Shown: piece by piece, positions 1 to 64,000 of the stretch | Layout: every line of letters begins with the position of its first letter | Position numbering within the stretch: the first letter of the stretch is position 1 | NCBI GenBank assembly: GCA_002347265.1 | Contig: DDYB01000013.1 | Span: 207,359 to 271,358, forward strand | Length of the DNA stretch: 64,000 nt | Direction: 5' to 3' | DNA from: Desulfobacteraceae bacterium UBA2245 | Lineage (GTDB): Bacteria > Desulfobacterota > Desulfobacteria > Desulfobacterales > UBA2245 | Made by a program: the position numbers and the translations under genes | The notes under the pieces: generated by a model | Seen by the model: the letters and a program-made list of their open reading frames with translations, nothing else | Told to the model about the DNA's origin: nothing | Databases searched by the model: none

Positions 1-169
1 AAGCCTCCGCCGTATCAATCGTCGTGACGCCTGCATCGACGGCCGCCTGAATCGCACGAAGGGTCTGCGAATCCTCGATTCCGGTCCACATGCTCTTCCC
101 GGCCTGCCAGGTTCCCAGAATGACGGCTGAAATCTCGATACCGGTCTTGCCAAGCAAACAGTATTTCAT
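1..169 (-). CDS. aldo/keto reductase family protein, N-terminal part only (gene runs off the left window edge)
   Basis: My own reverse-strand translation from ATG (169-167) gives MKYCLLGKTGIEISAVILGTWQAGKSMWTGIEDSQTLRAIQAAVDAGVTTIDTAEA, a typical AKR N-terminus. It is absent from the ORF track because the window cuts it. Confidence 0.6.
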   Translation of the reverse strand, partial: MKYCLLGKTGIEISAVILGTWQAGKSMWTGIEDSQTLRAIQAAVDAGVTTIDTAEA

Positions 170-337
170 AAGGTGTTTTTCTCCGGTTTTTTGACAGTCG
201 TTTTTTATTTCTAAGGCCTTCAGGCCTGCAAGGTCAAGCCAAAAGGATGCAATTCAAAGGCATCGGATATTGAAATCTGTTTATTCATGTCGCTATAATA
301 AGGCAACGGGTTAAAATCGGAAAATAGAAAAAGGGTC

Positions 338-847
338 ATGCCAATGGAACGAAAACCGATCATCGGCGTCATGGGCGGCGGAGAGGTCAGCAGCGATACG
401 CTGAATCAGAGCTATCTTTTAGGAAGCCTCATCGCCGGACAGGGCTGGGTTCTGCTGAACGGCGGCAGGAATTCGGGCGTCATGGATGCTTCGGCCAGGG
501 GCGCGCGGGACCATGGCGGACTGACCATCGGCATTCTGCCGGATAACGACCGGAGCAGAGTGTCGGATCATATTCAGATTCCCATTGTCACCGGAATGGG
601 AAGCGCCCGCAACGCCATCAATGTGCTCTCAAGCGATGTGGTGGTGGCCTGCCCCGGCGGACCGGGCACCCTGTCTGAAATCGCCCTGGCCTTAAAAGCC
701 GTCAAGCCCGTCATTCTGTTTCATTTCGACGCGGATGCCCTGCCGAACCGATTTGAGGAAACCGGGCTTGTGCATCGTGCGGAAACTGCCGGGCAAGTTA
801 TTGAAATTATTAAAACAATCATGGCGAAGTCTGCCTTTTACCGGTAA
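338..847 (+). CDS. TIGR00725/LOG-like (SLOG, lysine-decarboxylase-like) Rossmann-fold protein
   Basis: The ORF-track protein carries IIGVMGGG, LLNGGRNSGVMDA, GGLTIGILP and CPGGPGTLSEIA, the pattern of this family. Confidence 0.7.
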   Translation: MPMERKPIIGVMGGGEVSSDTLNQSYLLGSLIAGQGWVLLNGGRNSGVMDASARGARDHGGLTIGILPDNDRSRVSDHIQIPIVTGMGSARNAINVLSSDVVVACPGGPGTLSEIALALKAVKPVILFHFDADALPNRFEETGLVHRAETAGQVIEIIKTIMAKSAFYR

Positions 848-863
848 CGCAGATTGACGGCTG

Positions 864-1571
864 TCAAGCGCTTCGCAATTCGTCTTGACGCCAGTTCCGC
901 AGAATCGCCTCCGCCAGAACCAGATCCTCGGGAGTCGTGATTTTGATATTGAACCGACTCCCCGGAATCACCCTCACCGGCTTTCCCATGCGCTCCACCA
1001 GAAATGCGTCGTCCGTTCCCGTCACCCCGTCGGACCGGGCCTTTTCGTGGGCGGACCGGATCAGGCCGCAGCGAAAAGCCTGAGGGGTCTGGGCCAGCCA
1101 GATCGGCTCCCGTGAAAGGGTCCGTACGATGCATCCGGATTCATCGATCTGTTTCAGCGTATCATGAGCGGGAATGCCGAGGATGCAGGCGCCCGTGGCT
1201 TCGGCCCCATGGATGCAGGCAATGATCTGAGCGGATCTGACAAAAGGCCTCACCCCGTCATGTATGGCTACAATGCCGTCATCCGCTCCGATGGCCTTAA
1301 GCCCGTTATAAACCGAATCCTGACGCCGCAGACCGCCGGCAACGCGAAGAACGGGTTTTTTAAGGCCAAGGGAAGATGAAAGGGAGGGGCCGTAATCCTC
1401 AAGATCACCCTGCGGCATGACCCAGACCAGCCGATCGATGCGCGGGCAGGCATCGAACGCCTTGAGGGTATGCGCCACGATGGGCAATCCATCCAGAGGG
1501 ATATACTGTTTGAGGCGGGAATCCTTCATTCGGACTCCGCTGCCGCCGGCAACGATCAGAGCTGTAATCAT
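864..1571 (-). CDS. ispD: 2-C-methyl-D-erythritol 4-phosphate cytidylyltransferase
   Basis: MITALIVAGGSGVRM nucleotidyltransferase loop and IspD-like sequence throughout. ORF-track start 1604 trimmed to the ATG at 1571. Confidence 0.9.
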   Translation of the reverse strand: MITALIVAGGSGVRMKDSRLKQYIPLDGLPIVAHTLKAFDACPRIDRLVWVMPQGDLEDYGPSLSSSLGLKKPVLRVAGGLRRQDSVYNGLKAIGADDGIVAIHDGVRPFVRSAQIIACIHGAEATGACILGIPAHDTLKQIDESGCIVRTLSREPIWLAQTPQAFRCGLIRSAHEKARSDGVTGTDDAFLVERMGKPVRVIPGSRFNIKITTPEDLVLAEAILRNWRQDELRSA

Positions 1572-1628
1572 AAAAAGTAATTTGAACGCATGATGCGAAG
1601 GCACCGATGAGCAAACGGCCCAATCCGG

Positions 1629-2933
1629 TCAGCGCAGGTAGCTAAGTTCCTGGGGCAGCGGGACGCCCTTTCCCATGGTGTCTTCTCCATAATTGACCCG
1701 GGCCAGAATCTGAAGGTCGCTCAATGCCCGGGCATCACCCTCGAAAACCACTTCGGTAATTTTTTCCTTCTGAATCTTGCCTCCGGCCCATTGAATATCC
1801 AGCACGCTTCCGGCATCAAACCGGTCAGGCCCGATGCAAAGCTCCACCTGACCGCCGTAATGCTGGACAATCTTGGCAACCAGCAGACTCGGGCGACAAT
1901 GAAACCCCAGATTCATGGGAATTCCAACCCGAAGGCTTCGGCGTTCGATGTTTTCGTTCAGCACGTTGCGTGCCAGCTCATTGCCGGTTGCCAAAAAATA
2001 ACAGACAAAATACAGTCCGTAATTCACGGTAAGATCCATCAGTTTTTTCGGATCGATCAGGGCGGACAGCTTCTGCTGAACCTCCTTATAAATATTCTTA
2101 TATCCGGCTTCATGCAGATGTCTTTCATAAAAATGCAGCATCCTGCCAATCATCTGCAGAAGGTGGAAAATCAACGAAATATTGCTTCTGAGCTGCTTGA
2201 GCCTGCGGTTTCCGAAACGGGATCCGCCGTAAATGACATAGGTATCAAAAGAAGACTGGAGATTATGCACCATCACCTCGTAGCGCATGATCTCCACCTC
2301 ATTGATTTTTTCCGGCACCAGGGCCTTCATTTCCGCCTCATCAAAAGGACGGTACAGCCCCAGCTGTTCGAAGCTTCTTGAAATGCTCAAAAATTCACTG
2401 GCGACTTTAACGATGTGCTTTTTCTGCTGATCCCGGTCCTCGTCATCGATGTCGGATTCCAGTATCTCATCGGTTCTGACGCTTGGGAAATCCAGAGGGG
2501 TGAAATTTTCCGCGGGAAAAGGGATTCCAAGGCGCCGGGCTTCGTCAAGAATCACCGGCGCCATGTTGATCAGACACTGGGTCAGAAAGCCGATGTTGGC
2601 TTCCCCCTGTTGCTCGAATTCATCGTCCTCGGGCAAATCATAAGCCATAAGGCGGTTGGCGATATGTCGCTGGGAATAGCCGGCGATGCTCAAATGCCGG
2701 ACCGCTGCGCTCAGTTCCCGGTAAAAATACCAGTTTTTATTGTTTTTGGCGCCGTGATAGTCCAGAAAATCTTCCAGAAGCTGGGAAGAAGCGATCAGCG
2801 TGGAATAAAGTTTCTTGGTAAAATACCGGGAAGAGCGATCAATGCGGCAAAGATAGCTGCAACATTTGAGATAATCATGGGAAAAAATTCTCAGATTCTC
2901 AAAAAAAGCACCGTCATGCATCGCTCCGGTCAT
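1629..2933 (-). CDS. hypothetical protein with C-terminal HPr (phosphocarrier) domain
   Basis: The last ~90 aa read GFHCRPSLLVAKIV...DAGSVLDIQ...VVFEGDARALSDLQIL, matching HPr (GLHARPA His site and Ser46-region equivalent). I recognise no motif in the first ~340 aa. Confidence 0.6.
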   Translation of the reverse strand: MTGAMHDGAFFENLRIFSHDYLKCCSYLCRIDRSSRYFTKKLYSTLIASSQLLEDFLDYHGAKNNKNWYFYRELSAAVRHLSIAGYSQRHIANRLMAYDLPEDDEFEQQGEANIGFLTQCLINMAPVILDEARRLGIPFPAENFTPLDFPSVRTDEILESDIDDEDRDQQKKHIVKVASEFLSISRSFEQLGLYRPFDEAEMKALVPEKINEVEIMRYEVMVHNLQSSFDTYVIYGGSRFGNRRLKQLRSNISLIFHLLQMIGRMLHFYERHLHEAGYKNIYKEVQQKLSALIDPKKLMDLTVNYGLYFVCYFLATGNELARNVLNENIERRSLRVGIPMNLGFHCRPSLLVAKIVQHYGGQVELCIGPDRFDAGSVLDIQWAGGKIQKEKITEVVFEGDARALSDLQILARVNYGEDTMGKGVPLPQELSYLR

Positions 2934-2942
2934 CTCCCGCGC

Positions 2943-4127
2943 CTAAACAATCGACTCCTGAGTTTTTAAAATCGCCTGATCGAGCTTTTCCCGCAGATTT
3001 GCAGGCAATCCTTCGATATCCACATTTAAAAACCCGCGCACAATAGTCGAAACCGCGGACTCCTCGTCCAGCCCCCGGGCCATCAGGTATTCGATCTCGT
3101 CCCGGTTGATTCGACCGACCGCCGCCTCGTGAGACATTTCGACATCCGGAACATGGCCTTCCAGTTCCGGAACGGCCTTCATCAAACCATCGTTGAGGAT
3201 CAAGCCCTTGCACTCCAGATGCGCCTTGATGCCGGCCACCTTGCCGACCAGGTCGCCGCGGGCGATGATCGTGCCTCCGGAGGTAACCGACCTGGAAATG
3301 ATTTCGGCCCGGGTTTCGGGCGCGTTGAGCACCACCCGCGATCCCACGTCCAGATGGGCGCCCTTTCCGGCTACCAGCACACTGTTGTATCGGGCCACAG
3401 CGCCCCGGCCGTCCAGATAGGTGGTGGGATACATCTGCAAGGAACCCACCGGCCCGAGGGAAATATAATTGGATATGATCACGCCGCCCTCTTCGACATG
3501 GGTGACGGTCCTGGGGCGCACATTGACCTTCTCTCCCCAGTCGTGAATCATGGTGAAGATCAGTTTGGCGCCCTTTTGCACGTAGAATTCGGAAATCCCC
3601 ACATGCAGACCGGAAACCAGATGCGGCGACGTGGCGCAGCCGGTGATGATGTGCAGCGTGGATCCGGGCTCGGCAATAACGATATTGTGAACGGACTGGG
3701 CAAACCCTTCCTTGGCGATATACAGACAGGCCTGAACCGGAGCTTCGACGACCACGCCGGCGCGGGAGCGAATAAAGTAGCCTTCATGGGCGGACCTGGC
3801 CGCCAGCGTGGTAAATTTATCGACCTCGGGAGAAACACTTTTCCACATATAATCGGAGAGCCATTCGTATTTCTCCCGAGCCTGGGAGATTCCCATGACC
3901 TCCACGCCCTCCGCGCAGCTCTGGCAATGAATGACCGATTTATCCATCTGAATAAATGTACCGGATCGTCCGCTTTTCCGGGTATCCACACCGACATCCA
4001 GAAACTGTCTGGCGTCGGTTTCATCTATCGTCGTCAATTCCTCAACGTACTGATGGTTTTCGGCATCAGTCTGATAGTTTTCCAGATTGACGTCTTTGGT
4101 CCGATCTATATCGTGCATTTGACACAC
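2943..4127 (-). CDS. Fe-S cluster assembly protein, SufB/SufD family
   Basis: The C-terminal SHEAAVGRINRDEIEYLMARGLDEESA is the conserved SufB/SufD tail. It overlaps the sufC stop by 22 nt on the same strand. Confidence 0.8.
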   Translation of the reverse strand: MCQMHDIDRTKDVNLENYQTDAENHQYVEELTTIDETDARQFLDVGVDTRKSGRSGTFIQMDKSVIHCQSCAEGVEVMGISQAREKYEWLSDYMWKSVSPEVDKFTTLAARSAHEGYFIRSRAGVVVEAPVQACLYIAKEGFAQSVHNIVIAEPGSTLHIITGCATSPHLVSGLHVGISEFYVQKGAKLIFTMIHDWGEKVNVRPRTVTHVEEGGVIISNYISLGPVGSLQMYPTTYLDGRGAVARYNSVLVAGKGAHLDVGSRVVLNAPETRAEIISRSVTSGGTIIARGDLVGKVAGIKAHLECKGLILNDGLMKAVPELEGHVPDVEMSHEAAVGRINRDEIEYLMARGLDEESAVSTIVRGFLNVDIEGLPANLREKLDQAILKTQESIV

Positions 4128-4864
4128 TCCTCATACCCGTATTCTCGAATCCACTTCAGAATCTCTCTGGCATTTCGCGAACAGCGCACCCTGCCGTTAT
4201 AAAGTACGTGGCCCTTGTCCGCGGTAATATAGTCGAGAATATGGCCGGTATGGGTAATCACCAGAGCCGACTTGGCTCTGCTGGCGATCACATCCTTGTG
4301 GGGCAGCACGGTCGGCTGGCTCAGCCCTCTTCCCAACAGGGTATTGATGGTCTCTCCCAGGAGAACGATGCTTTCCAGATCCACCCCGGACTCGGGCTCA
4401 TCGAGCAGAACGAGATCGGGCTGTTGCGCCATCAGCTGGAGCAATTCGGAACGCTTGATTTCACCGCCGGAAAAATTATGGTTCACATCGCGATCCAAAA
4501 AGTTCTTGAAATTCAATTTCTCGGAAAGTTTTTCAACATCAATCTCGCGGCCTCTGGCGCAGATTTCAACGATCGATCGGGTTTTCAGGCCGTTGATGGT
4601 GGGCGGACGCTGAAAGGAAATCCCCACCCCCAGACGTGCGCGTTCGTATATGGGCATCCGGGTAATATCCTCGCCCTTGAATACTATGCGACCCCGGGTG
4701 ACGACATACCCTCCAAACCCCATGATCGTCATCAAGAGGGAGGTCTTTCCACTTCCGTTGGGTCCAAACAGAATATGGGTTTCTCCCTTCGGAATCTCCA
4801 TATTGACGTTTTTAAGTATCGGTTTTCCTCCGACCTCAACGGCAAGTTCTTCAATCAACAGCAT
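4106..4864 (-). CDS. sufC: Fe-S cluster assembly ATPase SufC
   Basis: Walker A GPNGSGKTS, ABC signature FSGGEIKRSELLQL, Walker B LVLLDEPESGVD. SufC-sized and adjacent to the SufBD gene. Confidence 0.85.
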   Translation of the reverse strand: MLLIEELAVEVGGKPILKNVNMEIPKGETHILFGPNGSGKTSLLMTIMGFGGYVVTRGRIVFKGEDITRMPIYERARLGVGISFQRPPTINGLKTRSIVEICARGREIDVEKLSEKLNFKNFLDRDVNHNFSGGEIKRSELLQLMAQQPDLVLLDEPESGVDLESIVLLGETINTLLGRGLSQPTVLPHKDVIASRAKSALVITHTGHILDYITADKGHVLYNGRVRCSRNAREILKWIREYGYEECVKCTI

Positions 4865-4918
4865 AAGCGTTTCCTCAAAAAATTATATCGGCAAATGCCT
4901 CTTTCTGGATGATTAAAC

Positions 4919-5298
<380 letters not shown>

Positions 5299-5345
5299 GT
5301 AGCCATACGGTCTGCATTCTGTTCGGAATATCGAGCCAACCGGGA

Positions 5346-6053
5346 TCAGGACTGATCCCAGTAAAGCAGGCGTTCGCAATGCGGACAGAATTTCAGGCTG
5401 TCGCATCTCTGAAGCTCATTGTACATCTGCGGCGGAATGTTCATGTGACATCCATAACACACCGATCGTTTTACCGGCGCAATAAAGATCACTCCGACAT
5501 CTTCCCTCAGCCGCAATATCTTTTTCATCAAATCCGGCGCAATCCTGCTGGAGACCTCGTGCCGCGAATCCTCCAGACGGTCCATTTTCTTTCTGGAGCC
5601 TTCGATCTCGGCTTCAATCAACCGGCTTTGCGCGTCCAGCTTGCACTTGAGATCTTCATATTCCCGGTTCTTATCAGCCAAAGCCCCTTCACCGGCCTCG
5701 ATCCTGCCAAGAAAAGCGATCATTTCATCTTCGATCAAGGAGTTTTTCGATTTGATATCTTCAATTTCCTTCAAAAGAGCCTGATACTCCCGATTGTTTT
5801 TGATCGAGAATAGTTTTGCCTCGCTTTTCTTTACATGATCCAGGTTGTTTTGGACTTCGGATTCACAATTCCGGTATTGCTTCTTTAAATCCGTCAGGAT
5901 GGATTGTTCCGATTCAACCCTGCGTTCGAACTCTTCCAGACTTGTTATAAGTTCCCGAAGTCTTTCCGGAGCGCTCTCAATCACCCGACGCGTATGGCTG
6001 ATCTGAATTTCAATCTCCTGCAGCTTGATCATATTATCAATGGCGGATTTCAT
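5346..6053 (-). CDS. coiled-coil protein with C-terminal C4 zinc ribbon (COG1579-type)
   Basis: Long heptad-like E/K/L-rich body followed by CYGCHMNIPPQ...CPHCERLLYW. It lies immediately downstream of nif3, which is the usual pairing. Confidence 0.75.
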   Translation of the reverse strand: MKSAIDNMIKLQEIEIQISHTRRVIESAPERLRELITSLEEFERRVESEQSILTDLKKQYRNCESEVQNNLDHVKKSEAKLFSIKNNREYQALLKEIEDIKSKNSLIEDEMIAFLGRIEAGEGALADKNREYEDLKCKLDAQSRLIEAEIEGSRKKMDRLEDSRHEVSSRIAPDLMKKILRLREDVGVIFIAPVKRSVCYGCHMNIPPQMYNELQRCDSLKFCPHCERLLYWDQS

Positions 6054-6108
6054 TCTCTGCTCCCGGACAGACTTCGATCGCCATCTGTCCCAAATAATTT
6101 TGTCAAAA

Positions 6109-6930
6109 TCATATCACTAAAAAAGGATCTCTTTCAAGACCGCAGGCTTTCACCGCAACCTGGAACCCTTGCCCGGACAGCAGCGCATTGAGGCGCTCGA
6201 CAAGCACCTCGACGATCAGGTACTCGGAACCAAAATGACCGATGTCGATCAAGGCCTTCCCTGTGATTTCAATGTTTCGGGCGTCATGATAGCGCAGATC
6301 CCCGCTGACATAGACCTCGGCATTCGAAACCAGAAAATCATTCAACAGGCCCGATCCGCTTCCGGAACAAACCGCCGCCCGGCGAACCAGCAGCTCCGGG
6401 TTGCCGGAATACCGGACCATTGGAAGATTCATTTTTTTCTTAATCAAGGCCGCAAAAGCCGCCAGCGACATGGGATGGGAAAGATCGCCGATCCGGCCAA
6501 GTCCCTGAACTTCTTGATCCGGCAACGCGCACTCCTGCGCCGCAACGGACAGGGCCCTGCAGCAAGTCAAACCGATTCGAGAACACAGAACATCGTTGAC
6601 GCCTCCGGCCGCCTTGTCCAGATTGGTGTGAGCCGCAAAAACAGAGATCCGATGAACGGCCGCGGTTTGTATTGCGGCACCGATGGGCGAAGAGAAGTCA
6701 ACGGAATGAATCGGATGAAAGATCAGAGGATGATGGGTGATAATCAGATCAACGTGTTTTCGGGCTGCGGCATCAATAATCGAGGGTTGAGGATCCAGGG
6801 CAATCCAGATGTTATTTACCGGCCACTGCCGATGGCCGACCTGCAACCCGACATTATCCCAGACCTCGGCCAGGCAGGATGGACAGATCCTCTCCATGGC
6901 CTGGATAACGTCGGCCACCGTTGCGCTCAT
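6109..6930 (-). CDS. Nif3-like dinuclear metal centre protein (GTP cyclohydrolase 1 type 2 homologue)
   Basis: DLIITHHPLIF, AHTNLD and VCSGSGSG..YVSGD motifs. ORF-track start 7077 trimmed to ATG 6930 (MSATVADVI). Confidence 0.8.
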   Translation of the reverse strand: MSATVADVIQAMERICPSCLAEVWDNVGLQVGHRQWPVNNIWIALDPQPSIIDAAARKHVDLIITHHPLIFHPIHSVDFSSPIGAAIQTAAVHRISVFAAHTNLDKAAGGVNDVLCSRIGLTCCRALSVAAQECALPDQEVQGLGRIGDLSHPMSLAAFAALIKKKMNLPMVRYSGNPELLVRRAAVCSGSGSGLLNDFLVSNAEVYVSGDLRYHDARNIEITGKALIDIGHFGSEYLIVEVLVERLNALLSGQGFQVAVKACGLERDPFLVI

Positions 6931-7189
6931 GCCCGCGCCGCCTTTTGTCCCCATCCCAAATGTCTGAAACCTCTTGAACGTTCGACCGCTGCGCTTTTCA
7001 AAGTTCAACTTCCTCAAGCCGCCGGCTTGCATGCCCGCATTGATTCGCCCTCTCAAAAGCCGGCAGTTTATCGGCACTTTTCAAAAAATAAAAAGGGCGC
7101 GCTTACAGCCACGCCCCAGATTTTCCTTCATGGGCTCAGCACGAAAGCGCAGGCGGCTTTGCGCTTTTGCACCTATCGTGGAAAAACAG

Positions 7190-7262
7190 TGGGCCCACCT
7201 GGGTTCGAACCAGGGACCGACCGGTTATGAGCCGGTGGCTCTTCCAGCTGAGCTATGGGCCC
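7190..7262 (-). tRNA. tRNA with CAT anticodon (Met; the lysidine-modified Ile2 type cannot be excluded)
   Basis: Reverse strand GGGCCCATAGCTCAGCTGGAAGAGCCACCGGCTCATAACCGGTCGGTCCCTGGTTCGAACCCAGGTGGGCCCA folds by eye into a cloverleaf. Acceptor is GGGCCCA/TGGGCCC, T-loop is TTCGAAC, anticodon loop is CTCATAA. CCA is not encoded. Confidence 0.9.
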
Positions 7263-7316
7263 GCAAGTTCATGCAACCAGAACCTATCTAACGATAGAAT
7301 ATTGTTTTGTCAAGCA

Positions 7317-9077
7317 TTAGCTCTCGATAAAACTTTTCAACTTGCGACTGCGCGTTGGATGCCGCAACTTACGAAGCGCTTTGGCTTCAATCTGACGGAT
7401 CCGCTCCCTTGTAACCGCAAAATCCTGCCCGACTTCCTCAAGAGTATGATCCGCCTTTTCTCCGATTCCGAAACGCATCCGCAGCACTTTTTCCTCACGC
7501 GGCGTCAGGGTAGCAAGCACCTTTCGGGTCTGTTCCGCCAGATTCAGGCTGACGGCGGCTTCAGAAGGCAGCATGAATTTTTTGTCCTCGATGAAGTCGC
7601 CCAGATGGCTGTCTTCCTCCTCGCCGATCGGAGTTTCAAGAGAAATCGGCTCCCGTGCGATTTTCAAGACCTTGCGGACTTTCTCCAGAGGAATCTCCAT
7701 TTTTTCGGCGATTTCCTCAGGAGTCGGCTCCCTGCCCATTTCCTGAACCAGATACCTCGAAGTGCGGATCAGTTTATTGATGGTTTCGATCATGTGAACC
7801 GGAATGCGTATGGTGCGGGCCTGATCAGCGATCGCCCGGGTAATGGCCTGCCGGATCCACCATGTGGCATAGGTGCTGAATTTATACCCCCGCCTGTATT
7901 CAAACTTATCGACCGCCTTCATCAGCCCGATGTTTCCTTCCTGAATCAGGTCGAGAAACTGCAATCCCCGGTTGGTGTATTTTTTGGCAATGCTCACCAC
8001 CAGCCTGAGATTGGCCTTGATAAGTTCCGATTTTGCGATCTTGGCTTCACGCCTGCCGTCATCCACCGCCGACATCACGCGTTTGAGCGATCGGCAACGC
8101 GACTTGACCAGACACTCCCGGGCCTCAATTGCATTCTGAATATTATTCAGGTCTTCACAAACAAGCTCGATCTCCCTGGGCTGCAAACCGGATCGGCAAA
8201 GGGCCCAGCTGGCAAACGCTGTTCTGTCTCGAAACAGTTCCTTAAAATCGCCGACCGGCGCATCCAGGGCTTCGGCGCACATGGCGATCATCTTGTTGGA
8301 AGTGTCAAACCAGTCGATCTGGCAACGAATAATTTTCTCAATCCTGTCGATGATGCTGCTCTCAAGGCGCCATTCCTTGAGCAGATCGAACATTTTATGA
8401 TTGCGCCTTGTAATGCATCGCCGTACCCGGCGCTGCTCGCCGGCATCCATTTCCTCCGAAAAAAGCTTTTCCCGGAAGACCTTGTTTTCTTCGTCAATCT
8501 GCCGTATGGCATCGATCGTGCCCAGAAACTTTTCAAGCTGAACGACCTCGTCCACATAGGCATCCCCCTCGTCAATATCCCGCAATACATGCTTGGGCCG
8601 GACCGTTCCGTCTTGAATGTGCGTCCCCAGATGCAACACGCAGGCAACCCCGGTGGTCGTATCCAGAAGCGCCCTTAAAACCTCCTGTTCTCCGGCCTCG
8701 ATCTGTTTGGCAATTTCCACCTCCCCTTCCCGGCTCAAGAGCGTGACCATTCCCATTTCACGCAGATACATCTTCACCGGATCGGTAACAGCGCCGAAAT
8801 CGCTCAGGGACTCATCCTCGATCTGACTCTTCTTGACCTTAACCTCCCGATCCCGGTCGGAGGTTTTGTTGCCATTAACGATTTCAATATCCACTTCATC
8901 GAACATCATCAGGGTTTCATCTACCTGGTCTACTGAGAGCATCTCCTCGGGAAGCGCCTGATTAATCTCTTCATAAGTCAGATACCCCTGCCTTTTTCCC
9001 TTTGAAATCAGATCACTGATGGCATTCTGTCCTGCCGTGCCGATATTCTGAGGTTTGGGAGATGTTTTTTTTGTCAT
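7317..9077 (-). CDS. rpoD: RNA polymerase sigma factor RpoD (sigma-70)
   Basis: [27 protein letters not shown] (region 2) and a region 4.2 HTH ([30 protein letters not shown]). Confidence 0.95.
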
Positions 9078-9111
9078 ATAAGTATGTCCTCCTGCGCAGA
9101 ATCCAGAGAGT

Positions 9112-10899
9112 CTAGCATCGTTCCCTGGCCTGAGTTTGCCTTTCTCGCAACAATTCGATCAGCAGGTCCTGATTGTTTTCTTCTTCGGCTGTCTTAATTC
9201 TCTGAAGCAGCGTATCCTTGCCCCGCTGAACACTGATTTCAAACTGGTTGATGAGATTCAGGCATCCGTCCCGGTTCCAGGATTGTTCGTCCATGGCCAG
9301 CGAGGCAGCCATGCGGCGTTGTTCGTCGTTTTCCATCCGGTGCATCAGATCGTGTACGGATATCGCCTCTCTCTGTCCTTGATTCAATATAATTTTCCCG
9401 ATACTCATCAGCATAACATCTTGAAACTTATCAACAAGTTGACGAGCTCTGACCTCCGGTAAAATTTCGGGGTACTGAAGCATCATCGCGACAATCCGCC
9501 GTTCAAACCGGTGGAATTTTGTTGTCCCGGTCCTGCGGCCGGCGACCGTGGATCTTCCATTCAAAGCGTTTCCAGGCCTTGAATCGACAGTCTCTTTATC
9601 CTTAAACCGTAAAACAGTTCTGACTTTTTCCAAAACCGCTTTTTCTTCAACTCCGATGCGATCGGCCAGACTTCGCACATAGAGACTGCGGGCCACCGGA
9701 TCATCGACGGAAGCCAGCAGCCGGCTGACCTGCGAAATAATTCTCAGTTTCCCTTCCACAGACAGGCCTTGCCGTTTAATGGCCGTTTCCATCAGAAACG
9801 TCATGGGATCCATCGCATTTTGAGCGGTTTCTGCAAACGCGTCGGACCCGCGTTTCATCAAAAATGAATCCGGATCTTCCCCAGAGGGAAGCACCAGAAT
9901 GCGGCCCTGAATCTCTTCTTTCCGAAAGGTTTCCACCGTGCGAAGAGCGGCCTTGATGCCGGCCTGATCCGAATCGTAGACCAGAACAAACCTGCCAGCA
10001 TAACCCTTGAGCATATGCACATGATCCGGAGTCAAAGCGGTACCCAGCGTCGCCACGACGTTCTCGATTCCATGGCAGAACATGGATATCAGGTCAAAAT
10101 ACCCTTCCACAATATATACGACATCGGTTTCGCGACACCGGAGTTTTGAATGATTCAGCCCGTAGAGGATCCGACTTTTGCTGTACAAAGGGGTTTCAGG
10201 CGAATTCAGGTACTTGGGCAAACCGTCGTCCATGACCCGCCCGCCGAATCCCACCCCTCTGCCGCCGGCATCCATGATCGGAAACATGATCCGGTTTCGA
10301 AAACGATCATAATATCCGGGTTTATCCTTCCGGGCGATCGCCAGACCGGCCGCTGCCACCAAATCCGGAGACGCCCCATGATTCGACATGAAACGAAGCA
10401 AGCCGTCCCAGCTATCCGGCGCATATCCGACGCCAAACCTTTGAAGCACATCTTCCCGCATTTCCCGTTTTTTTAAATACGCTCTTGCTAAGCGGCCCTG
10501 CGCGGAGTCCAGCAGACAGCGCCGAAAAAAATCCATCGCCTGCCGGTTGATCGACAACAAGGCCTCCTGCCGCTTCATTCGGGATTGCATCTCCGGCGGC
10601 ATCTTTTCCATGGACACTTCAATACCGCAACGGCTGGCCAACTGCCGGACCGCCTCCGGAAAAGATATGGCATGATACTTCATGACAAAACTGAACACAT
10701 TGCCGCCTTCTCCACATCCGAAGCAGTGAAACATCTGTTTATCCGGACTCACTGTAAAGGAGGGGGTTTTTTCGGAATGAAACGGGCAGAGGCCCACATA
10801 GTTGCGTCCGGTCTTATTCAGCATCACAACCTCGGATACGATCCCGACGATATCTGAAGCATTTTTAACGGCTGAAACGGTATCTTCTGGGATGAACAT
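9112..10899 (-). CDS. dnaG: DNA primase
   Basis: Zinc finger [30 protein letters not shown] and [15 protein letters not shown]. The track start 10917 is a TTG; the ATG at 10899 has a GGGGG RBS about 12 nt upstream. Confidence 0.95.
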
Positions 10900-11133
10900 G
10901 GTAAAGGCTACCCCCAAATGTCAGCCATTTGGCAAGCCGGACAATGTTGGAAGGACCCCGCATCGGAAAAAATGCCCGAGCGACTCTTTCGGTGAAGGAT
11001 TATGGATTCGATGACCACCCCAATGCATTCGAAAACATCGATCAAAAGCCGAATCAATTTTCATTGTACTAATATAATTACGACTTTTAGCAGGTCAAGA
11101 CAAACCGGATGGCAACCCGGAGAAAAGAGCCCG

Positions 11134-11868
11134 TCAGCCTGCAGAGCTTCGGGCCAGCTCAATGGCCTTTTTCAGGTCCAGAGTTCCGGCATAAAGTGCC
11201 TTTCCGGCAATCGCGCCCACGACCCCGTCGGATTGAAGCTTTATCAGGTCAATAATATCCTGAATGTTGGCAACCCCCCCCGATGCCACCACCGGGATGG
11301 CAACGGCCCGAGCAAGCCGCCGGGTTTCTTCGAGGTTGGGTCCGGTCTGCATGCCATCGCGATGAATATCCGTAAAATTAATGGCTGCCACGCCGCAGTC
11401 TTCAAAACTCCTGGCCAGGTCCACCGCAGAAATCCGCGTATCATGCGTCCACCCGTTGATCGAAACATAACCGTTCCGGGCGTCGATTCCCACTATGATG
11501 CGCCCGGAATACGCTTTGCAGGCATCTTTGACGAACTGAGGATTACGAATGGCTTCGGTGCCGATAATCACCCGGTTCACTCCAAGGGACAAATATCTTT
11601 CGATCGTGTCCATGGTGCGGATACCGCCGCCGACCTGAATCGGCACGTTAACGGATTGAAGAATTTCTTTAATGGCATTCATATTGCGCGGGTTCTTCGA
11701 GACAGCTCCATCCAAATCCACGACATGAATGATTTCAGCCCCTTCCTGGGCCCATCGAACGGCCATGGCGGAAGGATCGTTGGAAAAGACCGTTTCTGCA
11801 TCCATACGGCCCTGAAGCAGTCTGACGCATCGACCTTCTTTAATATCAACAGCAGGAATAATGATCAT
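11134..11868 (-). CDS. hisA: 1-(5-phosphoribosyl)-5-[(5-phosphoribosylamino)methylideneamino]imidazole-4-carboxamide isomerase
   Basis: MIIIPAVDIKEGRCVRL... and VVASGGVANIQDI, typical HisA. Confidence 0.95.
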   Translation of the reverse strand: MIIIPAVDIKEGRCVRLLQGRMDAETVFSNDPSAMAVRWAQEGAEIIHVVDLDGAVSKNPRNMNAIKEILQSVNVPIQVGGGIRTMDTIERYLSLGVNRVIIGTEAIRNPQFVKDACKAYSGRIIVGIDARNGYVSINGWTHDTRISAVDLARSFEDCGVAAINFTDIHRDGMQTGPNLEETRRLARAVAIPVVASGGVANIQDIIDLIKLQSDGVVGAIAGKALYAGTLDLKKAIELARSSAG

Positions 11869-12548
11869 TTTTTCGGAAACGATTTGAGCACATCTTCGAT
11901 ACCGAGAGCAGCCATCTGATCAGCGGTCATCCACTGTCCCCCTCCCCTAAGAAATGTGCTGATTTTGAGCGCATTGTCCGATAACGCGCGCTGGGTTTCA
12001 TCGAAACGTCCGGTCCAGACGATACGGCCGTCCGAGACCTGAAGCAAATGAACGTCAAATGCTACCGATGCCGGAGAATCTACTGAATACGCGACTCCGA
12101 CGCGATCCTGATACCGGTAAAGATGACCGACAAGGACAGCGTCCACCTGCAGATGCCTTCCTATTTCCAAGAGCATCTCCCGATCGGAACGCCCCTTTGC
12201 TTCGGCGGCGATCAAATCCGGAAAACTTTCACGAACCTGCTCGGGGGCAACAAGGTCGTAGCCGAATCCTTCGGACATCGTATTAAACAGCTTTTCAGAA
12301 AGCGGGCCTTCAACACCGTCCGGAACCACGCCGGCAGCAAAAACATCGCCGCATAATGGGCATCGAATATTGCCGTCATGCCCATAAATCGCCGCCAGAT
12401 CCTTAAACGGCATAACAAGTATTTTATTAATATTTTCAATTGGCTGGGCTTGAGTTAAGGGCGCCGTGCCGGTGCAGCCGGAAAGCAGAAACAACCCAGC
12501 CAAGGCCAGAATCACGATGCGTTCGGTATGGTGTTTACGCTTCAGCAT
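11865..12548 (-). CDS. lipoprotein of unknown function
   Basis: Signal peptide with lipobox LLSGC (IVILALAGLFLLSGCTG). Its stop overlaps the hisA start by 4 nt. Confidence 0.5.
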   Translation of the reverse strand: MLKRKHHTERIVILALAGLFLLSGCTGTAPLTQAQPIENINKILVMPFKDLAAIYGHDGNIRCPLCGDVFAAGVVPDGVEGPLSEKLFNTMSEGFGYDLVAPEQVRESFPDLIAAEAKGRSDREMLLEIGRHLQVDAVLVGHLYRYQDRVGVAYSVDSPASVAFDVHLLQVSDGRIVWTGRFDETQRALSDNALKISTFLRGGGQWMTADQMAALGIEDVLKSFPKK

Positions 12549-12604
12549 AATCTCCTCATATCATCCGGAACATGAAAGGCAAGGAACCAATTGCCTTCAA
12601 CAGG

Positions 12605-13195
12605 CTACAGGGTTCCCTTGCTGGAACGAACGTCCGTGATACGTTCATCTATCGATACGGCCTCATCCAAAGCCCGGCCCACCGCCTTGAAAACAGACTC
12701 CAAAATATGGTGTTCGTTTTCACCGTAATGACCGTTAATGTGAAGGTTCATTCCGCCGCGTACGGCAAATGCGCGGAAAAACTCATTGGCCAGGAACCGA
12801 TCAAAGCCGGTAAAGGTTTGGCTCGGAGGCGGCAGATGATACACAAGGAAGGGGCGCTTGGACAAATCCAGGGCAACCGAGGTCAGGGCGTCATCCATGG
12901 GAGTTGCGGCAAAGCCGTAGCGACGGATTCCTTTTCTGGAGCCCAGAGCGCTGTCCAGCGCATCGCCCATAACAAGCCCCACATCTTCAACCGTGTGATG
13001 GAAATCCACTTCGACATCCCCTTCGGCAACGAGCTTCAGATCAAAAAAACCATGCACGGCAAAAAGACGCAGCATATGATCGAAAAAAGGGATGCCCGTT
13101 GATATATCATGGCTGCCAACGCCATCGAGCTTCAGCAACGCACGGACCTGAGTTTCACCCGTCTTTCGCTCAACTTCGGCAAAACGTTCTTTCAT
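12605..13195 (-). CDS. hisB: imidazoleglycerol-phosphate dehydratase
   Basis: ERKTGETQV..., FDHML, DFHHTVEDVG and HHILESVFKAVGRAL motifs. Track start 13255 trimmed to ATG 13195 (MKERFAEV). Confidence 0.9.
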   Translation of the reverse strand: MKERFAEVERKTGETQVRALLKLDGVGSHDISTGIPFFDHMLRLFAVHGFFDLKLVAEGDVEVDFHHTVEDVGLVMGDALDSALGSRKGIRRYGFAATPMDDALTSVALDLSKRPFLVYHLPPPSQTFTGFDRFLANEFFRAFAVRGGMNLHINGHYGENEHHILESVFKAVGRALDEAVSIDERITDVRSSKGTL

Positions 13196-13473
13196 GCTCG
13201 ACCTCTGAAATGTAACCGGGCTTCCTGAAAGGGACTTCCGGCCTCTATCCGTCAAAAATTATCCACGCATTTCAAATCGGATTGGATACAGGCGAGTTCG
13301 GCTGTTCTTGCATCTTTAAAGCCGAAAACCGCTTCGATTCACCCGCACTGCAAACAGCCGTCAAGATACGATCTTCTTCAAAGAATACGAGCGCCACTCC
13401 TTGATTTTCAATCAGCATCAAAGCGGCGCCCATCGGCCAGGCGAGTATCTTCTCCCGCGGTTTTCCAAAAAAA

Positions 13474-13549
13474 TGGTGGAGATGAGGGGGATCGAACCCC
13501 TGGCCTCGGCGTTGCGAACGCCGCGCTCTCCCAGCTGAGCTACATCCCC
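13474..13549 (-). tRNA. tRNA-Ala (CGC)
   Basis: Reverse strand is GGGGATGTAGCTCAGCTGGGAGAGCGCGGCGTTCGCAACGCCGAGGCCAGGGGTTCGATCCCCCTCATCTCCACCA. Anticodon loop is TTCGCAA, the G3:U70 alanine identity pair is present, and CCA is encoded. Confidence 0.95.
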
Positions 13550-13771
13550 ACTGTCAATAAACATCAAAGATGGCTATCATATTAACACGCACCGGTCAAT
13601 AAATATTTACCACCCGCATGGGTCGATATCAGGTCCTGCCGCATATCGGGCGCAAAAGTTTTTCTCCATGTGCTTGATGCAGCCGCAGATGGAGAGTGAA
13701 TTGATTGACTTTACAGGTTAAATTCTGATACAAATTCAACAATGATTCCAAAATATTAGCGCCAACCTTAT

Positions 13772-13912
13772 TTAACAGGGTGTTGAAAAAGGCCGTCAGG
13801 CAAGGCGCGCGCGACGCGACAAGCGCAGCATATTCAAGCATATGTGAGCATTGGCGAGAGCCGTGCAACGCTGAATGGCGGCCTCAGGCGCAGTTTTTCA
13901 ACAGCCTGTTAA
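13772..13912. repeat. MITE-like repeat, copy 1 (about 141 bp, about 19-bp terminal inverted repeats)
   Basis: Termini are TTAACAGGGTGTTGAAAAA ... TTTTTCAACAGCCTGTTAA. The whole element recurs in inverted orientation at 47091-47240 with only a few substitutions and one short indel. Its right half recurs at 41531-41585. Confidence 0.7.
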
Positions 13913-13922
13913 GGAGTTCGCC

Positions 13923-14129
13923 GTGAAGCAGCTAAATTGCAACATTCCCGGTATTTCCTGCAATCATTGCATATAGGCCATTCAGGACGAACTGACACAA
14001 ATCAAAGGCGTCGTTTCCGTTGCTGGAAATCCCCAAGATCGCCGGATCTCCGTGGCCTGGTCCGCGCCGGCTTCAGAAGGGGAAATCCGCCGGGTCCTGT
14101 CGGAAACAAATTATCCCGCCCAACCTTGA
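13923..14129 (+). pseudogene. heavy-metal-associated (CopZ-like) domain gene interrupted by an in-frame TAG
   Basis: AGGAG RBS at 13912-13916, GTG at 13923. Translation is VKQLNCNIPGISCNHCI*AIQDELTQIKGVVSVAGNPQDRRISVAWSAPASEGEIRRVLSETNYPAQP. The GxxCxxC metal site is present. The TAG at 13974-13976 falls where CopZ-type proteins usually carry a Lys-type residue (HCVKAVE). Confidence 0.6.
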
Positions 14130-14395
14130 TGCTCGGCGAAAACAAGTCGATACCACCTATGCAGATCCTGAAATCCGACGGCTTCAAAGCGCAGGAAAGA
14201 CCGTCATGCCGTACCCGCGAAGGGATGCTCTGCGGCCTGGCAGCGTTGTCAGACACGCACAGAACCGAAGCCGTCAGACGGCTTCGGAAAAGCTGCACCC
14301 GATTCAGGTCGCCGGCGCCATGGCTTTGAGCGGCATATCCGGGGTTGCCAACAGTTTGCGTCTGGATTGAAAAATCCAGCAGCATGCTTGTTTTG

Positions 14396-16639
14396 TCAGG
14401 CAGGCAGGGCGTTTTGAAGAAGTTCGGCAATACCGTCTCGAAGCCGCTCGATTGCTTCCAGAGTTTGCGCGGATCTTTGTTCAAGATCGCAAAGCGCCGT
14501 GATCGTCTTTCTTTTATCATCGCCCTTTTGCCCGATCTGATCGACCATTTCGGCCAGATCCTTGTCAATGGCCTGAAATCGCTCGAAAAGCGTTTCGTAC
14601 AGATTCTCGGCAACCGCATCGATGAGTTTGTAAAGGTATTGAAATTTGAGGTTTTCCCGGTAGTCGGTCAGATTGGCTTCAATGGATCGTTCCGTATCTC
14701 GCTTGAGTCGAATCATGCCGTCCTTGAGCGCCATCACTTCGCGCTGCCGGCGGCTGAAAGCCGTTTTTCTCAAAAGTCTTTTAAATGCCGTGAACAAGGC
14801 ATAAGAACCAAGCCGAATGAACGCCTCGCCTCTGATTTTTGCAGAATATCTTAAAACCGCCGTGGCGGGGGGAAGCTGAAGACCCGCGATTTCCTTGATC
14901 ATTTCGATATTTCTGAGCCCGCTTCCGGAAACGCCGGCAATCCCGGGAATTGAAAAACTTTCCAGTGTGCGGTTGTATTCATCCAGAGCATCATTGAGCA
15001 TGTTCTCGTAAGGCCCGGAAATAGCCTCAACGGCCTGTACGATTTCCTTCTCCAGCATGCGGACATGCCCGGCCACCCTTGGGTTGAAACGCTCGACCAT
15101 GAAGGCATCCAGGGACTGTCGAAACTCATGGAAGGCCAGGCACATGGCGCCTGAAAAGCCGGCGGCTTTCAAATCCTTTTCACTATTTTGCTCCGGAATC
15201 GAAAAACTCCGAATAAAGTCGACGACATCCTTGGCCGCCGGCCCGCTTCTGAAGTCAAAAAATCGGTCCAGAGCCTTTTTCTGTTCCTGCCGGATCTGCT
15301 GCACAGCCCCTTCGAGGGTGCTTTTAAGCATGGATTTAATCTGCTGCATCCATTTCTGATGAATGCGGATTTTGTCCACAAGCTCCATGGCGCTTTTCGT
15401 ATCCCGTCCGATAAGATCCCGGTGCATGCCAATCTGGTGATGAAATCCCGCAGCAATGATTCGAAGTCTCTCCAGATGATTCTTGAGCAGTAACGCGTAG
15501 CGTTCTCCGGCAATCTTCCGGTCAAACGCCTCCGCAAACAATTCGGTCTGACGGTTTGAAAATTCCGTCAGATCTCTTTCCCTTTCCCACTGTTCCAAAC
15601 GGGCCTGATCCTTTTTTGAAAGCGATGACTGTGACGATCGAAACAGGTTGCAAAGAGCGGAGAGCGTAAAAATTTGCGGTTCATCGCAGACCAGGCACAG
15701 TGACTCTTGAATCCTGCCGATTAGAACGGTGAGATCTTCCAGGGATTCATGCTCGCTCAGGTCGCAGTTGATCACGAAAACGATATTCTCCAGAATCCCC
15801 ATCTCCCGAATCATGGCAAGCAGTTTGAAATCGGCCTGTCGCAGGCCTGTGCGGCTGCTGATCACATAAATCAGGAAATGCGCGCGCAGCAGATAATCCT
15901 GAATTCTGGCGAGATGCAGCGGATTGGGGGAATCGCTTCCCTGACAATCGGCGATCTCGATTCCGAAATCCCAATCGTTGTAGATCTCAAGCAGCATGTC
16001 TTCCAGGTAAACGGCCAGGTCATCGTCTCCGGCAAACTTGCGGTGCTCCGAAAAGCTCGCGGCATCATATTCAAGCACCTGCCTGTCCGGGCCAACCAGG
16101 GAGCAAACCCGCTCAAACCCTTTCAAATAATGGGTTGGCAAAGCGGAGGCCGGGTGTCTTAGCCCGTCCGCAATCAACATCTCCGTATCCAGCCCCGAAA
16201 GAATCTCGGACAGTTTTGCCCGATCCGCGCTGCGGCGCATATCGAAATCCGCCGCTAACTTGTCCGGCGGCAGCAGGGCCATGGCTTTTCGAATATCGGC
16301 GTTGATCTGATCCCAGGCTTTAAAGTAAAGTTTCGCCGACAGGTTGTCGCCTCTCCGAATTCGGGTCACCACCGCCGTCACGATGCCGGCGCCTCTTTTA
16401 AGATAATCGCCGTTGAGCATCGAATTGATAAAGGTGCTTTTCCCCGACTTTACCGCACCCACAACAGCGATCCGAATAATGTCTCCGTGTATCTCGCCGC
16501 CAAGACGGCCGCAGGTGTTTTTCCACGTCGAAAACATACGATTTTCCGACAAAAATAAGGCTGATGCCTCATCGAGAAGACCTGCCAGATTATTGCTGAC
16601 CTGAAGAAGCTTTTGCTTTTTTTCCTGATAAATTTTCAT
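14396..16639 (-). CDS. dynamin family GTPase (bacterial dynamin-like protein)
   Basis: P-loop GAVKSGKSTFINSML, a following GIVTAVVTRI switch region, and a long helical C-terminal body. Confidence 0.8.
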   Translation of the reverse strand: MKIYQEKKQKLLQVSNNLAGLLDEASALFLSENRMFSTWKNTCGRLGGEIHGDIIRIAVVGAVKSGKSTFINSMLNGDYLKRGAGIVTAVVTRIRRGDNLSAKLYFKAWDQINADIRKAMALLPPDKLAADFDMRRSADRAKLSEILSGLDTEMLIADGLRHPASALPTHYLKGFERVCSLVGPDRQVLEYDAASFSEHRKFAGDDDLAVYLEDMLLEIYNDWDFGIEIADCQGSDSPNPLHLARIQDYLLRAHFLIYVISSRTGLRQADFKLLAMIREMGILENIVFVINCDLSEHESLEDLTVLIGRIQESLCLVCDEPQIFTLSALCNLFRSSQSSLSKKDQARLEQWERERDLTEFSNRQTELFAEAFDRKIAGERYALLLKNHLERLRIIAAGFHHQIGMHRDLIGRDTKSAMELVDKIRIHQKWMQQIKSMLKSTLEGAVQQIRQEQKKALDRFFDFRSGPAAKDVVDFIRSFSIPEQNSEKDLKAAGFSGAMCLAFHEFRQSLDAFMVERFNPRVAGHVRMLEKEIVQAVEAISGPYENMLNDALDEYNRTLESFSIPGIAGVSGSGLRNIEMIKEIAGLQLPPATAVLRYSAKIRGEAFIRLGSYALFTAFKRLLRKTAFSRRQREVMALKDGMIRLKRDTERSIEANLTDYRENLKFQYLYKLIDAVAENLYETLFERFQAIDKDLAEMVDQIGQKGDDKRKTITALCDLEQRSAQTLEAIERLRDGIAELLQNALPA

Positions 16640-17146
16640 ATCTCTTCAGCTCGAATATGACGGTCCAACTTGCCACACGCGCTGCGCCAACTTGATAAAA
16701 GCAATTTCACAGCCACGCGGGCGAACCGATCATGCTTGCCGAAAGCGCCAACGCCATACGAGGGGCTTTCGGCAGATTCATCGCGTTAAAATCAGAAAGC
16801 ACCCTACAACGGCTTGCGCTTAATTGTCAAAACTTTACTTTACTCGCAAACGCTTCGGAACACCGAATCCATCTGCCGCGTATCCGATCATAAGTTCCGA
16901 TACGTTCAACCGCCGGTTTGTCTCCACACAGAAGCCAAAAGGCTCTTCCCACAAAGGATTGTTGTACCGGATACTCCTCTTCCTGAGCGCAGGATATCCT
17001 TACTAACCCATAATCACTTGTAAAATTTGTAATTTTATGATAGCTTACCGAAAAATGACTGCTATGTTGGCAGGCCCGCTTTCGGGCCAGCCTTTATCGG
17101 AAGCGGAAAGCGTGGAAACGGCTTCTCTGGAGGGAAAAATACATTC

Positions 17147-17311
17147 ATGTCGGAAAAGAATCCGGAATGCCCGCTTTATAATCCTCTAAACTGCAAGGAA
17201 TACTACAACCCCAAGCTATGTGCTTTTGTGAGAGAGGACAGAACCTGCCTCAAGAAAAAAAAACCCAAGCCCAAACCAGCGGAAGACGCGGCGGAAGACG
17301 CATCTGACTAA
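17147..17311 (+). CDS. small Cys-rich hypothetical protein (54 aa, below the ORF-track cutoff)
   Basis: My own translation is MSEKNPECPLYNPLNCKEYYNPKLCAFVREDRTCLKKKKPKPKPAEDAAEDASD. GGAGGG lies 12 nt upstream. It shows a threefold NP-x(1,2)-C pattern. Coding status is unproven. Confidence 0.35.
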   Translation: MSEKNPECPLYNPLNCKEYYNPKLCAFVREDRTCLKKKKPKPKPAEDAAEDASD

Positions 17312-17315
17312 ACCC

Positions 17316-17885
17316 TCAGGCATGACCGGCCTTATCGGAGAGCAATACCGGATCAATCCCCATTTTCTTAACTGCCGCCTCCCATTTCTGGTTAGCTTTG
17401 GCATGAAAAAGGATTTCTTCGTCGATCGGACAGGTGAGCCAGGAATTGCTGCGAATCTCCTCTTCCAGTTGACCCGCTCCCCATCCGGCGCATCCCAGGG
17501 CGATCATGAAAGCTTCCGGGCCGTTTCCCTGAGCGAGGGATTCAATAATATCGCGGGTATTGCTCAACGCCAGCGACGGCGTGATCATCAACATACCTCG
17601 CCACTCAAAGGGCGGACCGTGCAGAATGAAAATTTCATGGGGATGAACCGGTCCTCCCGTGTAAACAGGGGTTGAGCCCATCTGTGCAATCGGATCGAGG
17701 TTCAGGTCGGCAAAGATGTCCTTTGCCGAAATTCGGGGCGCGATACGATTCACCACGATTCCCAGGGCGCCTTCGGAGGTATGTTCGCACATACAGGTAA
17801 CCGACCGGTAAAAATTCGGGTCTGCAAGCCCCGGCATGGCAATCAGAAACTGCCCTTTAAAACAGGAATTTTCGGAAGATTCCAT
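17316..17885 (-). CDS. YqgE/AlgH family protein (UPF0301)
   Basis: FLIAMPGLADPNFYRSV...GALGIVVNR... and GCAGWGAGQLEEE motifs. Track start 17996 trimmed to ATG 17885 (MESSENS). Confidence 0.85.
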   Translation of the reverse strand: MESSENSCFKGQFLIAMPGLADPNFYRSVTCMCEHTSEGALGIVVNRIAPRISAKDIFADLNLDPIAQMGSTPVYTGGPVHPHEIFILHGPPFEWRGMLMITPSLALSNTRDIIESLAQGNGPEAFMIALGCAGWGAGQLEEEIRSNSWLTCPIDEEILFHAKANQKWEAAVKKMGIDPVLLSDKAGHA

Positions 17886-18081
17886 ATCAGCCCTCAAACG
17901 ACCCGTTGACCGGAAACAAATTCTCCATCGTATTAACGAGGTACTGTGAATCCGTATGCTTGTCAAGTACCCGGCGCCGCAAAAGGGTTTTCTCAAAAAC
18001 AGGCCTTGCCCTTTTGCTTTGACGGATCTTTGATTTTGGAATTAAACTGATGCAGATCGTTGGCATGAATCCGGAGAAACG

Positions 18082-19425
18082 ATGCGCTCGAATATCAAAT
18101 CTTTTGAATCCATGCGAAAGGATGCGGCTTCTATATTTCAGGCCGGCCTTGACGCCGTTGAGCCCGCGGCGGCGGTTCACCGGCACTGCAAATGCACCGG
18201 CAACCGGCTCCATATCGCCGGTTGCCGATTCGATCTTGAAAACGTGGACAGGATTTTTGTCGTCGGCGCGGGAAAGGCTTCGGCGCCCATGGCGGTTGCT
18301 CTGGAAGCACTGCTTGGAGATCGAATCACGGACGGAATCGTCACGGTAAAATACGGACACGGGGCCCGTCTTCGCAGAATCGAACTGGTCGAAGCGGGCC
18401 ATCCGACGCCGGACGACGCCGGCCGGAAAGGGGCGGAATCCATCCTGCGCATCGCACAAAAAGCTTCGGAAAGGGATCTGATCTTCTGCCTGATTTCAGG
18501 AGGAGGTTCTGCTCTGATGCCTCTGCCCGCTCCGGGAATTCATCTTGCCGACAAGCAGAAGACCACCGAAGTGATGCTTGCCTGCGGCGCAACGATTCAG
18601 GAGATCAATGCGATTCGAAAACACATCTCGGCGATCAAGGGGGGACATCTGGCCCGGATTGCCGCGCCTGCGCCTCTGATCAGCCTGATTTTATCCAATG
18701 TGACGGGCGACAATCTGGATGTTATCGCCTCAGGCCCCACGGCGCCCGATTCGACCACATTTGCCGACTGTCTGCACATTATCGAAAAATACGCCATAGC
18801 CTCCCTTCTGCCCGAAGCGGTATTAAATCACATCAGAAGCGGCGCGGCAGGCGCCATTCCGGAAACCCCCAAACCCGGCGAACCTTTTTTCGGCCATACC
18901 CGCAACCAGATCATCGGCAGCAACGTTCAAGCCCTGTTGAAAGCCAAGGCCAGAGCCGGAAATCTCGGATATCATCCGCTGACCCTCTCTTCCAAGTTCG
19001 AAGGAGATACCCGCGAGGCGGCCCGGTTTCACGCCGCCATTGCCCGCGAAACGCTTCGCACCGGCCGTCCCGTATCCACTCCGGCCTGCATTCTTTCCGG
19101 GGGCGAAACCACCGTGAAAGTTTGCGGCCGTGGGCTTGGCGGGCGGAATCAGGAATTTGCCCTTGCCTTTGCCATGGAAATTCAAGGGCAGGATCGGATC
19201 GTCTGTCTCAGCGCAGGCACGGACGGCACCGACGGTTCAACCGACGCCGCGGGCGCGTTTTCCGACAGCCGAACCATGGAACGCGCACAGTCAGCCGGTC
19301 TGGATCCGGAATGGTTTCTTGCACAAAACGATTCGCACCATTTTTTCAAAAGGATCGGCGATCTGTTCGTCACCGGCCCGACGCAGACCAATGTGATGGA
19401 TCTTCGGATCCTGCTGGTCGCGTAG
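18082..19425 (+). CDS. glycerate 2-kinase / hydroxypyruvate reductase-like (DUF4147 + MOFRL domains)
   Basis: VVGAGKASAPMA, VEAGHPTPD, SGGETTV and SAGTDGTDG motifs of the TtuD/GckA family. Confidence 0.8.
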   Translation: MRSNIKSFESMRKDAASIFQAGLDAVEPAAAVHRHCKCTGNRLHIAGCRFDLENVDRIFVVGAGKASAPMAVALEALLGDRITDGIVTVKYGHGARLRRIELVEAGHPTPDDAGRKGAESILRIAQKASERDLIFCLISGGGSALMPLPAPGIHLADKQKTTEVMLACGATIQEINAIRKHISAIKGGHLARIAAPAPLISLILSNVTGDNLDVIASGPTAPDSTTFADCLHIIEKYAIASLLPEAVLNHIRSGAAGAIPETPKPGEPFFGHTRNQIIGSNVQALLKAKARAGNLGYHPLTLSSKFEGDTREAARFHAAIARETLRTGRPVSTPACILSGGETTVKVCGRGLGGRNQEFALAFAMEIQGQDRIVCLSAGTDGTDGSTDAAGAFSDSRTMERAQSAGLDPEWFLAQNDSHHFFKRIGDLFVTGPTQTNVMDLRILLVA

Positions 19426-19453
19426 GCATTTGATCTTAATGGATTGAAACGGT

Positions 19454-20335
19454 ATGTCTTCTTTGCGTTTCACCCCCATAGCGCTTTCAAAACAAGGGCC
19501 GTATGCGCAATTATACGACCAAACCGAACTTCCGACATCGGATTACAGCACCACCAACCTCTGGGCATGGGCCGAGCAATTCGGGCTGCAATGGCGCTGG
19601 ACAGAAAATCTTGTCTGGATTCGACAAACCCGACCCGTGCCGGCTTATTGGGCTCCGGTCGGCAACTGGAACCCAGTCGACTGGCCGGAAGCGATGAACG
19701 GCTTTTCATCCGGATCAATCTTTATTCGAGTTCCAGAGCCGCTGGTTGAACTCTGGAAAGAAAGACTTTCCATTCCTTTTCAGGTTCACGAGGCCCGGGG
19801 ACAATGGGATTACGTCTACACGATTGAAGATCTGGTTCAACTCAAGGGGAACCGGTTCCATAAGAAGAAAAACCTTCTGGCCCGGTTTTTGAAATCCTAT
19901 CGATTCTCCTACGAGCGCTTGAATGAGGCGTCTCTGTCAAAGGTCCGATCCATGCAGGATCAATGGTGCGCCTGGCGCGATTGTGGATCTTCGCAAAGCC
20001 TGGCTGCGGAGAACCGGGCGGTTCAACGTGTCCTGGAGCGCTGGAATGATTTACCAGGACTTTTGGGAGGCGTGCTGTCGGTTGAAGACCAGCTGATCGC
20101 CTATACAATCGCCGAACCCTTGACAGCGCAGATGCTGGCGGTGCATTTCGAAAAGGCGGCCCCTCATATTCACGGCGCTTACCAGGCCATTCAGCAGATG
20201 TTTCTCTCCCGGGTGGATCCGGAATTTCTCGAGGTCAACCGCGAACAGGATCTCGATGACGAAGGACTGCGGCAGGCCAAGCTTTCCTATCATCCGCGCC
20301 GGTTTCTGAAAAAATACACCGTTGTTCTGAAATGA
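19454..20335 (+). CDS. DUF2156 (phosphatidylglycerol lysyltransferase C-terminal-like) domain protein
   Basis: TSDYSTTNLWAW..., WDYVYTIEDLVQLKGNRFHKKKNLLARF pattern typical of the family. Confidence 0.65.
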   Translation: MSSLRFTPIALSKQGPYAQLYDQTELPTSDYSTTNLWAWAEQFGLQWRWTENLVWIRQTRPVPAYWAPVGNWNPVDWPEAMNGFSSGSIFIRVPEPLVELWKERLSIPFQVHEARGQWDYVYTIEDLVQLKGNRFHKKKNLLARFLKSYRFSYERLNEASLSKVRSMQDQWCAWRDCGSSQSLAAENRAVQRVLERWNDLPGLLGGVLSVEDQLIAYTIAEPLTAQMLAVHFEKAAPHIHGAYQAIQQMFLSRVDPEFLEVNREQDLDDEGLRQAKLSYHPRRFLKKYTVVLK

Positions 20336-20381
20336 AAGCATCCCCCAAAAACCCGGCCATCATAAAGCTTGCCGGCAAAGC

Positions 20382-21215
20382 CTAGAACTGGCCATAGCTG
20401 TGAAGCCCGGGCAGCAGGTTGACGCCGAAATAGGTAAACAGAACGGCGGCAAAACCGAGAACCGACAACCAGGCGATCCGTTTTCCGGACCACCCCCGCA
20501 TCATCCGGGCGTGAAGCAAAACGGCGTAGACAAACCAGGTGATCAGGGACCAGGTTTCCTTGGGATCCCAGGACCAGTAGCTTCCCCAGGCTGAATTGGC
20601 CCATACCGAGCCGGTGATGATGCCGATGGAAAGAAAAAGAAATCCGAACATCACCAGTTGATAGGTCAGTTCATCCAGCATCTCGTTATCGGGCAGATGG
20701 CCCAGAATGCCGTCTTTGTCGCTGCGGGTCCTGATCAGATACATGATGCTGACGCCGAAGGCGATGGCAAAGGCCGCGTAGCCCAGAAAACAGGTCATCA
20801 CATGAACGGTAAGCCAGTTGCTCTTCAGGGCCGGAATCAGGGGTTGAATCTTGTCGCTGATATTCGGGGACATCGACGCATAGGCCATGGCCAGAAAGGC
20901 CAGGGGGGTCGCAAAAGCGCCGATCGTCCGGTTCCGGTATCGATGTTCGAGTACCAGATAAATCAGCGCGATGGTCCAGGCAAAAAACACCAGGGACTCG
21001 TAGAGGTTGGACAAAGGAGCATGTCCGTAACCCATACGATAGGACTCCACCCAGCGCAGACCGATGCCGGCCGTGTTGCCCAGAACCCCGGCCAGCGTAA
21101 CCCAGGTTGCAATCTTTCCGAGAAAAGCCTTTCTGAAAACCCATGCGGCGATATACAGGACGGCCGCAGCGCCGTATATGAATGTGACGATGGACAAGAC
21201 GTTCGAACTGGTCAT
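20382..21215 (-). CDS. ccsA: cytochrome c biogenesis protein CcsA (system II haem-handling subunit)
   Basis: Polytopic membrane protein with the W-rich motif WGSYWSWDPKETW. Track start 21266 trimmed to ATG 21215. Confidence 0.85.
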   Translation of the reverse strand: MTSSNVLSIVTFIYGAAAVLYIAAWVFRKAFLGKIATWVTLAGVLGNTAGIGLRWVESYRMGYGHAPLSNLYESLVFFAWTIALIYLVLEHRYRNRTIGAFATPLAFLAMAYASMSPNISDKIQPLIPALKSNWLTVHVMTCFLGYAAFAIAFGVSIMYLIRTRSDKDGILGHLPDNEMLDELTYQLVMFGFLFLSIGIITGSVWANSAWGSYWSWDPKETWSLITWFVYAVLLHARMMRGWSGKRIAWLSVLGFAAVLFTYFGVNLLPGLHSYGQF

Positions 21216-21272
21216 AAAAATATCCTCATCTGTGAAATTGACGCGCAAAAAAATCAGCTGCGTCATGAAACG

Positions 21273-22658
21273 CTAGGCGCTTTTTCCCAACTCCTCGGCA
21301 AGCTTTTTCAGCCGCTTCTGCATGCCGATCCGGTTCTTGGTGGCCGTTCCGGAAACCAGAACCCGGATTTTTTTGTCGCTCCCGGCAATCTCGACAAAAA
21401 GGCGCAGGTGGGACATGAAAAACGTGATGAAACACCCGATGATCATCACGATAAAGCCCGCGTAAACCAAAGGAACGCCCGGATCTCCGGTGATCTGAAG
21501 GCCCGTGTAATAGACCGGCTTGAATCCTTTTACGGAAACAGACCAGACCCCTTTTCTCATTTTGTCGAACGAAGGGTATTGCACGGGCATCAGAATCGTT
21601 TCCGCCTTCCCCTGCGCATCGGTCAGAACCCCCATGAAGGTTTGTCCCAGATTCATGTTCCGGAAATGATAACGGTCCTGAAATCCTTTCAGCTCAAAAC
21701 TGCCGCCGCCTTCCGGAAGCTCAAGGGGTTTTCCGATGGCAGCATTCTTCTCATAGCTTTGTCCGCTCGCTTCGCTGGCAAACTCCAGAACCACCTCTCT
21801 GGGAGGCATGGTCCCGTAGCTTGCCTGAAACACATTGATTCCCTTGTAACGCAGGGGATCATTGACGATAATGTCCTTGTTCAGAACCGGTTTTCCCTGT
21901 TCGATGACCGTCAGGCGAGACCGGTATTCCCTGGGCGCCCCCGTGTCGTAAAAACTGACATCAAAATCATCGCATCGAATCTGAAACGGAAGCTGATGCG
22001 CCTTTCCGGAATTTCGAAGCCGAACACTGTCGACGACCTCTCCCACAGCAATGTTCGCCGAACCATCAAAGCCGAAAATCGATCCGATCAAACCGCCGCA
22101 GAGAAGCAGGACTACACTCAGATGCACCGTGTAAACCCCCAGGCGGGTCCACCGCCCCCTTTCGGCCATGATGCGAAAGCCCTTCTCGATTTCCTCGACC
22201 TTATGGAAAGCAAATCCTTTGCGGGTTGCCTTTTCGGCGGCGTCTTTCAGTGCCGGCAGTAAGGCGGCCGTTGAAAAACGGATCGCGTCAACATTGTTTC
22301 GAAACTGTTCCGGATTAAAGCGGGGATTTCGCGTGAAAACGATTTTCCAGGCGGCGGAAAGCCGCTCGATGGAGCACACCACGATATTGACGGTCAGCAG
22401 TACAAGCAGCAGCCGGAACCACCAGCTGTGATACATGTCGAACATGCCGGCCGCATTGAACAGCCGGTAAAAAGTCTCGCCATATTGCTGAAAATACGCC
22501 GCCGGGTCGGCATTCTGGGGGATCAGCGTTCCGACAATGGAAGTGGCCGCCAGAGCCGATAGAAGAAATATGGTCAGCCGAACGGAAGCAAAAAACTTCC
22601 AGATCCGCTTGGCAAAAAAATCTTCGGAAACCGATTTGTTCATCATGGATCCTTTCAT
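21273..22658 (-). CDS. resB: cytochrome c biogenesis protein ResB/CcsB
   Basis: N-terminal TM segments, a large soluble loop and a C-terminal TM. It lies immediately upstream of ccsA (7-nt gap), the canonical system II pair. Confidence 0.8.
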   Translation of the reverse strand: MKGSMMNKSVSEDFFAKRIWKFFASVRLTIFLLSALAATSIVGTLIPQNADPAAYFQQYGETFYRLFNAAGMFDMYHSWWFRLLLVLLTVNIVVCSIERLSAAWKIVFTRNPRFNPEQFRNNVDAIRFSTAALLPALKDAAEKATRKGFAFHKVEEIEKGFRIMAERGRWTRLGVYTVHLSVVLLLCGGLIGSIFGFDGSANIAVGEVVDSVRLRNSGKAHQLPFQIRCDDFDVSFYDTGAPREYRSRLTVIEQGKPVLNKDIIVNDPLRYKGINVFQASYGTMPPREVVLEFASEASGQSYEKNAAIGKPLELPEGGGSFELKGFQDRYHFRNMNLGQTFMGVLTDAQGKAETILMPVQYPSFDKMRKGVWSVSVKGFKPVYYTGLQITGDPGVPLVYAGFIVMIIGCFITFFMSHLRLFVEIAGSDKKIRVLVSGTATKNRIGMQKRLKKLAEELGKSA

Positions 22659-22829
22659 CAGGTCATCAGATTGAGTTCTACTGTATTAGCAAACTTGCAC
22701 CCGGGTTGCAATAAGCATGCGAGTTTCGAAGCGCACGGATCTTCGGCATTCACGAACTTTAAAAGATTCTGCGAATACGATTAGGAGCGCATTTTTAACA
22801 AAAGACGAGTCCTGCTCCTATGTTGCATC

Positions 22830-22858
22830 TTGACTTTCAGCGCCCCGCTTCATATAGG
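22830..22858 (+). promoter_or_regulatory. candidate sigma-70 promoter upstream of tex
   Basis: TTGACT (22830-22835), 17-nt spacer, TATAGG (22853-22858), about 90 nt upstream of the tex ATG. Pattern match only. Confidence 0.35.
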
Positions 22859-22949
22859 AGGGTTCCTGTCGGCATCCGTGATTGGCGGTTCATCCGCAGT
22901 GATATGAAACCGTCCGGCCGGTCTTGACGCTGATTCAAAAGGAGCATGC

Positions 22950-25205
22950 ATGAATCCTTTTTACATGGAAACCATCGCCGCCGAACTGGCCATCCGCCCC
23001 GAGCAGGTGCAGGCGGTCACGATACTTCTGGAAGCCCAGGCCACCATTCCCTTTATCGCCAGATACCGCAAAGAAGTCACCGGAAGCCTGGACGAGGTGG
23101 CGGTCGGCGCAATCCGGGACCGGCTCGAACAACTGCAGGAACTCGACGCCCGCAAGGAAGCGGTGCTGAAATCCCTGGAGCAGAACGGTCATCTGACCGA
23201 CATACTGAAGCAAAGCATCGCGGCCGCCCGGACCCTGGCCGAGGTGGAAGACATCTACCTGCCCTATCGGCCGAAACGCCGCACCCGGGCCGGCATTGCC
23301 AGAGAAAAGGGGCTGGAGCCCCTGGCCCTTTCTGTTTTTGCCCAAACCGGCATGGATCCTGAATCCGAAGCCCTCTCTTACCTGGATTCCGAAAAAGGCG
23401 TGCTTTCCGTTGAAGACGCGCTTTCCGGCGCTCAGGATATCATGGCCGAAATGATCAACGAAAGCGCCGAAGCAAGGTCTCGAATGCGGGAGCTTTTTTT
23501 CACCCGAGCCGTGTTTTCCAGCCGGGTGGCTGAGGGCAAGGAGACCGAAGGCGCCAAATTCAAGGACTACTTCGACTGGGCCGAGCCGGTCTGCGATGCG
23601 CCTTCCCACCGGATACTGGCCATGCGCCGCGGCGAGAACGAAGACATTCTGAATCTGAACATCGCTCCGCCCGAAGCCGAGGCCCTGGTGCTTCTCGAGT
23701 CGATCTTTGTTCATGGTGACGGGCCGGATTCCGAACGGGTCCGATCCGCGGCCGCGGACGCTTATAAACGCCTCCTGTTCCGATCCATGGAAACCGAAAT
23801 ACGGCTGGCGCTCAAGGAGCGGGCCGATGCCGAGGCCATTCGAATCTTTGCCGAAAACCTGCGGCAGCTGCTGCTGGCGCCGCCCCTCGGGGCCCGCCGC
23901 GTGATGGGAATCGATCCGGGATTTCGAACCGGATGCAAGGTGGTATGCCTGAACCGGGAAGGCAAATTCCTGCATCACGAGACGATCTATCCTCATCAGT
24001 CTGAAAAGGCCGTGCAGCAGGCCGCTGACACCATTGTAAAACTGTGCCGAGATTTTGAAATCGAAGCCGTTGCAGTGGGAAACGGAACCGCCGGCCGTGA
24101 AACCGAAACCTTCATTCGAAGCCTTGACCTGGCATCCGAAGTGACCGTGGTGATGGTCAACGAAAGCGGCGCTTCAATATACTCGGCCTCCGAGGCCGCC
24201 CGGAAGGAATTTCCGGATCTGGATCTGACCGTCCGGGGAGCGATCTCCATCGGGCGGCGCCTGATGGATCCGCTGGCGGAACTGGTTAAAATCGACCCCA
24301 AGTCCATCGGCGTGGGCCAGTACCAGCACGATGTGGATCAAACCGGATTGCGGCGAAGCCTGGACGATACGGTGGTCAGCTGCGTCAACGCCGTGGGCGT
24401 GGATCTCAACCGCGCCAGTGTTCAGCTGCTCACCTACGTGTCCGGCCTGGGACCCCAGCTTGCCGGAAACATCGTGGCCTGTCGGGATGAAAACGGCGCG
24501 TTTGACTGCCGCCAGTCCCTGAAAAAGGTGCCCCGGCTCGGACCCAAAGCCTTTGAGCAATGCGCCGGTTTTTTACGAATCCGCAACGGCCGGAACCCGC
24601 TGGACGCCAGCGCCGTCCATCCGGAAAGCTATCCGGTCGTGGAAAAAATGGCGGCGGATTTGAACTGCACGGTTTCGGATCTGATGAAAGACCCGGCGCT
24701 GAGAAGCGCCATCGATATCACCCGATATGTATCTGAAACCGTGGGCCTTCCCACCCTTCAGGACATTGTGTCGGAACTGGCCAAACCGGGCCGGGACCCG
24801 CGGAAAGATTTTGAAACCATCCGGTTTGCCAAGGGAATCGAAACCATTCAGGACCTGAAACCGGGCATGAGACTTTCCGGAATCGTGACCAATGTCACCG
24901 CCTTCGGCGCCTTTGTCGATATCGGCGTTCACCAGGACGGGCTGGTGCATGTCAGCCAGTTGGCCGACCGGTTCGTCAAGGACCCTTCCCAGGTGGTCAA
25001 GGTGCAGCAAAAGGTACAGGTGACGGTTCTGGAAGTGGATCTGGATCGAAAACGGATATCGCTTTCCATGCGGTCGCAACCGGAAAATACCGGGGCTTCT
25101 TCGAAACCGTCATCGTCAAAAACGCAGCCGCAAAAGCGACCAAAGCAGGAAAGAACCGGACCGCAGCCCTTCAACAATCCTTTTGCCGATCTGCTTCGAA
25201 AATAA
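22950..25205 (+). CDS. tex: Tex-like transcription accessory protein (S1 RNA-binding domain)
   Basis: N-terminal IPFIARYRKE, YqgF/RuvC-like VMGIDPGFRTGCK, HhH region, and C-terminal S1 domain GMRLSGIVTNVTAFGAFVDIGVHQDGLVHVSQL. Confidence 0.9.
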   Translation: MNPFYMETIAAELAIRPEQVQAVTILLEAQATIPFIARYRKEVTGSLDEVAVGAIRDRLEQLQELDARKEAVLKSLEQNGHLTDILKQSIAAARTLAEVEDIYLPYRPKRRTRAGIAREKGLEPLALSVFAQTGMDPESEALSYLDSEKGVLSVEDALSGAQDIMAEMINESAEARSRMRELFFTRAVFSSRVAEGKETEGAKFKDYFDWAEPVCDAPSHRILAMRRGENEDILNLNIAPPEAEALVLLESIFVHGDGPDSERVRSAAADAYKRLLFRSMETEIRLALKERADAEAIRIFAENLRQLLLAPPLGARRVMGIDPGFRTGCKVVCLNREGKFLHHETIYPHQSEKAVQQAADTIVKLCRDFEIEAVAVGNGTAGRETETFIRSLDLASEVTVVMVNESGASIYSASEAARKEFPDLDLTVRGAISIGRRLMDPLAELVKIDPKSIGVGQYQHDVDQTGLRRSLDDTVVSCVNAVGVDLNRASVQLLTYVSGLGPQLAGNIVACRDENGAFDCRQSLKKVPRLGPKAFEQCAGFLRIRNGRNPLDASAVHPESYPVVEKMAADLNCTVSDLMKDPALRSAIDITRYVSETVGLPTLQDIVSELAKPGRDPRKDFETIRFAKGIETIQDLKPGMRLSGIVTNVTAFGAFVDIGVHQDGLVHVSQLADRFVKDPSQVVKVQQKVQVTVLEVDLDRKRISLSMRSQPENTGASSKPSSSKTQPQKRPKQERTGPQPFNNPFADLLRK

Positions 25206-25242
25206 GGCATCCCTTCCCCGCCGGACGCAGCTTTTAAAACGG

Positions 25243-25277
25243 CAGCCGTCCGGCGCTTGCGGCTGCTTTTGATTTTT
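25243..25277 (+). terminator. candidate intrinsic terminator after tex
   Basis: CAGCCG (25243-48) pairs with CGGCTG (25260-65), followed by CTTTTGATTTTT. An alternative 9-bp stem is 25219-27/25247-55. Confidence 0.4.
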
Positions 25278-25293
25278 GGTATACGGAAACATT

Positions 25294-25737
25294 ATGCGTG
25301 CCGTCATTCAAAGGGTCACTCAGAGCAGCGTCAGCGTCGGCGGCCAGATCGTCGGCCGAATCGGTCCGGGCCTTCTCGTGCTTCTGGGCGTTGCCCGGCA
25401 GGACACGGAGAAGGATGCGGATTTCCTGGTCGAAAAAATCATGCATCTCCGCATCTTTGAAGACGAGGACGGCAAGATGAACCGGTCCCTGGTCGATATC
25501 GGCGGCCAGATGCTGGTGGTATCCCAGTTTACCCTTCTGGGCGATTGCCGCAAAGGCCGGCGGCCGTCCTTTGTGCAAGCCGCTCCGCCCGAGACGGCCG
25601 AATCGCTTTACCAGTATTTTGTGGACCGGATCCGCGAAAAGCGGATTCCTGTTCAGACCGGCCGGTTCCGGGCCATGATGGAAGTATCGCTGGTCAATGA
25701 CGGGCCGGTCACCCTTATCGTCGAAAGCGCGCCATAA
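25294..25737 (+). CDS. dtd: D-aminoacyl-tRNA deacylase
   Basis: MRAVIQRV...[11 protein letters not shown]...SQFTL..D..KG.RPSF pattern. Track start trimmed to ATG 25294. Confidence 0.9.
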
Positions 25738-25810
25738 CCTGTCCTGAAACTCAGTGTTGACGGATTCAGGCCACTACCATTCGACGATCCCTTTGAAAGG
25801 CATAAACTCC

Positions 25811-27055
25811 GTGATACATCGATTTCATGTCCTGCCGCTGTGGTTATTCTTCGGTTTGATATTCGTTTTTCCCATGGCAGGTTCAGGCGCGGATCTTGCC
25901 GGCCGGATCGGGGCAAAAGACGCCGTTTGCATTCAGGCCCCTGACGGACGGATGATATTTTCCAAGAATGCCGACATCCCGCTTGTTCCCGCATCGATTC
26001 TGAAGATTCTGACCTCCCTGGCCGCCGTCGACGCCCTGGGACCTGAGTTTCAATTTACGACAAAATTTTACCTGGATGCCGAATCCAATCTCTGGATCAA
26101 GGGATACGGAGACCCGCTGCTGGTATCCGAGACCGTGGGCAATATCGTCGGATCCCTGTCCGGCTGCATCCGGTCCTGTCAGAACCTTTTTCTGGATGAT
26201 TCCCATTTTGAATCCGCCGTGGTCATTCCGGGCGTCGGAAATTCCCTGGAGCCTTATGACGCGCCCAACGGCGCGCTTTGCGTCAATTTCAACACGATCA
26301 ACTTCAAACGCACGCCCGCGGGCGTCTATGTCAGCGCCGAGCCGCAAACGCCGCTGCTGACCTGGGCGCTTCCCCGAATTCGGGAATCAGGACTCCGGGA
26401 AGGAAGAATCCCGCTTCCAACGCGTACCCATGACGCGGCCCGTTACGCCGGCCAGCTTTTTGCCTTTTTTTTGGGCCGGAACGGCGTGAACGCCACCGGC
26501 ATGGTTGAGCCGAAATCGCCTGTGCCCGATGACGCCCGGCTGGTTTACACCTATCAGTCACCCCTGTCCCTGACCGATTTGACGGCGCAACTCATGGAAT
26601 TTTCCAACAATTTCATCGCCAATCAACTGATCCTTGCAGCCGGCGCCGAGGCATTCGGACCTCCGGCCAGTCTGGAAAAAGGCGTGCGTCTTCTCAAAGG
26701 CTATGCGCAGGAAAAGCTGGGCATTCGGAATCTGCAGGTGAGCGAGGGGTCGGGTCTATCGAGAAACAACCGGATTTCCGCGCGGCAAATGCTGAAAATT
26801 CTTTCGGCATTTTCACCGAATTACCATCTGATGCGGCAGAAAAACGGCATGTATTTTAAAACCGGAACCTTGAAGGACGTTCAAACCCGGGCCGGCTATG
26901 TTCCGGATGAAGCGGGAAGGCTTTATCTTTTTGTCGCGATGGTCAACACGCCGTCAAAATCCGTGGATCCGATCCTGGAAAGCGTGCGCACCCTGATTCA
27001 ATCCCACCGGCACAATTCAGAGACCGTAGGTTGGATCGGAACCGCTGGTGATTAG
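25811..27055 (+). CDS. dacB: D-alanyl-D-alanine carboxypeptidase/endopeptidase (PBP4, peptidase S13)
   Basis: SxxK active site in PASILKILTSLAA, a signal peptide, and KTGTL near the C-terminus. The start is uncertain (GTG 25811 versus track start 25754). Confidence 0.75.
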   Translation: MIHRFHVLPLWLFFGLIFVFPMAGSGADLAGRIGAKDAVCIQAPDGRMIFSKNADIPLVPASILKILTSLAAVDALGPEFQFTTKFYLDAESNLWIKGYGDPLLVSETVGNIVGSLSGCIRSCQNLFLDDSHFESAVVIPGVGNSLEPYDAPNGALCVNFNTINFKRTPAGVYVSAEPQTPLLTWALPRIRESGLREGRIPLPTRTHDAARYAGQLFAFFLGRNGVNATGMVEPKSPVPDDARLVYTYQSPLSLTDLTAQLMEFSNNFIANQLILAAGAEAFGPPASLEKGVRLLKGYAQEKLGIRNLQVSEGSGLSRNNRISARQMLKILSAFSPNYHLMRQKNGMYFKTGTLKDVQTRAGYVPDEAGRLYLFVAMVNTPSKSVDPILESVRTLIQSHRHNSETVGWIGTAGD

Positions 27056-27811
27056 CGCGTATGCGCTGTGGTTGTGAATGGACTCGAAGTTTTCAGCGCT
27101 CACCGAAAACCAGGTGATGTTTTTGTCCTCCGAAAGATTTGCGGCAACATCCCGGACGATATCCTCGACAAATTTGGGATTTGCAAACGCTTTTTCCGTC
27201 ACATATTTCTCATCCACCCGCTTGAGCACCGAGTAGACATCGCAGGAAGCGGCTTTTTCCGCCATATCGATCATGTCCTCGATCCATAAGAACTTCTTGA
27301 AACGGGTGGCCACGCGAACCATTCCCCGCTGGTTGTGGGCGCCCGTGGCGCTGATTTCCTTGGAGCACGGACATACCGATGAAATCGGCACCGTGACCTC
27401 GGCGATCAGATCGGTTTTTCCCCTTGGATCACTTGAACCGATGATGCGGCAGGCATAGTCCATCAGGCCGGGAGAATGGCTTACCGGCGCTTTTTTTTCA
27501 ATGAAATAGGGAAAAGACACCTCGATATGAGCCGAGGCGGCATTCAGAAGGGCCTTCATCTGCTGCAGAACCGCGGAAATGCTCTTCAGGGAGACATCAG
27601 ATCCCAGGGCGGCATGAAGCATTTCAACAAACCGGCTCATATGGGTCCCCTTGAATTCATGGGGAAGATCCACATACATGCTGACCGTGGCAACCGTGTG
27701 CTGGAAGCCCTTTTTCCGGTCCAGCACGGTGATCGGATACCGAAGCCCCTTGATTCCCACCTTGTTGATGGGAATATTGCGGTCATCGTACTGACTCTGT
27801 ACATCTTTCAT
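27017..27811 (-). CDS. folE2: GTP cyclohydrolase FolE2 (type IB)
   Basis: NKVGIKGLRYPITV...GTHMSRFVE...CPCSKEIS...AHNQR motifs. Trimmed to ATG 27811. Confidence 0.85.
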   Translation of the reverse strand: MKDVQSQYDDRNIPINKVGIKGLRYPITVLDRKKGFQHTVATVSMYVDLPHEFKGTHMSRFVEMLHAALGSDVSLKSISAVLQQMKALLNAASAHIEVSFPYFIEKKAPVSHSPGLMDYACRIIGSSDPRGKTDLIAEVTVPISSVCPCSKEISATGAHNQRGMVRVATRFKKFLWIEDMIDMAEKAASCDVYSVLKRVDEKYVTEKAFANPKFVEDIVRDVAANLSEDKNITWFSVSAENFESIHNHSAYALITSGSDPTYGL

Positions 27812-27843
27812 AAGCAATCCAATGAATCTGTTCCGAACCGGAT

Positions 27844-28575
27844 TCAATCCAGCAGGCGCCCTGTCCTGGCGCGGCTCATCGAATGGAAGATATTCCCCTT
27901 GACCTTGCGGTTTTCCCGGTACAGGCGGTTCAGCATTTCCTTGATCCCATGCCTCCTGGAATTCTGCGCCGAAGGACAGGGGTTGATGTACTCCGGAAAC
28001 TCTTTTTCACGTGCAAAGCGCCGGATCACGTCTTCATCAACAAAAGCCAGAGGCCGGATCACGGAAAAACGCCCGTCAAAAAAGCTCTGGCTGGGACGCA
28101 TGGTGCTGATCTTTCCTGCATAGCACATATTTAAAAAAAGCGTTTCGATGATATCGTCCTTGTGGTGGCCCAGCGCCAGCTTGCGGCATCCCAGTTGGTC
28201 GGAAACCTCGAAAAGACGCTTTCTTCTGAGGCGGGAACAAAGAAAGCAGGGATTTTCAAGATTCTCGTCGCTATGGGCCCGCAAGCCGTAATCGGTGCGC
28301 TCCACGCGAAGCGAAAATCCCATCCTGCCGCAAAATTCCTGCAACTCATCACTGAAACCGCCTTCAAAGCCAGGATCGATATGAATGGGGAAAAGTTCGT
28401 ATGCAATGGGAACCCGGGACCGACGTTCCTGCAAAGCCCAGAGCAGTGCGAGACTGTCCTTGCCGCCGGAAACACCGACGGCGATGCGGTCGCCGTCGGC
28501 AATCATTTCATACCGGTGAACGGCTTTGCCCAACGCCCGGTTCAAGGCTCTGTATGTACCGCTGGCAGGACTCAA
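27844..28575 (-). CDS. PP-loop ATPase, tRNA 2-thiocytidine synthetase (TtcA)-like
   Basis: PP-loop VGVSGGKDSLALLW and a CFLCSRLRR cysteine motif. Confidence 0.7.
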   Translation of the reverse strand: MSPASGTYRALNRALGKAVHRYEMIADGDRIAVGVSGGKDSLALLWALQERRSRVPIAYELFPIHIDPGFEGGFSDELQEFCGRMGFSLRVERTDYGLRAHSDENLENPCFLCSRLRRKRLFEVSDQLGCRKLALGHHKDDIIETLFLNMCYAGKISTMRPSQSFFDGRFSVIRPLAFVDEDVIRRFAREKEFPEYINPCPSAQNSRRHGIKEMLNRLYRENRKVKGNIFHSMSRARTGRLLD

Positions 28576-28578
28576 AGA

Positions 28579-28809
28579 TCATTCAGAAGGTGGAACCGGT
28601 TGCACTTGCCGGATGACAACCTTCCCGGCCGCAATTTCCCGCAAGGCCACCACGATATCTTCGTTTTTAGGAGATGCGACCAGGTACTCGGCCCCTTCCC
28701 GTATCTGCCGGACCCGTTTGGCCGCCGTGTGAATCAGGACAAACCTGTTGGGAATCCGTTTCAAACAGTCTTCTACGGTTATTCGTGCCACAACAAACCT
28801 CCGATGCAA
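28579..28809 (-). CDS. rpoZ: DNA-directed RNA polymerase subunit omega
   Basis: ARITVEDCLKRIPNRFVLIHTAAKRVRQI is the RpoZ signature. Confidence 0.85.
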   Translation of the reverse strand: MHRRFVVARITVEDCLKRIPNRFVLIHTAAKRVRQIREGAEYLVASPKNEDIVVALREIAAGKVVIRQVQPVPPSE

Positions 28810-28851
28810 TGGTTGCCACGGCGTATTCAGGCCATGGGGATCGAGCTGTTT

Positions 28852-29319
28852 TTATAAAATATCCACCAGTTCATACTGGCGTATTCCTCCCGGCGCCTTG
28901 AGAACCAGGGTGTCCCCGGTCTTCTTGCCGATGATGGCCCTTCCCAGGGGCGAGGTCACCGAAATGCGCCCTTTCTCGATATTCGACTCATCCGGACCGA
29001 CAAGCTGATACTGAACCGTTTCTCCGGTGTCAATATTTTCAAGAATCACTGAAGAACCGAAAACCGCTCTGTCCCTGGACAGATTATCGGTATCGATGAT
29101 GTCCGCCGAAGCCAGCTTGAATTCGAGTTCGCACATGCGTCCCTCGATAAAACCCTGCCGATTCTTTGCAGCATCGAATTCCGCATTTTCTGAAAGGTCG
29201 CCATGGGCTCTGGCCTCTTCAATAGCCCGAATAACCTGCGGACGCTCATTGGCTTTGAGATATTCCAATTCCCTTTTCAGCGTTTCATACCCCTGCCGGG
29301 TGATGGGTGTACGTTCCAA
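28852..29319 (-). CDS. greA: transcription elongation factor GreA
   Basis: PITRQGYETLKRELEYLK...RAIEEARAHGDLSENAEFDAAK...ISVTSPLGRAIIGKKTGD. Confidence 0.95.
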   Translation of the reverse strand: MERTPITRQGYETLKRELEYLKANERPQVIRAIEEARAHGDLSENAEFDAAKNRQGFIEGRMCELEFKLASADIIDTDNLSRDRAVFGSSVILENIDTGETVQYQLVGPDESNIEKGRISVTSPLGRAIIGKKTGDTLVLKAPGGIRQYELVDIL

Positions 29320-29355
29320 AATGGCGCTCCTGGTTCAGGTTTCTTTAAAAGCTGT

Positions 29356-30378
29356 CTATAAATAGTTGTCCGCCAGAATCTCGGCGATCTGAACGGCATT
29401 GGTGGCCGCTCCCTTCCGGATATTGTCCGCCACTACCCAGAGGTTGATGCCGTTGGGGATGGAAAAATCTTTGCGAATACGCCCGACATAGGTCAGATCC
29501 TGGCCGGCAGCCTCAATCGGCATCGGATACCGCTTTGCCGGCGGATCATCCACCACCTTCACACCGGGAGCGTTTTCAAGCAGACGCCGGATGGCATCGA
29601 CAGTCACCGGACGGACGGTTTCCACATTCACCGATTCGGAATGCCCGTAAAACACAGGCACCCGAACCGTGGTGGCGGTCACCCCGATGGTCTCGTCTTC
29701 CAGAATTTTCCGGGTCTCGTTGACCATTTTCATTTCTTCCTTGGTGTATCCGTTCTCCAGAAACACATCGATTTGAGGCAGACAGTTGAAAGCGATCTGA
29801 TGCGGATAAACCTTGTTCTCGTATTCTGAAAAATTCATGATGGCCCGGGTCTGGTCGAACAATTCGTCAACCGCCTTTTTACCGGTACCGGAAACCGCCT
29901 GATAGGTCGATACCACGATGCGCCGGATTCCGAACTCCCGATGAATCGGCTTCAGAGCCACGACCATCTGAATGGTCGAACAGTTCGGATTGGCGATGAT
30001 GCCTTTTTGCGTATAACCGGCCACCGCATGGGGATTGACCTCGGGCACCACGAGAGGAACCTGCGGATCCATGCGCCAGGCGCTGGAATTGTCTATCACC
30101 ACGCAGCCGGACTTTGCGGCAATCGGAGAAAATTTTGTACTGATCGTTCCGCCCGCCGAAAAAATCGCGATATCGATTCCCTTGAAGGATGTATCGGTCA
30201 ATTCCTCGACCGCTATCGCATCGCCCCTGAACTCCAATTTTTTTCCAGCCGAACGCCCGCTTGCCAGAAATTTTGCCGATTTGACCGGAAAATTGCGTTC
30301 TTCCAGGCAGGCAATCATCTGGTTGCCCACGACTCCGGTCGCCCCAACCACGGCCACATTGAATTTTTTATCGCCCAA
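29356..30378 (-). CDS. asd: aspartate-semialdehyde dehydrogenase
   Basis: NVAVVGATGVVG, active-site NPNCSTIQMV. Track start 30498 trimmed to TTG 30378, preceded by AAAGGAGAA. Confidence 0.9.
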   Translation of the reverse strand: MGDKKFNVAVVGATGVVGNQMIACLEERNFPVKSAKFLASGRSAGKKLEFRGDAIAVEELTDTSFKGIDIAIFSAGGTISTKFSPIAAKSGCVVIDNSSAWRMDPQVPLVVPEVNPHAVAGYTQKGIIANPNCSTIQMVVALKPIHREFGIRRIVVSTYQAVSGTGKKAVDELFDQTRAIMNFSEYENKVYPHQIAFNCLPQIDVFLENGYTKEEMKMVNETRKILEDETIGVTATTVRVPVFYGHSESVNVETVRPVTVDAIRRLLENAPGVKVVDDPPAKRYPMPIEAAGQDLTYVGRIRKDFSIPNGINLWVVADNIRKGAATNAVQIAEILADNYL

Positions 30379-30598
30379 AGCGCCTTCTCCTTTAAAACTG
30401 ATGATGTCTCCGCACAAACGAAAACAAAACGTTTTACCCTGATTCAGGTAAAACGTTTTGTTTTCGAGAAGGCTATCATGTTTGCCGCAAAACGGCAAAT
30501 TATTTTTTGTTCCCTGTTTTCCGTGAAATGCGACGTATTCGACAGATCACACCTGCCGTCGGGATAGGGACGCTGCCCTGAAAGCAAACCGGCGCAAG

Positions 30599-31300
30599 TC
30601 AGGATTCCGGCAGGTACCCGAGAATCGAAGTGCCTGCCTGCACCTTTTCTCCGATCCGGACCTTGAGCCGGGCATCCGCGGGCAAATAGACATCCAGCCG
30701 CGACCCGAAGCAGATCATTCCGAAGCGCTGACCCCGTTCCGGCGCATCTCCGATGCGAAGGCCGCAGATGATGCGCCGGGCGATCAGGCCGGCGATCTGA
30801 ACCACGGTGTACTTCGTTCCGCCGGGGGTCTTCATGAAAACCGCGTTGCGCTCGTTGTCCAGGGATGCCTTGTCCAGATTGGCGGAAACAAATTTGCCCG
30901 GATAATAGCGGATATCTTCCACCACGCCTTCATGAGGCATGCGGTTGACATGCACGTTGAAGACCGTCATGAAGATGCTCACCTTGATGCAGCGGCCTTC
31001 ATAATAAGAACTTCCGGCGATCTCCCCGGCCTCGATGATCTTTCCGTCCGCGGGCGACACCACCGCTGCGGCGTTGGTGGGAATGACGCGATCCGGATCT
31101 CTGAAAAAGCAGCAGATTCCGAATGCGGCCGCCAGGCCGATCAGGGATAGAATCTCCCAGCCCAGCAAGGCAAAAACCGCCGTCGCAAACGCGGCGGCGC
31201 CGATATAAGCATATCCGGGCCTGGCTATGGGAAAGGCGGTCTGGCTTGGCGGATCGGTCCAGGAAAATCGGTTCATCGGTTCCATCCTCTCTGAATTCAA
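30599..31300 (-). CDS. psd: phosphatidylserine decarboxylase family protein (short, membrane-anchored type)
   Basis: N-terminal TM helices and the proenzyme cleavage-type motif FGSRLDVYLP near the C-terminus. Confidence 0.75.
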   Translation of the reverse strand: MNSERMEPMNRFSWTDPPSQTAFPIARPGYAYIGAAAFATAVFALLGWEILSLIGLAAAFGICCFFRDPDRVIPTNAAAVVSPADGKIIEAGEIAGSSYYEGRCIKVSIFMTVFNVHVNRMPHEGVVEDIRYYPGKFVSANLDKASLDNERNAVFMKTPGGTKYTVVQIAGLIARRIICGLRIGDAPERGQRFGMICFGSRLDVYLPADARLKVRIGEKVQAGTSILGYLPES

Positions 31301-31343
31301 TCAAATCCACGGCATCAAATTACCCGTTGGCGCGTAGTGGATA

Positions 31344-32057
31344 TCAGAACCCCCCCAAGCTGTCAACGCGGACACCGGATTTTCGTTTCATTTCGGCCTC
31401 GGATTTGCGGATGTAACAGGGTTCGAAGCAGGCCAGATCATCCGCATCGCCGGCGCAAAGCCGGTCATGGGCCAGAATCGCCACGCAGGCCGCCCGTATC
31501 GCGTTATCGATCACTGACGCCATTCGAACGTTTTCACCCAGCGCACGGACGATCTCATCGGCGTAGGCAACGGCGCCGTCGCCGATGAACAGACAGGGTT
31601 CATGAATATCGGCAACAGCGGCAAGCGGAGCGCAAACCCTTTCGGGGCCCAGCTTTTGCATCCCGCCCTGTGAAAACCGGAACCTCGCCTCGTAGACCTC
31701 TCCCTTGCGCGCGTCCAGCAGTGCGCAAACCAGGCCGGGAAAATGAGAGGCCTGAAGGGCCAGCGCCTCCAGACTCGACACGCCGACCAGAGGTTTTCCC
31801 ATGGACAGGGCCAGGGCCTTGATCGTGCTGATTCCGATTCGAAGACCGGTAAAGCTTCCCGGGCCTCTGGAGACGGCAAATCCGTCGACGTTCGCAATTG
31901 CAACGCCGGAAAGACGCAGAATCTGATCGATCATCACCATCAGGTGCGTGGCATGGGTCCGTCCGTTGCCGCAGTTCCATTCGGCCACCAGCGCCCCGTC
32001 TTCCATCAAGGCTGCGCTGCAGGTCCTGGAAGCCGTATCCAGCGCCAGAATTCGCAT
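31344..32057 (-). CDS. tsaB: tRNA threonylcarbamoyladenosine biosynthesis protein TsaB
   Basis: MRILALDTASRTCSAAL...FAVSRGPGSFTGLRIG. Track start 32216 trimmed to ATG 32057. Confidence 0.85.
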   Translation of the reverse strand: MRILALDTASRTCSAALMEDGALVAEWNCGNGRTHATHLMVMIDQILRLSGVAIANVDGFAVSRGPGSFTGLRIGISTIKALALSMGKPLVGVSSLEALALQASHFPGLVCALLDARKGEVYEARFRFSQGGMQKLGPERVCAPLAAVADIHEPCLFIGDGAVAYADEIVRALGENVRMASVIDNAIRAACVAILAHDRLCAGDADDLACFEPCYIRKSEAEMKRKSGVRVDSLGGF

Positions 32058-32079
32058 AAGGTTCAATCTCGATCGAGGG

Positions 32080-34557
32080 TCAGGTTTTCTGAGCACCGCT
32101 TTCCGGACCCGCGTGTTCTTCCGTGCCGCCGTCCGGACCATCCTGTTTCTTTTTCTTTCGAAGCCGGGGTTTTTCACCCTCGACAGCCTCTTCCAGGGCG
32201 ATGGAAAGCACCTCATCCATGTTTTTGACCCGCACGAAGCGGATCTTTCGCTTGACGTTTGCAGGAATTTCCGAAAGATCCCGCTTGTTTTTCTCCGGAA
32301 TGATAATGGTGGTGATTCCCGCTCTCAGGGCGCCCAGGGCCTTTTCCTTGAGCCCTCCGATGGGCAGCACCCTTCCGCGAAGCGTGATTTCCCCGGTCAT
32401 GGCCACATCCTTGTTCACCGGCCTTCGGGTGAGGGCCGATATCAGGGCCGCGGCCATGGCGATTCCGGCCGAGGGTCCGTCCTTGGGAATGGCGCCGGCC
32501 GGCACGTGAATATGAACGTCGAGGTTCTCCAGAAAGTTTTCCTCCACGCCGAAGTCCTTCAGGTGAGAACGCGCATAGCTCAACGCCGCGCGGGCGGATT
32601 CCTGCATCACCTCGCCGATCTGACCGGTCAGAATCAGCTCGCCCTTGCCGGACAGCAGGGTCGCCTCCACATAGAGAACCTCGCCGCCGACCTGGGTCCA
32701 GGCCAGTCCGGTGGAAAGACCGATCTGGCTCTCTTCCTTGTCCATTTCCGGATAATACTGGGGAATTCCCAGGTATTTCTCCAGGTTGCTCCGGGTGACC
32801 GAAAAAGGTCCCTTCTCCCCTTCGGCAACCCTGCGCGCCACCTTCCGGCAGATCTTTCCGATCTCCCGCTCCAGATTTCTCAGGCCCGCCTCGGAGGTGT
32901 ACTCGTTGATGATCTGCGTCAGGACCCCGTTGCTGATCTGAAGCGTTTTAGGCTTCAAGCCGTGTTCCTTGATCTGCCGGGGAATCAGAAAGGTTTCGGC
33001 GATCTCGCGTTTTTCCTCCAGGGCATACCCGGAGAGGTTCAGCACTTCCATGCGGTCCAGAAGCGCCGAAGGAATCGTGTCCGTGACGTTGGCCGTCAGA
33101 ATGAACATCACGTCCGAAAGGTCGAAGGCAAGATTCAGATAATGATCGCTGAAAGAGTCGTTCTGCTCGGGATCCAGGGCCTCCAGAAGCGCCGAGGACG
33201 GATCTCCTCGGAAATCCGCGCCGAGCTTGTCGATCTCGTCCATCATAAAGACCGGATTCCGGGTGCCGCACTGCTTAAGTCCCTGAAGAATGCGGCCGGG
33301 CAGGGCGCCGATATACGTGCGGCGGTGACCCCGGATCTCCGCCTCGTCATGCACTCCGCCCAGGGAGATACGGACGAATTTCCGGTTCATGGCGCGGGCA
33401 ATGGCCTGCCCCAGGGAGGTTTTCCCCACGCCCGGAGGACCGGCAAAGCAAAGAATCTGCCCCTTCATTCTGGGATTGAGTTTTCGGACGCTGAGGTATT
33501 CCAGTATCCGGTCCTTTATCTTCTGAAGACCGTAGTGCTCCTTGTCGAGAATCTCCTTGGCCTTGGGAATATCGATGACGTCGCGGCTGGACTTGCTCCA
33601 GGGCATCTCGACCAGCCAGTCCAGGTAGGTGCGCACCACCGAGGACTCGGCGGAATCCGGATGCATCTGCTCCAGGCGCCGGAGCTGCTTTATGGCCTCC
33701 TCCTGGGCATATTTGGGCATCTTGGCCCGTTTGATCTTTTTTCTGTATTCTTCAACCTCCTGCGCTTTTTCATCCAGTTCGCCCAGCTCCCGGTGAATGG
33801 CCCGCATCTGCTCCCGCAGGAAATAATCCCGCTGGCTCTTGGAGATTTCGTCCTTGACGTTGGACTGAATTTTGGCCTGCATGGAGGACAGTTCCACCTC
33901 CCGCGACAGCAGATCGTTCACCTTCCGAAGGCGCTTCAACGGATCCGTCATCTCCAGAATCAGCTGAGAATCTTCAATCTTCAGCTTCATGTTGGACACC
34001 ACCAGATCGGCGAGTTTGCCGGGATCTTCGATGTTTTCCAGAATCGAACCCACGTCGATGTTCAACTCTCCGCGCAGCGCCAGAATCTTCTGGGAATGCT
34101 CCCGGACATTGCGCATGAGGGCTTCGATTTCCAGGTTCATCTCCGGAATCGGCTCATCCTGAATCAGCTCGACGCGGACCCGGTAAACGCTCTTTTTTCT
34201 CACGTAGGATAGAATTTTTGCCTTGGTGATTCCCTGAACCAGGACCTTGACGCGCCCGTCGGGCAGCTTGAACATCCTGAGAATACGGCTCACCGTGCCC
34301 ACCTCGAAAATTTCCTCGATCAGCGGACTTTCCGTGGCAGGATCTTTCTGCGTGGCCACCATCAGATAGCGGTCCTTGGTTATGGCCTCTTCCACGGCCC
34401 GAATCGATTTATCCCTGCCGACAAAAAGCGGAAGCAGCATATCGGTAAATATCACCACATCCCTGACCGGCAACAAGGGCAGGGTCGTGGGAATATCCAA
34501 ATCAATTTCCTGCTCTTCGATGATGCTGATCAGATCATCCCTGTCTGTTTCTGCCAT
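32080..34557 (-). CDS. lon: ATP-dependent protease Lon
   Basis: LON N-domain LPLLPVRDVVIF, Walker A GPPGVGKTS, protease Ser in PKDGPSAGIAM. Trimmed to ATG 34557. Confidence 0.95.
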   Translation of the reverse strand: MAETDRDDLISIIEEQEIDLDIPTTLPLLPVRDVVIFTDMLLPLFVGRDKSIRAVEEAITKDRYLMVATQKDPATESPLIEEIFEVGTVSRILRMFKLPDGRVKVLVQGITKAKILSYVRKKSVYRVRVELIQDEPIPEMNLEIEALMRNVREHSQKILALRGELNIDVGSILENIEDPGKLADLVVSNMKLKIEDSQLILEMTDPLKRLRKVNDLLSREVELSSMQAKIQSNVKDEISKSQRDYFLREQMRAIHRELGELDEKAQEVEEYRKKIKRAKMPKYAQEEAIKQLRRLEQMHPDSAESSVVRTYLDWLVEMPWSKSSRDVIDIPKAKEILDKEHYGLQKIKDRILEYLSVRKLNPRMKGQILCFAGPPGVGKTSLGQAIARAMNRKFVRISLGGVHDEAEIRGHRRTYIGALPGRILQGLKQCGTRNPVFMMDEIDKLGADFRGDPSSALLEALDPEQNDSFSDHYLNLAFDLSDVMFILTANVTDTIPSALLDRMEVLNLSGYALEEKREIAETFLIPRQIKEHGLKPKTLQISNGVLTQIINEYTSEAGLRNLEREIGKICRKVARRVAEGEKGPFSVTRSNLEKYLGIPQYYPEMDKEESQIGLSTGLAWTQVGGEVLYVEATLLSGKGELILTGQIGEVMQESARAALSYARSHLKDFGVEENFLENLDVHIHVPAGAIPKDGPSAGIAMAAALISALTRRPVNKDVAMTGEITLRGRVLPIGGLKEKALGALRAGITTIIIPEKNKRDLSEIPANVKRKIRFVRVKNMDEVLSIALEEAVEGEKPRLRKKKKQDGPDGGTEEHAGPESGAQKT

Positions 34558-34742
34558 TTTTTCTCCTGTTCCGATAAAATGCCTTCCCGGCAGCATAAAA
34601 AATTCCGCAAACCGGGAAAAGTGTCCAATTAAAATAAGATATATTTTTAATTCCGCAATATCAATCTTGATTTTTTTCCACGCACCGCCTTAATATGCAA
34701 AATCAGTTGAACTTTCATAAACGATCAAAGCAGGACTGGGGC

Positions 34743-35513
34743 ATGCCGGAAGCAATATTGATCGGATTCTTATTTATCGTGAGTTTGTGTCTGGGAAGCT
34801 TTCTGAATGTATGCATCTGGCGCATCCCTACCTCTCAATCCATTGTCCTGCCCGGGTCCATGTGCCCTTCCTGCAAACACCCCATTCAATTCTATGACAA
34901 CATTCCGGTGATCAGTTTTCTGATACTCAGGGGCCGGTGCCGCGGATGCGGCGCATCGATCTCCGTCAGATATCCGCTGGTGGAACTGGCGACCGGAGGC
35001 CTGGCGCTTGGCACCTATTTCAAATTCGGCATCAGCATCGAGGCGCTGATCGCCTTTGGTTTTATCTGCATGCTGCTGGTGGTGGCCCTGATCGACATCG
35101 ACCATCGAATCATTCCGGACATCATCTCGCTTCCGGCCATTCCGGCCGGCTTTATCGCCTCCTTTTTTCTAAGCTCACTGTCCTGGACAGACTCCCTGCT
35201 GGGCATCCTGTCCGGCGGCGGCATTCTTCTGGCCGTTGCCTGGCTGTATTACCGGATCACCGGCAAGGAAGGCATGGGCGGAGGCGACGTCAAGCTGCTG
35301 GCCGCCATCGGCGCGTTCACCGGCTGGCAGGGCGTGATTTTTACCGTTTTTGTCTCATCGCTGGCCGGCAGCATCAGCGGATTCATTCTCATGGCCCGCA
35401 GCGGAAAAACCATGAAAATGGCCATCCCCTTCGGTCCGTTTCTCTCTCTCGGAGCGGTCATCTTTGTTTTCTGGGGGCAGGAACTGATTCGCTGGTATTT
35501 CCGGTTGTTTTAA
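34743..35513 (+). CDS. pilD: prepilin peptidase (A24 family, type IV leader peptidase/N-methyltransferase)
   Basis: Zn-binding CPSCKHPI...RGRCRGCG, a polytopic membrane body, and GGGDVKLLAAIG (second catalytic Asp). Confidence 0.85.
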   Translation: MPEAILIGFLFIVSLCLGSFLNVCIWRIPTSQSIVLPGSMCPSCKHPIQFYDNIPVISFLILRGRCRGCGASISVRYPLVELATGGLALGTYFKFGISIEALIAFGFICMLLVVALIDIDHRIIPDIISLPAIPAGFIASFFLSSLSWTDSLLGILSGGGILLAVAWLYYRITGKEGMGGGDVKLLAAIGAFTGWQGVIFTVFVSSLAGSISGFILMARSGKTMKMAIPFGPFLSLGAVIFVFWGQELIRWYFRLF

Positions 35514-35664
35514 GGGCAAAGGTCCCCTGCATTCGTCTTAGACGCCGGATCGAACAATCCACCTGAGCCGGAAACTTTTGCCTGCAACCCGAAACGGCGC
35601 AAACGCGTCATGATTGACCGCCCGGTTCCGAATCATTCCGTGGAGCATTTTGCAGGAGAAATGT

Positions 35665-36390
35665 ATGCGGCTTGCCGTCATCTCGGACATTCACGGCAAC
35701 TTGGAGGCCCTTGAGCAGGTGCTGGCCGACATCGACCGCTCCGGCGTGGATGAAACCGTGTGCCTGGGAGATATGATCGGATACGGACCGGATCCGCGGG
35801 CCGTGATCGGACGCGTTCAAAAGCGGGAAATTCCCTGCGTGGCGGGCAATCATGAGCTTGCCGTTATTGACCCGGCATGCATGCTCGAAATGAATCTTTA
35901 CGCCCGGATTTCCCTGGAATTCACCCGCGGCATGCTTAGCGGGAAGGACCTGGACTTCATCCGGCGGCTGCCGCCCTTTCTGGTTCTGCACGAATGCCGT
36001 TTTGTTCACGGATTTCCCCCGGACAGCCCCATTGAGTATCTTTCACGGATTCCTCAGAACCGCATGCGGCAGGTCATGGGCCGGATGACCGAAAACATCT
36101 GTTTTGTCGGCCACACCCACCTGCTGGGCCGGGTCGAATTCGACGGAACCGACCTGAAACGCACCGGATTCAAAGGCGACCCCCTTTTTCTCAAGCAAAA
36201 CCTGCGTTATATCGTCAACGCGGGCAGCGTCGGCCAGCCCCGGGATCCGGACAAACGCGCCAAATACGTGATATGGGATACGAAAACGAAAACGGTAGAG
36301 CCCCGTTATGTCGACTACGACCGTCGAAAGACAGCCGGAAAGATCCGCGACGCCGGTCTTCCGGAGATCCATGCGCATCTTCTCCTTTAG
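35665..36390 (+). CDS. metallophosphoesterase family protein
   Basis: MRLAVISDIHGN, GDMIGYGPD, GNHE and GHTH motifs. AGGAG RBS upstream of ATG 35665. Confidence 0.75.
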   Translation: MRLAVISDIHGNLEALEQVLADIDRSGVDETVCLGDMIGYGPDPRAVIGRVQKREIPCVAGNHELAVIDPACMLEMNLYARISLEFTRGMLSGKDLDFIRRLPPFLVLHECRFVHGFPPDSPIEYLSRIPQNRMRQVMGRMTENICFVGHTHLLGRVEFDGTDLKRTGFKGDPLFLKQNLRYIVNAGSVGQPRDPDKRAKYVIWDTKTKTVEPRYVDYDRRKTAGKIRDAGLPEIHAHLLL

Positions 36391-36421
36391 AATGTAAAAG
36401 CGCCGAGAAAGGAATCCGTTC

Positions 36422-37522
36422 ATGAAATTCACCCTTCCCTCCTACCTCCCTCCGGACTTCAGCGGCAGGATCCTAGCCGCGGCCCAGCCGGCCCGGTTTG
36501 AAACCGTGACGCAGGCCGGAGTAGCGCCGAAGGGATATCACGCCACCTCGATTTTTCCCGAATATTTTCAGGTTGAAAAAGGGCGCTGGATACTGGCCGA
36601 AAATTCCCGCATGGACTGCGCGGCCGTGCTGGAAAGCGACCGGTCCATTTCGGTGAAGGAACTGCGCCGTCTTGAAATCGGCGACCGGGTCGCCTGCGGC
36701 CGCAGGGAAAACGGAGAAGAAGGGATGCTGGTTCATGCGCAGGCCTTTGAACTTCGTGAGAATTGGAGCGACAAGTTCGTGTTCCGGTCCCACCTGACCC
36801 GGGAGACCTCCTTTTCGATCGATTACGACGAACTGTACGCCCTGCTGGATCATGAGCGCGACCACGGATTCATCCTCTGGGTTCTGGGACCGGCCGTGGT
36901 GTTTGACCAGGACGCCAGAAAGGCGTTTGTCCGCCTGATTCAGCGCGGCTATGCGCAGGGGCTTCTTGCGGGAAACGCCCTGGCCACGCACGATCTGGAG
37001 GGAGCGCTTTACGGAACCGCCCTGGGCCAGGAGATCTACTCCAAAAAACGCGCGGCCCTGGGCCATTACAATCACCTGGATACCCTGAACCGCATCCGGG
37101 GTCTGGGTTCGATTGAATCGGCCGTTTCCTCCGGCCTGATTCAGGACGGGATCATGCACGCGGTCATCGGCAACCGTATCCCTTATGTGCTGGCCGGATC
37201 CATCCGGGACGACGGCCCGCTTCCCGAGGTGATCGCCGATGTCTGCCAGGCTCAGGACCGGATGCGCGATCTGGCGCAAAAAGCCACCACGGTCATCGCC
37301 CTGGCCACCCAGCTGCATGCGATCGCCACGGGCAACATGGTTCCGTGCTACCATGTCGAACCCGGCGGCCGGGTGCGGCCCGTGTATTTTTATGTGGTGG
37401 ACATGTCGGAGTTCGCCGTCAGCAAGCTCGCGGACCGGGGGTCGCTGACCGTGCGTTCGATTCTGACCAATGTTCAGGATTTTGTCGTCACCGTGGAGCG
37501 GGGGCTTCGGCGCGACCCGTGA
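36422..37522 (+). CDS. TIGR00300 / LOR-SDH-like family protein (possible archaeal-type ornithine cyclodeaminase relative)
   Basis: From memory, PYVLAGSIRDDGPLPEVI and ...DRGS...ILTNVQDF resemble the conserved core of this family. This has not been verified. Confidence 0.4.
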   Translation: MKFTLPSYLPPDFSGRILAAAQPARFETVTQAGVAPKGYHATSIFPEYFQVEKGRWILAENSRMDCAAVLESDRSISVKELRRLEIGDRVACGRRENGEEGMLVHAQAFELRENWSDKFVFRSHLTRETSFSIDYDELYALLDHERDHGFILWVLGPAVVFDQDARKAFVRLIQRGYAQGLLAGNALATHDLEGALYGTALGQEIYSKKRAALGHYNHLDTLNRIRGLGSIESAVSSGLIQDGIMHAVIGNRIPYVLAGSIRDDGPLPEVIADVCQAQDRMRDLAQKATTVIALATQLHAIATGNMVPCYHVEPGGRVRPVYFYVVDMSEFAVSKLADRGSLTVRSILTNVQDFVVTVERGLRRDP

Positions 37523-38450
37523 TCCGGGTTCCGGCGGACCCCAGAACCGCCGCCTCGATCCGGTCCAGGGAGGCAATGACCGCGCGTTTCCCCCCGAAAC
37601 GGATAAATTCCACGGCCGCCTCGATCTTGGGCCCCATCGAGCCTTGCGGAAACTGCCCCTGAGCCAGGAATTGTTCGGCCTGATCCAGACTGAGTTCGGG
37701 CAGAAACCGCTCCGAAGGCTTTCCGTAATTAAGGGCAACGCCCGGCACGTCGGTGGCCATCACAAAGATCTCCACTCCCACCTCCCGGGCCAGCCTGGCG
37801 CTGGCCAGGTCCTTGTCGATCACCGCATTCACCCCGCAGAAAGACCGGCCCTCCCGGATCACGGGAATTCCGCCGCCGCCGCAGCAGATCACGATAAAGT
37901 CCATCTCGATCAGGGCTCGAATCTCGGCTTTTTCCACGATGGTTTTCGGCCGGGGCGAGACCACCACGCGCCGGAACCCGCCGTGAATCTTTCGAACCGG
38001 ATAGGGAAGACCCTGAGCCTCTTTTTCGGTCAATACCGGGCCAATGGGCTTGGAAGGGTTTAAAAACGCCGGATCCTTTTCATCCACCACCACATAGCTG
38101 ATCAGGCTGACGATTTTTTGATCCGAAATACCCAGCCCCATGAGCTCGCTGTCCAGGGTCGATTCGATCATGTAACCGATCTGGCCCTGGGTCTGGGCCA
38201 CCAGAATCTCCAGGGGCAGCCGGCCGGCCCCGGCGCAGCGCTCCTCCTTGAGCAGCAGGTCTCCGACCTGAGGACCGTTCCCGTGGGTGATGATGATGTG
38301 ATAGGCCTTGGAAAGCCTTGCGATCTGCCGCATCGGCACTCTGAGATTTTCAAGCTGCTCGCCGATGGTTCCGGTCTGCCCTTTCCGAATCAGGGCGTTT
38401 CCGCCCAGGGCGACGAGCAGAATGGGCTTCGTCAGGTTTTGCGACCGCAT
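37488..38450 (-). CDS. arcC: carbamate kinase
   Basis: LVALGGNAL...ITHGNGPQVG...CGGGGIPV motifs. Trimmed to ATG 38450. The 3' end overlaps the convergent gene by 35 nt. Confidence 0.85.
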   Translation of the reverse strand: MRSQNLTKPILLVALGGNALIRKGQTGTIGEQLENLRVPMRQIARLSKAYHIIITHGNGPQVGDLLLKEERCAGAGRLPLEILVAQTQGQIGYMIESTLDSELMGLGISDQKIVSLISYVVVDEKDPAFLNPSKPIGPVLTEKEAQGLPYPVRKIHGGFRRVVVSPRPKTIVEKAEIRALIEMDFIVICCGGGGIPVIREGRSFCGVNAVIDKDLASARLAREVGVEIFVMATDVPGVALNYGKPSERFLPELSLDQAEQFLAQGQFPQGSMGPKIEAAVEFIRFGGKRAVIASLDRIEAAVLGSAGTRITGRAEAPAPR

Positions 38451-38540
38451 ATGACAACCTCTCAAAGAAGATGGGCGCGTAAAAGTCAAAGCGGCAGAGG
38501 AATGCAGCGCAACACGGAAATTGGACTTTTTACGAAGCCG

Positions 38541-39866
38541 TCATTTTTTCAGGTTTTCCATTCGCCGCAGCAGCGTCTCTTCCAGCGTGGGATTGCCATG
38601 ATCCCTGTATTCGTAAAACACCCGCAGGCTGGGCTTGTTCAAAGACACGATGCGGGTGAGCTGAATGGGTGTTGCAAAAAGCACCAGATCGCACTCCGCC
38701 GCATTGATGGTGTTCTGAAGATCCTCGATCTGGCGGCGGGAATAGCCCGTGGCCGGCAGCACCGTATCGATGTGGGGATAGTTGCGCAGGGTTTCCCGAA
38801 TCGATCCCACGGCATAGGGCCTTGGATCGACGAGCTGGGCGGCGCCGTACAGATCGGCGGCGATGGCGCCGGCGCCGAATGCCATTTCGCCATGGGTCAG
38901 GGTCGGCCCGTCTTCCACCACCAGAACCCGCTTTCCGCGGATCAATTCGGGCTGGCTGACCAGAACGGAGGATTCGGCCAGCACGATGTCCGCGCGCGGC
39001 GCAAAGGTCTCGATGTTGCGCTTCACCATTTCGACCTTGTGCGGCGGAGCCGTGTCCACCTTGTTGATCACGGCGATATCGGCCATCAGCATGTTGGTTT
39101 CCCCCGGATAATACCGGCGTTCATGCCCGGCCCGGTGCGGATCGAACAGAACGATATGCACATCGGGATAAAAAAACGGGGTGTCGTTGTTGCCCCCGTC
39201 CCAGACGATCACATCCGCCTCGGCTTCCGCGGCGCCCAGTATTTTTTCGTAATCCACGCCCGCGTACACCACGATGCCCTGATCCACCAGGGGCTCGTAC
39301 TCCTCGCGCTCCTCAATGGTGCATCGGTGGGCTTCAAAATCCCTGTAGTCTGAAAATCTTTGAATTACCTGGGTTTTCAGATCCCCGTAGGGCATGGGAT
39401 GGCGCACGACGACCACCTGCTTTCCTTGAGCGCGCATGATCTCGCAGACCCTGCGGGTGGTCGGCGATTTTCCGCAGCCGGTGCGGACCGCGCACACGGC
39501 AATCACCGGTTTGAAGGACCGGAGCATGGTACAGGCGGCGCCCATGAGAATGAAATCCGCCCCCTCGGCCATGGCGATGGACGCCTTGTGCATGACCTCC
39601 TCGTGGGGCACGTCGCTGTAGGAAAAGACCACGAGATCCACGGCATGTTTCCGGATCAGACCGGCCAGGTCGCTTTCGGGATAAATGGAAATTCCTTCGG
39701 GATAGTCGGCGCCGGCCAGTTCAGGCGGATACAGCCGGCCGGCGATGTCCGGAATCTGCGCGGCGGTGAAGGCCGCCACCCGGTATCGGGCATTGCCCTT
39801 GAAGTACACGTTGAAATTGTGAAAATCCCGGCCCGCAGCCCCCATGATGATCACGTTTTCAACCAT
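38541..39866 (-). CDS. COG2403-type predicted GTPase (cyclic 2,3-diphosphoglycerate synthetase-like family)
   Basis: N-terminal IIMGAAGRDFHNFN and an internal CAVRTGCGKSPTTR P-loop-like segment. The family assignment is from memory. Confidence 0.45.
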   Translation of the reverse strand: MVENVIIMGAAGRDFHNFNVYFKGNARYRVAAFTAAQIPDIAGRLYPPELAGADYPEGISIYPESDLAGLIRKHAVDLVVFSYSDVPHEEVMHKASIAMAEGADFILMGAACTMLRSFKPVIAVCAVRTGCGKSPTTRRVCEIMRAQGKQVVVVRHPMPYGDLKTQVIQRFSDYRDFEAHRCTIEEREEYEPLVDQGIVVYAGVDYEKILGAAEAEADVIVWDGGNNDTPFFYPDVHIVLFDPHRAGHERRYYPGETNMLMADIAVINKVDTAPPHKVEMVKRNIETFAPRADIVLAESSVLVSQPELIRGKRVLVVEDGPTLTHGEMAFGAGAIAADLYGAAQLVDPRPYAVGSIRETLRNYPHIDTVLPATGYSRRQIEDLQNTINAAECDLVLFATPIQLTRIVSLNKPSLRVFYEYRDHGNPTLEETLLRRMENLKK

Positions 39867-39976
39867 GCCCGCACTCCGAAATCCCAATCGCCCTTATTTA
39901 AAGAATCCTGCGTTTGGATATGGTAGCGCAATCCGCAGGATTCGGCAATGCCTGCGCATTCGAAACCTTGCCTGCC

Positions 39977-40720
39977 TCAGGTTTCAGCCGGGTTCATCCC
40001 GAGAATCTGGGAAACCGCCTCCGCTGCCGCGCGCAATCCGAAAATGGCCGGCATATGACAGATGCTGCCGATCGGCGCGCGGGAACGTCCTGTGTCCGAA
40101 GGTTCCCAATCCTCATCCGGAACCGGGAGTTTGTTCAGGGCGGACTCCGTGGAAAATACGCACCGAATGCCGGTGCGGACGCCGAAACGCTGAAGTTTTT
40201 TTCGAATGATCCGGGCCAGCGGGCACACCCGGGTCCGGGAAAGATCCGCGACCATCACGGCCGACGGGTCCAGGCGCGCGGCCGCCCCCATGCTGGAGAT
40301 CACGGCAAGGTTCATGGATACGGCCTCTCTGAGCAGATCCACCTTGGAGTCCACCACGTCGATGGCGTCGATGATCACATCGGGCCGGCAGGCAAGCTCG
40401 TCGCGCACATTGCCGCCGTCGACAAACACATGGCGCACCTCAACACGGCATTGAGGATTGATATCCAGGACCCGGCGGCGGGCGACCTCGGTCTTGGCCA
40501 TTCCGATGGTGGATTCCAGGGCAAAGAGCTGGCGGTTGAGATTGCTCGGGGAAACCACATCAAAATCCACCAGGGTCAGACGGCCGACCGCGCTTCGGGC
40601 CAGGGCCTCCACCGCATAGGAACCCACGGCGCCAAGGCCGATGACGGCCACGTGCGACCCGGCCAGGACGGCGGTGCGCTCGGTTCCGATCAGCTGCTCC
40701 AGGCGTGCAAAACGTCTCAT
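39977..40720 (-). CDS. tcdA: tRNA threonylcarbamoyladenosine dehydratase (ThiF/E1-like)
   Basis: VAVIGLGAVGSYAVEALARSAVGRLTLVDFDVVSPSNLNRQ. Confidence 0.8.
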   Translation of the reverse strand: MRRFARLEQLIGTERTAVLAGSHVAVIGLGAVGSYAVEALARSAVGRLTLVDFDVVSPSNLNRQLFALESTIGMAKTEVARRRVLDINPQCRVEVRHVFVDGGNVRDELACRPDVIIDAIDVVDSKVDLLREAVSMNLAVISSMGAAARLDPSAVMVADLSRTRVCPLARIIRKKLQRFGVRTGIRCVFSTESALNKLPVPDEDWEPSDTGRSRAPIGSICHMPAIFGLRAAAEAVSQILGMNPAET

Positions 40721-41508
40721 GGGTTCAATGTCCGTCCTTTTATCAGATTCCCGAAGAGCCTCAGAGAGTTGGCGAAGGTCAGCTCCGCGGTCTTCGGCAC
40801 ATCCGCCCCGCGAATGGCGGCAAGGGTCTCCAGAACCCGGCCGAGATGCGCTGGTTCGTTGAAATCCGCCTCAACTCCGTAAGGAATCATATCCGGGCTG
40901 TCGGTTTCGATCAGCAGCCGTTGAGGCGAAACGATGGCCGCGGCGGATTTGGCCCTTTTGTTTCCCGGGCGCGTCAGGGCCGCGCCAAAAGACAGAAAGG
41001 CGCCCAGCTGCTCCAGTACCTTGACAAGATCCGGCGGGCCACCGAAGGCATGCACCAGACCGCCGTCCGGCAGCCCCCCCTCCTGCCGCAGAATGGCCGT
41101 CAGTGGACCCCAGGCTTTCCGGCAGTGAATGGAAACCGGCCGGCGGTATCTGCGGGCGATGCGAAGCTGGACGACCAGAGCTGTATTTTGAAGTTCGCGG
41201 GTCTGCGGGTCCAGGGCGTAATCCAGCCCGATCTCTCCCACCCCGCAGGCATGAGCGCCGATGCCGGCTTCCAGCCGCTCCTGCCAGCCTGTTTTGCACT
41301 GGTGAACATGCCAGGGGTGCACGCCGAGAGAAGGCAGCACACCGGCATGCATTCGAGACAGTTCGATCACGCCGTCCCAGTCTTCCTCCCGGGTTGCACA
41401 GCACATCATCCAGAGAATTCCGGCTTCCCGGGCTCGGCGGATCACCTCGGAAGCCCGATTCAGAATCCTTGAATCCTGTAGATGCACATGAGCGTCGAAG
41501 AGTTTCAT
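40717..41508 (-). CDS. TatD family metal-dependent hydrolase
   Basis: MKLFDAHVHL, GEIGLDY, SIHC and ETDSP motifs. Confidence 0.85.
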   Translation of the reverse strand: MKLFDAHVHLQDSRILNRASEVIRRAREAGILWMMCCATREEDWDGVIELSRMHAGVLPSLGVHPWHVHQCKTGWQERLEAGIGAHACGVGEIGLDYALDPQTRELQNTALVVQLRIARRYRRPVSIHCRKAWGPLTAILRQEGGLPDGGLVHAFGGPPDLVKVLEQLGAFLSFGAALTRPGNKRAKSAAAIVSPQRLLIETDSPDMIPYGVEADFNEPAHLGRVLETLAAIRGADVPKTAELTFANSLRLFGNLIKGRTLNP

Positions 41509-41530
41509 GAATGCGTATCCTCTGTTGTAA

Positions 41531-41585
41531 AGAGCCGCGCAACGCTGGAGGGCGGCCTTTCGCGCAGTTCTTCAACTGCCTGACA
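41531..41585. repeat. partial (half) copy of the MITE-like repeat
   Basis: AGAGCCGCGCAACGCTGGAGGGCGGCCTTTCGCGCAGTTCTTCAACTGCCTGAC aligns by eye at roughly 80% identity with the right half of copy 1 (13857-13912). Confidence 0.5.
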
Positions 41586-41781
41586 TCTGAACCGGGCCTC
41601 ATAAAATGTCAAGGCCTATTTGAGTAAATGGAGTCGGAGTGAGCAGGGGAAAAAGCGGCGGAGTCATCGTCGGGCGGCCTTCTGATGGCGATCCGCTTGA
41701 AACTCCGTTCCGGCAAAGCTTTACATTCAAGCCCGGCGATGGTAAGACTCTGCCGACTGCAATATGCAAAAAGGCGGATCC

Positions 41782-42630
41782 ATGGAAGACCCTTCAAATC
41801 ATCGCGCGATCATATGCACGCAGTGCCGGAAACTGATCGGCGCCGACGAACCGCGGTGCCCTTTCTGCGGGGCTTCCCAGTCCCCTTTTCAGCGCCGGAT
41901 ACGATCGATGATGCTGAGGCTTTCGGATGAGCAGGCCGCCATTCGGGCGATTATCTACCTCAATATCGCCATGTACGCCATCAGCCTTTTGCTGAATCCG
42001 AGAACCGTCGGCATCTCGTTCAATCCCCTGACGGCACTGTCCCCTTCCAACGGAAGCCTGCTGCTGATCGGCGCCACCGGAACCATACCCATCGATGAGC
42101 TGAACCGGTGGTGGTCCCTGGTTTCCGCCAACTACCTGCACGGCAGCCTTCTGCATATTTTCTTCAACATGGCGGCCCTGAGTCAGGTCGGTCCGCTGAT
42201 CGCCCGCGAATACGGGACATGGCGGATGATCAGCATTTACACCCTCAGCGGAATTGCGGGATTTGCCGTTTCCTACCTGGCCGGAGTCAATTTTACCATC
42301 GGCGCCTCGGCCGCCCTGTGCGGCCTGCTCGGCGCGGCGCTGTATTTCGGAAAAAGCGTCAAAGGCCCGTACGGCCGGGCCGTTTACCGGCAGATCGGCG
42401 GATGGGTCGTCGGGCTGGCGATTTTCGGGCTCATCGTTCCGGGAATCAACAACTGGGCGCACGGCGGCGGGCTGGTCGCCGGCATTGCGATCGGATGGCT
42501 CTCGGGGTATTCGGATGCCAAACGGCAGACGATTTTCCATCAGGCGCTGGCCGCCGTCTGCGTTGCGGCCACGATCATCGTCCTGGCAGGGGCCGCGGGT
42601 TCCGCGCTGTATTACCTTCTTCGCGGATAA
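41782..42630 (+). CDS. rhomboid family intramembrane serine protease with N-terminal zinc ribbon
   Basis: CTQCRKLIGADEPRCPFCG, WWSLVSANYLHGSLLHIFFNM, catalytic GASAALCGLLG, and a later AHGGGLVAG His. Confidence 0.8.
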   Translation: MEDPSNHRAIICTQCRKLIGADEPRCPFCGASQSPFQRRIRSMMLRLSDEQAAIRAIIYLNIAMYAISLLLNPRTVGISFNPLTALSPSNGSLLLIGATGTIPIDELNRWWSLVSANYLHGSLLHIFFNMAALSQVGPLIAREYGTWRMISIYTLSGIAGFAVSYLAGVNFTIGASAALCGLLGAALYFGKSVKGPYGRAVYRQIGGWVVGLAIFGLIVPGINNWAHGGGLVAGIAIGWLSGYSDAKRQTIFHQALAAVCVAATIIVLAGAAGSALYYLLRG

Positions 42631-42717
42631 TCCGAAGGCGGCCGGCAGGCCTGAATTCCTGAATTGCTGCACGCGTTAAAACTTTCCGGCGAAACCGCCA
42701 TCGTGTATAAAGGAAAA

Positions 42718-44055
42718 ATGATGCCTCGTGAAAGAATTTCCCAGATGAGAAAGCTTCTTCAAACCGACATTCGGAACCTGAGACTCGATGCGTTTCTGCC
42801 TCCGAAAGGCCGTCCCGGGCTGGCATGGCTCGGAATCCTGCTGGTTTCGGTGCGCAAATTCATTCAGGATGCCAGTCTGCTCAGGGCTTCGGCCCTGACC
42901 TTTTACACCGTGCTTTCCGTGGTGCCCATCATGGCCATGGCCTTCGGCATTGCCAAAGGATTCGGGGCCGCCAAACTTCTGGAAAAACAGATTCTTGAAA
43001 ACTTTCCGGCCCCTGAAGCCGTGTTGCTCCGCATCCTGGAGTTTGCCAACAACATGCTTGAAAACACCCGGGGCGACGCCATCGCCGGCATCGGCATCGT
43101 CGTGCTTTTCTGGACGGTGATCAAGGTGATGAGCCACATCGAACGTTCGCTCAACGCCATCTGGCAGGTCGAAAAACCCAGAAGCTTTCTCCGGAAATTC
43201 AGCGATTACCTTTCCATCATCCTGGTCAGCCCGGTGCTGATCATTCTGTCCGGAAGCGCGACCGTGTTCATCACCACCCGGCTGCAGGACATTTCCGACA
43301 AGGTGGCCCTGATCGGATATTTTACGCCGGCGATCTTTTTCAGCTTCAAACTGATCCCCTACGTCCTGATCTGGATCGTTTTCACCCTCATCTACACGAT
43401 CATGCCCAACACCCGGGTGCGCTTGAAATCGGCTCTGCTCGCCGCCGTCGTCGCCGGAACGCTTTACCAGCTGCTTCAGTGGGGTTACATCAAGTTTCAG
43501 GTGGGCGTTGCCCAGTACAACGCCATTTACGGAAGCTTTGCCGCCCTTCCCCTTTTCCTGGTCTGGCTTCAGCTCAGCTGGAGCATCGTGCTTTTCGGCG
43601 CGCAGATCTCCTATGTTCACCAGAACATGGACGCGCTGGACCCGTACCCGGATTACCGGGAACTGAGCTTCCGCCTGAAAAAGCTGCTCTGTCTGAGCAT
43701 CACCCGCATGCTGGTGCAAAAATTTGAAAAGGGGGAACCGCCTTCCACCCTCGCGCAGGTTTCCAAAACCCTTGAAATACACCCTCGCCTTACGCGGCAA
43801 CTATTGGACGACCTGTGCCGGGCCGGAATTCTCAGCCGGGTGCATATCGAATCAACCGATGCCGAAGGATTTCAGCCGGGTCTGGACATCCATGGAATTT
43901 CCATTTCAAGGGTGATCGGCGCGCTGGAACGCATCGGCCTGAACGCCCTGCCTTCCGGGCAGGTGCCCGATTTTCCGGTTCTGTCTGAAAAAATGGAACC
44001 GCTTGAGAAAATTGTGGAAAATTCCAAGGACAATTCGCTTTTAAAAGATATCTGA
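42718..44055 (+). CDS. YihY/BrkB family membrane protein with a C-terminal soluble extension
   Basis: ASALTFYTVLSVVPIMA..., YGSFAALPLFLVWLQLSW typical of the family. Start trimmed to ATG 42718. Confidence 0.75.
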   Translation: MMPRERISQMRKLLQTDIRNLRLDAFLPPKGRPGLAWLGILLVSVRKFIQDASLLRASALTFYTVLSVVPIMAMAFGIAKGFGAAKLLEKQILENFPAPEAVLLRILEFANNMLENTRGDAIAGIGIVVLFWTVIKVMSHIERSLNAIWQVEKPRSFLRKFSDYLSIILVSPVLIILSGSATVFITTRLQDISDKVALIGYFTPAIFFSFKLIPYVLIWIVFTLIYTIMPNTRVRLKSALLAAVVAGTLYQLLQWGYIKFQVGVAQYNAIYGSFAALPLFLVWLQLSWSIVLFGAQISYVHQNMDALDPYPDYRELSFRLKKLLCLSITRMLVQKFEKGEPPSTLAQVSKTLEIHPRLTRQLLDDLCRAGILSRVHIESTDAEGFQPGLDIHGISISRVIGALERIGLNALPSGQVPDFPVLSEKMEPLEKIVENSKDNSLLKDI

Positions 44056-44088
44056 ACCGGCACAAGGCTGTCGGAGACAAGGAAAACA

Positions 44089-45159
44089 ATGAAAATCTTT
44101 ACTTTAAAATTGATCCCCGGAGACGGCATCGGCAAGGAAGTAATGGCCGCGGCCCGAAAGGTGCTGGGCCGGATCGAGCAGCTCGGCGGCGGCCTGCGCT
44201 TCGAACTTCAGGAACTGGACTGGGGCTGCCAATACTATCTTCGCCGCGGGCGCATGATGCCCGAAGACGGACTGAGCATCCTGTCGGACTGCGACTGCAT
44301 CCTGCTGGGCGCCATCGGCTTTCCGGGCGTTCCGGACCATATCTCTCTGCGGGGCCTTCTGCTGCCGATCCGGCAGGGATTCGACCAGTACGTCAACCTG
44401 CGGCCGATCCGGTTTTTTGAAGGCCTGAACTCTCCCCTGAAGCTGTCCGACAGCAAGGACATCGATTTTGTCGTGATTCGCGAAAACTCGGAGGGCGAAT
44501 ACTGCGGCGCCGGCAGAATCGAGTACAAAAACACGCCGGATGAAACAGCCGTCCAGGAAGCGCGGTTTTCACTGAAAGGAACCGAGCGCATCATCCGCTA
44601 CGCCTTCGAATACGCAAAGAACCATAAGCTTCCGAGCCTGATCAGCGCGACAAAATCCAATGCCCTGAACTATTCCATGGTGTTCTGGGACAAAATATTC
44701 GACCGGATTCGAACCCAGTATCCGACCGTCGAGGCGCAAAGCATGCATGTCGACGCCCTGGCCGGCCTGTTCATCCTCAATCCGAAAAAGCTGAAGGTGG
44801 TGGTGGCCAGCAATCTTTTCGGAGACATTCTGACGGACCTGGGATCGGCCATGCTGGGGAGTATCGGCATCTCTCCTTCAGCCAATCTGAATCCTGAAAA
44901 AAAATATCCCAGCATGTTCGAACCCATCCACGGTTCGGCGCCGGACATCGCCGGAAAGGGCATCGCCAACCCGATCGGCATGATCTGGTCGATCATTCTG
45001 ATGCTCCAGCATCTGGGCCTCGACCGGATCTCCGAAATGCTCACACAAGCCATGGCCCAGGTGATTTCCGAAAAAAAAGTACGAACTCCGGACATGGGCG
45101 GGAACCAGAGTACCGATCAGGTCGTTGACGCCGTATGCGGAAAACTCGCAGGGCTTTGA
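44089..45159 (+). CDS. tartrate/D-malate dehydrogenase-like enzyme (isocitrate/isopropylmalate dehydrogenase family)
   Basis: IPGDGIGKEV...W.CQYYLRRGRMMPEDG...NLRP...VIRENSEGEY...NLFGDILTDL...GSAPDIAGKGIANP. Confidence 0.8.
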   Translation: MKIFTLKLIPGDGIGKEVMAAARKVLGRIEQLGGGLRFELQELDWGCQYYLRRGRMMPEDGLSILSDCDCILLGAIGFPGVPDHISLRGLLLPIRQGFDQYVNLRPIRFFEGLNSPLKLSDSKDIDFVVIRENSEGEYCGAGRIEYKNTPDETAVQEARFSLKGTERIIRYAFEYAKNHKLPSLISATKSNALNYSMVFWDKIFDRIRTQYPTVEAQSMHVDALAGLFILNPKKLKVVVASNLFGDILTDLGSAMLGSIGISPSANLNPEKKYPSMFEPIHGSAPDIAGKGIANPIGMIWSIILMLQHLGLDRISEMLTQAMAQVISEKKVRTPDMGGNQSTDQVVDAVCGKLAGL

Positions 45160-45190
45160 AACCCAAACCACCTGTGAATATCAATAAACA

Positions 45191-46234
45191 ATGAGTCCCA
45201 GATCCTTTCTTTTCTTTTCATTGTTACTGATGCTCTTGCCGGCGGGTTGCGTAATGCTGCCAGTACCGACACAAGAGAACAAGGTCCTTGCCGGAACACC
45301 CGTAAAAGATGAACAACTTTCCTTTCTTGAAGCGAAGATCACAACGAAGGAGGAAGTTATTGAACGTTTCGGAAACCCGAACATAATCTGGGAAGATGCC
45401 AGGGTATTCATTTATGCCTGGGACATGCGTCAGGGAATTCTTTTCTGGGCAGCAGGCGCTTACTATACAGGGGGCGCCGGTATGAAGGACATTCCAAAGC
45501 GGTACCAGCTAATTATCCGTTTCGATGAGCAAGGCAGGGTTGTTGACTTCGCCAGGACGACGCGGCCCTTATTGCAATCTTATGCCGACTTTCTGACAGA
45601 ATGGCTGAAGAACTCGGTTGCCCGGTTTCCCACGGAACAAAGAAACGTCCATATCGAAGAAAATGCAATAGTGCTGCTGAACGTTCAATGCACTGTGGAC
45701 AATCAGCCATATGAATCATTCATCAAGTGGACATTCACAACATCGCCTGTCTTCTTTTTTGGGTTGGGATCTTTCGAAACCGTTGGAGAACCTCGCGCCG
45801 TAAAGCATCGCTTTTTATCGGAGGAGTCACGCCGAGCCGGCTGGACCTATTTTATGCTTTCTCCAGGAATTTATTATCTGGCCGTTCTGGGCCCTTACAC
45901 CAGATCAAGATCGGAAAAAGACTACCAGGAGGCACCCCGTTGGCGTATCGATATTCCTGAAAATGTCAAAGCGGTCTATGTGGGCACGCTTCAGTTTGCA
46001 GGCAAGAGCGATGGAGAACTCCTTTTCGGTGATAAGATAATCGTTCCTGCCGGCACTGATGAGCCGACCATTCGGGACGATCGCTTACCTGCAAGCGATC
46101 TCATATCCAAACATTTCCCCGATGCCGGTGAGCCAAAAACCATTTTACTGGAACGGTGGCATCCGGGCGACCCTGTCCGTATCAGGTCTCAAGGGCAAAA
46201 AACTCGCGAAAACAGCGACACGAGACAACAATAA
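45191..46234 (+). CDS. lipoprotein of unknown function (N-terminal BamE/SmpA-like segment)
   Basis: Lipobox LLPAGC. ITTKEEVIERFGNPNII resembles the SmpA/OmlA fold signature. This is the first gene after the core/accessory transition. Confidence 0.5.
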   Translation: MSPRSFLFFSLLLMLLPAGCVMLPVPTQENKVLAGTPVKDEQLSFLEAKITTKEEVIERFGNPNIIWEDARVFIYAWDMRQGILFWAAGAYYTGGAGMKDIPKRYQLIIRFDEQGRVVDFARTTRPLLQSYADFLTEWLKNSVARFPTEQRNVHIEENAIVLLNVQCTVDNQPYESFIKWTFTTSPVFFFGLGSFETVGEPRAVKHRFLSEESRRAGWTYFMLSPGIYYLAVLGPYTRSRSEKDYQEAPRWRIDIPENVKAVYVGTLQFAGKSDGELLFGDKIIVPAGTDEPTIRDDRLPASDLISKHFPDAGEPKTILLERWHPGDPVRIRSQGQKTRENSDTRQQ

Positions 46235-46354
46235 CGGCATGAAACATGCCCGACGAATAATGGACTTTTTGGGACGCCCCAAACCTTCCGAAATGCACAA
46301 CCCGCTCCCGTACAGCAGTTTGGCGATAAGCTGAGGCGTGCCGCTCAACAGGGA

Positions 46355-46714
46355 TCAAACCCTGGCCGTCTCTTCCATAGTCATGACTACCGGTATGTTC
46401 AGCTTTTTATTGGCTCGGACAGCATTGATCTCCTCGCCCGGATTCTGTTTAAGCGCCTTCCGGTATAAAAAAATCAGGGCATTCATAGCCTGATTCTGAG
46501 TGGACGCGGCCACATCGCCATGAACAGCAGGATGGGTCAAAAATGACTCAATCTTTTTCTCACCGTCTGCAAGATCATCCCGCGATTTCATATTGTGAAA
46601 ATGAACGAATTTCCTTATCCATGCGCAATAAGACCTTTCCGTATGGATTGAATAATGCCGCAACCGCATGACATCCCGCACCTCATCCAATAATTTCCTA
46701 TCTGTTGTTGACAT
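46355..46714 (-). pseudogene. integron-type tyrosine recombinase (IntI-like), N-terminal 119 codons only
   Basis: LLDEVRDVMRLRHYSIHTERSYCAWIRKFVHFHN...FLTHPAVHGDVAASTQNQAMNALIFLYRKAL...NAVRANKKLNIPVVMTMEE matches the SAM-like N-domain of integron integrases. The ORF stops before any catalytic-domain residue (R-H-R-Y) could be encoded. Confidence 0.7.
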
Positions 46715-46853
46715 ATCGCATAAAATAAGGTTTTAAGAATTGAAGATTCGATGCATCGCGAAATTGTAAAATAAGAGTGGCGAGCGATTTTTGACCAATC
46801 AAGTTTGATATTATTTCAGGGCAAATATGCCCGAAAACACCCTTAATATCATA

Positions 46854-46998
46854 TTATCAGGGCGAATTAACCTGATAATCAATGGTTGATCAAGGCGCGC
46901 TACGCGCACCTTGATCAACTGCCGGGGTGCCCGGTCGACTCCGTGGTCACCGAGTCGCTACGAGCCTCGATAACCACGGAGTCGACCGGCCGTTGGCA
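46854..46998. repeat. cluster of three strong hairpins / inverted repeats upstream of the intI remnant (attI/attC-like region?)
   Basis: TTATCAGG-9nt-CCTGATAA spans 46854-46878. A 16-bp stem with one mismatch, GTTGATCAAGGCGCGC-TAC-GCGCACCTTGATCAAC, spans 46885-46919. A perfect 16-bp inverted repeat CCGGTCGACTCCGTGG ...27 nt... CCACGGAGTCGACCGG spans 46931-46989. It is followed by GTTGGCAAC. Confidence 0.5.
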
Positions 46999-47090
46999 AC
47001 TATAAATCTCTTTTGGTCTGAAAGTTCATACTGTTTTGGGAAATATCTTATCTGACAATACTCGTATAGGGATGCTGTTCCCGTGACTAT

Positions 47091-47240
47091 TAGCAGGCTG
47101 TTGAAAAACTGCGCCTGGGGCCGCCATTCAGCGTTGCACGGCTCTCGCCAATGCTCACATATGCTTGAATATGCTGCGCTTGTCGCATCGCCGCGCGCCT
47201 TGCCTGACAGCCTGATTCTTGTTTTTCAACACCCTGTTAG
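47091..47240. repeat. MITE-like repeat, copy 2 (inverted relative to copy 1)
   Basis: It is near-identical to the reverse complement of 13772-13912 apart from a few substitutions and an extra ~9 bp (TGATTCTTG) near one end. It lies between the intI remnant and the defence-type operon. Confidence 0.7.
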
Positions 47241-47271
47241 GTATGTTCGTTGAGCGGCGAAGAGAGTTGGA

Positions 47272-48342
47272 ATGGTTAATACTCTCCTCCAGGCTACCAC
47301 TAAACAATTTCTTATCATCTCATCCTCCGAAGGGGCAACAATGGGTGAATCAGTTCCCGTCAAATTATACTTCGAAGATTCCGGCGAGTGGTACAGCATA
47401 CCGGAGTGGGCGGAGTATTTTATAACGATCGGAAAGCTTTTCGCCGCTGCACCACAATCGGAAAGCAGGATCGTCACCGCAATAGTGGTACCCACCCGGG
47501 CATTTGGAGCGGCTTTTGTGAGCCTAGGGATGGTTGTCAGCGATGCCGCTTCACGAGATCAAGCTTCAAAAGCTGCGCATTTTGAGAGATTATTCGACTT
47601 GCCTCCGGGAACAAGCGTGATTTATCGCCCAAAGCCAGGACAAACCTTGAAAGGAGTGCTTCAAGAGCCTGAGGAATGTGATGGCAGACTGTGGGTGCGG
47701 GTTCAGGTTCAATCCAAGGAAGGGGGTGGATTGACCTGCTTTGTCGACGAATCCAAAGCGTTACAAGTGCAACCTGCCCGTCACTCCGGCAAGTTGCCGA
47801 AGAAACAGGCAGGAGAAAACGTCCGGTTCGCCAATGCATTTGTTGACAAGCTTCTGGGCGACGCTGATCCAGTGCAACTCGGGCTGCGGTCGAAACTCGT
47901 CTGTGCCCTTGTTGGCCGCAAAACTACCCTCGAACACGAAATCCGCAAGACGCCTCTGTCAGTCCATGTCAATGGCGACCACCACGCAGATGGGGTTCTG
48001 CAAGATGTTCTCCGGGTGAATCGATTTGTTACAGAGACACAATCGCATCGCTCCGCACTCGTACCCGTTGGAGCAAAGCCTCCATCCGGCGAGGTTCTCA
48101 AAAACGTCAAGATGGGGGTCATTTTTGATGGCGCGGACGGTTTCCTTAAGTGGGGCGAGATGTGGCACAGCCACCACCAAGTCATTATTCTCGACCGCAC
48201 GGAGGCTTACTTCGATGATGCGATCAGTGCTATCAATGCTAGGTTCTCCCAGAATCGTGTTGATGGTGGAATTGTTCTTCCTGAATGCGAGGCCCCTCCA
48301 GGGGGAGAAGTTCTTACGTTCCAGGAGGCGGTCATCAAATGA
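47272..48342 (+). CDS. hypothetical protein, operon gene 1 (no recognisable motif)
   Basis: ORF-track ORF. The alternative start ATG 47341 has a GAAGGGG RBS. The stop overlaps the next ATG (ATGA at 48339-48342). Confidence 0.5.
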   Translation: MVNTLLQATTKQFLIISSSEGATMGESVPVKLYFEDSGEWYSIPEWAEYFITIGKLFAAAPQSESRIVTAIVVPTRAFGAAFVSLGMVVSDAASRDQASKAAHFERLFDLPPGTSVIYRPKPGQTLKGVLQEPEECDGRLWVRVQVQSKEGGGLTCFVDESKALQVQPARHSGKLPKKQAGENVRFANAFVDKLLGDADPVQLGLRSKLVCALVGRKTTLEHEIRKTPLSVHVNGDHHADGVLQDVLRVNRFVTETQSHRSALVPVGAKPPSGEVLKNVKMGVIFDGADGFLKWGEMWHSHHQVIILDRTEAYFDDAISAINARFSQNRVDGGIVLPECEAPPGGEVLTFQEAVIK

Positions 48343-49916
48343 CACCTCTTTCAATCAGTAGCGCGACCAAGGTTTATAGAGACGCCTCCACATGCGAAAT
48401 TATCCGCCATTTGATAGACCATCCGACCCTAGCGGAATTCTCGCGCTCGCTGAGGGCATTCGTCCAATTGTTGGGGGATGAAGCCGACGATGAATTCTGG
48501 CGGCGCTCCCTCGGCCCCATTCGCCGACTCGGATTTACGTTTTGTTCTACTCCACTCCCGTTTTCGGTGGCCGCAGCAGCAGCTGGAATCGACTGGGCAA
48601 AGCTCCATCGGCAGGTACGTCTTTGCGAGCAGTTGTTTCCCGATACGCACGAGGTGTACGCGAAACTCGTCCAACAATTGGAAGGTTTGAGCTCCGAGAC
48701 TGTTTCGCCTTTTATTGGAACTCTGGAGCAAATCCACCTGCAGGGCGGACAACTTGGCGTCGTCCTGCGGAATCCCCGTATGAACCAGGCGGTGGTTGAT
48801 TTCTTCGCCCGGACCGCAACTCTCAGGAATGCCAGGGTAGTAAGTCCTTCACAACTCCGTGGTGGGCACCTGTGCAATACACTTGCCGTCATCGGCCCCT
48901 GCGGATGGTTTCCCGAACATGTGTTCTCAGCGCCACGGGCCGTGGCTGTCCACGTCATTTCGCTGCGCTGGATTCGTGACACGTGGAAACCTGGTCCAAT
49001 TTTTTTGCACGAGCCCGAGACGTCCGGCAACGGGAGCCGAAACCATCGCATCGGTGAAATGCCGAGCATCGGCGGTACAACTCGCCTGGAGAACAACTCC
49101 CCCACCGATCTCAACCCGGTGGACCTGCTCCCAGCGATTCCAACCTTCGGCCGCAATGAGCGATCGCTCGCGGGCCAATATAATGCAAGTGAAGAGACGG
49201 TTCATGCACGTTTGTGTCACCTTAGTGGCCAGCGGGCATCCTTCGTTGCAGCCTATGATGGCTCCTCGTCGCTAATAATCGACACATTAGAAACGGGGAA
49301 TGCCTTTGTTAGACGCATTCCAGCCGAAGAACTTGAACCAGGCCATTATCTCCTTCTTCGCACATCCGGGGGCGGTGATTTCATAGCCCCACTCGCTGAT
49401 CGAATAATGGGGGATCTGGCTGAAAAACGCCGGTCAGAGCAAACCGAATGGAAACAACGGCTGATCTCCGCAGCAGCCGAACGGTTTGGCACGGTAAACC
49501 GCCGGGAGCTTTCCGCCCTCGTCAGTGCTGAACTGCAGTCGCAAAATCTTTCGCAAGCCCGTCAGGCAAATGTGCATTATTGGATGTCTTCGAAGTGCAT
49601 TCGGCCGCGTAAGATCGAAGATTTTGTCGCAATCCTGACCTTCGCCGGACTTGAAGAGCGGTCCCAGGAGTTGTGGGACGCCATGGGTGACATTGATCGA
49701 GCCCACAGGCGAGCAGGCCATGTCATAAGAGGCTTGCTATTGCACAAGATCGCGACTACATCGCTTGAACCGTTGGAGCGCGATGGTGAGATGGTTTTTG
49801 AACTCAGCGACGAGGACGGCGGAACTATCTCGGCGTTCCAGATCACCGAGATAGTTGGGGAGGATTTCGAGGTGCCCATCCAACGGATCGGCGTATTGCT
49901 GGAAATGGAAGATTAG
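48339..49916 (+). CDS. hypothetical protein, operon gene 2 (no recognisable motif)
   Basis: ATG 48339 (MTPLSISSATKVY) has AGGAGG 11 nt upstream. The track start 48285 would run 58 nt (48285-48342) into gene 1. Confidence 0.5.
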   Translation: MTPLSISSATKVYRDASTCEIIRHLIDHPTLAEFSRSLRAFVQLLGDEADDEFWRRSLGPIRRLGFTFCSTPLPFSVAAAAAGIDWAKLHRQVRLCEQLFPDTHEVYAKLVQQLEGLSSETVSPFIGTLEQIHLQGGQLGVVLRNPRMNQAVVDFFARTATLRNARVVSPSQLRGGHLCNTLAVIGPCGWFPEHVFSAPRAVAVHVISLRWIRDTWKPGPIFLHEPETSGNGSRNHRIGEMPSIGGTTRLENNSPTDLNPVDLLPAIPTFGRNERSLAGQYNASEETVHARLCHLSGQRASFVAAYDGSSSLIIDTLETGNAFVRRIPAEELEPGHYLLLRTSGGGDFIAPLADRIMGDLAEKRRSEQTEWKQRLISAAAERFGTVNRRELSALVSAELQSQNLSQARQANVHYWMSSKCIRPRKIEDFVAILTFAGLEERSQELWDAMGDIDRAHRRAGHVIRGLLLHKIATTSLEPLERDGEMVFELSDEDGGTISAFQITEIVGEDFEVPIQRIGVLLEMED

Positions 49917-49918
49917 CT

Positions 49919-51655
49919 GTGGCTCGCATGATTCCTCCAGTCATTCCAGTATCTTGCCCTAGTCCAGGTGAGCAGGAAATCTTTACGCGCCTCAAAGATG
50001 AACCTGGCACCAAGAATTGGATCGTCCTCCACTCATTGGATATTGCTCACCACCTTCGCCAGGTGGCTGGTGAAACGGATTTCGTCATCATTGTACCGGC
50101 GCTTGGCGTGCTTTGTCTCGAAGTAAAAGCGTGCCATTCGCTGCGCAGAGAAAACGGACTATGGTTCTACGGTCGCGATCCCAAGGGCGATCCGCGCGGG
50201 CCATTCAAGCAGTCATCGGAAGGCATGCACAGCCTCCGCCAGCAAGTCGTGCGGAATGATCCCTCACTCTCGCGAGTTCCGTTTTGGTCCGCCGTTGCTT
50301 TCCCTTTTTTCGAGTTTACAGCAACTTCTGGTGAGTGGCATCCGTGGCAAGTGATAGATGCGCTGCGGTTTCGGCGGCAACCAGTCGCATTATTGATCTC
50401 AGAAATCTTGCGGAGTGCTCGGTCATATTTGAAATCACAGCCGTCGGCCCGCTGGTTTCGCGACTCCGACCAGTGCCCGGATCAGAAGCAGTCTGCCGTC
50501 ATCGCCCGAATTCTCCGGCCAAGCTTTGAATTTGCCGAGAGAGCCCCTGCTCGGCGTGCCCGCAAGCAAGCGGAGATCCTGCGTTACACTGAAGAGCAGT
50601 TCTCTGCGCTCGATGCAATGGCCGACAATGAACGCGTACTATTTTCCGGGCCAGCGGGCACAGGGAAAACAGTTCTCGCTCTCGAAGCGGCTCGCCGGGC
50701 ATCCAATGCGGGCAAGAGAGTCTTGCTTCTCTGCTTCAATCGGCTCCTCGGGCGGTGGCTGTCGCAGCATCATATCGCCCAGTGCGAGGCGGTCACTGCC
50801 GGGACTTTTCACCAGTACCTCCTCAGTTTCACCGGCATTGCTTTGCCTGCCGATCCGTGTGATGCTTTCTGGAAAGTAGATTTGCCTGACGCGGCAATAG
50901 CGAAGCTGATAGACGAGCCCACCGGCGACGCCCGGTTTGACATCCTTGTCGTTGACGAACTCCAAGATTTGTTCAATACCTCTTACATAGATGTTTTAGA
51001 CCTGGTGTTGAAAGGTGGGTTGGCGGCGGGCAACTGGATGCTTTTTGGCGACTTTGAACGGCAGATGCTATACGGACAGGACCGCGACGTCGCAGAAGAG
51101 TTGCGCAACGCGAGGCTCGGAGCATTCGCCAGATGCTCGCTGCGAGTCAATTGCCGAAACACTCCGCGCGTGGCGACGCTTTCACATCTTCTCGGAAAGC
51201 TAACGCCGAATTATTTGCGTGTACTACGACCAGATGACCGCATTGAGCCGGTCATTATGTACTATGCGACGCCATCCCAGCAACGGAAGCAGCTCGTCGA
51301 CACTCTCGAACGGATTCTCCGTGATTCATTTTCAGGCCAGGACATTGTGATCCTCTCTCCGAGAGCTGGAGCGCGCTCCGCAGCTGGTTCTATTGCGACG
51401 AAGCCATGGGCTGATCGGATTGCCCCGTACGAGCAAGCTGCGCCAGACCAGATTCGTTTCACGACAATCCAGAGTTTCAAAGGGCTTGAATCTGCCGCAA
51501 TTGTCGTTACTGACATTGAACATTTGGCTGGTGAACTTTTTTCGTCACTCTTTTATATTGCCACCACACGCGCTCTGGGACGGTTGTACATTCTCGTGCA
51601 TGAGACAGCCAAACCTGAAATTATCAAAGCGCTGTTGGGGCCAGAACAAAAATGA
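49919..51655 (+). CDS. NERD nuclease domain fused to a UvrD/AAA-type (SF1-like) helicase ATPase
   Basis: The N-terminus GEQEIFTRL...GETDFVIIVPALGVLCLEVKA is a NERD pattern. Walker A is FSGPAGTGKT and Walker B is ILVVDELQDL. The C-terminal TTIQSFKGLESAAIVVTDI...LFYIATTRALGRLYILV is a UvrD_C-like ending. Confidence 0.8.
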   Translation: MARMIPPVIPVSCPSPGEQEIFTRLKDEPGTKNWIVLHSLDIAHHLRQVAGETDFVIIVPALGVLCLEVKACHSLRRENGLWFYGRDPKGDPRGPFKQSSEGMHSLRQQVVRNDPSLSRVPFWSAVAFPFFEFTATSGEWHPWQVIDALRFRRQPVALLISEILRSARSYLKSQPSARWFRDSDQCPDQKQSAVIARILRPSFEFAERAPARRARKQAEILRYTEEQFSALDAMADNERVLFSGPAGTGKTVLALEAARRASNAGKRVLLLCFNRLLGRWLSQHHIAQCEAVTAGTFHQYLLSFTGIALPADPCDAFWKVDLPDAAIAKLIDEPTGDARFDILVVDELQDLFNTSYIDVLDLVLKGGLAAGNWMLFGDFERQMLYGQDRDVAEELRNARLGAFARCSLRVNCRNTPRVATLSHLLGKLTPNYLRVLRPDDRIEPVIMYYATPSQQRKQLVDTLERILRDSFSGQDIVILSPRAGARSAAGSIATKPWADRIAPYEQAAPDQIRFTTIQSFKGLESAAIVVTDIEHLAGELFSSLFYIATTRALGRLYILVHETAKPEIIKALLGPEQK

Positions 51656-51661
51656 AATCGG

Positions 51662-54600
51662 ATGGTGAAAATGCCTGACCATGTCGTGAATCGTGATGCA
51701 ATTCTCCGGTCGCTCCACGAGGAACTTGTCGGTCCATGCCCAAGTGGGAAAGAAATTGACTGCAATGCGGCCATTCAGCTGGATGACACCGAGGCAGCTT
51801 ACCGGCCGTATCGGCAACTCGGGACTGGCGAAGAGATTCTCCAGCGCGACGCACCGACGAAGCGCTACGGGGTTGGTGTCCTATACCCGATGGAAGCCCC
51901 AATTGCTCCCGGTGAAATCGAATCCCTGCCGCCATCGCCAGATGAGGAAATTGATCCCGGACCACCAAGCGGTGTCTCAGAGCCTCTAACTGCGTCCGCA
52001 ATCCGTGATTGCGAGGCTATTGCGGGGCGGGCTCAAAGCCGCATCCCAGAGGCCGATTCGGATGACTTTGACCTATCATCGGCAAATGCCTATAAACCTA
52101 GTAGTATGGCTGTAAGCCTTCTAGTGCTCCTTCCGGAAAACGCCAAATTGGTAGTGTCCGCCACTGGCGGCCGCTATGCCATCAAACCGGTAATGCTTGT
52201 TGGGCGCGAACGTCAATGGTGGCTCCGCTCTCCAGTTCGCCTTTGCAGCCAATTTCGCAGGGATGATTTTCCCGTATCACGTGCAGGTTACGCAACTGCG
52301 CGAGAGCCGATCCGCGAGAATATAGACAATCTTGACGTACGGATCGAAGTCTTCACTAGGCCGTACAGGTCCAAACCCAACGAATTTCTTATCACTGTCT
52401 GCTTGGTCAATCGCCAGCAAGCAGAGGGGCGATTGGATTTGCAGTCCCTCTTCCAGTGCCACTTCGATGTGAAGATCGAAGGTGGAAGCTCCGCTGGAGC
52501 CATGATATTGCCGTATCCAACAGCAGAGCCTCTGGACAGTGAAGAGCGCTCCCAGGAATTGCTTTTCCGGGAGAAGCTCACGTTCGCTGTCGGCCACGGA
52601 TGCGCTGCTGAATGGGTGCGCGGCGATACACCCACCAGCGCCAAGAGCGTCTCAGCAGAGTGCTTGCCGATGTTTGAGACGCCAAGTACGACGCCCGATA
52701 TCCGTGCCAAGAGCGGGGAGCCGCTGGTCGCGTCCATGCGGTCTCTCGCTGGCATCGATCCTGAAACCGACGGGTTCGACCAACTCGATGGGATTGTGAG
52801 CGAGTACGAACAGTGGATCTCCGAGCAGGAGGCGCGGATACCCGTACTCAGCACTCAGCTCCAGGAGACTGCGCGACTTCACATGAGTGAATGCGCAGAA
52901 GCTGCTGGGCGGATGCGCGACGGCTTTTCACTTTTACAGAGGGATTCGGAGATCAGGCGGGCATTCCAACTCGCAAACCTTGCTATGCTGATCCAGCAAG
53001 TGCGGTCGAGGCGCGAAGCCCGCATCGCGTCGTTCGACCAGTCCACTACGACGCTCACGTTCGAGGAGCCATACGTTTTGCTCGATCTTAATTCACCGCG
53101 TGCGCGAGCGTGCCAGTGGCGCGCATTCCAGATTGCTTTCATACTCGCGTCGCTCCGTTCAACCGCCGATACTGGCGATACTGACCGCGAACGCGTCGAG
53201 CTAATCTGGTTCCCCACCGGCGGCGGCAAGACCGAGGCCTATTTCGGGCTGGCAGCTTTTAGCATATTTCTGCGTAGGCTCCGGAATCCTGCCGATACTG
53301 GAGTGAATGTACTGATGCGTTATACGTTACGGCTGCTAACAGCGCAGCAGTTCCAGCGCGCATCGCGCCTTATCTGTGCAATGGAGTTCGTCCGGCAGCA
53401 GGACAGCGCTGATTTGGGTGACGCGAAAATCTCTATCGGCATCTGGCTCGGAAGCTCGACGACTCCGAATACGCATGCCGAAGCTCAGGCTGTGCTCCGC
53501 AGCCTAACCAGGGGGGATGGTGCCAAAGAGAATCAGTTTGTGCTCGACCGATGCCCGTGGTGCGGAGCGCAAATGGGGCCGGTCAACCTCGCCGGCAGGG
53601 GACGAGGACGCAGAGGTGTTCCCCGGGTTATCGGGTATATTCGGCGCGGCAACACTGTCGTGTATTCATGCCCTGACCGCAGCTGCGAGTTCCATAGATC
53701 TCTCCCGCTTTATGTCATCGACGAGGATATATACGAGACTCGCCCGGCACTTGTGATTGGCACTGTTGACAAATTCGCAATGCTTGCCTGGCGACCGCAG
53801 GCGCGGGCTCTGTTTGGCATCGGAGACGATGGGACTAGAGCGAATTCGCCACCTGGGCTTATCATCCAGGACGAGCTGCATCTCATCTCTGGCCCGCTCG
53901 GCTCAATGGTTGGCCTTTACGAACCCATCATTGAGGAGTTATGTACTGACCGCCGCGGCCCGGCCCTCGCCCGGCCCAAGATCATCAGTTCCACAGCGAC
54001 GATCCGCAGTTATACGGAACAAGTGCAAGGGTTGTATGCGCGGGGGAGGACCAGCCTGTTTCCCCCACCGGGGTTAGATACCGATGACTCCTTCTTCGCA
54101 AGGGTCGCCCGCCGACCGGACGGCACTCTGGAAAGGGGGCGAGTATACGTCGGCGTTCACGCCCCTGGGCTTGGATCGCTCCAGACAGTTCAGGTTCGTA
54201 CGTTTGCGGCACTGTTGCAGGCTCCCCAGCCACTTCCGGCACCCGACCGCGACCCCTGGTGGACACTCCTCCTTTTTTTCAACAGTCTCCGAGAGCTTGG
54301 AACGACGCTCACTCTATTCCAATCGGATATTCCAGATTTGTTGAAGGGATCTCTCAGACAGCGACTCGGCATCGGATTTCAGGATGTTCGCCAGATCAGA
54401 AAAATGTTGGAACTCACTGGCCGCCTGCCGGGAGACGAAGTGCCAAAAGCTATATCTGCACTTGAAGTGCCAACCGACTCGCGGCAGGGGTATGCCGCAG
54501 ATGTCTGCCTTGCTTCGAATATCATCGAAGTCGGAGTAGACATTGATCGGCTCTCGCTCATGGCTGTCGTCGGTCAGCCTAAAACGACCTCGCAGTATAT

Positions 54601-55177
54601 TCAGGTAACGGGCCGCGTTGGCCGGAAAGCAGATCGGCCTGGCCTTGTGGTCACGATTTATGCCGCATCAAAACCCCGTGACCGCTCCCATTTCGAGAAG
54701 TTCCGCAGTTATCACGAGCGGCTTTACGCCCAGGTTGAGCCTACGAGTGTAACGCCATTCTCGCGCCCGGCACTCGATCGGGCGGCACATGCTGTGATCG
54801 CGAGTTACGTCAGGCAGTCTGGAAACTCGGACCAGGCCGAAAGCCCCTACCCGTTCCCCGCGGCACTTGTTGAAGACGCGGCCAGAATTCTCGAGGGCCG
54901 CGCGGCATTTGTTGATCCAGATGAACTCGCCGCACTCCATAGAATACTCCAGAAGAGAGCCGACGAGTGGCAGCGCTGGCAGCGGCTGAGATGGTCGGGC
55001 GCACTGCACGCGGAAGACATGCCCCTCATGAGGCCTGCCGGAGCTTACGTCGCGCCAGATAAGGCGCGGGTTTCGTGGGCTACCCCACAATCCCTCCGTA
55101 ATGTGGATGCGGAGTGCCAAGCAGAAATCACACAGCTATACATGCTGGAGGAACTGGAGGACACCGAAGATGCCTAG
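51662..55177 (+). CDS. SF2 DEAH-box helicase, DISARM DrmA-like (1171 aa)
   Basis: Motif I IWFPTGGGKTEAY lies at about residue 520. Motif II is IIQDELHLISGPLG, motif III SSTATI, and motif VI QVTGRVGRK. It is followed by an overlapping DUF1998 gene and an MTase. Confidence 0.75.
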   Translation: MVKMPDHVVNRDAILRSLHEELVGPCPSGKEIDCNAAIQLDDTEAAYRPYRQLGTGEEILQRDAPTKRYGVGVLYPMEAPIAPGEIESLPPSPDEEIDPGPPSGVSEPLTASAIRDCEAIAGRAQSRIPEADSDDFDLSSANAYKPSSMAVSLLVLLPENAKLVVSATGGRYAIKPVMLVGRERQWWLRSPVRLCSQFRRDDFPVSRAGYATAREPIRENIDNLDVRIEVFTRPYRSKPNEFLITVCLVNRQQAEGRLDLQSLFQCHFDVKIEGGSSAGAMILPYPTAEPLDSEERSQELLFREKLTFAVGHGCAAEWVRGDTPTSAKSVSAECLPMFETPSTTPDIRAKSGEPLVASMRSLAGIDPETDGFDQLDGIVSEYEQWISEQEARIPVLSTQLQETARLHMSECAEAAGRMRDGFSLLQRDSEIRRAFQLANLAMLIQQVRSRREARIASFDQSTTTLTFEEPYVLLDLNSPRARACQWRAFQIAFILASLRSTADTGDTDRERVELIWFPTGGGKTEAYFGLAAFSIFLRRLRNPADTGVNVLMRYTLRLLTAQQFQRASRLICAMEFVRQQDSADLGDAKISIGIWLGSSTTPNTHAEAQAVLRSLTRGDGAKENQFVLDRCPWCGAQMGPVNLAGRGRGRRGVPRVIGYIRRGNTVVYSCPDRSCEFHRSLPLYVIDEDIYETRPALVIGTVDKFAMLAWRPQARALFGIGDDGTRANSPPGLIIQDELHLISGPLGSMVGLYEPIIEELCTDRRGPALARPKIISSTATIRSYTEQVQGLYARGRTSLFPPPGLDTDDSFFARVARRPDGTLERGRVYVGVHAPGLGSLQTVQVRTFAALLQAPQPLPAPDRDPWWTLLLFFNSLRELGTTLTLFQSDIPDLLKGSLRQRLGIGFQDVRQIRKMLELTGRLPGDEVPKAISALEVPTDSRQGYAADVCLASNIIEVGVDIDRLSLMAVVGQPKTTSQYIQVTGRVGRKADRPGLVVTIYAASKPRDRSHFEKFRSYHERLYAQVEPTSVTPFSRPALDRAAHAVIASYVRQSGNSDQAESPYPFPAALVEDAARILEGRAAFVDPDELAALHRILQKRADEWQRWQRLRWSGALHAEDMPLMRPAGAYVAPDKARVSWATPQSLRNVDAECQAEITQLYMLEELEDTEDA

Positions 55178-57065
55178 AGGACCAGTACGGCGTGGGCAAC
55201 TCATCTCTCCCTTCGGCCCCGGTGCCATGATGATTCTACCGGATGGCGTCTCCGTCATCTGTGCCGGGCTTGACCACTGGTTCAAGCACGAATCCGGAGA
55301 CGATGAGAACATCGACCCGCGAGAGTACCAGGTAGACGAATGGCGACTTGCGACTCGCCTCAACGTGGAACATTTCTATCTCCCCCCAGACTACCGGCGT
55401 GTACGCCGACATGATCCTCTGACCAACGGTTACCTGACCGTCCCATTTCTCCGCTTCCCGCAATGGCACTATTGCACTCGCTGCGGCTTGATGCGCAAAG
55501 TCCCGATAGTCACAAAGGAGCGGATCAAGTGCGCAGAATGCGAGGCACGGGGATGGACCCGCTACATGGTCCAGGTGCCCTTCGTCGCCATGTGCGATGC
55601 CGGTCACATTCAAGACTTCCCGTGGCTTGAATGGGTGTATCGATCTGCAACTCCACCGCAGAACTCGCCACCGATGCGGCTCCTTTCAACCGGTGGAATG
55701 ACACTCGCTGGCCAAAAGGTTAAGGTCGATGGTGGCCCTGAACGAACTCTCGCGGGAATCACTAACGCAAACCCAGACGGCGCCGACACCGAATTGAGCC
55801 GGACGCTCGATAGCGATAGGTCGCCCTACTTGTGCCCCGGCCTACGCCCGTGGCTTGGCACCGAGCATGGCGAGGGATGCGGCAGGCCACTTCGTGGCAC
55901 GCTCCGGAGTGCCGCCAACGTCTACTTCGCGCAGGTGCATAGCTCGATCTATCTCCCCCGCACTGACGATAGCACCGTGGCCGAGGTTATAACACTCCTG
56001 GAACAACCATCTATTAGCACATTTGTCGAAATTCTCACCGGAGCAGGTGTTACCCCCGAACCAGCTCAGTTACGAAAGCAGTTCCGGGAGTTGCTCGCTG
56101 CGTTCACTGATCGGCAGATACAGCTGGCCATCGATACGGTGTGCAGTGGGGGGGCGAGCCGACAGCAAAGTGGCCGGATGGAAGGCGATGACGCAGAAAC
56201 CGGCTTCCGGAGGCAAGAATATGATACTCTGGTTGCTGCCGCCGACTTCGAGCAACTGGTGCTTAAGCCAGCCGATCGCAGGCGATACGCTCCGCAGTTC
56301 TCCCAATACTTCGCGAATGTAACGCTTGTCCACAAGCTGCGGGAGACTAGGGCGCTAACTGGCTTCACGCGAGTATTTGCGGATACTGACCGCGATATTG
56401 ATTACTTGCAGGGAATGCTGCGGCTCAATGAGCCCGAGGTGAGGTGGCTGCCAGCCTTTTTGGTCTTCGGCGAGGGTGTGTTTCTCACCCTAAACGAACA
56501 GCGTTTAAGGCAATGGGAAGAGCAGCCAGAAATACGGGCTCGCGTACATCCACTTGTAGCCCGATACCACGCCCTGCGCCAAGCTCGCCATCTCAGGGAT
56601 CGCCAAGTCGGCCCGCGGTACGTCCTGCTGCATACTCTTGCGCACCTCCTCATCAATCGACTGACGTTTGAATGCGGCTACAGTTCCGCCGCACTCCGGG
56701 AACGCCTTTACGTATCTGAAAATACTGCCGCGCCAATGTCGGGGATACTGATCTATACGGCGGCTGGTGATGCCGAAGGCACACTCGGCGGACTTGTTCG
56801 AATGGGAAAGCCGGGCAGGCTGGAGCCACTGCTCGAACGGGCGCTCAGCGGTGCGCGGTGGTGTTCTGCTGACCCCGTTTGCATGGAAATGGGACAGAGT
56901 GGCGGGCAAGGCCCGGACTCACTGAATCTCGCAGCGTGTCATGGCTGTAGCCTAGTGCCTGAAACAGCCTGCGAGGAATTCAATCGCCTGCTTGACCGAG
57001 GGCTAGTTATCGGGCCATTCGACAACCCAACTATTGGGTATTTTAGCAGAGCCACGGAGGGCTAA
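55170..57065 (+). CDS. DUF1998 domain protein, DISARM DrmB-like
   Basis: ATG 55170 overlaps the helicase stop (ATGCCTAG). There is an N-terminal Zn ribbon CTRC-x15-CAEC. The C-terminus reads HTLAHLLINRL...IYTAAGDAEGTLGGL...CSADPVC...LNLAACHGCSLVPETACEEFNRLLDR, the DUF1998/MrfA-type Zn module. Confidence 0.75.
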   Translation: MPRGPVRRGQLISPFGPGAMMILPDGVSVICAGLDHWFKHESGDDENIDPREYQVDEWRLATRLNVEHFYLPPDYRRVRRHDPLTNGYLTVPFLRFPQWHYCTRCGLMRKVPIVTKERIKCAECEARGWTRYMVQVPFVAMCDAGHIQDFPWLEWVYRSATPPQNSPPMRLLSTGGMTLAGQKVKVDGGPERTLAGITNANPDGADTELSRTLDSDRSPYLCPGLRPWLGTEHGEGCGRPLRGTLRSAANVYFAQVHSSIYLPRTDDSTVAEVITLLEQPSISTFVEILTGAGVTPEPAQLRKQFRELLAAFTDRQIQLAIDTVCSGGASRQQSGRMEGDDAETGFRRQEYDTLVAAADFEQLVLKPADRRRYAPQFSQYFANVTLVHKLRETRALTGFTRVFADTDRDIDYLQGMLRLNEPEVRWLPAFLVFGEGVFLTLNEQRLRQWEEQPEIRARVHPLVARYHALRQARHLRDRQVGPRYVLLHTLAHLLINRLTFECGYSSAALRERLYVSENTAAPMSGILIYTAAGDAEGTLGGLVRMGKPGRLEPLLERALSGARWCSADPVCMEMGQSGGQGPDSLNLAACHGCSLVPETACEEFNRLLDRGLVIGPFDNPTIGYFSRATEG

Positions 57066-58175
57066 ATGGAGATACCGCTTCTATCATTCTTTACCGGAGG
57101 AGGTTTTTTCGATATAGGGTTCAAACAGGCGGGATTCTCTGTCTGCTGGACAAATGAGAATTGCCCAGCATTCATCACTGGATACGAGTACGGAATGTCG
57201 TCATGGCTTTCCTCGCTTGGTAAGCGAGCACAGGCAGCAAGTATCGCCAACCCCAAGAGTATCTGCAATCTGACTTCCCTTGGGGTACTCCGAGAAGCAT
57301 TCGCCGGGCCACGGCCCAAACTTTTTGGTGTCATCGGCGGTCCGCCCTGCCCCGATTTCAGTAATGGCGGCACGCACGCTGGCGGTAACGGTTCAAACGG
57401 CATACTCACTAGCGTGTTTGCCAACATGATTTGCGAACTGCACCCAACCTTTTTCGTCATTGAAAACGTATCTGGGCTTTACCGCGTTCGGAAGCACCGC
57501 GCCTTTTTGGAAATCAAAATCGCCCAGTTGAGAGAGCGCGGCTATGCAGTTGATTACAAGATTCTGAATGCTCTTGAGTTGGGAGTGCCACAATATCGCG
57601 AAAGGCTTTTCATCGTCGGAATCAAAAAAAACATCGCTCAATGCGGTGCTGAAAGAAAACTCACTGTGGCAGAGGAAGGATGGTTTACATGGCCAATAGT
57701 TGATGCATACACTGGGGCGAAATCGCTCCCCTGGCCGACAACAGCGCCATTCGGCGAAAAGCCTACCAAACCCAAAGAGATTCCCCTCGAACTTACCGTT
57801 TACCCGGCGCTGTTTGGAAAAGGTGACCCGGAAAAGCTTCCCAACGGGTGCGATTTCTTCAACCCGTATTCCAGCCGTTTCAATACAATTCCGGAAGGCG
57901 ACGTTGCACGAAAATCATTCAAGAGGCTCCACCGTTACCGGTTCAGCCCAACAGCATGGTACGGGAATCAGGAAGTGCATTTGCACCCTTCCAAGGCAAG
58001 GCGCTTGTCGGTCCGTGAAGCGCTGCGAATTCAATCAGTGCCGGATGAATATGTGTTGCCGGAAGAAATGACACTCTCGGCAAAATTCAAGCTGGTTTGC
58101 AACGGCGTGCCCTGCGTCATGGCATCCCACCTCGCCACCGCGGTGAAATCGTTCTTGAAGCGAGCAAGTGCATGA
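57066..58175 (+). CDS. DNA (cytosine-5)-methyltransferase (DrmMII-like position)
   Basis: Motif I FFTGGGFFDIG, motif IV GGPPCPDFS, motif VI FFVIENV, motif VIII QYRERLFIVG, motif X CNGVPC. The ATG directly abuts the upstream TAA (TAAATG). Confidence 0.9.
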   Translation: MEIPLLSFFTGGGFFDIGFKQAGFSVCWTNENCPAFITGYEYGMSSWLSSLGKRAQAASIANPKSICNLTSLGVLREAFAGPRPKLFGVIGGPPCPDFSNGGTHAGGNGSNGILTSVFANMICELHPTFFVIENVSGLYRVRKHRAFLEIKIAQLRERGYAVDYKILNALELGVPQYRERLFIVGIKKNIAQCGAERKLTVAEEGWFTWPIVDAYTGAKSLPWPTTAPFGEKPTKPKEIPLELTVYPALFGKGDPEKLPNGCDFFNPYSSRFNTIPEGDVARKSFKRLHRYRFSPTAWYGNQEVHLHPSKARRLSVREALRIQSVPDEYVLPEEMTLSAKFKLVCNGVPCVMASHLATAVKSFLKRASA

Positions 58176-58924
58176 CTCGCAGAAAACGGGTTCAAAGGCG
58201 AACATTTCCAGAAGTTGAGAACATAGCACGCATCCTTTCGGAATGCTACGGGGATCACGCGCACAACAACAAAATGAACCCGTTGAACGAATTGCTATTT
58301 ATTGTTTGTAGCGTGCAAACGAACGAGAGACTTTACCAGTCCACATATTCGAGCCTGAAAGCAAAATTCCCCAGTTTTCGCCAACTCGCTGATGCGGAAG
58401 AAGATGAGATTGCCCCTATCATCGCTCACGGTGGACTTGCACGCCAAAAGGCTCAAAAGCTCCGTGCAATTCTGGCCCGCGTGGAGGCCGATTTCGGGAG
58501 ACCAACGCTTTCACCATTGCGGAAAATGGGCGATGCTGAATGCGAAAGGTATCTGGTGTCCCTGCCCGGTATCGGGAAAAAAACAGCCCGTTGCGTGATG
58601 ATGTATTCGCTGGGCCGTGACGTATTCCCCGTCGATTCGAACTGCTGGCGCATTTGTCGAAGGATAGGATGGGTACGGGCAACTCGCCCAGACCGATCGT
58701 GCTCGCCGCGAGACATGGATCGTGTTCAAGCGGGGATCCCGCCAAAGCTTCGATTCAGCTTGCATGTGAATTTTATATCTCACGGTCGTGCATGTTGCCT
58801 GCCTTCAGCAGCGCTTTGTGACGAATGCTTGATTTGGCAGTTCTGTAAAACGGGAAGCCGTCGGATGGCGTCTAGTAGGGTTCTTGGGGACATCCTATAT
58901 CCTCTCTGTCAACACAATTTTTAA
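58172..58924 (+). CDS. endonuclease III-family HhH-GPD DNA glycosylase with [4Fe-4S] cluster loop
   Basis: ATG 58172 overlaps the MTase stop (ATGA). HhH is LVSLPGIGKKTARCV and the Asp region is FPVDSNCWRICRRIGW. The C-terminal CLPSAALCDECLIWQFC has C-x6-C-x2-C-x5-C spacing. Confidence 0.8.
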   Translation: MTRRKRVQRRTFPEVENIARILSECYGDHAHNNKMNPLNELLFIVCSVQTNERLYQSTYSSLKAKFPSFRQLADAEEDEIAPIIAHGGLARQKAQKLRAILARVEADFGRPTLSPLRKMGDAECERYLVSLPGIGKKTARCVMMYSLGRDVFPVDSNCWRICRRIGWVRATRPDRSCSPRDMDRVQAGIPPKLRFSLHVNFISHGRACCLPSAALCDECLIWQFCKTGSRRMASSRVLGDILYPLCQHNF

Positions 58925-59238
58925 AAATAAAAAAGGAATTAAAATTCAATAAGATATAAATTGACGCGATTTTCGGGCGCACCTCTCCCGTTGTTTTCCG
59001 GCGACGATTCGACGAGTCTCTCGTAAAAAGGAACCCCGCGCCTGATCGTTACGTTGATCCGGCATATTCTCTGAAGCAGCGGAATCACCCATCATCCCTT
59101 ATCCAGGCTACAAGGTTCAACGAGAGGCCCGGATATTGTCCCTCCCGAGGTCTGATGCCTCAACGTGCATAGTCGGGCTCTCTCGTCGAAACTGCCGCAC
59201 TGTGCGAAACCTCGGCGATGTTATTTGCCGCCGACGGG

Positions 59239-60231
59239 TTATTCGATCTTCAGCAGATCCGGGTTAAACTCTTGCGCCTTTTTCATCATGGTCCAGGCGA
59301 TCACCAGCATCTTTGCGCTCAGCTTAACCCGCATCTTTGTGCGAATGCCTTTCTCTTTTTCCCGGCCTCTGAGTAGATTCTCAAAATAGGTCATGAACCG
59401 AGTATTTTTCGAAGAAGCGATCAGACCGGCCTGATACAGCCCGTAGCGCAGGTCCGACTTTCCCCGTTTGGAGATAACGGCTACAGCGGACTGACTCTTC
59501 TTTCCGCTTCGAACGGCATTCAGATCCAGACCGGCCAGCCTTATTACCTGAGAAGCGTTTTCAAACCGGTTCGGATCGCCGATCGACGCCAGCGCCAGCG
59601 CTGAAATGTAGGGACCAAATCCGGGAATGGTCATCAACAGTTGGTAATGCTCAAAACCAAGACAGATCTCGTGAATCCTGCGTTCGATCTGATTGATGCG
59701 CGCCCGGATCTTTTCCAGATCATCGACCAGTATCTCGGCTTCAAGCTCGGCGGACGTCCCCAGGCGGCACCCCACGGAATGCGCCGCTGTTTCCCACACC
59801 CCGCGCAGCCGATTGCGTTGTTTCAGACCGCGGTTTTTACTGGCAACCATCCTGACGAAGGCGTCAAACTTCAGCTCTCGGATTTTAATCGGAGGCAGGC
59901 ACCATCGCACAATGGCCAGGTTCTCAGCTTCAGATTTGTTCCAAAACCGGTCCAGCTCGGGAAAGTATTGCGCCACCAGGTTGTTGCGAATTCGAATCCG
60001 TTGACCGTGCTCCTGCTTTTTCAGCCGTTTTCGAAGCAAAAGCAGATTGCGCACGTCTCTGAGGCCTTGCTGTGGAGGATCGTAGAAATGGCATTTACCC
60101 TGCGAAATCAAATCCGCCACGTTGGCCGAATCCTTGGTGTCGTTCTTGTCCCACCGGCCGTCTATAAGAGATCGATTCTTCTTGATGGCGTCGTTGGTCA
60201 CGTCGGCTATGGAGGGCATCTTCAAAGACAA
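59239..60231 (-). mobile_element. IS110 family transposase gene, 5'-truncated remnant
   Basis: The C-terminal Transposase_20-type region is LLMTIPGFGPYISALALASIGDPNRFENASQVIRLAGLDLNAVRSGK. The ORF begins at the KNDTKDSANVADLI (KTDxxDA) segment, so the first DEDD motifs (GIDxxK etc.) are missing. An in-frame TGA lies immediately upstream (60232-60234). Confidence 0.8.
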
Positions 60232-60303
60232 TCAGGGCGGCTGCAAGGACGAATTTTTAACTCTGATATCCGGGGGGCAGCTTCAATAGCAAGCGGGTGA
60301 TTT

Positions 60304-61086
60304 TTGAAAAACCCCAGCAAGAAAAACGATCTATTCTTTAAGCTTTTGTTCGCTATCAAAAAGACCGATCCGTTGTTGATCGATCGTTTTAAGCGGTTCG
60401 AGAGCATCGACAATCAAACCCGTTTCGCTTTGGATGAGGCCGCTTTGCAAAAGCGATACTGGAGTTTGAAGCTGGCTCAAAACTGTCGCTTTGAACGCGG
60501 TTTGGACTTGTTTGCCGGTGTGGGATACTCGGGGCATATCTATTCCACCTGCTGTGAAAAGGTTGTCGCCATCGAGAGCGACAAAGCGGCATTTGAGTGC
60601 CTGGAACGGAACCTGGGAATCCATTCGAATGTCGAATTAATTCATGGCGACAATCTGGATTTTTTGGCGGGGTACTCGGGACCGAAATTCCAACTCGTGG
60701 ATGTTGATCCCTTCGGGACGCCTCATATGCAACTGGAACATCTCGATAAAATCTTTGACGCGGGGGTTGTCGCGATCACTTCCGGGTCGATAATGGCTGT
60801 CTCCAGGGGGCTTGTCAACAGCGCGGCACACATACCTGGAAGCGATCTGAAAAAATACAGGGGGATAAACGCCGTCACTTGGGCGAAAAGCGTCTATCTG
60901 CCTTTCCTTTGTGAAACATACCGATTAAGGCTGGAAGCGTTTTACCTTTATCCTTCGAGTTTGCGGGCAATTTTTACCCGAGACTATTTTTTGCCGCCGG
61001 GCTGCTTTCCAGGCGAGACTCATTTGGGCTGGTTCAGGGGGGTAAAATACTTAACGTTTATATCGCGAGCCCGTACAGGGTGCTGA
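60304..61086 (+). CDS. class I SAM-dependent methyltransferase, Trm1-like (DPFG motif)
   Basis: SAM motif LDLFAGVGYSG and catalytic-type motif LVDVDPFGTP, compared from memory with Trm1 IDLDPFGSP. Start uncertain. Confidence 0.55.
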   Translation: MKNPSKKNDLFFKLLFAIKKTDPLLIDRFKRFESIDNQTRFALDEAALQKRYWSLKLAQNCRFERGLDLFAGVGYSGHIYSTCCEKVVAIESDKAAFECLERNLGIHSNVELIHGDNLDFLAGYSGPKFQLVDVDPFGTPHMQLEHLDKIFDAGVVAITSGSIMAVSRGLVNSAAHIPGSDLKKYRGINAVTWAKSVYLPFLCETYRLRLEAFYLYPSSLRAIFTRDYFLPPGCFPGETHLGWFRGVKYLTFISRARTGC

Positions 61087-61372
61087 ATAAAACGTTCGGG
61101 CACAAATCGATACGGCGGATGAGCTTACTTTACCGGGCATACTCCACGTTGGCCGGTGGCGTCGCATTTTGGGCATCAGGCTCATTCCCATGACCATAAA
61201 TTTTAAATGGCATTGGGCTTGAAAGGAGCCGCTTGATGCGATAGATTGCCTGATTTGTTGGTTACGGTCCAAGGGGTACAGCACGCTTTAAGGCTTGGCA
61301 TCCCTTTGTTTTTTCTATCAAAAATCTTTTAATCAACCTGTCTCCATTCGGAGGCGCTCGGAAAGGGATGCA

Positions 61373-61612
61373 ATGAACTGCAAATCTATAGCGGTCATCT
61401 CACTGATGGTTTTATCGCTGCTGTTTTCTGGCTGCGCTTCTCTCACCTATCAAACTGCCGATGGGTCGAAAGTGAGATACATACGGATACTAACTGGATC
61501 GGACTGCATCAAAGGGCAGATGCCTGGAGCTGCAATCGAGGTTGCGGGGCAGCAGGCTATCGACCCAGCGGCGCTTGAGGCTGCGGGCCAAGCCTTAAAA
61601 CTGGCGAAATGA
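61373..61612 (+). CDS. small lipoprotein
   Basis: MNCKSIAVISLMVLSLLFSGCAS has a signal peptide and lipobox. Track start 61295 trimmed to ATG 61373. Confidence 0.5.
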   Translation: MNCKSIAVISLMVLSLLFSGCASLTYQTADGSKVRYIRILTGSDCIKGQMPGAAIEVAGQQAIDPAALEAAGQALKLAK

Positions 61613-61690
61613 CCGCAAGCGCAACGATCATCTGCGCTCTACAGCCTTGTTGCGGGGCTTGACGGGAAGACGGACCGGGAAAAACTGGAA

Positions 61691-62131
61691 ATGGTGAACC
61701 AGTTTTTCAATAACAAAATCCGCTATGTTCCCGACGACAAGGTTTGGGGCGTTCCGGAATACTGGGCAACTCCGGGTGAGTTAATCGCTTGCGGCGCTGG
61801 CGACTGCGAAGACTCGGCCATTGCGAAATATTTTACGCTGGTTGAATCCGGTGTTGACGAGGATTGCCTTAAGATCGTCTGCGCCCGCCTGTTGGATACA
61901 GGCCAGGCCCATATGACGTTGTTCTACCAGGACTCTTTTGTCTTGGACAATTTAATCGGCAAGATTTTAACGACGGAGGAACGAAGCGACCTGTTGCCGG
62001 TGTTGGGGTTCAATCGCCGGGGGGTGTGGCTATTCACGCAGGGGGAGCCAAAAATGCTGACGCGGCACCCCAGCAAGCTGAAGCGATGGCGCAAGTTGCT
62101 GGCGCGGATCAAACAGGAGCGCGATGGATAG
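61691..62131 (+). CDS. transglutaminase-like cysteine peptidase (BTLCP / LapG-like, COG3672), lacking its own signal peptide
   Basis: VNQFFNNKIRYVPDDKVWGVPEYWATPGELIACGAGDCEDSAIAKYF (Cys), QAHMTLF (His) and VLDNL (Asp). The homology continues upstream of the ATG in the same frame as far as a TGA at 61610. Confidence 0.65.
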   Translation: MVNQFFNNKIRYVPDDKVWGVPEYWATPGELIACGAGDCEDSAIAKYFTLVESGVDEDCLKIVCARLLDTGQAHMTLFYQDSFVLDNLIGKILTTEERSDLLPVLGFNRRGVWLFTQGEPKMLTRHPSKLKRWRKLLARIKQERDG

Positions 62132-62146
62132 GTGCTCAGGCATCTT

Positions 62147-63245
62147 GGGGACGTCCTTAACTATCTAAATAACTTGAACGATTCCCCTGTCTGTGATATT
62201 TGAAAACCTATGCCGAGATCAGCCAGATTAGATGCGCCCGGAATTCTGCACCACGTGATAATCCGCGGAATTGAACGACAGGACATTTTCCGGAATAAAG
62301 CGGACAGGGAAGATTTTGTCGACCGGTTGTCAAAGCTTGTCCCCGAAACCCGTACGAGCTGTTATGCATGGGTTTTGATGTCCAATCACGCCCATTTTCT
62401 GTTTCGCTCCGGTCCTTGCGGTCTTGCCGAACTCATGCGGCGGCTTTTGACCGGATATGCGGTCGGTTTCAACCACCGTCACAAACGCCACGGGCAGTTG
62501 TTTCAGAACCGGTACAAATCCATTATCTGCCAGGAAGACGCCTACCTCAAGGAACTTGTGCGCTATATTCACTTAAATCCGCTCAGGGCCAATATGGTTA
62601 AAGACTTTGAAGCGCTCAACCGCTATGCTTTCAGCGGCCACAGACTGCTGGCGGGAAAGGCCGAGTGCAGCTGGCAGGATGGCGGCTATGTGCACGGATA
62701 CTTTGGCGAAAGCTCGGCCATTGCTTCTAAACAATACCTTGCCTATGTGAAGGTCGGAATTGCCCTTGGCCGGCGGCCGGAACTGGTCGGCGGCGGTTTG
62801 ATCCGCAGCCTGGGCGGTTGGACTGAAGTGAAAAACATGCGGCTGAAGGGGATGGACCGGATCAAGGGCGATGAACGGATACTTGGCGATTCGGATTTTG
62901 CGCTTTCAGTGCTGTCCTGTGCGAAGGAGCGGTTTGAGCGCAGCTATCAACTCAAACGGCTTGGATACGATGTTGACCGCGTCGCCGAAAAAGTCGCTGC
63001 CATTTATGAAATCGATCCGGATGAAATATTTCAAAAAGGCCGCCGGAAAACCCGCGCAAACGCCCGGGGTCTTTTTTGTTACTGGTGTTCAAGCGAACTG
63101 GGCATGTCTCTGACCGAACTTGCAAGGAAGCTTGAAATGACCGTTTCGGGCGCCGGCTATGCCGCCAGAAGAGGCGAAGCGCTTGCAAAACGCCACCAAT
63201 ACAGCTTAACAAAATAATCTATTTAGTTACTTAAGGACGTCCCGC
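62147..63245 (+). mobile_element. RAYT/IS200-like unit bounded by ~25-bp imperfect inverted repeats
   Basis: The left repeat is GGGACGTCCTTAACTATCTAAATAA (62148-62172). The reverse complement of the right repeat (63219-63243) is GGGACGTCCTTAAGTAACTAAATAG. They match at 22 of 25 positions and bracket the transposase ORF. Confidence 0.6.
62210..63217 (+). CDS. REP-associated tyrosine transposase (IS200/Y1 HUH family) with C-terminal DnaA-C-like HTH
   Basis: HHVIIRGIERQDIF, HUH motif LMSNHAHFLF, catalytic Tyr region LVRYIHLNPLRANMV. The C-terminal GMSLTELARKLEMTVSGAGYAARRGE is HTH-like. Confidence 0.8.
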   Translation: MPRSARLDAPGILHHVIIRGIERQDIFRNKADREDFVDRLSKLVPETRTSCYAWVLMSNHAHFLFRSGPCGLAELMRRLLTGYAVGFNHRHKRHGQLFQNRYKSIICQEDAYLKELVRYIHLNPLRANMVKDFEALNRYAFSGHRLLAGKAECSWQDGGYVHGYFGESSAIASKQYLAYVKVGIALGRRPELVGGGLIRSLGGWTEVKNMRLKGMDRIKGDERILGDSDFALSVLSCAKERFERSYQLKRLGYDVDRVAEKVAAIYEIDPDEIFQKGRRKTRANARGLFCYWCSSELGMSLTELARKLEMTVSGAGYAARRGEALAKRHQYSLTK

Positions 63246-63263
63246 ACTTTGAGGAGATACAGC

Positions 63264-63833
63264 ATGACAAAACAAGTGATCATTGCATTGGGAAGCCCCC
63301 GCAAAAACGGAAATTGCGCCATCCTGACCGAACAGGCGGTTGCCGGCGTGCGCGCCTGCGGCGCCAGGGCGGAGACGATCTATCTGCATGGACTGACCAT
63401 GGAGCCATGCAATGCCTGTGAATCCTGTCAGACGAAAGCCGAAACAGATTGCATGATCGATGATGAGTTGACCGCCCTTCTGCCCCGATTGCGCCGGGCT
63501 GACGCGCTTCTGATTGCAAGCCCGGTGTATTGGTTCACCTTCACAGCCCAGACCAAGCTGTTCCTTGATCGGGCGTTTTTTGCACTGAACGGCCCCCAGG
63601 GCCATGCATTGAAAGGGAAACCGATCGGGTTGATTATGGCCTTTGGCGATGCAGACCCCTTCACCTCAGGGGCCGTCAATGCCTTGCGCGCCTTTCAGGA
63701 TATCTGCCGCTTCATCGAGGCTCCCGTCGCGGGCATGGTTTATGGGAGCGCGTTCGGTGCGGGAGATATTCAGAAGCAACCGGATCTGCTTCAGGAGTCA
63801 CATCAACTGGGCCGGAAACTCGGCTCCGGTTAA
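63264..63833 (+). CDS. flavodoxin-like fold NAD(P)H-dependent FMN reductase / iron-sulfur flavoprotein-like
   Basis: VIIALGSPRKNGN, CNACESC, LLIASPVYWFTFTAQTKLFLDR. GAGGAG RBS before ATG 63264. Confidence 0.8.
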   Translation: MTKQVIIALGSPRKNGNCAILTEQAVAGVRACGARAETIYLHGLTMEPCNACESCQTKAETDCMIDDELTALLPRLRRADALLIASPVYWFTFTAQTKLFLDRAFFALNGPQGHALKGKPIGLIMAFGDADPFTSGAVNALRAFQDICRFIEAPVAGMVYGSAFGAGDIQKQPDLLQESHQLGRKLGSG

Positions 63834-64000
63834 GAGATTAAAATTATTGTCAGATCGTGTATGGCAAACAATTTGACTCTTTTGGTGTTGGCAGGAAATA
63901 AAAATTGAAAAGCACCGATACTCCCTTGTATCAATCGAGACCCACCAGGAAAAGCATCGGCAATGAGTATTGTATTTACAGCGACAGAATTGAGCTGGGA

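Follow-up and report, generated by a model that had tools for sequence, protein, structure and literature searches.

The seven-gene region at 47341–58924 of the window (the whole 64,000-nucleotide stretch of Desulfobacteraceae bacterium UBA2245 DNA that was analysed) is probably an anti-phage cassette that spreads horizontally and belongs to the class 2 type of the DISARM family, in which a short DrmA, DrmB, a C5 methyltransferase and a DrmE-type protein are combined in a variant architecture. As a hitherto undescribed variant of DISARM, it does not amount to a new kind of system; no published account of this architecture turned up in a literature search, in agreement with the undescribed status suggested by an earlier note on this DNA. 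The cassette comprises seven ORFs (g1–g7) on the + strand, running from 47341 (or 47272, where the frame of g1 opens) to 58924, with every overlap or gap being 8 nt or less. An ATGA overlap joins g1 to g2 (48339–48342), TAG-CT-GTG links g2 and g3 (49914–49921), a gap of 6 nt separates g3 from g4 (51655/51662), g4 and g5 overlap by 8 nt (ATGCCTAG, 55170–55177), and the last two junctions are TAAATG (g5/g6, 57063–57068) and ATGA (g6/g7, 58172–58175). The same-strand ORFs and all junction positions given in the earlier note were reproduced, with the start of g1 having been placed 69 nt too far upstream. No prominent sigma-70-type promoter or terminator signal was found at the cassette. Compared with relatives, each of the seven genes has a dN/dS of 0.07–0.29, indicating purifying selection.

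Genes g4 (51662–55177) and g5 (55170–57065) were assigned from their sequences as DrmA and DrmB, respectively. The g4 translation, a predicted SF2 helicase of the short, class 2-type DISARM form, contains the motifs FPTGGGKTEAY, IIQDELHLISGPLG, SSTATI and QVTGRVGRK and scores 870 bits (E = 2e-261) against the short-DrmA NCBIfam model DISARM_DrmAS, just under the equivalog cutoff of 950, compared with 600 bits against the long DrmA model. It is because of this slight shortfall that PGAP labels relatives only as 'helicase-related protein'. The PADLOC DrmA model gave 686 bits, as opposed to ∼18 bits for DruE, and the sole PDB relative of g4 is Serratia DrmA (7s9v_A, E = 4e-145). The predicted OB-CON-DUF1998/MZB protein g5 carries the DUF1998 Cys (zinc) module in its translation and matches NCBIfam DrmB_fam (424 bits, cutoff 240), Pfam MZB (7e-9) and PADLOC DrmB (231 bits), with DrmB (7s9v_B, E = 2e-70) as its sole PDB relative. 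Together with the C5 methyltransferase motifs FxGxG, PPC, ENV, QxRxR and GNGVP in the translation of g6, these NCBIfam, PADLOC and PDB matches uphold the originally proposed DISARM core of DrmA, a separate DUF1998-containing DrmB and a C5 methyltransferase, and the motifs that had been quoted for genes 4, 5 and 6 were all present in the translations.

A DNA-repair or maintenance operon, made up of an MrfA/YprA-like helicase and a glycosylase, or a decaying relic without current function, would be consistent with the membership of repair enzymes such as MrfA in the YprA family of helicases, with the repair-type glycosylase apparently encoded by g7 and with the position of the window copy between decayed mobile elements. 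Such a non-defensive role is highly improbable, as g4 and g5 specifically match DISARM DrmA and DrmB, a helicase and a DUF1998 module on two genes are a hallmark of DISARM (Bell et al.), every ORF is intact and under purifying selection, and the cassette has a patchy distribution over phyla, its flanks being unrelated; the L025 copy has WYL, SLFN and McrB among the defence genes that surround it.

The decayed flanks themselves were confirmed as described. On the left, an integron-integrase remnant (46355–46714, − strand), oriented divergently from the cassette, consists of the N-terminal third only (TIGR02249, positions 1–110 of 315, E = 8.5e-32), with Phage_int_SAM_4 as its only Pfam match. 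Palindromic elements are found between this remnant and g1 (46885–47239, comprising 46885–46919, 46931–46989 and the pair 47091–47109/47221–47239, with no strand assigned), and the 17-mer palindrome arm has a single site in the window. The last palindrome arm ends ...CCTGTTAGGT, resembling the GTTRRRY core. On the right, an N-terminally truncated IS110-family transposase ORF (59239–60231, − strand) matches NF033542 at positions 90–342 of 343 (E = 1e-34), lacking the first ∼90 model positions, and includes Pfam Transposase_20 and a partial DEDD_Tnp_IS110.

The 525-residue product of g2 (48339–49916) is identified, on sequence grounds, as a divergent DrmE-family protein containing DrmE_C. Pfam DrmE_C (PF24957) was found in all 20 of the 20 g2-family members searched (best 3e-6), the family itself comprising 1156 clusters at 50% identity, and NCBI and UniRef list the Bacillus members as 'DrmE family' or 'DrmE domain-containing protein'. 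The window copy lies under both DrmE thresholds (14.6 bits), with E = 0.027 for PF24957 (residues 321–468) and 0.007 for NCBIfam DrmE_fam, and its assignment consequently rests on family-level and transitive evidence: g2 is homologous to relatives in Nostoc (3e-87) and Bacillus (1.5e-19), and these match DrmE_fam at 3.6e-18 and 3.1e-19 (profile positions 331–832), respectively. On the 838-position NCBIfam model, g2 corresponds to about positions 331–838. The PADLOC DrmE models matched neither g1 nor g2, and g2 gave a faint match to PADLOC DruD (E = 0.003). An AF2 model of g2 (pLDDT 70.6) has an N-terminal α/β domain weakly resembling SF2 RecA2 lobes. The claim that the operon has no DrmE and begins with two motif-less proteins is not supported, given the DrmE_C domain of the g2 family and the naming of its Bacillus members. 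As g2 falls into a defined DISARM family, the related view of the partner genes as lying outside such families is retained only in part, g2 being the exception.

The start of g1 (47341–48342) is almost certainly the internal ATG at 47341, which gives a 333-residue protein, because its homologues (n = 209, all named 'hypothetical') are ∼332 residues long, nucleotide homology to close relatives begins nearby at 47320–47331, and a Shine-Dalgarno-like GAAGGGG lies upstream. g1 has no match, and thus no known domain, in Pfam, NCBIfam or PADLOC, and a poor AF2 model (pLDDT 57.5) offers a Tudor/SH3-like barrel as the only hint. g1 is a conserved (dN/dS 0.11–0.29), obligate partner of g2: in every locus it immediately precedes g2 and overlaps it in the ATGA manner. 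Divergent g1-like genes occur beside g2-like genes in Nostoc and Bacillus. From its position and length g1 may correspond to the N terminus of DrmE; it has no detectable similarity to that region, and the DrmE_fam score fell from 68.7 to 56.7 bits when g1 and g2 were concatenated.

In ∼37 independent loci of at least six phyla (Thermodesulfobacteriota, Planctomycetota, Nitrospirota, Gammaproteobacteria, Acidobacteriota and one Clostridia MAG), g1 to g6 follow one another in this order and with the same close packing, a recurrence that puts the seven-gene arrangement far beyond chance. The gene-neighbourhood check proposed earlier therefore found the seven-gene order conserved elsewhere, and this synteny rules out an accidental juxtaposition of genes 1–3 and 7 with the core. 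More distantly, the pair of g1-like and g2-like genes is located alongside DrmAB on Nostoc and Bacillus plasmids, and in Rhodococcus, where identity is only 39–48%, the order is g2-NERD-DrmA-DrmB, with a 207-aa ORF upstream of the g2-like gene in which no resemblance to g1 could be detected. In comparisons with L001, L027 and L028, nucleotide homology is limited to 47320–58878, with unrelated flanks, a pattern from which the cassette is judged to move as a unit. The dS values for L001 differ sharply, ∼1.0 for g4 and g5 against 0.12–0.44 for the other genes, which shows recombination within the cassette.

The g3 protein (49919–51655) is predicted to be an intact fusion of a NERD (PD-(D/E)xK) nuclease with an SF1 UvrD-like helicase, bearing out the NERD/UvrD-like helicase first noted, with matches to Pfam NERD (1e-10) and UvrD_C_2 and to PADLOC RTasNERD-Hel (3e-28, full length) and C3a187 NERD+UvrD (4e-16). 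Its start is ambiguous (GTG 49919 or ATG 49928). The motifs GE[T/A]DFV...LEVK, GPAGTGKT, VVDELQD, FGDFERQ, KGLE and ATTRA are kept in 12 homologues, including that of Rhodococcus, and g3 is found in ∼33 of 34 informative loci. A PLD domain was sought in all seven proteins and was absent, and there is no space between g5 and g6, consistent with the reported lack of a PLD-type DrmC. The catalytic motifs and near-universal presence of g3 make it a candidate effector nuclease in a system without DrmC. It may instead be an accessory, because neither L013 nor the g1/g2-DrmAB operons of Bacillus and Nostoc contain it, and NERD helicases also occur in unrelated defence contexts.

The same observations bear on whether the region is made up of two or three independent modules that only travel together (a minimal DISARM of g1/g2 and DrmAB, a stand-alone g3, and an orphan g6 with g7) with no functional interdependence. 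This would accommodate the PADLOC matches of g3-like proteins to unrelated systems, the operons without g3, the absence of g6 in L007 and beside the Nostoc and Bacillus versions, and the recombination seen in L001. It is nevertheless rather unlikely: those ∼33 loci, spread over at least six phyla, all have g3 between the DrmE-like gene and DrmA at spacings of 2–30 nt, the distant Rhodococcus locus has the same order, g6 follows DrmB by no more than 6 nt in 21 of 22 loci, and a cognate C5 methyltransferase is required for self-protection in class 2 DISARM (10.1101/2021.12.28.474362).

The g6 product (57066–58175) is assigned by its motifs and profiles as a C5 cytosine DNA methyltransferase in the DrmMII role (Pfam DNA_methylase 9e-43; TIGR00675 dcm 1e-35); among the PADLOC models it matches DruM2 best (425 bits over the full length), with the DrmMII models reaching ≤97 bits. 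The adjacent g7 (58172–58924) encodes a predicted HhH-GPD/4Fe-4S DNA glycosylase of the EndoIII family, as had been claimed (Pfam HhH-GPD 7.5e-11). Its best PDB match is Deinococcus radiodurans EndoIII-1 (1.8e-25), with further matches to ROS1 (3e-14) and Mig.MthI (5.6e-7); the nearest relatives with solved structures are glycosylases of oxidised pyrimidines. The sequence has the GKKTA Lys, the VDSN Asp and C-X6-C-X2-C-X5-C; the EndoIII-type catalytic Lys, absent in Mig and MutY, is thus kept in g7. A C-terminal tail from ∼58870 is specific to the window. The position behind g6 is occupied by g7 in 14 loci and by Vsr in three, with neither gene there in two, and a Vsr gene also adjoins the Bacillus and Rhodococcus relatives.

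Because Vsr fills the same slot in sister cassettes, g7 is most likely a repair accessory of g6, putatively acting on T:G or U:G mismatches from 5mC deamination, and this interchangeable, methyltransferase-linked role fits better than the novel defence partner envisaged at first. Alternatively, g7 could be a direct defence effector or sensor that excises bases of foreign DNA (modified or unmethylated C, or non-self 5mC, like ROS1/DME), leaving abasic sites or nicks for processing by the DrmAB and NERD helicases. The retained catalytic Lys, Asp and Fe-S cluster, the ROS1 match, a match to the PADLOC 'Type II nicking endonuclease' model (2e-7), the translational coupling to g6 and the presence of g7 in 14 of 19 informative loci are all compatible with this. 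It is quite improbable, since the dedicated T:G repair nuclease Vsr takes this slot in three orthologous cassettes and also adjoins the more distant relatives, the slot can be empty, the ROS1 match is weaker than those to ordinary EndoIII, and a glycosylase acting on 5mC would be turned against the modified DNA of the host.

By analogy with published class 2 DISARM work and its own family, g6 would mark host DNA with 5-methylcytosine. Judging from the homologous DrmAB structures of Serratia, the g4/g5 complex would be loaded onto unmethylated incoming DNA at ssDNA and 5′ overhangs, and would translocate; 5mC lowers the ATPase of DrmAB, and the DISARM nuclease has been called 'a mystery' (PMC9142583). 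The DrmE function would be supplied jointly by g1 and g2, with g1 possibly a detached N-terminal third on the basis of position and length; class 2 DISARM depends on drmE but can do without drmC (10.1101/2021.12.28.474362). As the effector, g3 would degrade DNA in place of DrmC, the PLD nuclease that is missing here, and g7 would act outside the restriction step, repairing T:G mismatches from deamination of g6-derived 5mC like Vsr in sister cassettes.

Among known systems, Druantia type II (DruM-DruF-DruG-DruE) shares the full-length DruM2 match of g6 and the faint DruD-like signal of g2, but g4 clearly prefers DrmA to DruE, and DruF and DruG have no matches here. ARMADA type II (ArmA-D; Bell et al. 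2025) likewise combines a methyltransferase, a YprA-family helicase and a UvrD-like SF1 helicase with an N-terminal nuclease-type domain, this being ArmD (RelE-like RNase and GajB-like helicase) in ARMADA and g3 (NERD and UvrD-like) here; its BrxHII/SNF2 helicase, PglX N6-methyltransferase and Druantia-like YprA helicase with fused DUF1998 were not found in the cassette. The g6-g7 arrangement, a C5 methyltransferase gene immediately followed by an overlapping gene for a small enzyme, recalls the Dcm-Vsr and M.MthTI-Mig.MthI pairs, Vsr itself being present in sister loci. Mig.MthI is an HhH-superfamily Fe-S glycosylase counteracting 5mC deamination (PMC2714593), whereas g7 is closer to EndoIII-1 and its substrate is putative. 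DISARM class 1 of Serratia sp. SCBI (drmMI-drmD-drmA-drmB-drmC; DrmAB cryo-EM 7s9v/7s9w) provides the only solved relatives of g4 and g5, with sensing of ssDNA or 5′ overhangs presumably common to both, and differs in its SNF2 DrmD and N6-adenine DrmMI, not found here, and in its long DrmA. Compared with DISARM class 2 of Bacillus paralicheniformis (drmE-drmA-drmB-drmC-drmMII), the cassette lacks DrmC, has a DrmE equivalent spanning only ∼the last 500 of 838 model positions together with a separate g1, inserts the NERD-SF1 helicase-nuclease between the DrmE-like gene and drmA, carries a methyltransferase nearer to DruM2 than to DrmMII models and a DrmA just under the equivalog cutoff, and appends an EndoIII-like glycosylase or Vsr. 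It shares with class 2 the short DrmA and separate DUF1998-containing DrmB, the overlapping genes, a C5 cytosine methyltransferase, a DrmE-family protein 5′ of drmA, and a patchy, horizontally transferred distribution that includes defence islands.

The cassette consists of seven plus strand genes (g1–g7) ending at 58924, and the sequence was found to contain the seven open reading frames and all six junctions exactly as they had been described in the earlier note. Gene g1, encoding a 333-aa protein, and the DrmE-like g2 share an ATGA at 48339–48342, a 2-nt gap separates g2 from the GTG at 49919 that opens g3 (a NERD-SF1 helicase), and a 6-nt gap precedes the ATG of g4 (DrmA) at 51662. Genes g4 and g5 (DrmB) overlap by 8 nt at 55170–55177 (ATGCCTAG), g5 and g6 (a C5 methyltransferase) meet in TAAATG at 57063–57068, and g6 and g7 (an EndoIII-like glycosylase) overlap by 4 nt in the ATGA at 58172–58175. 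The helicase, DUF1998, and C5 methyltransferase motifs cited in that description are also present in the translations. The start of the first gene had been placed at 47272, which was not borne out: the homologues of g1 (n = 209) are uniformly ∼332 aa, nucleotide homology to the nearest relatives begins at 47320–47331, near the start of the gene, and a Shine-Dalgarno-like GAAGGGG lies 5′ of the ATG at 47341, which is consequently taken as the start. The start of g3 is ambiguous, at either GTG 49919 or ATG 49928. Comparison with three relatives gave dN/dS values of 0.07–0.29 for all seven genes, and this purifying selection indicates that the two ORFs regarded as motif-less are real genes. A scan of the window cassette for promoters and terminators gave no signal above shuffled expectation; co-transcription of g1–g7 appears plausible.

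The center of the cassette is a DISARM core. Gene g4 encodes DrmA, an SF2/YprA-type helicase of the DISARM clade, scoring 686 bits against the PADLOC DrmA model, 870 bits (E 2.4e-261) against NCBIfam DISARM_DrmAS, slightly short of its 950-bit equivalog cutoff, and 600 bits against the long-form DrmA model, well below the short-form value of 870. A search of all PDB sequences gave a single relative, the DrmA of Serratia (7s9v_A, E 4e-145). The product of g5, a separate DUF1998/MZB gene that adjoins and overlaps g4, is DrmB, with a score of 424 bits for NCBIfam DrmB_fam, where the cutoff is 240, a match to Pfam MZB, and DrmB 7s9v_B (2e-70) as its only PDB relative. Gene g6 encodes a C5 cytosine methyltransferase (PF00145, E 8.7e-43; TIGR00675 also matched) and, as such an enzyme within the operon, corresponds to the DrmMII of class 2; in PADLOC it is matched best, and over its full length, by the Druantia-type DruM2 model (425 bits), with the DrmMII models at ≤97 bits. 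These profile and PDB matches show the core of DrmA, DrmB, and C5 methyltransferase proposed in the earlier note to be largely right, and DrmC is indeed missing, since none of the seven proteins matches the PLD family (pfam13091) in PADLOC, Pfam, or NCBIfam. In 21 loci g6 adjoins g5 with no intervening space. The cassette thus lacks the third "core" gene of the original DISARM definition. PGAP names for DrmA and DrmB of the relatives are merely "helicase-related" and "DUF1998".

The earlier note had also seen no single large DrmE-sized ORF, and its reading of the cassette as one without DrmE appears to be wrong. The window copy of g2 is itself sub-threshold, with 14.6 bits (E 0.007, cutoff 80) against NCBIfam DrmE_fam at the extreme C terminus and 14.6 bits (E 0.027, gathering threshold 27) against Pfam DrmE_C (PF24957) over residues 321–468. 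DrmE_C is nevertheless matched by 20/20 members of the g2 alignment (best E 3e-6), and two plasmid-borne homologues match DrmE_fam at 65–69 bits, one from Nostoc (BLASTP 3e-87 to g2; DrmE_fam 3.6e-18, profile positions 393–802 of 838) and one from Bacillus (1.5e-19 to g2; DrmE_fam 3.1e-19, positions 331–832 of 838). Close relatives of the Bacillus protein (505–507 aa) are already called "DrmE family protein" in NCBI/UniRef, with further names there including [quoted passage not shown] and "DISARM protein DrmE C-terminal…". Taken together, these matches suggest that g2 encodes a DrmE-type protein, corresponding to the class 2 DrmE only at the family level. The PADLOC DrmE models match neither g1 nor g2, and no detectable match to the N-terminal ∼330 positions of the DrmE_fam model was found anywhere in the locus. 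An exhaustive profile search placed 1156 clusters at 50% identity in the g2 family with E ≤1e-3, and 555 at ≤1e-30; the best 150 of the 1156 are all stand-alone proteins of ∼500–540 aa, with no full-length DrmE among them, and the family is mostly annotated "hypothetical". The predicted model of g2 (pLDDT 70.6) contains an N-terminal α/β domain weakly similar to the RecA2 lobes of SF2 helicases (Fun30, RIG-I, FANCM, and XPB among them; E 5e-3); the domain itself lacks NTPase motifs. Residues 357–463 of g2, overlapping the DrmE_C region, also give a faint PADLOC match (E 0.0027) to DruD, a Druantia type I protein of unknown function, and a domain common to DrmE of DISARM and DruD of Druantia is possible.

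Gene g1, which has no match in Pfam, NCBIfam, or PADLOC, always lies directly upstream of g2 with stop and start overlapping, and divergent g1-like proteins of 326–341 aa sit beside the g2-like proteins in Nostoc and Bacillus. Its length is close to that of the ∼330 DrmE_fam positions left uncovered by g2, and the Bacillus pair totals 833 aa as compared with the 838 positions of the model. On the basis of this fit, g1 and g2 may be the two parts of a split DrmE, an attractive reading. None of the g1-like proteins matches DrmE_fam. A concatenate of the Bacillus pair aligns colinearly with the model over positions 29–832, but the score drops from 68.7 to 56.7 bits, and the alignment was consequently not counted as evidence for the split. 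Profile-profile comparison (hhalign) found g1 and g2 unrelated, with no paralogy. A 500-aa protein (P0170) that at first resembled a g1–g2 fusion turned out to be an ORF that simply reads through in the frame of g1. The predicted model of g1 is poor (pLDDT 57.5), with a Tudor/SH3-like barrel at non-significant E-values. Separately, a DISARM-like operon on L. plantarum pMK02 (L023:2830–11911) carries a C5 methyltransferase, an 801-aa protein, a DrmA that scores 861 bits with the DrmAS model, and DrmB. The 801-aa protein was rejected as a canonical DrmE, with no match to DrmE_fam and no relationship by hhalign to the g1 or g2 profiles; it is a further uncharacterized protein in the DrmE position.

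Gene g3 encodes a fusion of a NERD (PD-(D/E)xK) nuclease (Pfam NERD, 1e-10) with a UvrD-like helicase of SF1, and matches PADLOC RTasNERD-Hel end to end (3e-28) as well as C3a187 "NERD+UvrD"; no relative was found among PDB sequences. The nuclease motif GE[T/A]DFV…LEVK and the helicase motifs GPAGTGKT, VVDELQD, FGDFERQ, KGLE, and ATTRA are all kept in 12 homologues, including a Rhodococcus protein of 39% identity, and both activities therefore look intact. The gene is present in ∼33/34 informative loci; the exception is locus L013, in which the helicase has been lost and a 560-nt gap without ORFs (11578–12139) takes its place. A further DISARM-like variant that includes an SF1 helicase occurs on Streptomyces fungicidicus p1 (L021:2983–12915), where a 1273-aa "sigma-70 family" protein is followed by DrmA–DrmB and then by a "DNA helicase" of 361 aa that is 29% identical to g3 in the helicase core of the latter.

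The product of g7 is an EndoIII-family HhH-GPD glycosylase in which the catalytic Lys and Asp (within GKKTA and VDSN, respectively) and the Fe-S motif C-X6-C-X2-C-X5-C are present, and whose closest solved relatives are Deinococcus radiodurans EndoIII-1 (1.8e-25), ROS1 (3e-14), and Mig.MthI (5.6e-7). The EndoIII-type catalytic Lys, kept in g7, is not known from Mig and MutY. The slot after g6 is filled by g7 in 14 loci, by a bona fide Vsr (PF03852, ∼1e-32) in three (L005, L006, and L032), and by nothing in two, and Vsr genes adjoin the Bacillus and Rhodococcus relatives too. Mig.MthI is itself an HhH glycosylase countering 5mC deamination (PMC2714593). Given the shared slot, the neighboring Vsr genes, and this precedent, g7 reads as a putative repair accessory of g6, and the role given to the glycosylase when it was grouped with the non-canonical partners of the core is probably wrong. 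Like the Mig and Vsr accessories, whose hallmark is excision specific to T:G or U:G mismatches, g7 is linked to a C5 methyltransferase, overlapping g6 by 4 nt in a slot shared with Vsr; its sequence is nearer to that of EndoIII than to that of Mig. Searches of plasmids with g7 returned merely housekeeping nth genes of <31% identity, which are uninformative on context. In Nitrospira sp. MA-1 (L024:19866–21038) a g7-like frame of 75% identity over residues 14–230 was not gene-called and is followed by a cytidine/dCMP deaminase-family gene, with an intact IS110 transposase ∼5 kb upstream of the cassette.

Conservation of the gene order was assessed in 36 loci, obtained by scanning genomes and metagenomes once each with g2 as the anchor, with one more added by exact-protein look-up, and genes were counted per locus by tblastn with all seven proteins. 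As had been asked of the gene order in the earlier note, g1–g6 proved conserved elsewhere, being both colinear and tightly packed in all of the ∼37 loci that were long enough to tell, with g6 following g5 in 21/22. The hosts are metagenome-assembled genomes of Thermodesulfobacteriota, Planctomycetota (many), Nitrospira, Gammaproteobacteria, Acidobacteriota, "Deltaproteobacteria", and a Clostridia bin. Across loci the core proteins are more conserved (73–96% identity) than g1 and g2 (49–93%). Distant versions are carried on plasmids: Rhodococcus opacus pROB02 has a hypothetical protein, a g2-like protein, NERD helicase, DrmA, and DrmB, beside a NaeI restriction-modification system that includes a C5 methyltransferase and Vsr; in Bacillus sp. 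FDAARGOS_235 the genes are Vsr, g1-like, g2-like, DrmA, and DrmB; Bacillus toyonensis has DrmA, DrmB, g1-like, and g2-like; and Nostoc HK-01 has g1-like, an IS, g2-like, DrmA, and DrmB. The deepest conserved unit is therefore g1/g2 with DrmAB, and the NERD helicase and the methyltransferase (plus repair) module are clade-specific additions, nearly fixed in the clade of the window. Two further loci depart from the common plan. In L007 (7664–8320) g6 and g7 are missing downstream and a different C5 methyltransferase (28% identity), encoded in the opposite orientation, lies upstream of g1, and L014 (13341–16660) is a decayed copy in which g4 stops at residue 727 and is joined to g5 from residue 233, an internal deletion fusing DrmA and DrmB.

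The window shares a single nucleotide block with L001 (84.5% identity), L027 (91.5%), and L028 (80.8%), three loci with related cassettes, and the block runs from 47320–47331 to 58863–58878 between unrelated flanks; the cassette is therefore a transferred unit. This unit reaches only ∼10–21 nt upstream of the g1 ATG. Synonymous divergence from L001 is mosaic (dS ∼1.0 for g4/g5 and 0.12–0.44 for g1–g3, g6, and g7), as compared with uniform values of 0.20–0.49 against L027, which points to recombination swapping the DrmAB core between cassettes. The window cassette is flanked by an N-terminal fragment of an integron integrase and palindromes on one side and by a truncated IS110 transposase on the other. 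The geometry of 46355–47340 is integron-like: the integrase fragment, encoded on the minus strand, points away from the cassette and is followed by palindromes at 46885–46919 and 46931–46989 and by a 149-bp imperfect inverted repeat at 47091–47239, the end of which (...CCTGTTAGGT) resembles a GTTRRRY core. The conserved block, starting near the g1 ATG, is promoterless like an integron cassette; no attC-like counterpart was found after g7. Downstream of the IS110 remnant, 60304–62131 holds a 260-aa SAM-methyltransferase-like ORF with weak TRM1/Erm-type matches only and a fragment of a LapG-like cysteine protease (NF045674, positions 69–215/221). The cassette of L025 lies amid WYL, SLFN/AlbA_2, Fic-like, and ADP-ribosylglycohydrolase genes, with McrB directly downstream. 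In L029 (17572–17667) and L030 (19006–19100) a tRNA-Ala(CGC), homologous to the tRNA-Ala of the window at 13474–13549, is found ∼700 nt downstream of g7, so that these cassettes adjoin a tRNA gene, a type of site where islands often insert.

The nuclease step of DISARM was called "a mystery" by Bravo et al., who proposed mix-and-match of nucleases; unmethylated DNA stimulates the ATPase of Serratia DrmAB, whose activity is lower with 5mC DNA (PMC9142583). In class 2, drmE is essential and drmC dispensable (10.1101/2021.12.28.474362). By homology, g6 would mark self DNA with 5mC, DrmAB would load onto unmodified invading DNA at ssDNA or 5′ overhangs, and the DrmE-type module of g1 and g2 would supply the essential DrmE function. 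The NERD-SF1 protein g3 could then be the nuclease for which DISARM otherwise has no obvious source, and g7 or Vsr may limit C-to-T mutagenesis at methylated sites; both steps are proposed because the catalytic motifs and position are conserved and the slot alternates. We tentatively suggest, with rather less than even confidence, that the cassette represents a distinct third class of DISARM, with a two-subunit DrmE (g1 + g2) and, as the effector recruited by DrmAB, a NERD-SF1 helicase-nuclease instead of a PLD protein. If true, the long-missing nuclease step of DISARM would be identified, and in the boldest version the EndoIII-like glycosylase would also act in processing of non-self DNA, beyond repair. 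Replacement of DrmC by an apparently intact NERD nuclease-helicase in nearly all informative loci provides a concrete candidate for the effector step, and a DrmE function carried on a 525-aa protein with a separate 333-aa partner should help to dissect the DrmE domains. A methyltransferase with its own putative deamination-repair enzyme, EndoIII-like or Vsr, would document the mutational cost of 5mC self-marking. The NERD-for-PLD substitution and the two-gene DrmE are useful handles on open DISARM questions, if not very surprising. Annotation pipelines probably under-call such systems, since the g2 family is mostly "hypothetical", DrmA/DrmB fall below NCBI naming cutoffs, and the PADLOC DrmE models miss the family.

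Among known systems, the cassette differs from class 1 DISARM in that no DrmD, DrmMI, SNF2, or N6-methyltransferase match was found among the seven proteins in PADLOC or Pfam. It shares DrmA, DrmB, and a DrmMII-type methyltransferase with class 2, and differs from it in lacking DrmC and in having DrmE at the family level only; in DISARM, defence does not depend on DrmC, which is often missing, but does require DrmE, and the DrmAB core alone has been studied structurally (PMC9142583; 10.1101/2021.12.28.474362). With Druantia type II only the methyltransferase g6 (DruM2) is shared, whereas g4 scores ≤18 bits against DruE and DruF and DruG have no match, so that the cassette is not Druantia II. 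Nor is it ARMADA as defined by Bell et al. (2025), since an SNF2 helicase and a PglX match are absent from it; the BrxHI/HII models touch only the generic helicase C-lobe of g4 (E ∼8e-4). The "DISARM-like cassette linked to McrBC" of the CoCoNuT paper was ruled out as the same system, being of ARMADA type with SNF2 and PglX. A likeness to ARMADA II lies in the presence, alongside the YprA-type helicase, of a UvrD helicase fused to a nuclease domain (ArmD there, g3 here). The DISARM-like clade is said by Bell et al. (2025) to hold "many uncharacterized DISARM-like … classes"; their text and supplements mention no NERD, DrmE, or EndoIII variant, and no literature was found on further DISARM classes or on this gene combination. 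The architecture is therefore not already described, nor is it categorically new, one of its "unknown" genes (g2) being already DrmE-like in databases, and set against these systems it stands as a real, conserved, and mobile cassette with a predicted role in defence.

Follow-up and report, generated by a model that had tools for sequence, protein, structure and literature searches.

Two consecutive genes, gene 1 (g1) and gene 2 (g2), which head a seven-gene anti-phage operon in the window analysed (a stretch of 64,000 nucleotides from Desulfobacteraceae bacterium UBA2245), likely encode the two halves of DrmE as translationally coupled proteins, whose products probably act as an inert heterodimeric adaptor for DrmA-DrmB. 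Class 2 DISARM depends on DrmE, for which no fold, activity or partner is known. The split form is kept across many phyla and therefore constitutes a variant of a known DISARM component and not a new module. No new kind of system comes to light here.

The coupled gene pair and its operon

Both open reading frames were found as described in the first-pass annotation, at 47272-48342 and 48339-49916, with their ribosome-binding sites and an ATGA overlap (Table 1). The former is the maximal reading frame of g1 with 356 aa, and an alternative start at ATG 47341 gives 333 aa. Translation of g1 most likely begins at ATG 47341, because homologues of 329-335 aa align to no more than 91-94% of the longer, 356-aa version. 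Homologues of g2 have 522-529 aa, with a coverage of 100%. A word-indexed search yielded 195 relatives of g1 and 184 of g2, and in an exhaustive profile search the g1 family comprises 983 clusters at 50% identity, nearly all of ~330 aa. Both g1 and g2 are genuine conserved genes, and chance ORFs are ruled out. A sigma-70 promoter scan of the upstream region gave a signal no better than chance. Programmed frameshifting at the g1-g2 junction was considered and rejected for lack of a conserved slippery site, since the junction sequences vary from locus to locus.

Table 1. Features of the operon and their positions in the window
Feature	Position	Strand	Remarks
Gene 1 (g1), putative homologue of the N-terminal part of DrmE	47341..48342	+	333 aa; homologue-supported start
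GAAGGGG, Shine-Dalgarno-like	47329..47335	+	5 nt upstream of ATG 47341; by sequence reading
Gene 2 (g2), DrmE-family protein by sequence comparison	48339..49916	+	525 aa; ~ DrmE positions 307-838; DrmE_fam/DrmE_C matches, hhalign, AlphaFold model
AGGAGG, Shine-Dalgarno of g2	48323..48328	+	within the 3' end of g1; by sequence reading
ATGA stop/start overlap (g1 TGA with g2 ATG)	48339..48342	+	couples g1 and g2
Pfam PF24957 DrmE_C match in g2	49299..49742	+	residues 321-468; window copy E 0.027
NERD + UvrD-like SF1 helicase	49919..51655	+	578 aa; optional partner; candidate nuclease replacing DrmC
DrmA, YprA-family SF2 helicase	51662..55177	+	1171 aa; PADLOC DrmA E 1.7e-206
DrmB, DUF1998/MZB	55101..57065	+	longest ORF 654 aa; PADLOC DrmB E 8e-69; Pfam MZB
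C5 cytosine DNA methyltransferase, DrmMII-like	57066..58175	+	Pfam DNA_methylase E 9e-43; PADLOC DruM2, MTase_II, DrmMII
HhH-GPD DNA glycosylase, final operon gene	58097..58924	+	Pfam HhH-GPD E 9e-11; NCBIfam monofunctional DNA glycosylase E 1e-27

Neither protein had been credited with any motif in the earlier annotation. With respect to P-loop, nuclease, other catalytic, HTH, TM and Zn-binding domains, this was borne out by searches of g1 and g2 using Pfam, NCBIfam, PADLOC and PHROGs, and neither contains a Walker A or DEAD motif; however, g2 does carry the Pfam domain DrmE_C.

In the remainder of the operon, orthologues of ~631 aa suggest that DrmB starts near 55170, downstream of the first codon of its longest ORF. 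The methyltransferase is matched by the PADLOC DrmMII models at E 2e-28, with the DruM2 and MTase_II models ranking higher, and a gene for an HhH-GPD glycosylase also lies 3' of the methyltransferase gene in loci L012-L014 and L037. [quoted passage not shown] Of these components, DrmA, DrmB and the C5 methyltransferase DrmMII are present here, while the PLD nuclease DrmC and, by the PADLOC model, DrmE were not found. No PLD-family match was obtained among the seven operon genes with PADLOC or Pfam, and a regular-expression test of the window and of the related loci, bounded by the available flanks, revealed no ORF of the HxKxxxxD type. Since the system has no DrmC, its mechanism may differ from that of the characterised class 2 DISARM.

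Collinearity of the pair with the DrmE family

The relationship of g2 to DrmE emerges when its relatives are considered along with the window copy. NCBIfam DrmE_fam (NF038316) has 838 positions and a curated cut-off of 80 bits, and residues 397-520 of the window g2 align with positions 712-837 of this model at 14.6 bits (E 0.0073), hence under the cut-off. Similarly, the window copy has a weak match to PF24957 with 14.6 bits, under the gathering threshold of 27 bits, while a relative 65% identical to it (P0028) scores 27.5 bits and thus exceeds this threshold, and 33 of the 55 g2-family members examined match DrmE_C at E<0.01. Using hhalign, the family of window-type g2 proteins aligns end to end with a Firmicute family of ~505 aa over 476 columns (probability 99.6%, E 2e-24). 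NCBI and UniRef list members of this Firmicute family as 'DrmE family protein', 'DrmE domain-containing' or 'DUF7764'. The g2 orthologue of Bacillus FDAARGOS_235 covers positions 331-832 of DrmE_fam with 68.7 bits (E 3e-19). These profile alignments place g2 in the DrmE family over its full length. The PADLOC DrmE model matches neither g1 or g2 of the window nor any of 10 diverse orthologues. The AlphaFold model of g2 (pLDDT 77) consists of an N-terminal alpha/beta domain (residues ~20-215), a variable, disordered linker (219-285) and the C-terminal DrmE_C region.

For g1, which is annotated only as hypothetical everywhere and whose family stands entirely unannotated, the link to DrmE comes from the family member P0348. 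This protein is encoded in a g1-g2-DrmA-DrmB locus, matches the g1 profile at E 4e-47, and its residues 65-226 align with positions 51-195 of the 838 in DrmE_fam (E 2e-6, 26.4 bits). It is the best of only two among 126 g1-family members that match DrmE_fam at E<=10, and the g1 proteins of the window, Bacillus, Priestia and Nostoc have no such match. With g1 located at 51-195 and g2 at 331-832 of DrmE_fam, the pair is therefore supported as collinear and contiguous with single-chain DrmE, g1 corresponding by alignment to about positions 1-310 and g2 to 307-838; when the alignments are extrapolated, the C-terminus of g1 and the N-terminus of g2 meet at model position ~305-310. This comparison was made through the NCBIfam HMM in place of an authentic single-chain sequence or structure, and the collinear homology holds at the level of families and only with both genes combined. 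The combined length of 858 aa (333+525) agrees with the 838-position model, in line with the size range that the first-pass annotation had assigned to DrmE. The suggestion made there of a split or diverged DrmE likewise gains support from the profile alignments of g1 and g2 and from hhalign, yet not as a gene broken only recently: the two-gene form and its stop/start overlap are retained in more than 10 phyla without a single fusion.

Structural comparison, which had been proposed together with profile searches, returned weak matches only. When the AlphaFold models of g1 and g2 were compared with PDB, nothing was found at E<=1e-3. PDB sequence searches using four family profiles (A1-A4) gave no relatives, and g1 and g2 have no homology to each other by hhalign. 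The g1 model is of moderate confidence (pLDDT 69) and retrieves only small beta-barrels at E>0.02; its comparison with BFVD was uninformative and gave no helicase match.

Distribution of the pair and alternative explanations

Mapping with local HMMs covered 25 genome loci, 6 plasmid loci, 3 further loci and 13 metagenome loci, about 47 in total from more than 10 phyla. In all of these g2 lies directly 3' of g1 and is never fused to it. An NTGA overlap is found at 24 of 30 related junctions and a TAATG overlap at 3 more. All 43 loci of sufficient length have DrmA-DrmB next to the pair; linkage of g1-g2 to DrmA/DrmB is obligate. All seven plasmid DrmA matches of at least 37% identity belong to g1-g2 loci. 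The NERD helicase lies between g2 and DrmA in only 24 of the ~47 loci. The 23 loci that combine g1-g2 with DrmA-DrmB in its absence come from cyanobacteria, Tepidiformaceae and Bacillus plasmids and include 13/13 metagenome loci of the Firmicute type. In one lineage (L037) the same seven-gene operon encodes a g1 with an N-terminally fused ScoMcrA-type phosphorothioate-binding domain (SBD). Single-chain DrmE was sought on plasmids by tblastn using DrmA, DrmB, g2 and the Bacillus g2 orthologue as queries; none was detected, and the search yielded two-gene loci, class 1 DISARM (L006) and other DrmAB cassettes (L009-L011). An 801-aa protein encoded upstream of DrmA on L. plantarum pMK02 (L007) was inspected as a candidate and found not to be DrmE-like. 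Scans of genomes and metagenomes also revealed split forms of DrmE only.

This distribution bears directly on two other explanations. A novel sensor or specificity pair serving the downstream NERD-UvrD helicase had been offered as the other hypothesis in the first-pass annotation, and the position of that helicase directly after g2, in the window as in about half of the loci, would fit it. However, in the co-occurrence comparison that was recommended there the pair tracks DrmA-DrmB at every sufficiently long locus and the NERD helicase only in part, NERD-type helicases also accompany DrmAB cassettes devoid of g1-g2 (L010, L011), and g2 itself is a DrmE homologue, so that this explanation is contradicted by the distribution and highly improbable. 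That the pair is a recently frameshifted drmE pseudogene without functional meaning has even less to recommend it and can be regarded as refuted. A single-base indel at the ATGA might indeed interconvert fused and split forms, but both halves are strongly conserved (mean column identity 70-76%, with relatives down to 55% identity) and the gene is split at every locus mapped, across more than 10 phyla and with a conserved overlap.

Two further explanations concern the nature of the proteins themselves. One holds that g1 and g2 together represent an SF2-helicase-like protein that has lost its activity, is divided between its two RecA-like lobes and serves on DNA as a mimic of, or scaffold for, a helicase. 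The top Foldseek PDB matches of g2 are consistently SF2 helicase lobes (XPB, RIG-I, Fun30 C-lobe, FANCM and ISWI, E 3e-3 to 0.05), and inspection of g1 by eye suggests strand-'PTRAxxAA', strand-'FDGA' and strand-'LDRTE' as resembling helicase motifs Ia, II and III in a protein without a P-loop. Nevertheless, these g2 matches have a TM of only ~0.2, the g1 model retrieves no helicase, and hhalign of g1 and g2 against a DrmA profile of 31 sequences is insignificant (probability <=2.3%), which leaves this explanation rather unlikely. Also unlikely is that g2 alone is a short DrmE-family protein and g1 an independently recruited partner with no homology to the N-terminal third of DrmE. It is favoured by the lack of a DrmE_fam match in most g1 proteins, by the absence of any Pfam, PADLOC or PHROG family covering g1, and by the naming of some 505-aa g2-type proteins alone as 'DrmE family protein' at NCBI. 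Opposed to it are the P0348 match, which lies towards the N-terminal end of the model and in the correct order, its location in exactly the model space that g2 leaves free, the length of g1 (~330 aa), which equals that of the uncovered part, and the invariable placement of g1 just ahead of g2, the two genes being joined by a stop/start overlap. The assignment of g1 and g2 as the two halves of DrmE is preferred.

Proposed role and comparison with known systems

According to 10.1101/2021.12.28.474362, which refers to Ofir 2018, deletion of drmE abolishes the protection by class 2 DISARM, and essentiality is reported there for Bacillus class 2 DrmE only; PMC9142583 explicitly leaves open what DrmE does in relation to DrmAB. 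With g1 and g2 as halves of DrmE, the two proteins would assemble as a heterodimer without enzymatic activity of its own, which might serve as an adaptor or licensing subunit of the DrmA-DrmB helicase complex. Such a heterodimer, with g1 presumably as its DNA-facing part, would engage DNA, possibly read its modification state and let DrmAB act on foreign DNA, while self DNA would bear the mark of the C5 methyltransferase and the NERD-UvrD nuclease-helicase would substitute for the absent PLD nuclease DrmC. A role in reading DNA is hinted at by the SBD-g1 fusion in one lineage, which points towards DNA-modification reading. As a tentative and doubtful extension, two-gene DrmE may be an inert heterodimeric reader of DNA state, with g1 facing DNA and g2 coupling to DrmAB, that marks a third widespread, DrmC-less DISARM class with NERD-UvrD in which DrmE licenses the helicase, and single-chain DrmE of Bacillus might then have arisen as a secondary fusion once 1 nt had changed in the NTGA junction.

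The two-gene subtype is widespread (Planctomycetota, Cyanobacteria, Deinococcota, Chloroflexota, Bacillota and others) and DISARM-like, but escapes current detectors, namely PADLOC 2.0 as well as NCBIfam and Pfam at their cut-offs. With its conserved natural break point near residue 310, DrmE lends itself to expression as two separate domains for biochemical and structural work, and the N-terminal part of DrmE comes to light as a very large unannotated family.

Among known systems, DrmD, the SNF2 helicase of class 1 DISARM, is likewise a class-specific accessory of DrmAB with an unresolved interplay (PMC9142583), but shares no sequence similarity with g1 or g2 and has intact helicase motifs, of which g1 and g2 have none. 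DruD of type I Druantia is likewise a function-unknown accessory in a system with a YprA-family helicase, and residues 357-463 of g2 match PADLOC DruD at E 0.0027, a single weak match from which no membership is claimed. The pair resembles DrmE of class 2 DISARM in that it directly precedes drmA-drmB, shares its operon with a C5 methyltransferase, aligns to the DrmE model (g2 at 331-838, a g1-family member at 51-195), has no recognisable catalytic motif and is similar in overall length. It differs in that two polypeptides, whose genes share a conserved NTGA overlap, replace the single chain of ~800 aa and in that the window copies score far under curated cut-offs and are missed by PADLOC, and its operon carries a NERD-UvrD helicase as well as an HhH-GPD glycosylase and no PLD DrmC. 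Among the closest relatives are the Firmicute DrmE/DUF7764 proteins of ~505 aa (for example P0423, P0417, P0421): although they share only ~20% identity with the window g2 and are encoded in loci without the NERD helicase, they are full-length g2 homologues, preceded like g2 by a g1 homologue of ~330 aa and followed by DrmA-DrmB.

Gene organization of the operon

Seven tightly packed genes on the + strand form one operon in the window, with the last five obtaining strong scores in PADLOC, Pfam and NCBIfam. For the two leading genes, g1 and g2, the first-pass annotation had described an ATG at 47341 preceded by GAAGGGG, an AGGAGG ahead of g2 and an ATGA overlap between them, all of which were found in the sequence. 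The absence of P-loop, nuclease, HTH, TM and Zn-binding patterns that it noted holds as well, as Pfam, NCBIfam, PADLOC and PHROGs yielded no family of these kinds for either product. The start of g1 is likely at 47341, because its homologues (329-335 aa) span 91-94% of the 356-aa ORF, while g2 homologues (522-529 aa) exhibit full coverage.

Genes of the operon, with window coordinates, strand and basis of assignment
Gene	Coordinates	Strand	Basis
g1	47272/47341-48342	+	ORF
g2	48339-49916	+	ORF
NERD-UvrD helicase	49919-51655	+	strong PADLOC/Pfam/NCBIfam scores
DrmA	51662-55177	+	E 1.7e-206
DrmB	55101-57065	+	E 8e-69
C5 cytosine methyltransferase	57066-58175	+	DNA_methylase E 9e-43
HhH-GPD glycosylase	58097-58924	+	PADLOC/Pfam/NCBIfam; overlaps methyltransferase end, closes operon

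The glycosylase probably accompanies 5mC methylation by repairing T:G mismatches. Among the related loci compared with the window, the methyltransferase-glycosylase pair is also present in L012-L014 and L037 and lies upstream in L040, and Vsr takes the place of the HhH-GPD glycosylase in L002, L004 and L038. Divergent from the operon, a 119-aa ORF (46355-46714, - strand) corresponds to the N-terminal third of an integron integrase, truncated or frameshifted (PDB 2a3v IntI4, E 1.5e-20); no such IntI fragment lies beside g1 in the other loci examined. A GTTRRRY-type core (GTTAGGT) is located at 47236-47242, just 5' of g1, and a perfect 16-bp palindrome at 46885-46919.

Relationship of g1 and g2 to DrmE

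It is quite probable that g1 and g2 together constitute a two-gene DrmE, so that the earlier suggestion of a split DrmE proved essentially right, g2 belonging to the DrmE family and the pair being collinear with the DrmE model. The direct matches of the window g2 are weak, both with NCBIfam DrmE_fam (E 0.0073; residues 397-520 to model positions 712-837/838) and with Pfam DrmE_C (E 0.027). DrmE_C is matched at E<0.01 by 33 of 55 aligned g2 relatives, one of which (P0028) passes the gathering score with 27.5 vs 27 bits, and plasmid-borne distant g2 homologues adjoin DrmA/DrmB. The 507-aa homologue of Bacillus sp. FDAARGOS_235 (L004) aligns with DrmE_fam at E 3.1e-19 (residues 25-498 to model 331-832), and its close relatives are named 'DrmE family protein', 'DISARM anti-phage system protein DrmE domain-containing protein' or 'DUF7764' in NCBI/UniRef. 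Together with this naming and model alignment of the Firmicute family (A4), its profile-profile match to the window-type family (A1), end-to-end over 476 columns with 99.6% probability and E 2e-24, identifies g2 as a full-length orthologue of 'short DrmE', a family spanning only the C-terminal ~500 of 838 model positions. PADLOC DruD of type I Druantia also matches g2 residues 357-463 weakly (E 0.0027), which, if real, would connect two YprA-helicase systems through their accessory proteins.

The product of g1 matched nothing in PADLOC, Pfam, NCBIfam, PHROGs or PDB sequences. An exhaustive profile search recovered 983 family clusters of 50% identity at E<=1e-3 and 358 at E<=1e-30, the best 150 being nearly all stand-alone proteins of 310-370 aa. 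When 126 diverse members were scanned with NCBIfam, DrmE_fam was the top family, matched by two (best E 2e-6); one of these, the 327-aa P0348, aligns by residues 65-226 to model positions 51-195 and is encoded in a g1-g2-DrmA-DrmB locus within a defence island of a 6.95-Mb NCBI genome assembly. Since extrapolated alignments place g1 at about positions 37-310 and g2 residue 1 at about 307, the two products are collinear and contiguous with single-chain DrmE, with no gap and no overlap. This collinearity is the best available evidence for the split, and the support is weaker for g1 than for g2, since DrmE_fam is not matched by the g1 proteins of the window, Bacillus, Priestia and Nostoc themselves.

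Using local HMM and phmmer searches, g1, g2, NERD helicase, DrmA, DrmB and methyltransferase genes were mapped in 25 genome loci (Planctomycetota, Thermodesulfobacteriota, Cyanobacteria, Deinococcota, Chloroflexota, Acidobacteria, Rhodothermota, Omnitrophota, Gammaproteobacteria MAGs and Clostridia MAGs), six plasmid loci, three reached via representative proteins and 13 Firmicute-type metagenome loci. Barring three exceptions, g2 lies directly 3' of g1, and no g1-g2 fusion occurs among the mapped loci. The stop codon of g1 shares bases with the start codon of g2, in the form NTGA at 24 of 30 junctions and TAATG at three more. This points to an ancient and conserved split, and a recent pseudogenising split is refuted by the conserved two-gene arrangement. 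A conserved frameshift site was likewise rejected, as junction sequences vary among loci. The exceptions are loci showing decay: a g1 remnant truncated at ~residue 288 in a Planctomycetota MAG (L022, ~10850), a Nostoc plasmid in which an IS (transposase) separates g1 from g2 (L003, 3976-5163) and a Priestia plasmid with g2 broken into two ORFs (L005, 6931-8410).

In the AlphaFold model of g2 (pLDDT 77), an N-terminal alpha/beta domain bearing a helical insertion (residues ~20-215) is followed by a disordered linker of variable sequence (219-285), and then by a beta-barrel, long helices and a small beta domain in the DrmE_C region; g1 (pLDDT 69) is modelled as alpha/beta with inserted small barrels. 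The pair could conceivably be an 'inactivated split helicase', because the best Foldseek PDB matches of g2 are all SF2 helicase lobes (XPB, RIG-I, Fun30 C-lobe, FANCM, ISWI). However, this is a weak possibility, since these matches are themselves weak (E 3e-3 at best, TM ~0.2) and neither family gave a significant hhalign match to a 31-sequence DrmA profile. For g1, Foldseek returned solely Tudor- or CarD-like barrels (E>0.02). The proposal of a new sensor/specificity module was not borne out, as g1-g2 represents a variant of the known, function-unknown DrmE family.

Association with DrmAB and possible role

DrmA-DrmB follows downstream in 43/43 loci of sufficient extent, whereas only 24 of ~47 carry a NERD-UvrD helicase gene between g2 and DrmA; this helicase is absent from cyanobacterial, Tepidiformaceae and all Firmicute-type loci, and NERD-type helicases accompany DrmAB cassettes without g1-g2 in L010 and L011. 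Hence, the pair belongs to DrmAB and is not a NERD-helicase module, contrary to the alternative first put forward. In a plasmid tblastn with DrmA, all seven matches of at least 37% identity were g1-g2 loci, and the weaker ones inspected were all other system types. Only DrmA proteins from g1-g2 loci aligned from residue 1-11, other types aligning from residue 54-294; this clade-specific N-terminus (~55-240 residues) is a candidate docking site for g1-g2. Elsewhere on plasmids, DrmA-DrmB occurs with an AAA ATPase and a hypothetical protein (L009, Photobacterium), with a NERD-like ATPase upstream and an AAA ATPase and two hypothetical proteins downstream (L010, D. gobiensis), with UvrD upstream and NERD downstream (L011, Rhizobium), or with a C5 methyltransferase and an 801-aa protein unrelated to DrmE (L007, L. 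plantarum). It seems that DrmAB is a module that pairs with many kinds of accessories.

In class 2 DISARM, protection requires drmE, a gene of unknown function, whereas drmC is dispensable (Ofir 2018, cited in 10.1101/2021.12.28.474362); the effect of DrmE on DrmAB specificity is an open question (PMC9142583). Given the obligate DrmAB linkage, translational coupling, lack of catalytic motifs and independence from the methyltransferase and NERD helicase, g1-g2 might form a non-enzymatic heterodimer acting as an adaptor or licensing factor for DrmAB, although an adaptor or DNA-reader mechanism is proposed only tentatively. In L037, whose seven-gene operon has otherwise the same content as the window, a ScoMcrA-type sulfur-binding domain (SBD) is fused at the g1 N-terminus (P0279, 10001-11584; Pfam DNA-SBD_ScoMcrA; PDB 7cc9 and 5zmo, E 2.6e-8). 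Such SBDs read phosphorothioate DNA, and the fusion suggests that g1 is located at DNA and that the modification state of the DNA matters for its function. About 1.5 kb upstream there is a separate SBD-HNH gene. Three features offer handles on DrmE function: the SBD fusion, the natural and conserved break point, and the large DrmE-N family, which has no annotation.

Comparison with class 2 DISARM

Canonical class 2 DISARM carries the PLD nuclease DrmC, whereas no such gene was found in the operon by PADLOC or Pfam, nor by a PLD motif (regular-expression) scan of the window and, within their available flanks, the related loci; hence, the window locus is not canonical class 2 DISARM. Neither DrmE half is recognised by PADLOC 2.0 HMMs, a 2025 survey of the YprA family (PMC12458937) mentions neither DrmE nor this architecture, and no description was found within the literature searched. 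The most fitting description of the system is a DISARM variant that lacks DrmC and has a split DrmE, and in which the NERD-UvrD nuclease-helicase may be present or absent; it brings to notice a widespread DISARM-like subtype missed by current detectors.

Follow-up and report, generated by a model that had tools for sequence, protein, structure and literature searches.

The 64,000 nucleotides analyzed here (the window) contain a DISARM class-2-like operon devoid of the PLD nuclease DrmC, in which a NERD nuclease domain fused to an SF1 helicase (the NERD-helicase) is encoded between a DrmE-like gene and the gene for the DrmA helicase. Judging from domains, conservation and gene order, we give an even chance to the proposal that this protein would be the integrated nuclease-translocase subunit, or effector, of the system. 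The case for integration is built on the identity of its domains, the conservation of its active sites, its coupling to the operon, its co-inheritance with DrmA and DrmB (DrmAB) and its recurrence beside DrmAB/YprA cores.

Results

The NERD-helicase and its predicted active sites

The NERD-helicase is a protein of 578 residues whose ORF starts with a GTG codon (Table 1). The motifs quoted by a first-pass annotation of the sequence are all found in its translation, namely GETDFVIIVPALGVLCLEVKA (aa 51-71), GPAGTGKT (aa 244-251), VVDELQDL (aa 344-351), FKGLESAAIVV (aa 520-530) and ATTRA (aa 548-552). The N-terminal region, aa 16-129, matches the Pfam family NERD (PF08378) with 42.5 bits for a gathering cut-off of 22.1 (E = 1e-10), and this score above a curated cut-off, together with a D...(D/E)xK motif, assigns it to the NERD domain. 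The annotation had made its nuclease reading hinge on the catalytic residues, and these are preserved. The putative set comprises E18, E52, D54, E68 and K70; the last four are the sole residue at their columns in 83 homologues spanning 24-100% identity (with few gaps), and E18 is invariant wherever its column is aligned, a few sequences being gapped there. In the AF2 model, the NERD domain displays an alpha-beta-beta-beta-alpha-beta core at the catalytic positions with a pLDDT of about 75-87, the model of the whole protein being of moderate quality (pLDDT 67.8, pTM 0.42).

Motifs, Pfam matches and fold all place the C-terminal part, with its two RecA-like domains, among the SF1 UvrD-like helicases, for which an unwinding activity is predicted. 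The Pfam scores lie above the cut-offs for UvrD_C_2 (27.8 bits for 27.4), AAA_19 (26.6 for 25.1) and ResIII (30 for 22.5). K250 from the Walker A motif GPAGTGKT, D346 and E347 from the Walker B motif DELQD, as well as T251, Q349, R413 and R551, are each the sole residue at their column across the 83 sequences, with two gaps for R551. The top Foldseek matches in the PDB are SLFN14/11, IGHMBP2, Dna2, RecD2, UvrD and GajB, with E-values down to 3.5e-10, and a PDB sequence search with the NERD-helicase profile returned nothing significant. More than 5,500 homologues are detected at E <= 1e-5. The best full-length profile match is PADLOC RTasNERD-Hel (E = 3.3e-28, aa 1-560 aligned to positions 1-511 of 519), and the PADLOC profile C3a187 "NERD+UvrD" is also matched (E = 3.7e-16); matches to GajB models are weak (E about 1e-5 to 1e-3). 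The viral contigs searched contain no relative of the NERD-helicase and thus give no sign of phage carriage.

Organization of the operon

The operon reads, in one direction, gene 1 (g1), gene 2 (g2, a short DrmE-like protein), NERD-helicase, DrmA, DrmB, C5 methylase and HhH-GPD glycosylase. As the first-pass annotation had described, the NERD-helicase gene is tightly packed between its neighbors: read directly from the sequence, 2 nt separate the g2 stop (49916) from the GTG at 49919, and 6 nt separate the NERD-helicase stop codon (51653-51655) from the DrmA ATG at 51662. The ATG of g2 at 48339 overlaps the g1 stop (ATGA), which corrects an earlier start at 48285, and g1 most likely starts at 47341 because its homologues are about 332 aa long. 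The whole forms an island of about 13 kb bounded by an integrase fragment, at which the G+C content falls to 0.47-0.49, and by an IS110 transposase. A scan of the operon for promoters and terminators was uninformative, such sites being no commoner than in shuffled sequences.

Table 1. Features of the DISARM-like operon and its flanks (window coordinates).
Feature	Position	Strand	Basis
Left flank: tyrosine integrase fragment, N-terminal SAM-like domain only	46355..46714	-	Pfam Phage_int_SAM_4 1.7e-23
Gene 1 (g1), conserved ~330-aa protein	47341..48342	+	ORF opens 47272, likely start 47341
Gene 2 (g2), short DrmE-like protein, 525 aa	48339..49916	+	Pfam DrmE_C at family level
NERD-SF1 helicase gene (578 aa)	49919..51655	+	ORF and translation, Pfam, PADLOC
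NERD (PD-(D/E)xK-type) nuclease domain, aa 16-129	49964..50305	+	Pfam PF08378
SF1 (UvrD/SLFN/Upf1-like) ATPase-helicase core, aa ~216-563	50564..51607	+	Pfam AAA_19, AAA_30, UvrD_C_2, SLFN-g3_helicase
DrmA (short form), SF2 helicase of DISARM	51662..55177	+	PADLOC DrmA 1.7e-206
DrmB (DUF1998/MZB)	55101..57065	+	PADLOC DrmB 8.1e-69, Pfam MZB 8e-09
C5 cytosine DNA methyltransferase (DrmMII-type)	57066..58175	+	Pfam DNA_methylase 8.7e-43
HhH-GPD DNA glycosylase	58172..58924	+	Pfam HhH-GPD 8.7e-11; NCBIfam monofunctional DNA glycosylase 1.1e-27
Right flank: IS110-family transposase	59239..60231	-	Pfam Transposase_20 8.5e-18, DEDD_Tnp_IS110

DrmA scores 870 bits against NCBIfam DISARM_DrmAS, just short of the 950 required for an equivalog, and DrmB scores 424 bits against DrmB_fam for a cut-off of 240. 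The DrmB ORF start overlaps the 3' end of DrmA, and translation may in fact begin a little further downstream. The methylase matches the PADLOC profiles DruM2 (7.5e-128), MTase_II (4e-107) and DrmMII (2.3e-28). The glycosylase start, an ATG placed from the translated ORF, overlaps the methylase stop, and the enzyme is probably the partner of the methylase for repair of T:G mismatches arising from 5mC deamination. A Vsr gene is found after the C5 methylase, at the operon end, in Desulfobacter.

The g2 protein is related to DrmE at the level of its family. Among its 34 members, 28 match Pfam DrmE_C at E <= 0.01 (best 3.6e-10), and the orthologues P0127 and P0213 score above the gathering cut-off; the window protein itself reaches 14.6 bits (E = 0.027), below the cut-off of 27. 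With NCBIfam DrmE_fam, E is 0.007 for the window protein and 3.6e-18 for a Nostoc orthologue, aligned to positions 393-802 of the 838 of the profile. Overall, g2 corresponds to DrmE profile positions 393-838, the window protein covering only the C-terminal ~55%, and a PDB sequence search with the g2 profile gave nothing significant. The g1 family comprises 977 clusters (50% identity, E <= 0.001), nearly all of about 330 aa, and is collinear with g2 in 40 loci. Sequence searches with g1 in Pfam, PADLOC, NCBIfam and the PDB returned no match, and its AF2 model (pLDDT 71) has no significant fold match in the PDB. A split DrmE, with g1 as N-terminus and g2 as C-terminus, is not supported: g1 matches no DrmE model, and a full-library search with the g1 profile yielded no fusion of ~840 aa among the best 150 matches, almost all of which are stand-alone proteins of ~330 aa. 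When compared by hhalign with the 801-aa protein that occupies the DrmE slot of a class-2-like plasmid locus in L. plantarum, neither the g1 nor the g2 alignment showed any similarity; that protein is itself not a DrmE_fam member.

A conserved block without DrmC

With the NERD-helicase protein as the only seed, we collected 80 genome loci. A DISARM-like partner (g2 upstream, DrmA downstream, or both) directly adjoins the NERD-helicase in 53 of them, and in 45 it is flanked, as in the window, by g2 right before it and DrmA right after it. In these loci, g1-g2-NERD-helicase-DrmA-DrmB forms a collinear block, and the phyla represented, more than 10, include Thermodesulfobacteriota, Planctomycetota, Pseudomonadota, Bacillota, Chloroflexota, Nitrospirota, Deinococcota, Actinomycetota, Myxococcota, Bdellovibrionota and Rhodothermota. 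Between g2 and the NERD-helicase the gap has a median of -1 nt (48 loci), between the NERD-helicase and DrmA one of +2 nt (43 loci), and no gap exceeds 22 nt. The pairwise-identity matrix of the NERD-helicase correlates with those of DrmA (r = 0.935) and DrmB (r = 0.944; Mantel p <= 0.001), values slightly below the 0.972 obtained between DrmA and DrmB. The C5 methylase adjoins the block in some of the related loci only. Cargo is variable in a slot downstream of DrmB, where AIPR, GIY-YIG, AspBHI or NgoMIV genes are found, and not between g2 and DrmA.

The absence of a PLD gene claimed by the first-pass annotation was borne out, as a strict scan for HxK(x)4D..G[ST]xN in the six frames of the window returned nothing and Pfam detected no PLD domain in the operon ORFs. 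For the other loci, absence is defined by Pfam scans of selected neighbors and by the strict motif scan of all loci; the HKD motif occurs in only one of the 81 sequences scanned. The recurrence of homologues beside DrmA/DrmB in loci lacking DrmC, which the same annotation had proposed to test, is observed, with a strict HKD ORF in one locus only. No second nuclease conserved in the operon was found.

The block can also be found without the gene. Plasmids of Bacillus sp., B. toyonensis, Priestia and Nostoc carry cores made of g1-g2-DrmA-DrmB; the core thus has no strict need of the NERD-helicase. The Bacillus/Priestia cores form a sister clade, so that describing the gene as inserted was fair. 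The idea that the NERD-helicase, g1 and g2 would together make up a module of their own is not supported, since g2 is DrmE-like and both g1 and g2 accompany DrmAB where the NERD-helicase is missing. Conversely, at least 22 NERD-helicases of 42-46% identity, from Thermoleophilia and other Actinomycetota, have no conserved neighbors. This solo clade, nested within the DISARM-linked diversity in a neighbor-joining tree computed without support values, suggests that the protein can persist, and presumably work, alone. Other relatives are found in a type III-B CRISPR neighborhood or with a DUF3883 giant protein, and others accompany UG34 reverse transcriptases (cluster 485 of Mestre et al. 2022, PMC9226505).

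Distant NERD-helicases beside other cores

More distant NERD-helicases (24-31% identity, NERD domain confirmed with Pfam) turn up independently beside DrmAB/YprA cores, in three or more additional arrangements. From the annotated regions, plasmids of Azospirillum and R. rhizogenes display the order UvrD-DrmA-DrmB-NERD-helicase, and in plasmids of Shinella and R. leguminosarum the NERD-helicase match comes just after the DrmB match; in these alphaproteobacterial plasmids, the gene directly following DrmB occupies the usual DrmC slot. A Deinococcus plasmid carries NERD-helicase-DrmA-DrmB, and in Leisingera a fused YprA+MZB helicase of 2,094 aa is followed by a NERD-helicase. Adjacency to DrmB or to an MZB helicase was verified in 9 of the 23 plasmid records with a NERD-helicase relative. 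DrmB being present in only 79 of 72,556 plasmids, about 0.03 adjacent records would be expected by chance.

Discussion

DISARM class 2 is defined as DrmE-DrmA-DrmB-DrmC-DrmMII (Ofir et al. 2018, as summarized in PMC9142583 and PMC9252829, the later papers from which we took the class definitions). The window operon shares with it DrmA, a separate DrmB directly after DrmA, a DrmMII-type C5 methylase, a gene upstream of DrmA whose family is related to DrmE and the layout of a single co-directional operon in a mobile island. It differs by the lack of DrmC, by the NERD-SF1 helicase between the DrmE-like gene and DrmA, by a DrmE-like protein of about 525 aa for a profile of 838, and by the additional g1 of ~330 aa that precedes it. 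As DrmC is mandatory in the PADLOC definition of type II, the window operon would not count there as a complete DISARM.

How could the system work? The methylase would mark the host DNA. Bravo et al. (2022, PMC9142583) showed that the DrmA-DrmB of a class 1 system loads on unmethylated DNA bearing single-stranded 5' ends, and by homology the DrmA-DrmB of the window could load on invading DNA of this kind. The NERD-helicase, probably co-translated with DrmA-DrmB, would then be recruited or licensed by them, its SF1 motor tracking along the DNA and its PD-(D/E)xK NERD site cutting it. It may in this way supply the DNA-degrading step that has been assumed, never shown, for DrmC. DrmC is dispensable, often missing and does not co-purify with DrmAB, and the degradation of DNA by DISARM "has remained a mystery" (PMC9142583). 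The first-pass proposal of a stand-in for DrmC is partly sustained: the DrmC-less context, the intact NERD residues and the recurrence beside DrmAB favor it. By its domains, however, the NERD-helicase combines a nuclease and a motor rather than being a plain nuclease, it can be lost, as in the Nostoc plasmid, and it can exist alone, as in the Thermoleophilia clade; a functional replacement of DrmC is a hypothesis.

One would also wonder whether the NERD-helicase could be an autonomous single-gene defence, a nuclease-helicase of the Nhi kind that is embedded in the operon and shares its promoter and mobility but acts independently of DrmAB. We regard this, the main rival reading, as rather unlikely, though it deserves serious attention. 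The solo clade, the NERD-less cores and the unrelated partners of some relatives are in line with it, and embedded, co-oriented independent defence genes are frequent in DISARM operons (Payne et al. 2024). However, one would expect cargo to occur sporadically and to vary, whereas the NERD-helicase keeps one slot with near-zero junctions in at least 45 loci, and the slot that does vary lies elsewhere, downstream of DrmB. Its co-divergence with DrmA and DrmB (r = 0.94) and the recruitment of distant NERD-helicases beside other DrmAB/YprA cores also argue against independence.

A different role as an integral subunit of DISARM, in which the protein would serve as an additional motor or sense DNA ends instead of degrading DNA, seems to us unlikely. 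In that case, NERD would load or regulate DrmAB by binding or nicking DNA, and bulk degradation would fall to host nucleases or not be required. Several helicases in one system are typical of this superfamily, as illustrated by DrmD in class 1 and by ArmA, ArmC and ArmD in ARMADA II; a UvrD helicase and a NERD-helicase surround DrmAB in the plasmid arrangement, the closest solved folds are translocases, and Bravo et al. (PMC9142583) propose that, even with no dedicated nuclease, DrmAB could stop replication. On the other hand, a PD-(D/E)xK set that remains invariant over 24-100% identity would point to retained catalysis rather than mere binding, and the operon has no other conserved nuclease. 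Finally, nuclease and SF1 helicase architectures are known in DNA repair (Dna2, AddAB), and one could imagine a housekeeping repair or recombination enzyme lying beside DISARM genes by chance. This is highly improbable given the location in an island between an integrase fragment and IS110; the patchy cross-phylum distribution with strict DrmAB linkage contradicts it, and the protein matches none of the NCBIfam housekeeping equivalogs.

A parallel with other defence systems helps to situate the effector proposal. ArmD, which joins a RelE RNase to a UvrD-like helicase, is essential in ARMADA II, and its Walker A motif is required for defence (Bell et al. 2025, 10.1101/2025.09.15.676423). ArmD resembles the window protein by its N-terminal nuclease/toxin, its UvrD/GajB-like SF1 helicase and the presence in its operon of a YprA-family helicase and of a methylase, but its RelE-like RNase takes the place of NERD. 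ARMADA further differs by an unsplit YprA with a C-terminal Vsr nuclease and by a PglX-like methylase, and Pfam and PADLOC detected no SNF2/BrxHII or PglX gene in the window operon. TALON, from the same study, likewise combines a NERD-type PD-(D/E)xK nuclease and a helicase of the YprA family. It is described as very rare, mostly found in Chloroflexota, and comprises TPR-CSD, TBP and an unsplit ARMADA-like YprA fused to an inactive RNase H (10.1101/2025.09.15.676423); the window operon lacks TPR, CSD and TBP, and its helicase is split into DrmA and DrmB. The RT-associated NERD-helicases (PADLOC RTasNERD-Hel, PMC9226505) have the same architecture, NERD at the N-terminus and helicase at the C-terminus, whereas the partner in the window is DrmAB and no neighboring ORF contains an RT domain. 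A precedent for a non-PLD nuclease inside DISARM-like operons is offered by the RmuC-domain ShdA homologues embedded there, which have a different nuclease fold, no helicase, and are restricted to Pseudomonas (PMC10270631).

The other comparison to be made is with Nhi, which acts by a nuclease-helicase mechanism. Both proteins combine a nuclease and an SF1 helicase in one polypeptide in a defence context, and the solo Thermoleophilia clade is likewise stand-alone. With the PADLOC Nhi model, however, the match is confined to the Walker A stretch of the NERD-helicase (aa 235-273, E = 2.4e-5), so that the protein is not a detectable member of the Nhi family.

A broader and more tentative view, to which we give less than an even chance, is that NERD-SF1 helicases would be dedicated DNA-destroying effectors for a whole branch of DISARM-type (DrmAB/YprA-DUF1998) immunity, also reused by RT and type III CRISPR systems and able to act alone. 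DrmAB would sense the ends of unmethylated invading DNA and hand them to a processive nuclease-motor. If true, this would explain the killing of phage DNA where DrmC is dispensable or absent.

The literature that we searched contains no description of a DISARM-like variant with a NERD-helicase. A DrmC-less DISARM-like architecture is widespread, as the 977 clusters of the g1 family alone indicate, and the NERD-helicase marks one large clade of it, a subtype that would be missed or mislabelled because current detection rules require DrmC. It would fit an emerging pattern in which YprA-type defences come with an SF1 helicase that carries a fused toxin or nuclease, ArmD in ARMADA being an example. 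For the killing step of the widespread DISARM systems, the NERD-helicase could provide a concrete candidate effector, open to study with defined point mutants, the NERD-less cores being natural controls.

The NERD-helicase and its operon

The first-pass annotation had predicted, directly upstream of DrmA, a NERD nuclease fused to a UvrD-like ATPase that could stand in for DrmC, the PLD-family nuclease usual in DISARM class 2. The ORF was borne out, the motifs quoted from it were all found in its translation, and its spacing was as described, 2 nt past the gene 2 stop and 6 nt short of the DrmA ATG. No PLD gene was found in the operon, as had been claimed. In Pfam searches, the NERD domain spans residues 16-129 (42.5 bits for a cut-off of 22.1) and is followed by an SF1 ATPase core for which AAA_19, UvrD_C_2 and ResIII exceed their cut-offs, the matches to AAA_30, PhoH and Schlafen-group-3 helicase being weaker. 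The top PADLOC models are 'RTasNERD-Hel' (3.3e-28, full length) and 'C3a187 NERD+UvrD' (3.7e-16).

The catalytic residues were checked by aligning 83 homologues sharing 24-100% identity. The PD-(D/E)xK set formed by E52, D54, E68 and K70 is invariant, as are K250/T251 of Walker A, D346/E347 of Walker B, Q349, R413 and R551, while E18 is invariant where aligned. In the AF2 model, of moderate confidence (pLDDT 67.8), two RecA-like domains can be recognised besides the alpha-beta-beta-beta-alpha-beta core expected of the nuclease; the closest solved folds are SLFN14/11, IGHMBP2, Dna2, RecD2, UvrD and GajB.

Features of the window and of homologous loci (handles L080 to L092, with locus-internal coordinates)
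Feature	Position	Strand	Remarks
Integrase fragment (119-aa ORF)	46355-46714	-	tyrosine (integron/phage-type) integrase reduced to its N-terminal SAM-like domain
Perfect palindrome, 16-bp stem	46885-46919		GTTGATCAAGGTGCGCG-TAG-CGCGCCTTGATCAAC; between integrase fragment and gene 1
Gene 1	47341-48342 (probable extent)		no profile match
Gene 2	48339-49916		DrmE-related; overlaps gene 1 stop via ATGA
NERD-helicase	49919-51655	+	578 aa
DrmA	downstream of NERD-helicase		PADLOC 1.7e-206; NCBIfam short-form DrmA 870 bits
DrmB (MZB/DUF1998)	downstream of NERD-helicase		NCBIfam 424 bits vs 240
C5 methylase	stop at 58173-58175		downstream of DrmA and DrmB
HhH-GPD DNA glycosylase	58172-58924	+	after C5 methylase; likely ATG overlaps methylase stop
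IS110-family transposase	59239-60231	-	directly past operon
IS200/Y1 transposase	62210-63217	+	fused to DnaA C-terminal HTH domain; beyond IS110 transposase
Extended gene 1	L080 6733-8433
Vsr endonuclease	L080 20742-21149		Desulfobacter
UvrD-helicase - DrmA - DrmB - NERD-helicase	L081 5436-14955		Azospirillum ramasamyi plasmid
UvrD-helicase - DrmA - DrmB - NERD-helicase	L082 6883-15419		R. rhizogenes pC6.5c
DrmA - DrmB - gene 1 - gene 2	L085 6506-17657		Bacillus toyonensis pDC11_1
Fused YprA-type helicase locus	L092 1662-9689		Leisingera sp. S132 plasmid

Within the family of gene 2, 28 of 34 members match Pfam DrmE_C, for which the window copy is sub-threshold, and NCBIfam DrmE_fam recognises the Nostoc orthologue (3.6e-18, profile positions 393-802 of 838). 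For gene 1, no match was found in Pfam, PADLOC, NCBIfam or the PDB. With 977 clusters at 50% identity, its family is very large but without annotation anywhere; almost all of these proteins measure about 330 aa. Its alignments display conserved motifs including PTRAY.AAF, LQD.LRV.RF, FDGA..FLKW and LDRTE, and the AF2 model (pLDDT 71) consists of an alpha/beta body with a small inserted beta-barrel weakly resembling Tudor/CarD domains. In the Desulfobacter and Desulfobulbaceae loci L038, L041 and L080, gene 1 carries about 240 extra residues at its N-terminus, and the operons run on with AIPR (abortive infection), a C5 methylase and Vsr.

The whole block, of about 13 kb, lies between the integrase fragment, which looks like a remnant at the left edge of the island, and the IS110 transposase, and the G+C content dips at its edges. 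A role as terminator, operator or recombination site is conceivable for the palindrome. An ATGA overlap suggests that the glycosylase is translationally coupled to the methylase, whose partner it probably is in repairing T:G mismatches left by 5mC deamination; in Desulfobacter loci, Vsr occupies the matching position after the methylase.

Association with DISARM-like cores

Genomes were scanned with the NERD-helicase as sole seed, and the neighbours in the 80 loci obtained were typed by tblastn with the window proteins. The recurrence beside DISARM-like cores was confirmed: a partner (gene 2 and/or DrmA) directly adjoins the NERD-helicase in 53 of the 80 loci, and an ORF with the strict HKD motif of PLD nucleases was present in one. 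Gene 2 lies directly upstream and DrmA directly downstream in 45 of these 53, the remaining 8 missing one side, most of them cut by contig ends. No partner was found in 22 loci, and 5 could not be assigned. The order gene 1-gene 2-NERD-helicase-DrmA-DrmB is conserved down to 42% identity in Thermodesulfobacteriota, Planctomycetota, Bacillota, Chloroflexota, Nitrospirota, Deinococcota, Actinomycetota, Myxococcota, Bdellovibrionota and Rhodothermota. The junctions are tight, with a median of -1 nt from gene 2 to the NERD-helicase and of +2 nt (maximum 22 nt) from the latter to DrmA. Pairwise-identity matrices of the NERD-helicase correlate with those of DrmA (r = 0.935), DrmB (0.944) and gene 2 (0.934) almost as highly as DrmA does with DrmB (0.972). 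The genes after DrmB vary (C5 methylase and glycosylase; AIPR, methylase and Vsr; GIY-YIG; AspBHI/Mrr-like; NgoMIV), and this position, rather than that of the NERD-helicase, is the cargo slot.

On annotated plasmids, distant NERD-helicases, confirmed with Pfam NERD, flank other DrmAB or YprA cores. The annotated regions of the Azospirillum ramasamyi and Rhizobium rhizogenes plasmids display them after DrmB, and the match positions place them just past DrmB on plasmids of Shinella and R. leguminosarum; in all four, the position is precisely that of DrmC. In the Azospirillum locus, no methylase adjoins the four genes and a DarT ADP-ribosyltransferase gene comes next. Other arrangements are NERD-helicase-DrmA-DrmB-small UvrD in Deinococcus gobiensis, a NERD-helicase convergent on a DrmAB pair broken by an IS in Burkholderia, and the same order as in the window on Rhodococcus opacus pROB02. 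In Leisingera, the NERD-helicase directly follows a DEAD-box helicase of 2,094 aa containing an internal MZB/DUF1998 domain, together with a 333-aa unknown protein and, on the opposite strand, an SNF2 gene. Altogether, a relative was verified beside DrmB or an MZB helicase in 9 of the 23 plasmid records that contain such a relative, DrmB being rare on plasmids (79/72,556).

Cores of genes 1 and 2 with DrmAB and without NERD-helicase were found on Bacillus sp., Priestia, B. toyonensis and Nostoc plasmids. The B. toyonensis order is permuted, and gene 2 is followed by a 1.1-kb gap and a protein of 693 aa whose C-terminal part matches NERD weakly (E = 0.007). In an NJ tree of DrmA and DrmB, the Bacillus/Priestia set and the clade containing the NERD-helicase are sister groups, and the Nostoc locus, where an IS separates gene 1 from gene 2, is nested inside the latter. 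This is consistent with one acquisition of the NERD-helicase and a later loss in Nostoc.

The 22 partner-less NERD-helicases, mostly from Thermoleophilia MAGs, are 42-46% identical to the window protein, and no neighbour is conserved among them. Since they form one clade nested among DISARM-linked sequences in the NJ tree, they may represent an escaped single-gene defence. Further relatives have a DUF3883 giant protein as neighbour or occur in the vicinity of type III-B CRISPR genes.

Discussion

Bravo et al. 2022 (PMC9142583) describe DrmC as a dispensable protein that is often absent and that does not co-purify with DrmAB, and they call the degradation step of DISARM a mystery. NERD-helicases have been linked to UG34 reverse transcriptases (PMC9226505). 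More recently, 'many uncharacterized DISARM-like classes' have been mentioned, together with ARMADA II, whose ArmD is a RelE-UvrD protein, and TALON, rare systems with a NERD nuclease (Bell et al. 2025, 10.1101/2025.09.15.676423). A NERD-helicase with DrmAB is mentioned in neither the text nor the supplements of that study, and full-text searches pairing NERD with DISARM, DrmA or DUF1998 returned nothing further.

The first-pass annotation had also considered that the NERD-helicase could form, with genes 1 and 2, a module of its own. We reject this reading because gene 2 is DrmE-like and both genes are found beside DrmAB in loci devoid of the NERD-helicase. The main alternative is that the NERD-helicase is an autonomous defence gene embedded in the operon, a situation of which Payne et al. 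2024 gave a general description and with which the solo clade and the NERD-less DrmAB cores would agree. Evidence against this alternative comes from the fixed position, the tight coupling with the neighbouring genes, the co-divergence with them and the repeated recruitment of NERD-helicases. It is also possible that the protein is an integral subunit acting as a motor or a sensor instead of a degrading enzyme.

The bioinformatic support for the association of NERD-helicases with DISARM-like cores is solid. On this comparative basis, we propose, as the interpretation that fits best, that the NERD-helicase would be a modular nuclease-motor effector, fixed in one large class-2-like DISARM branch and recruited separately by related cores.
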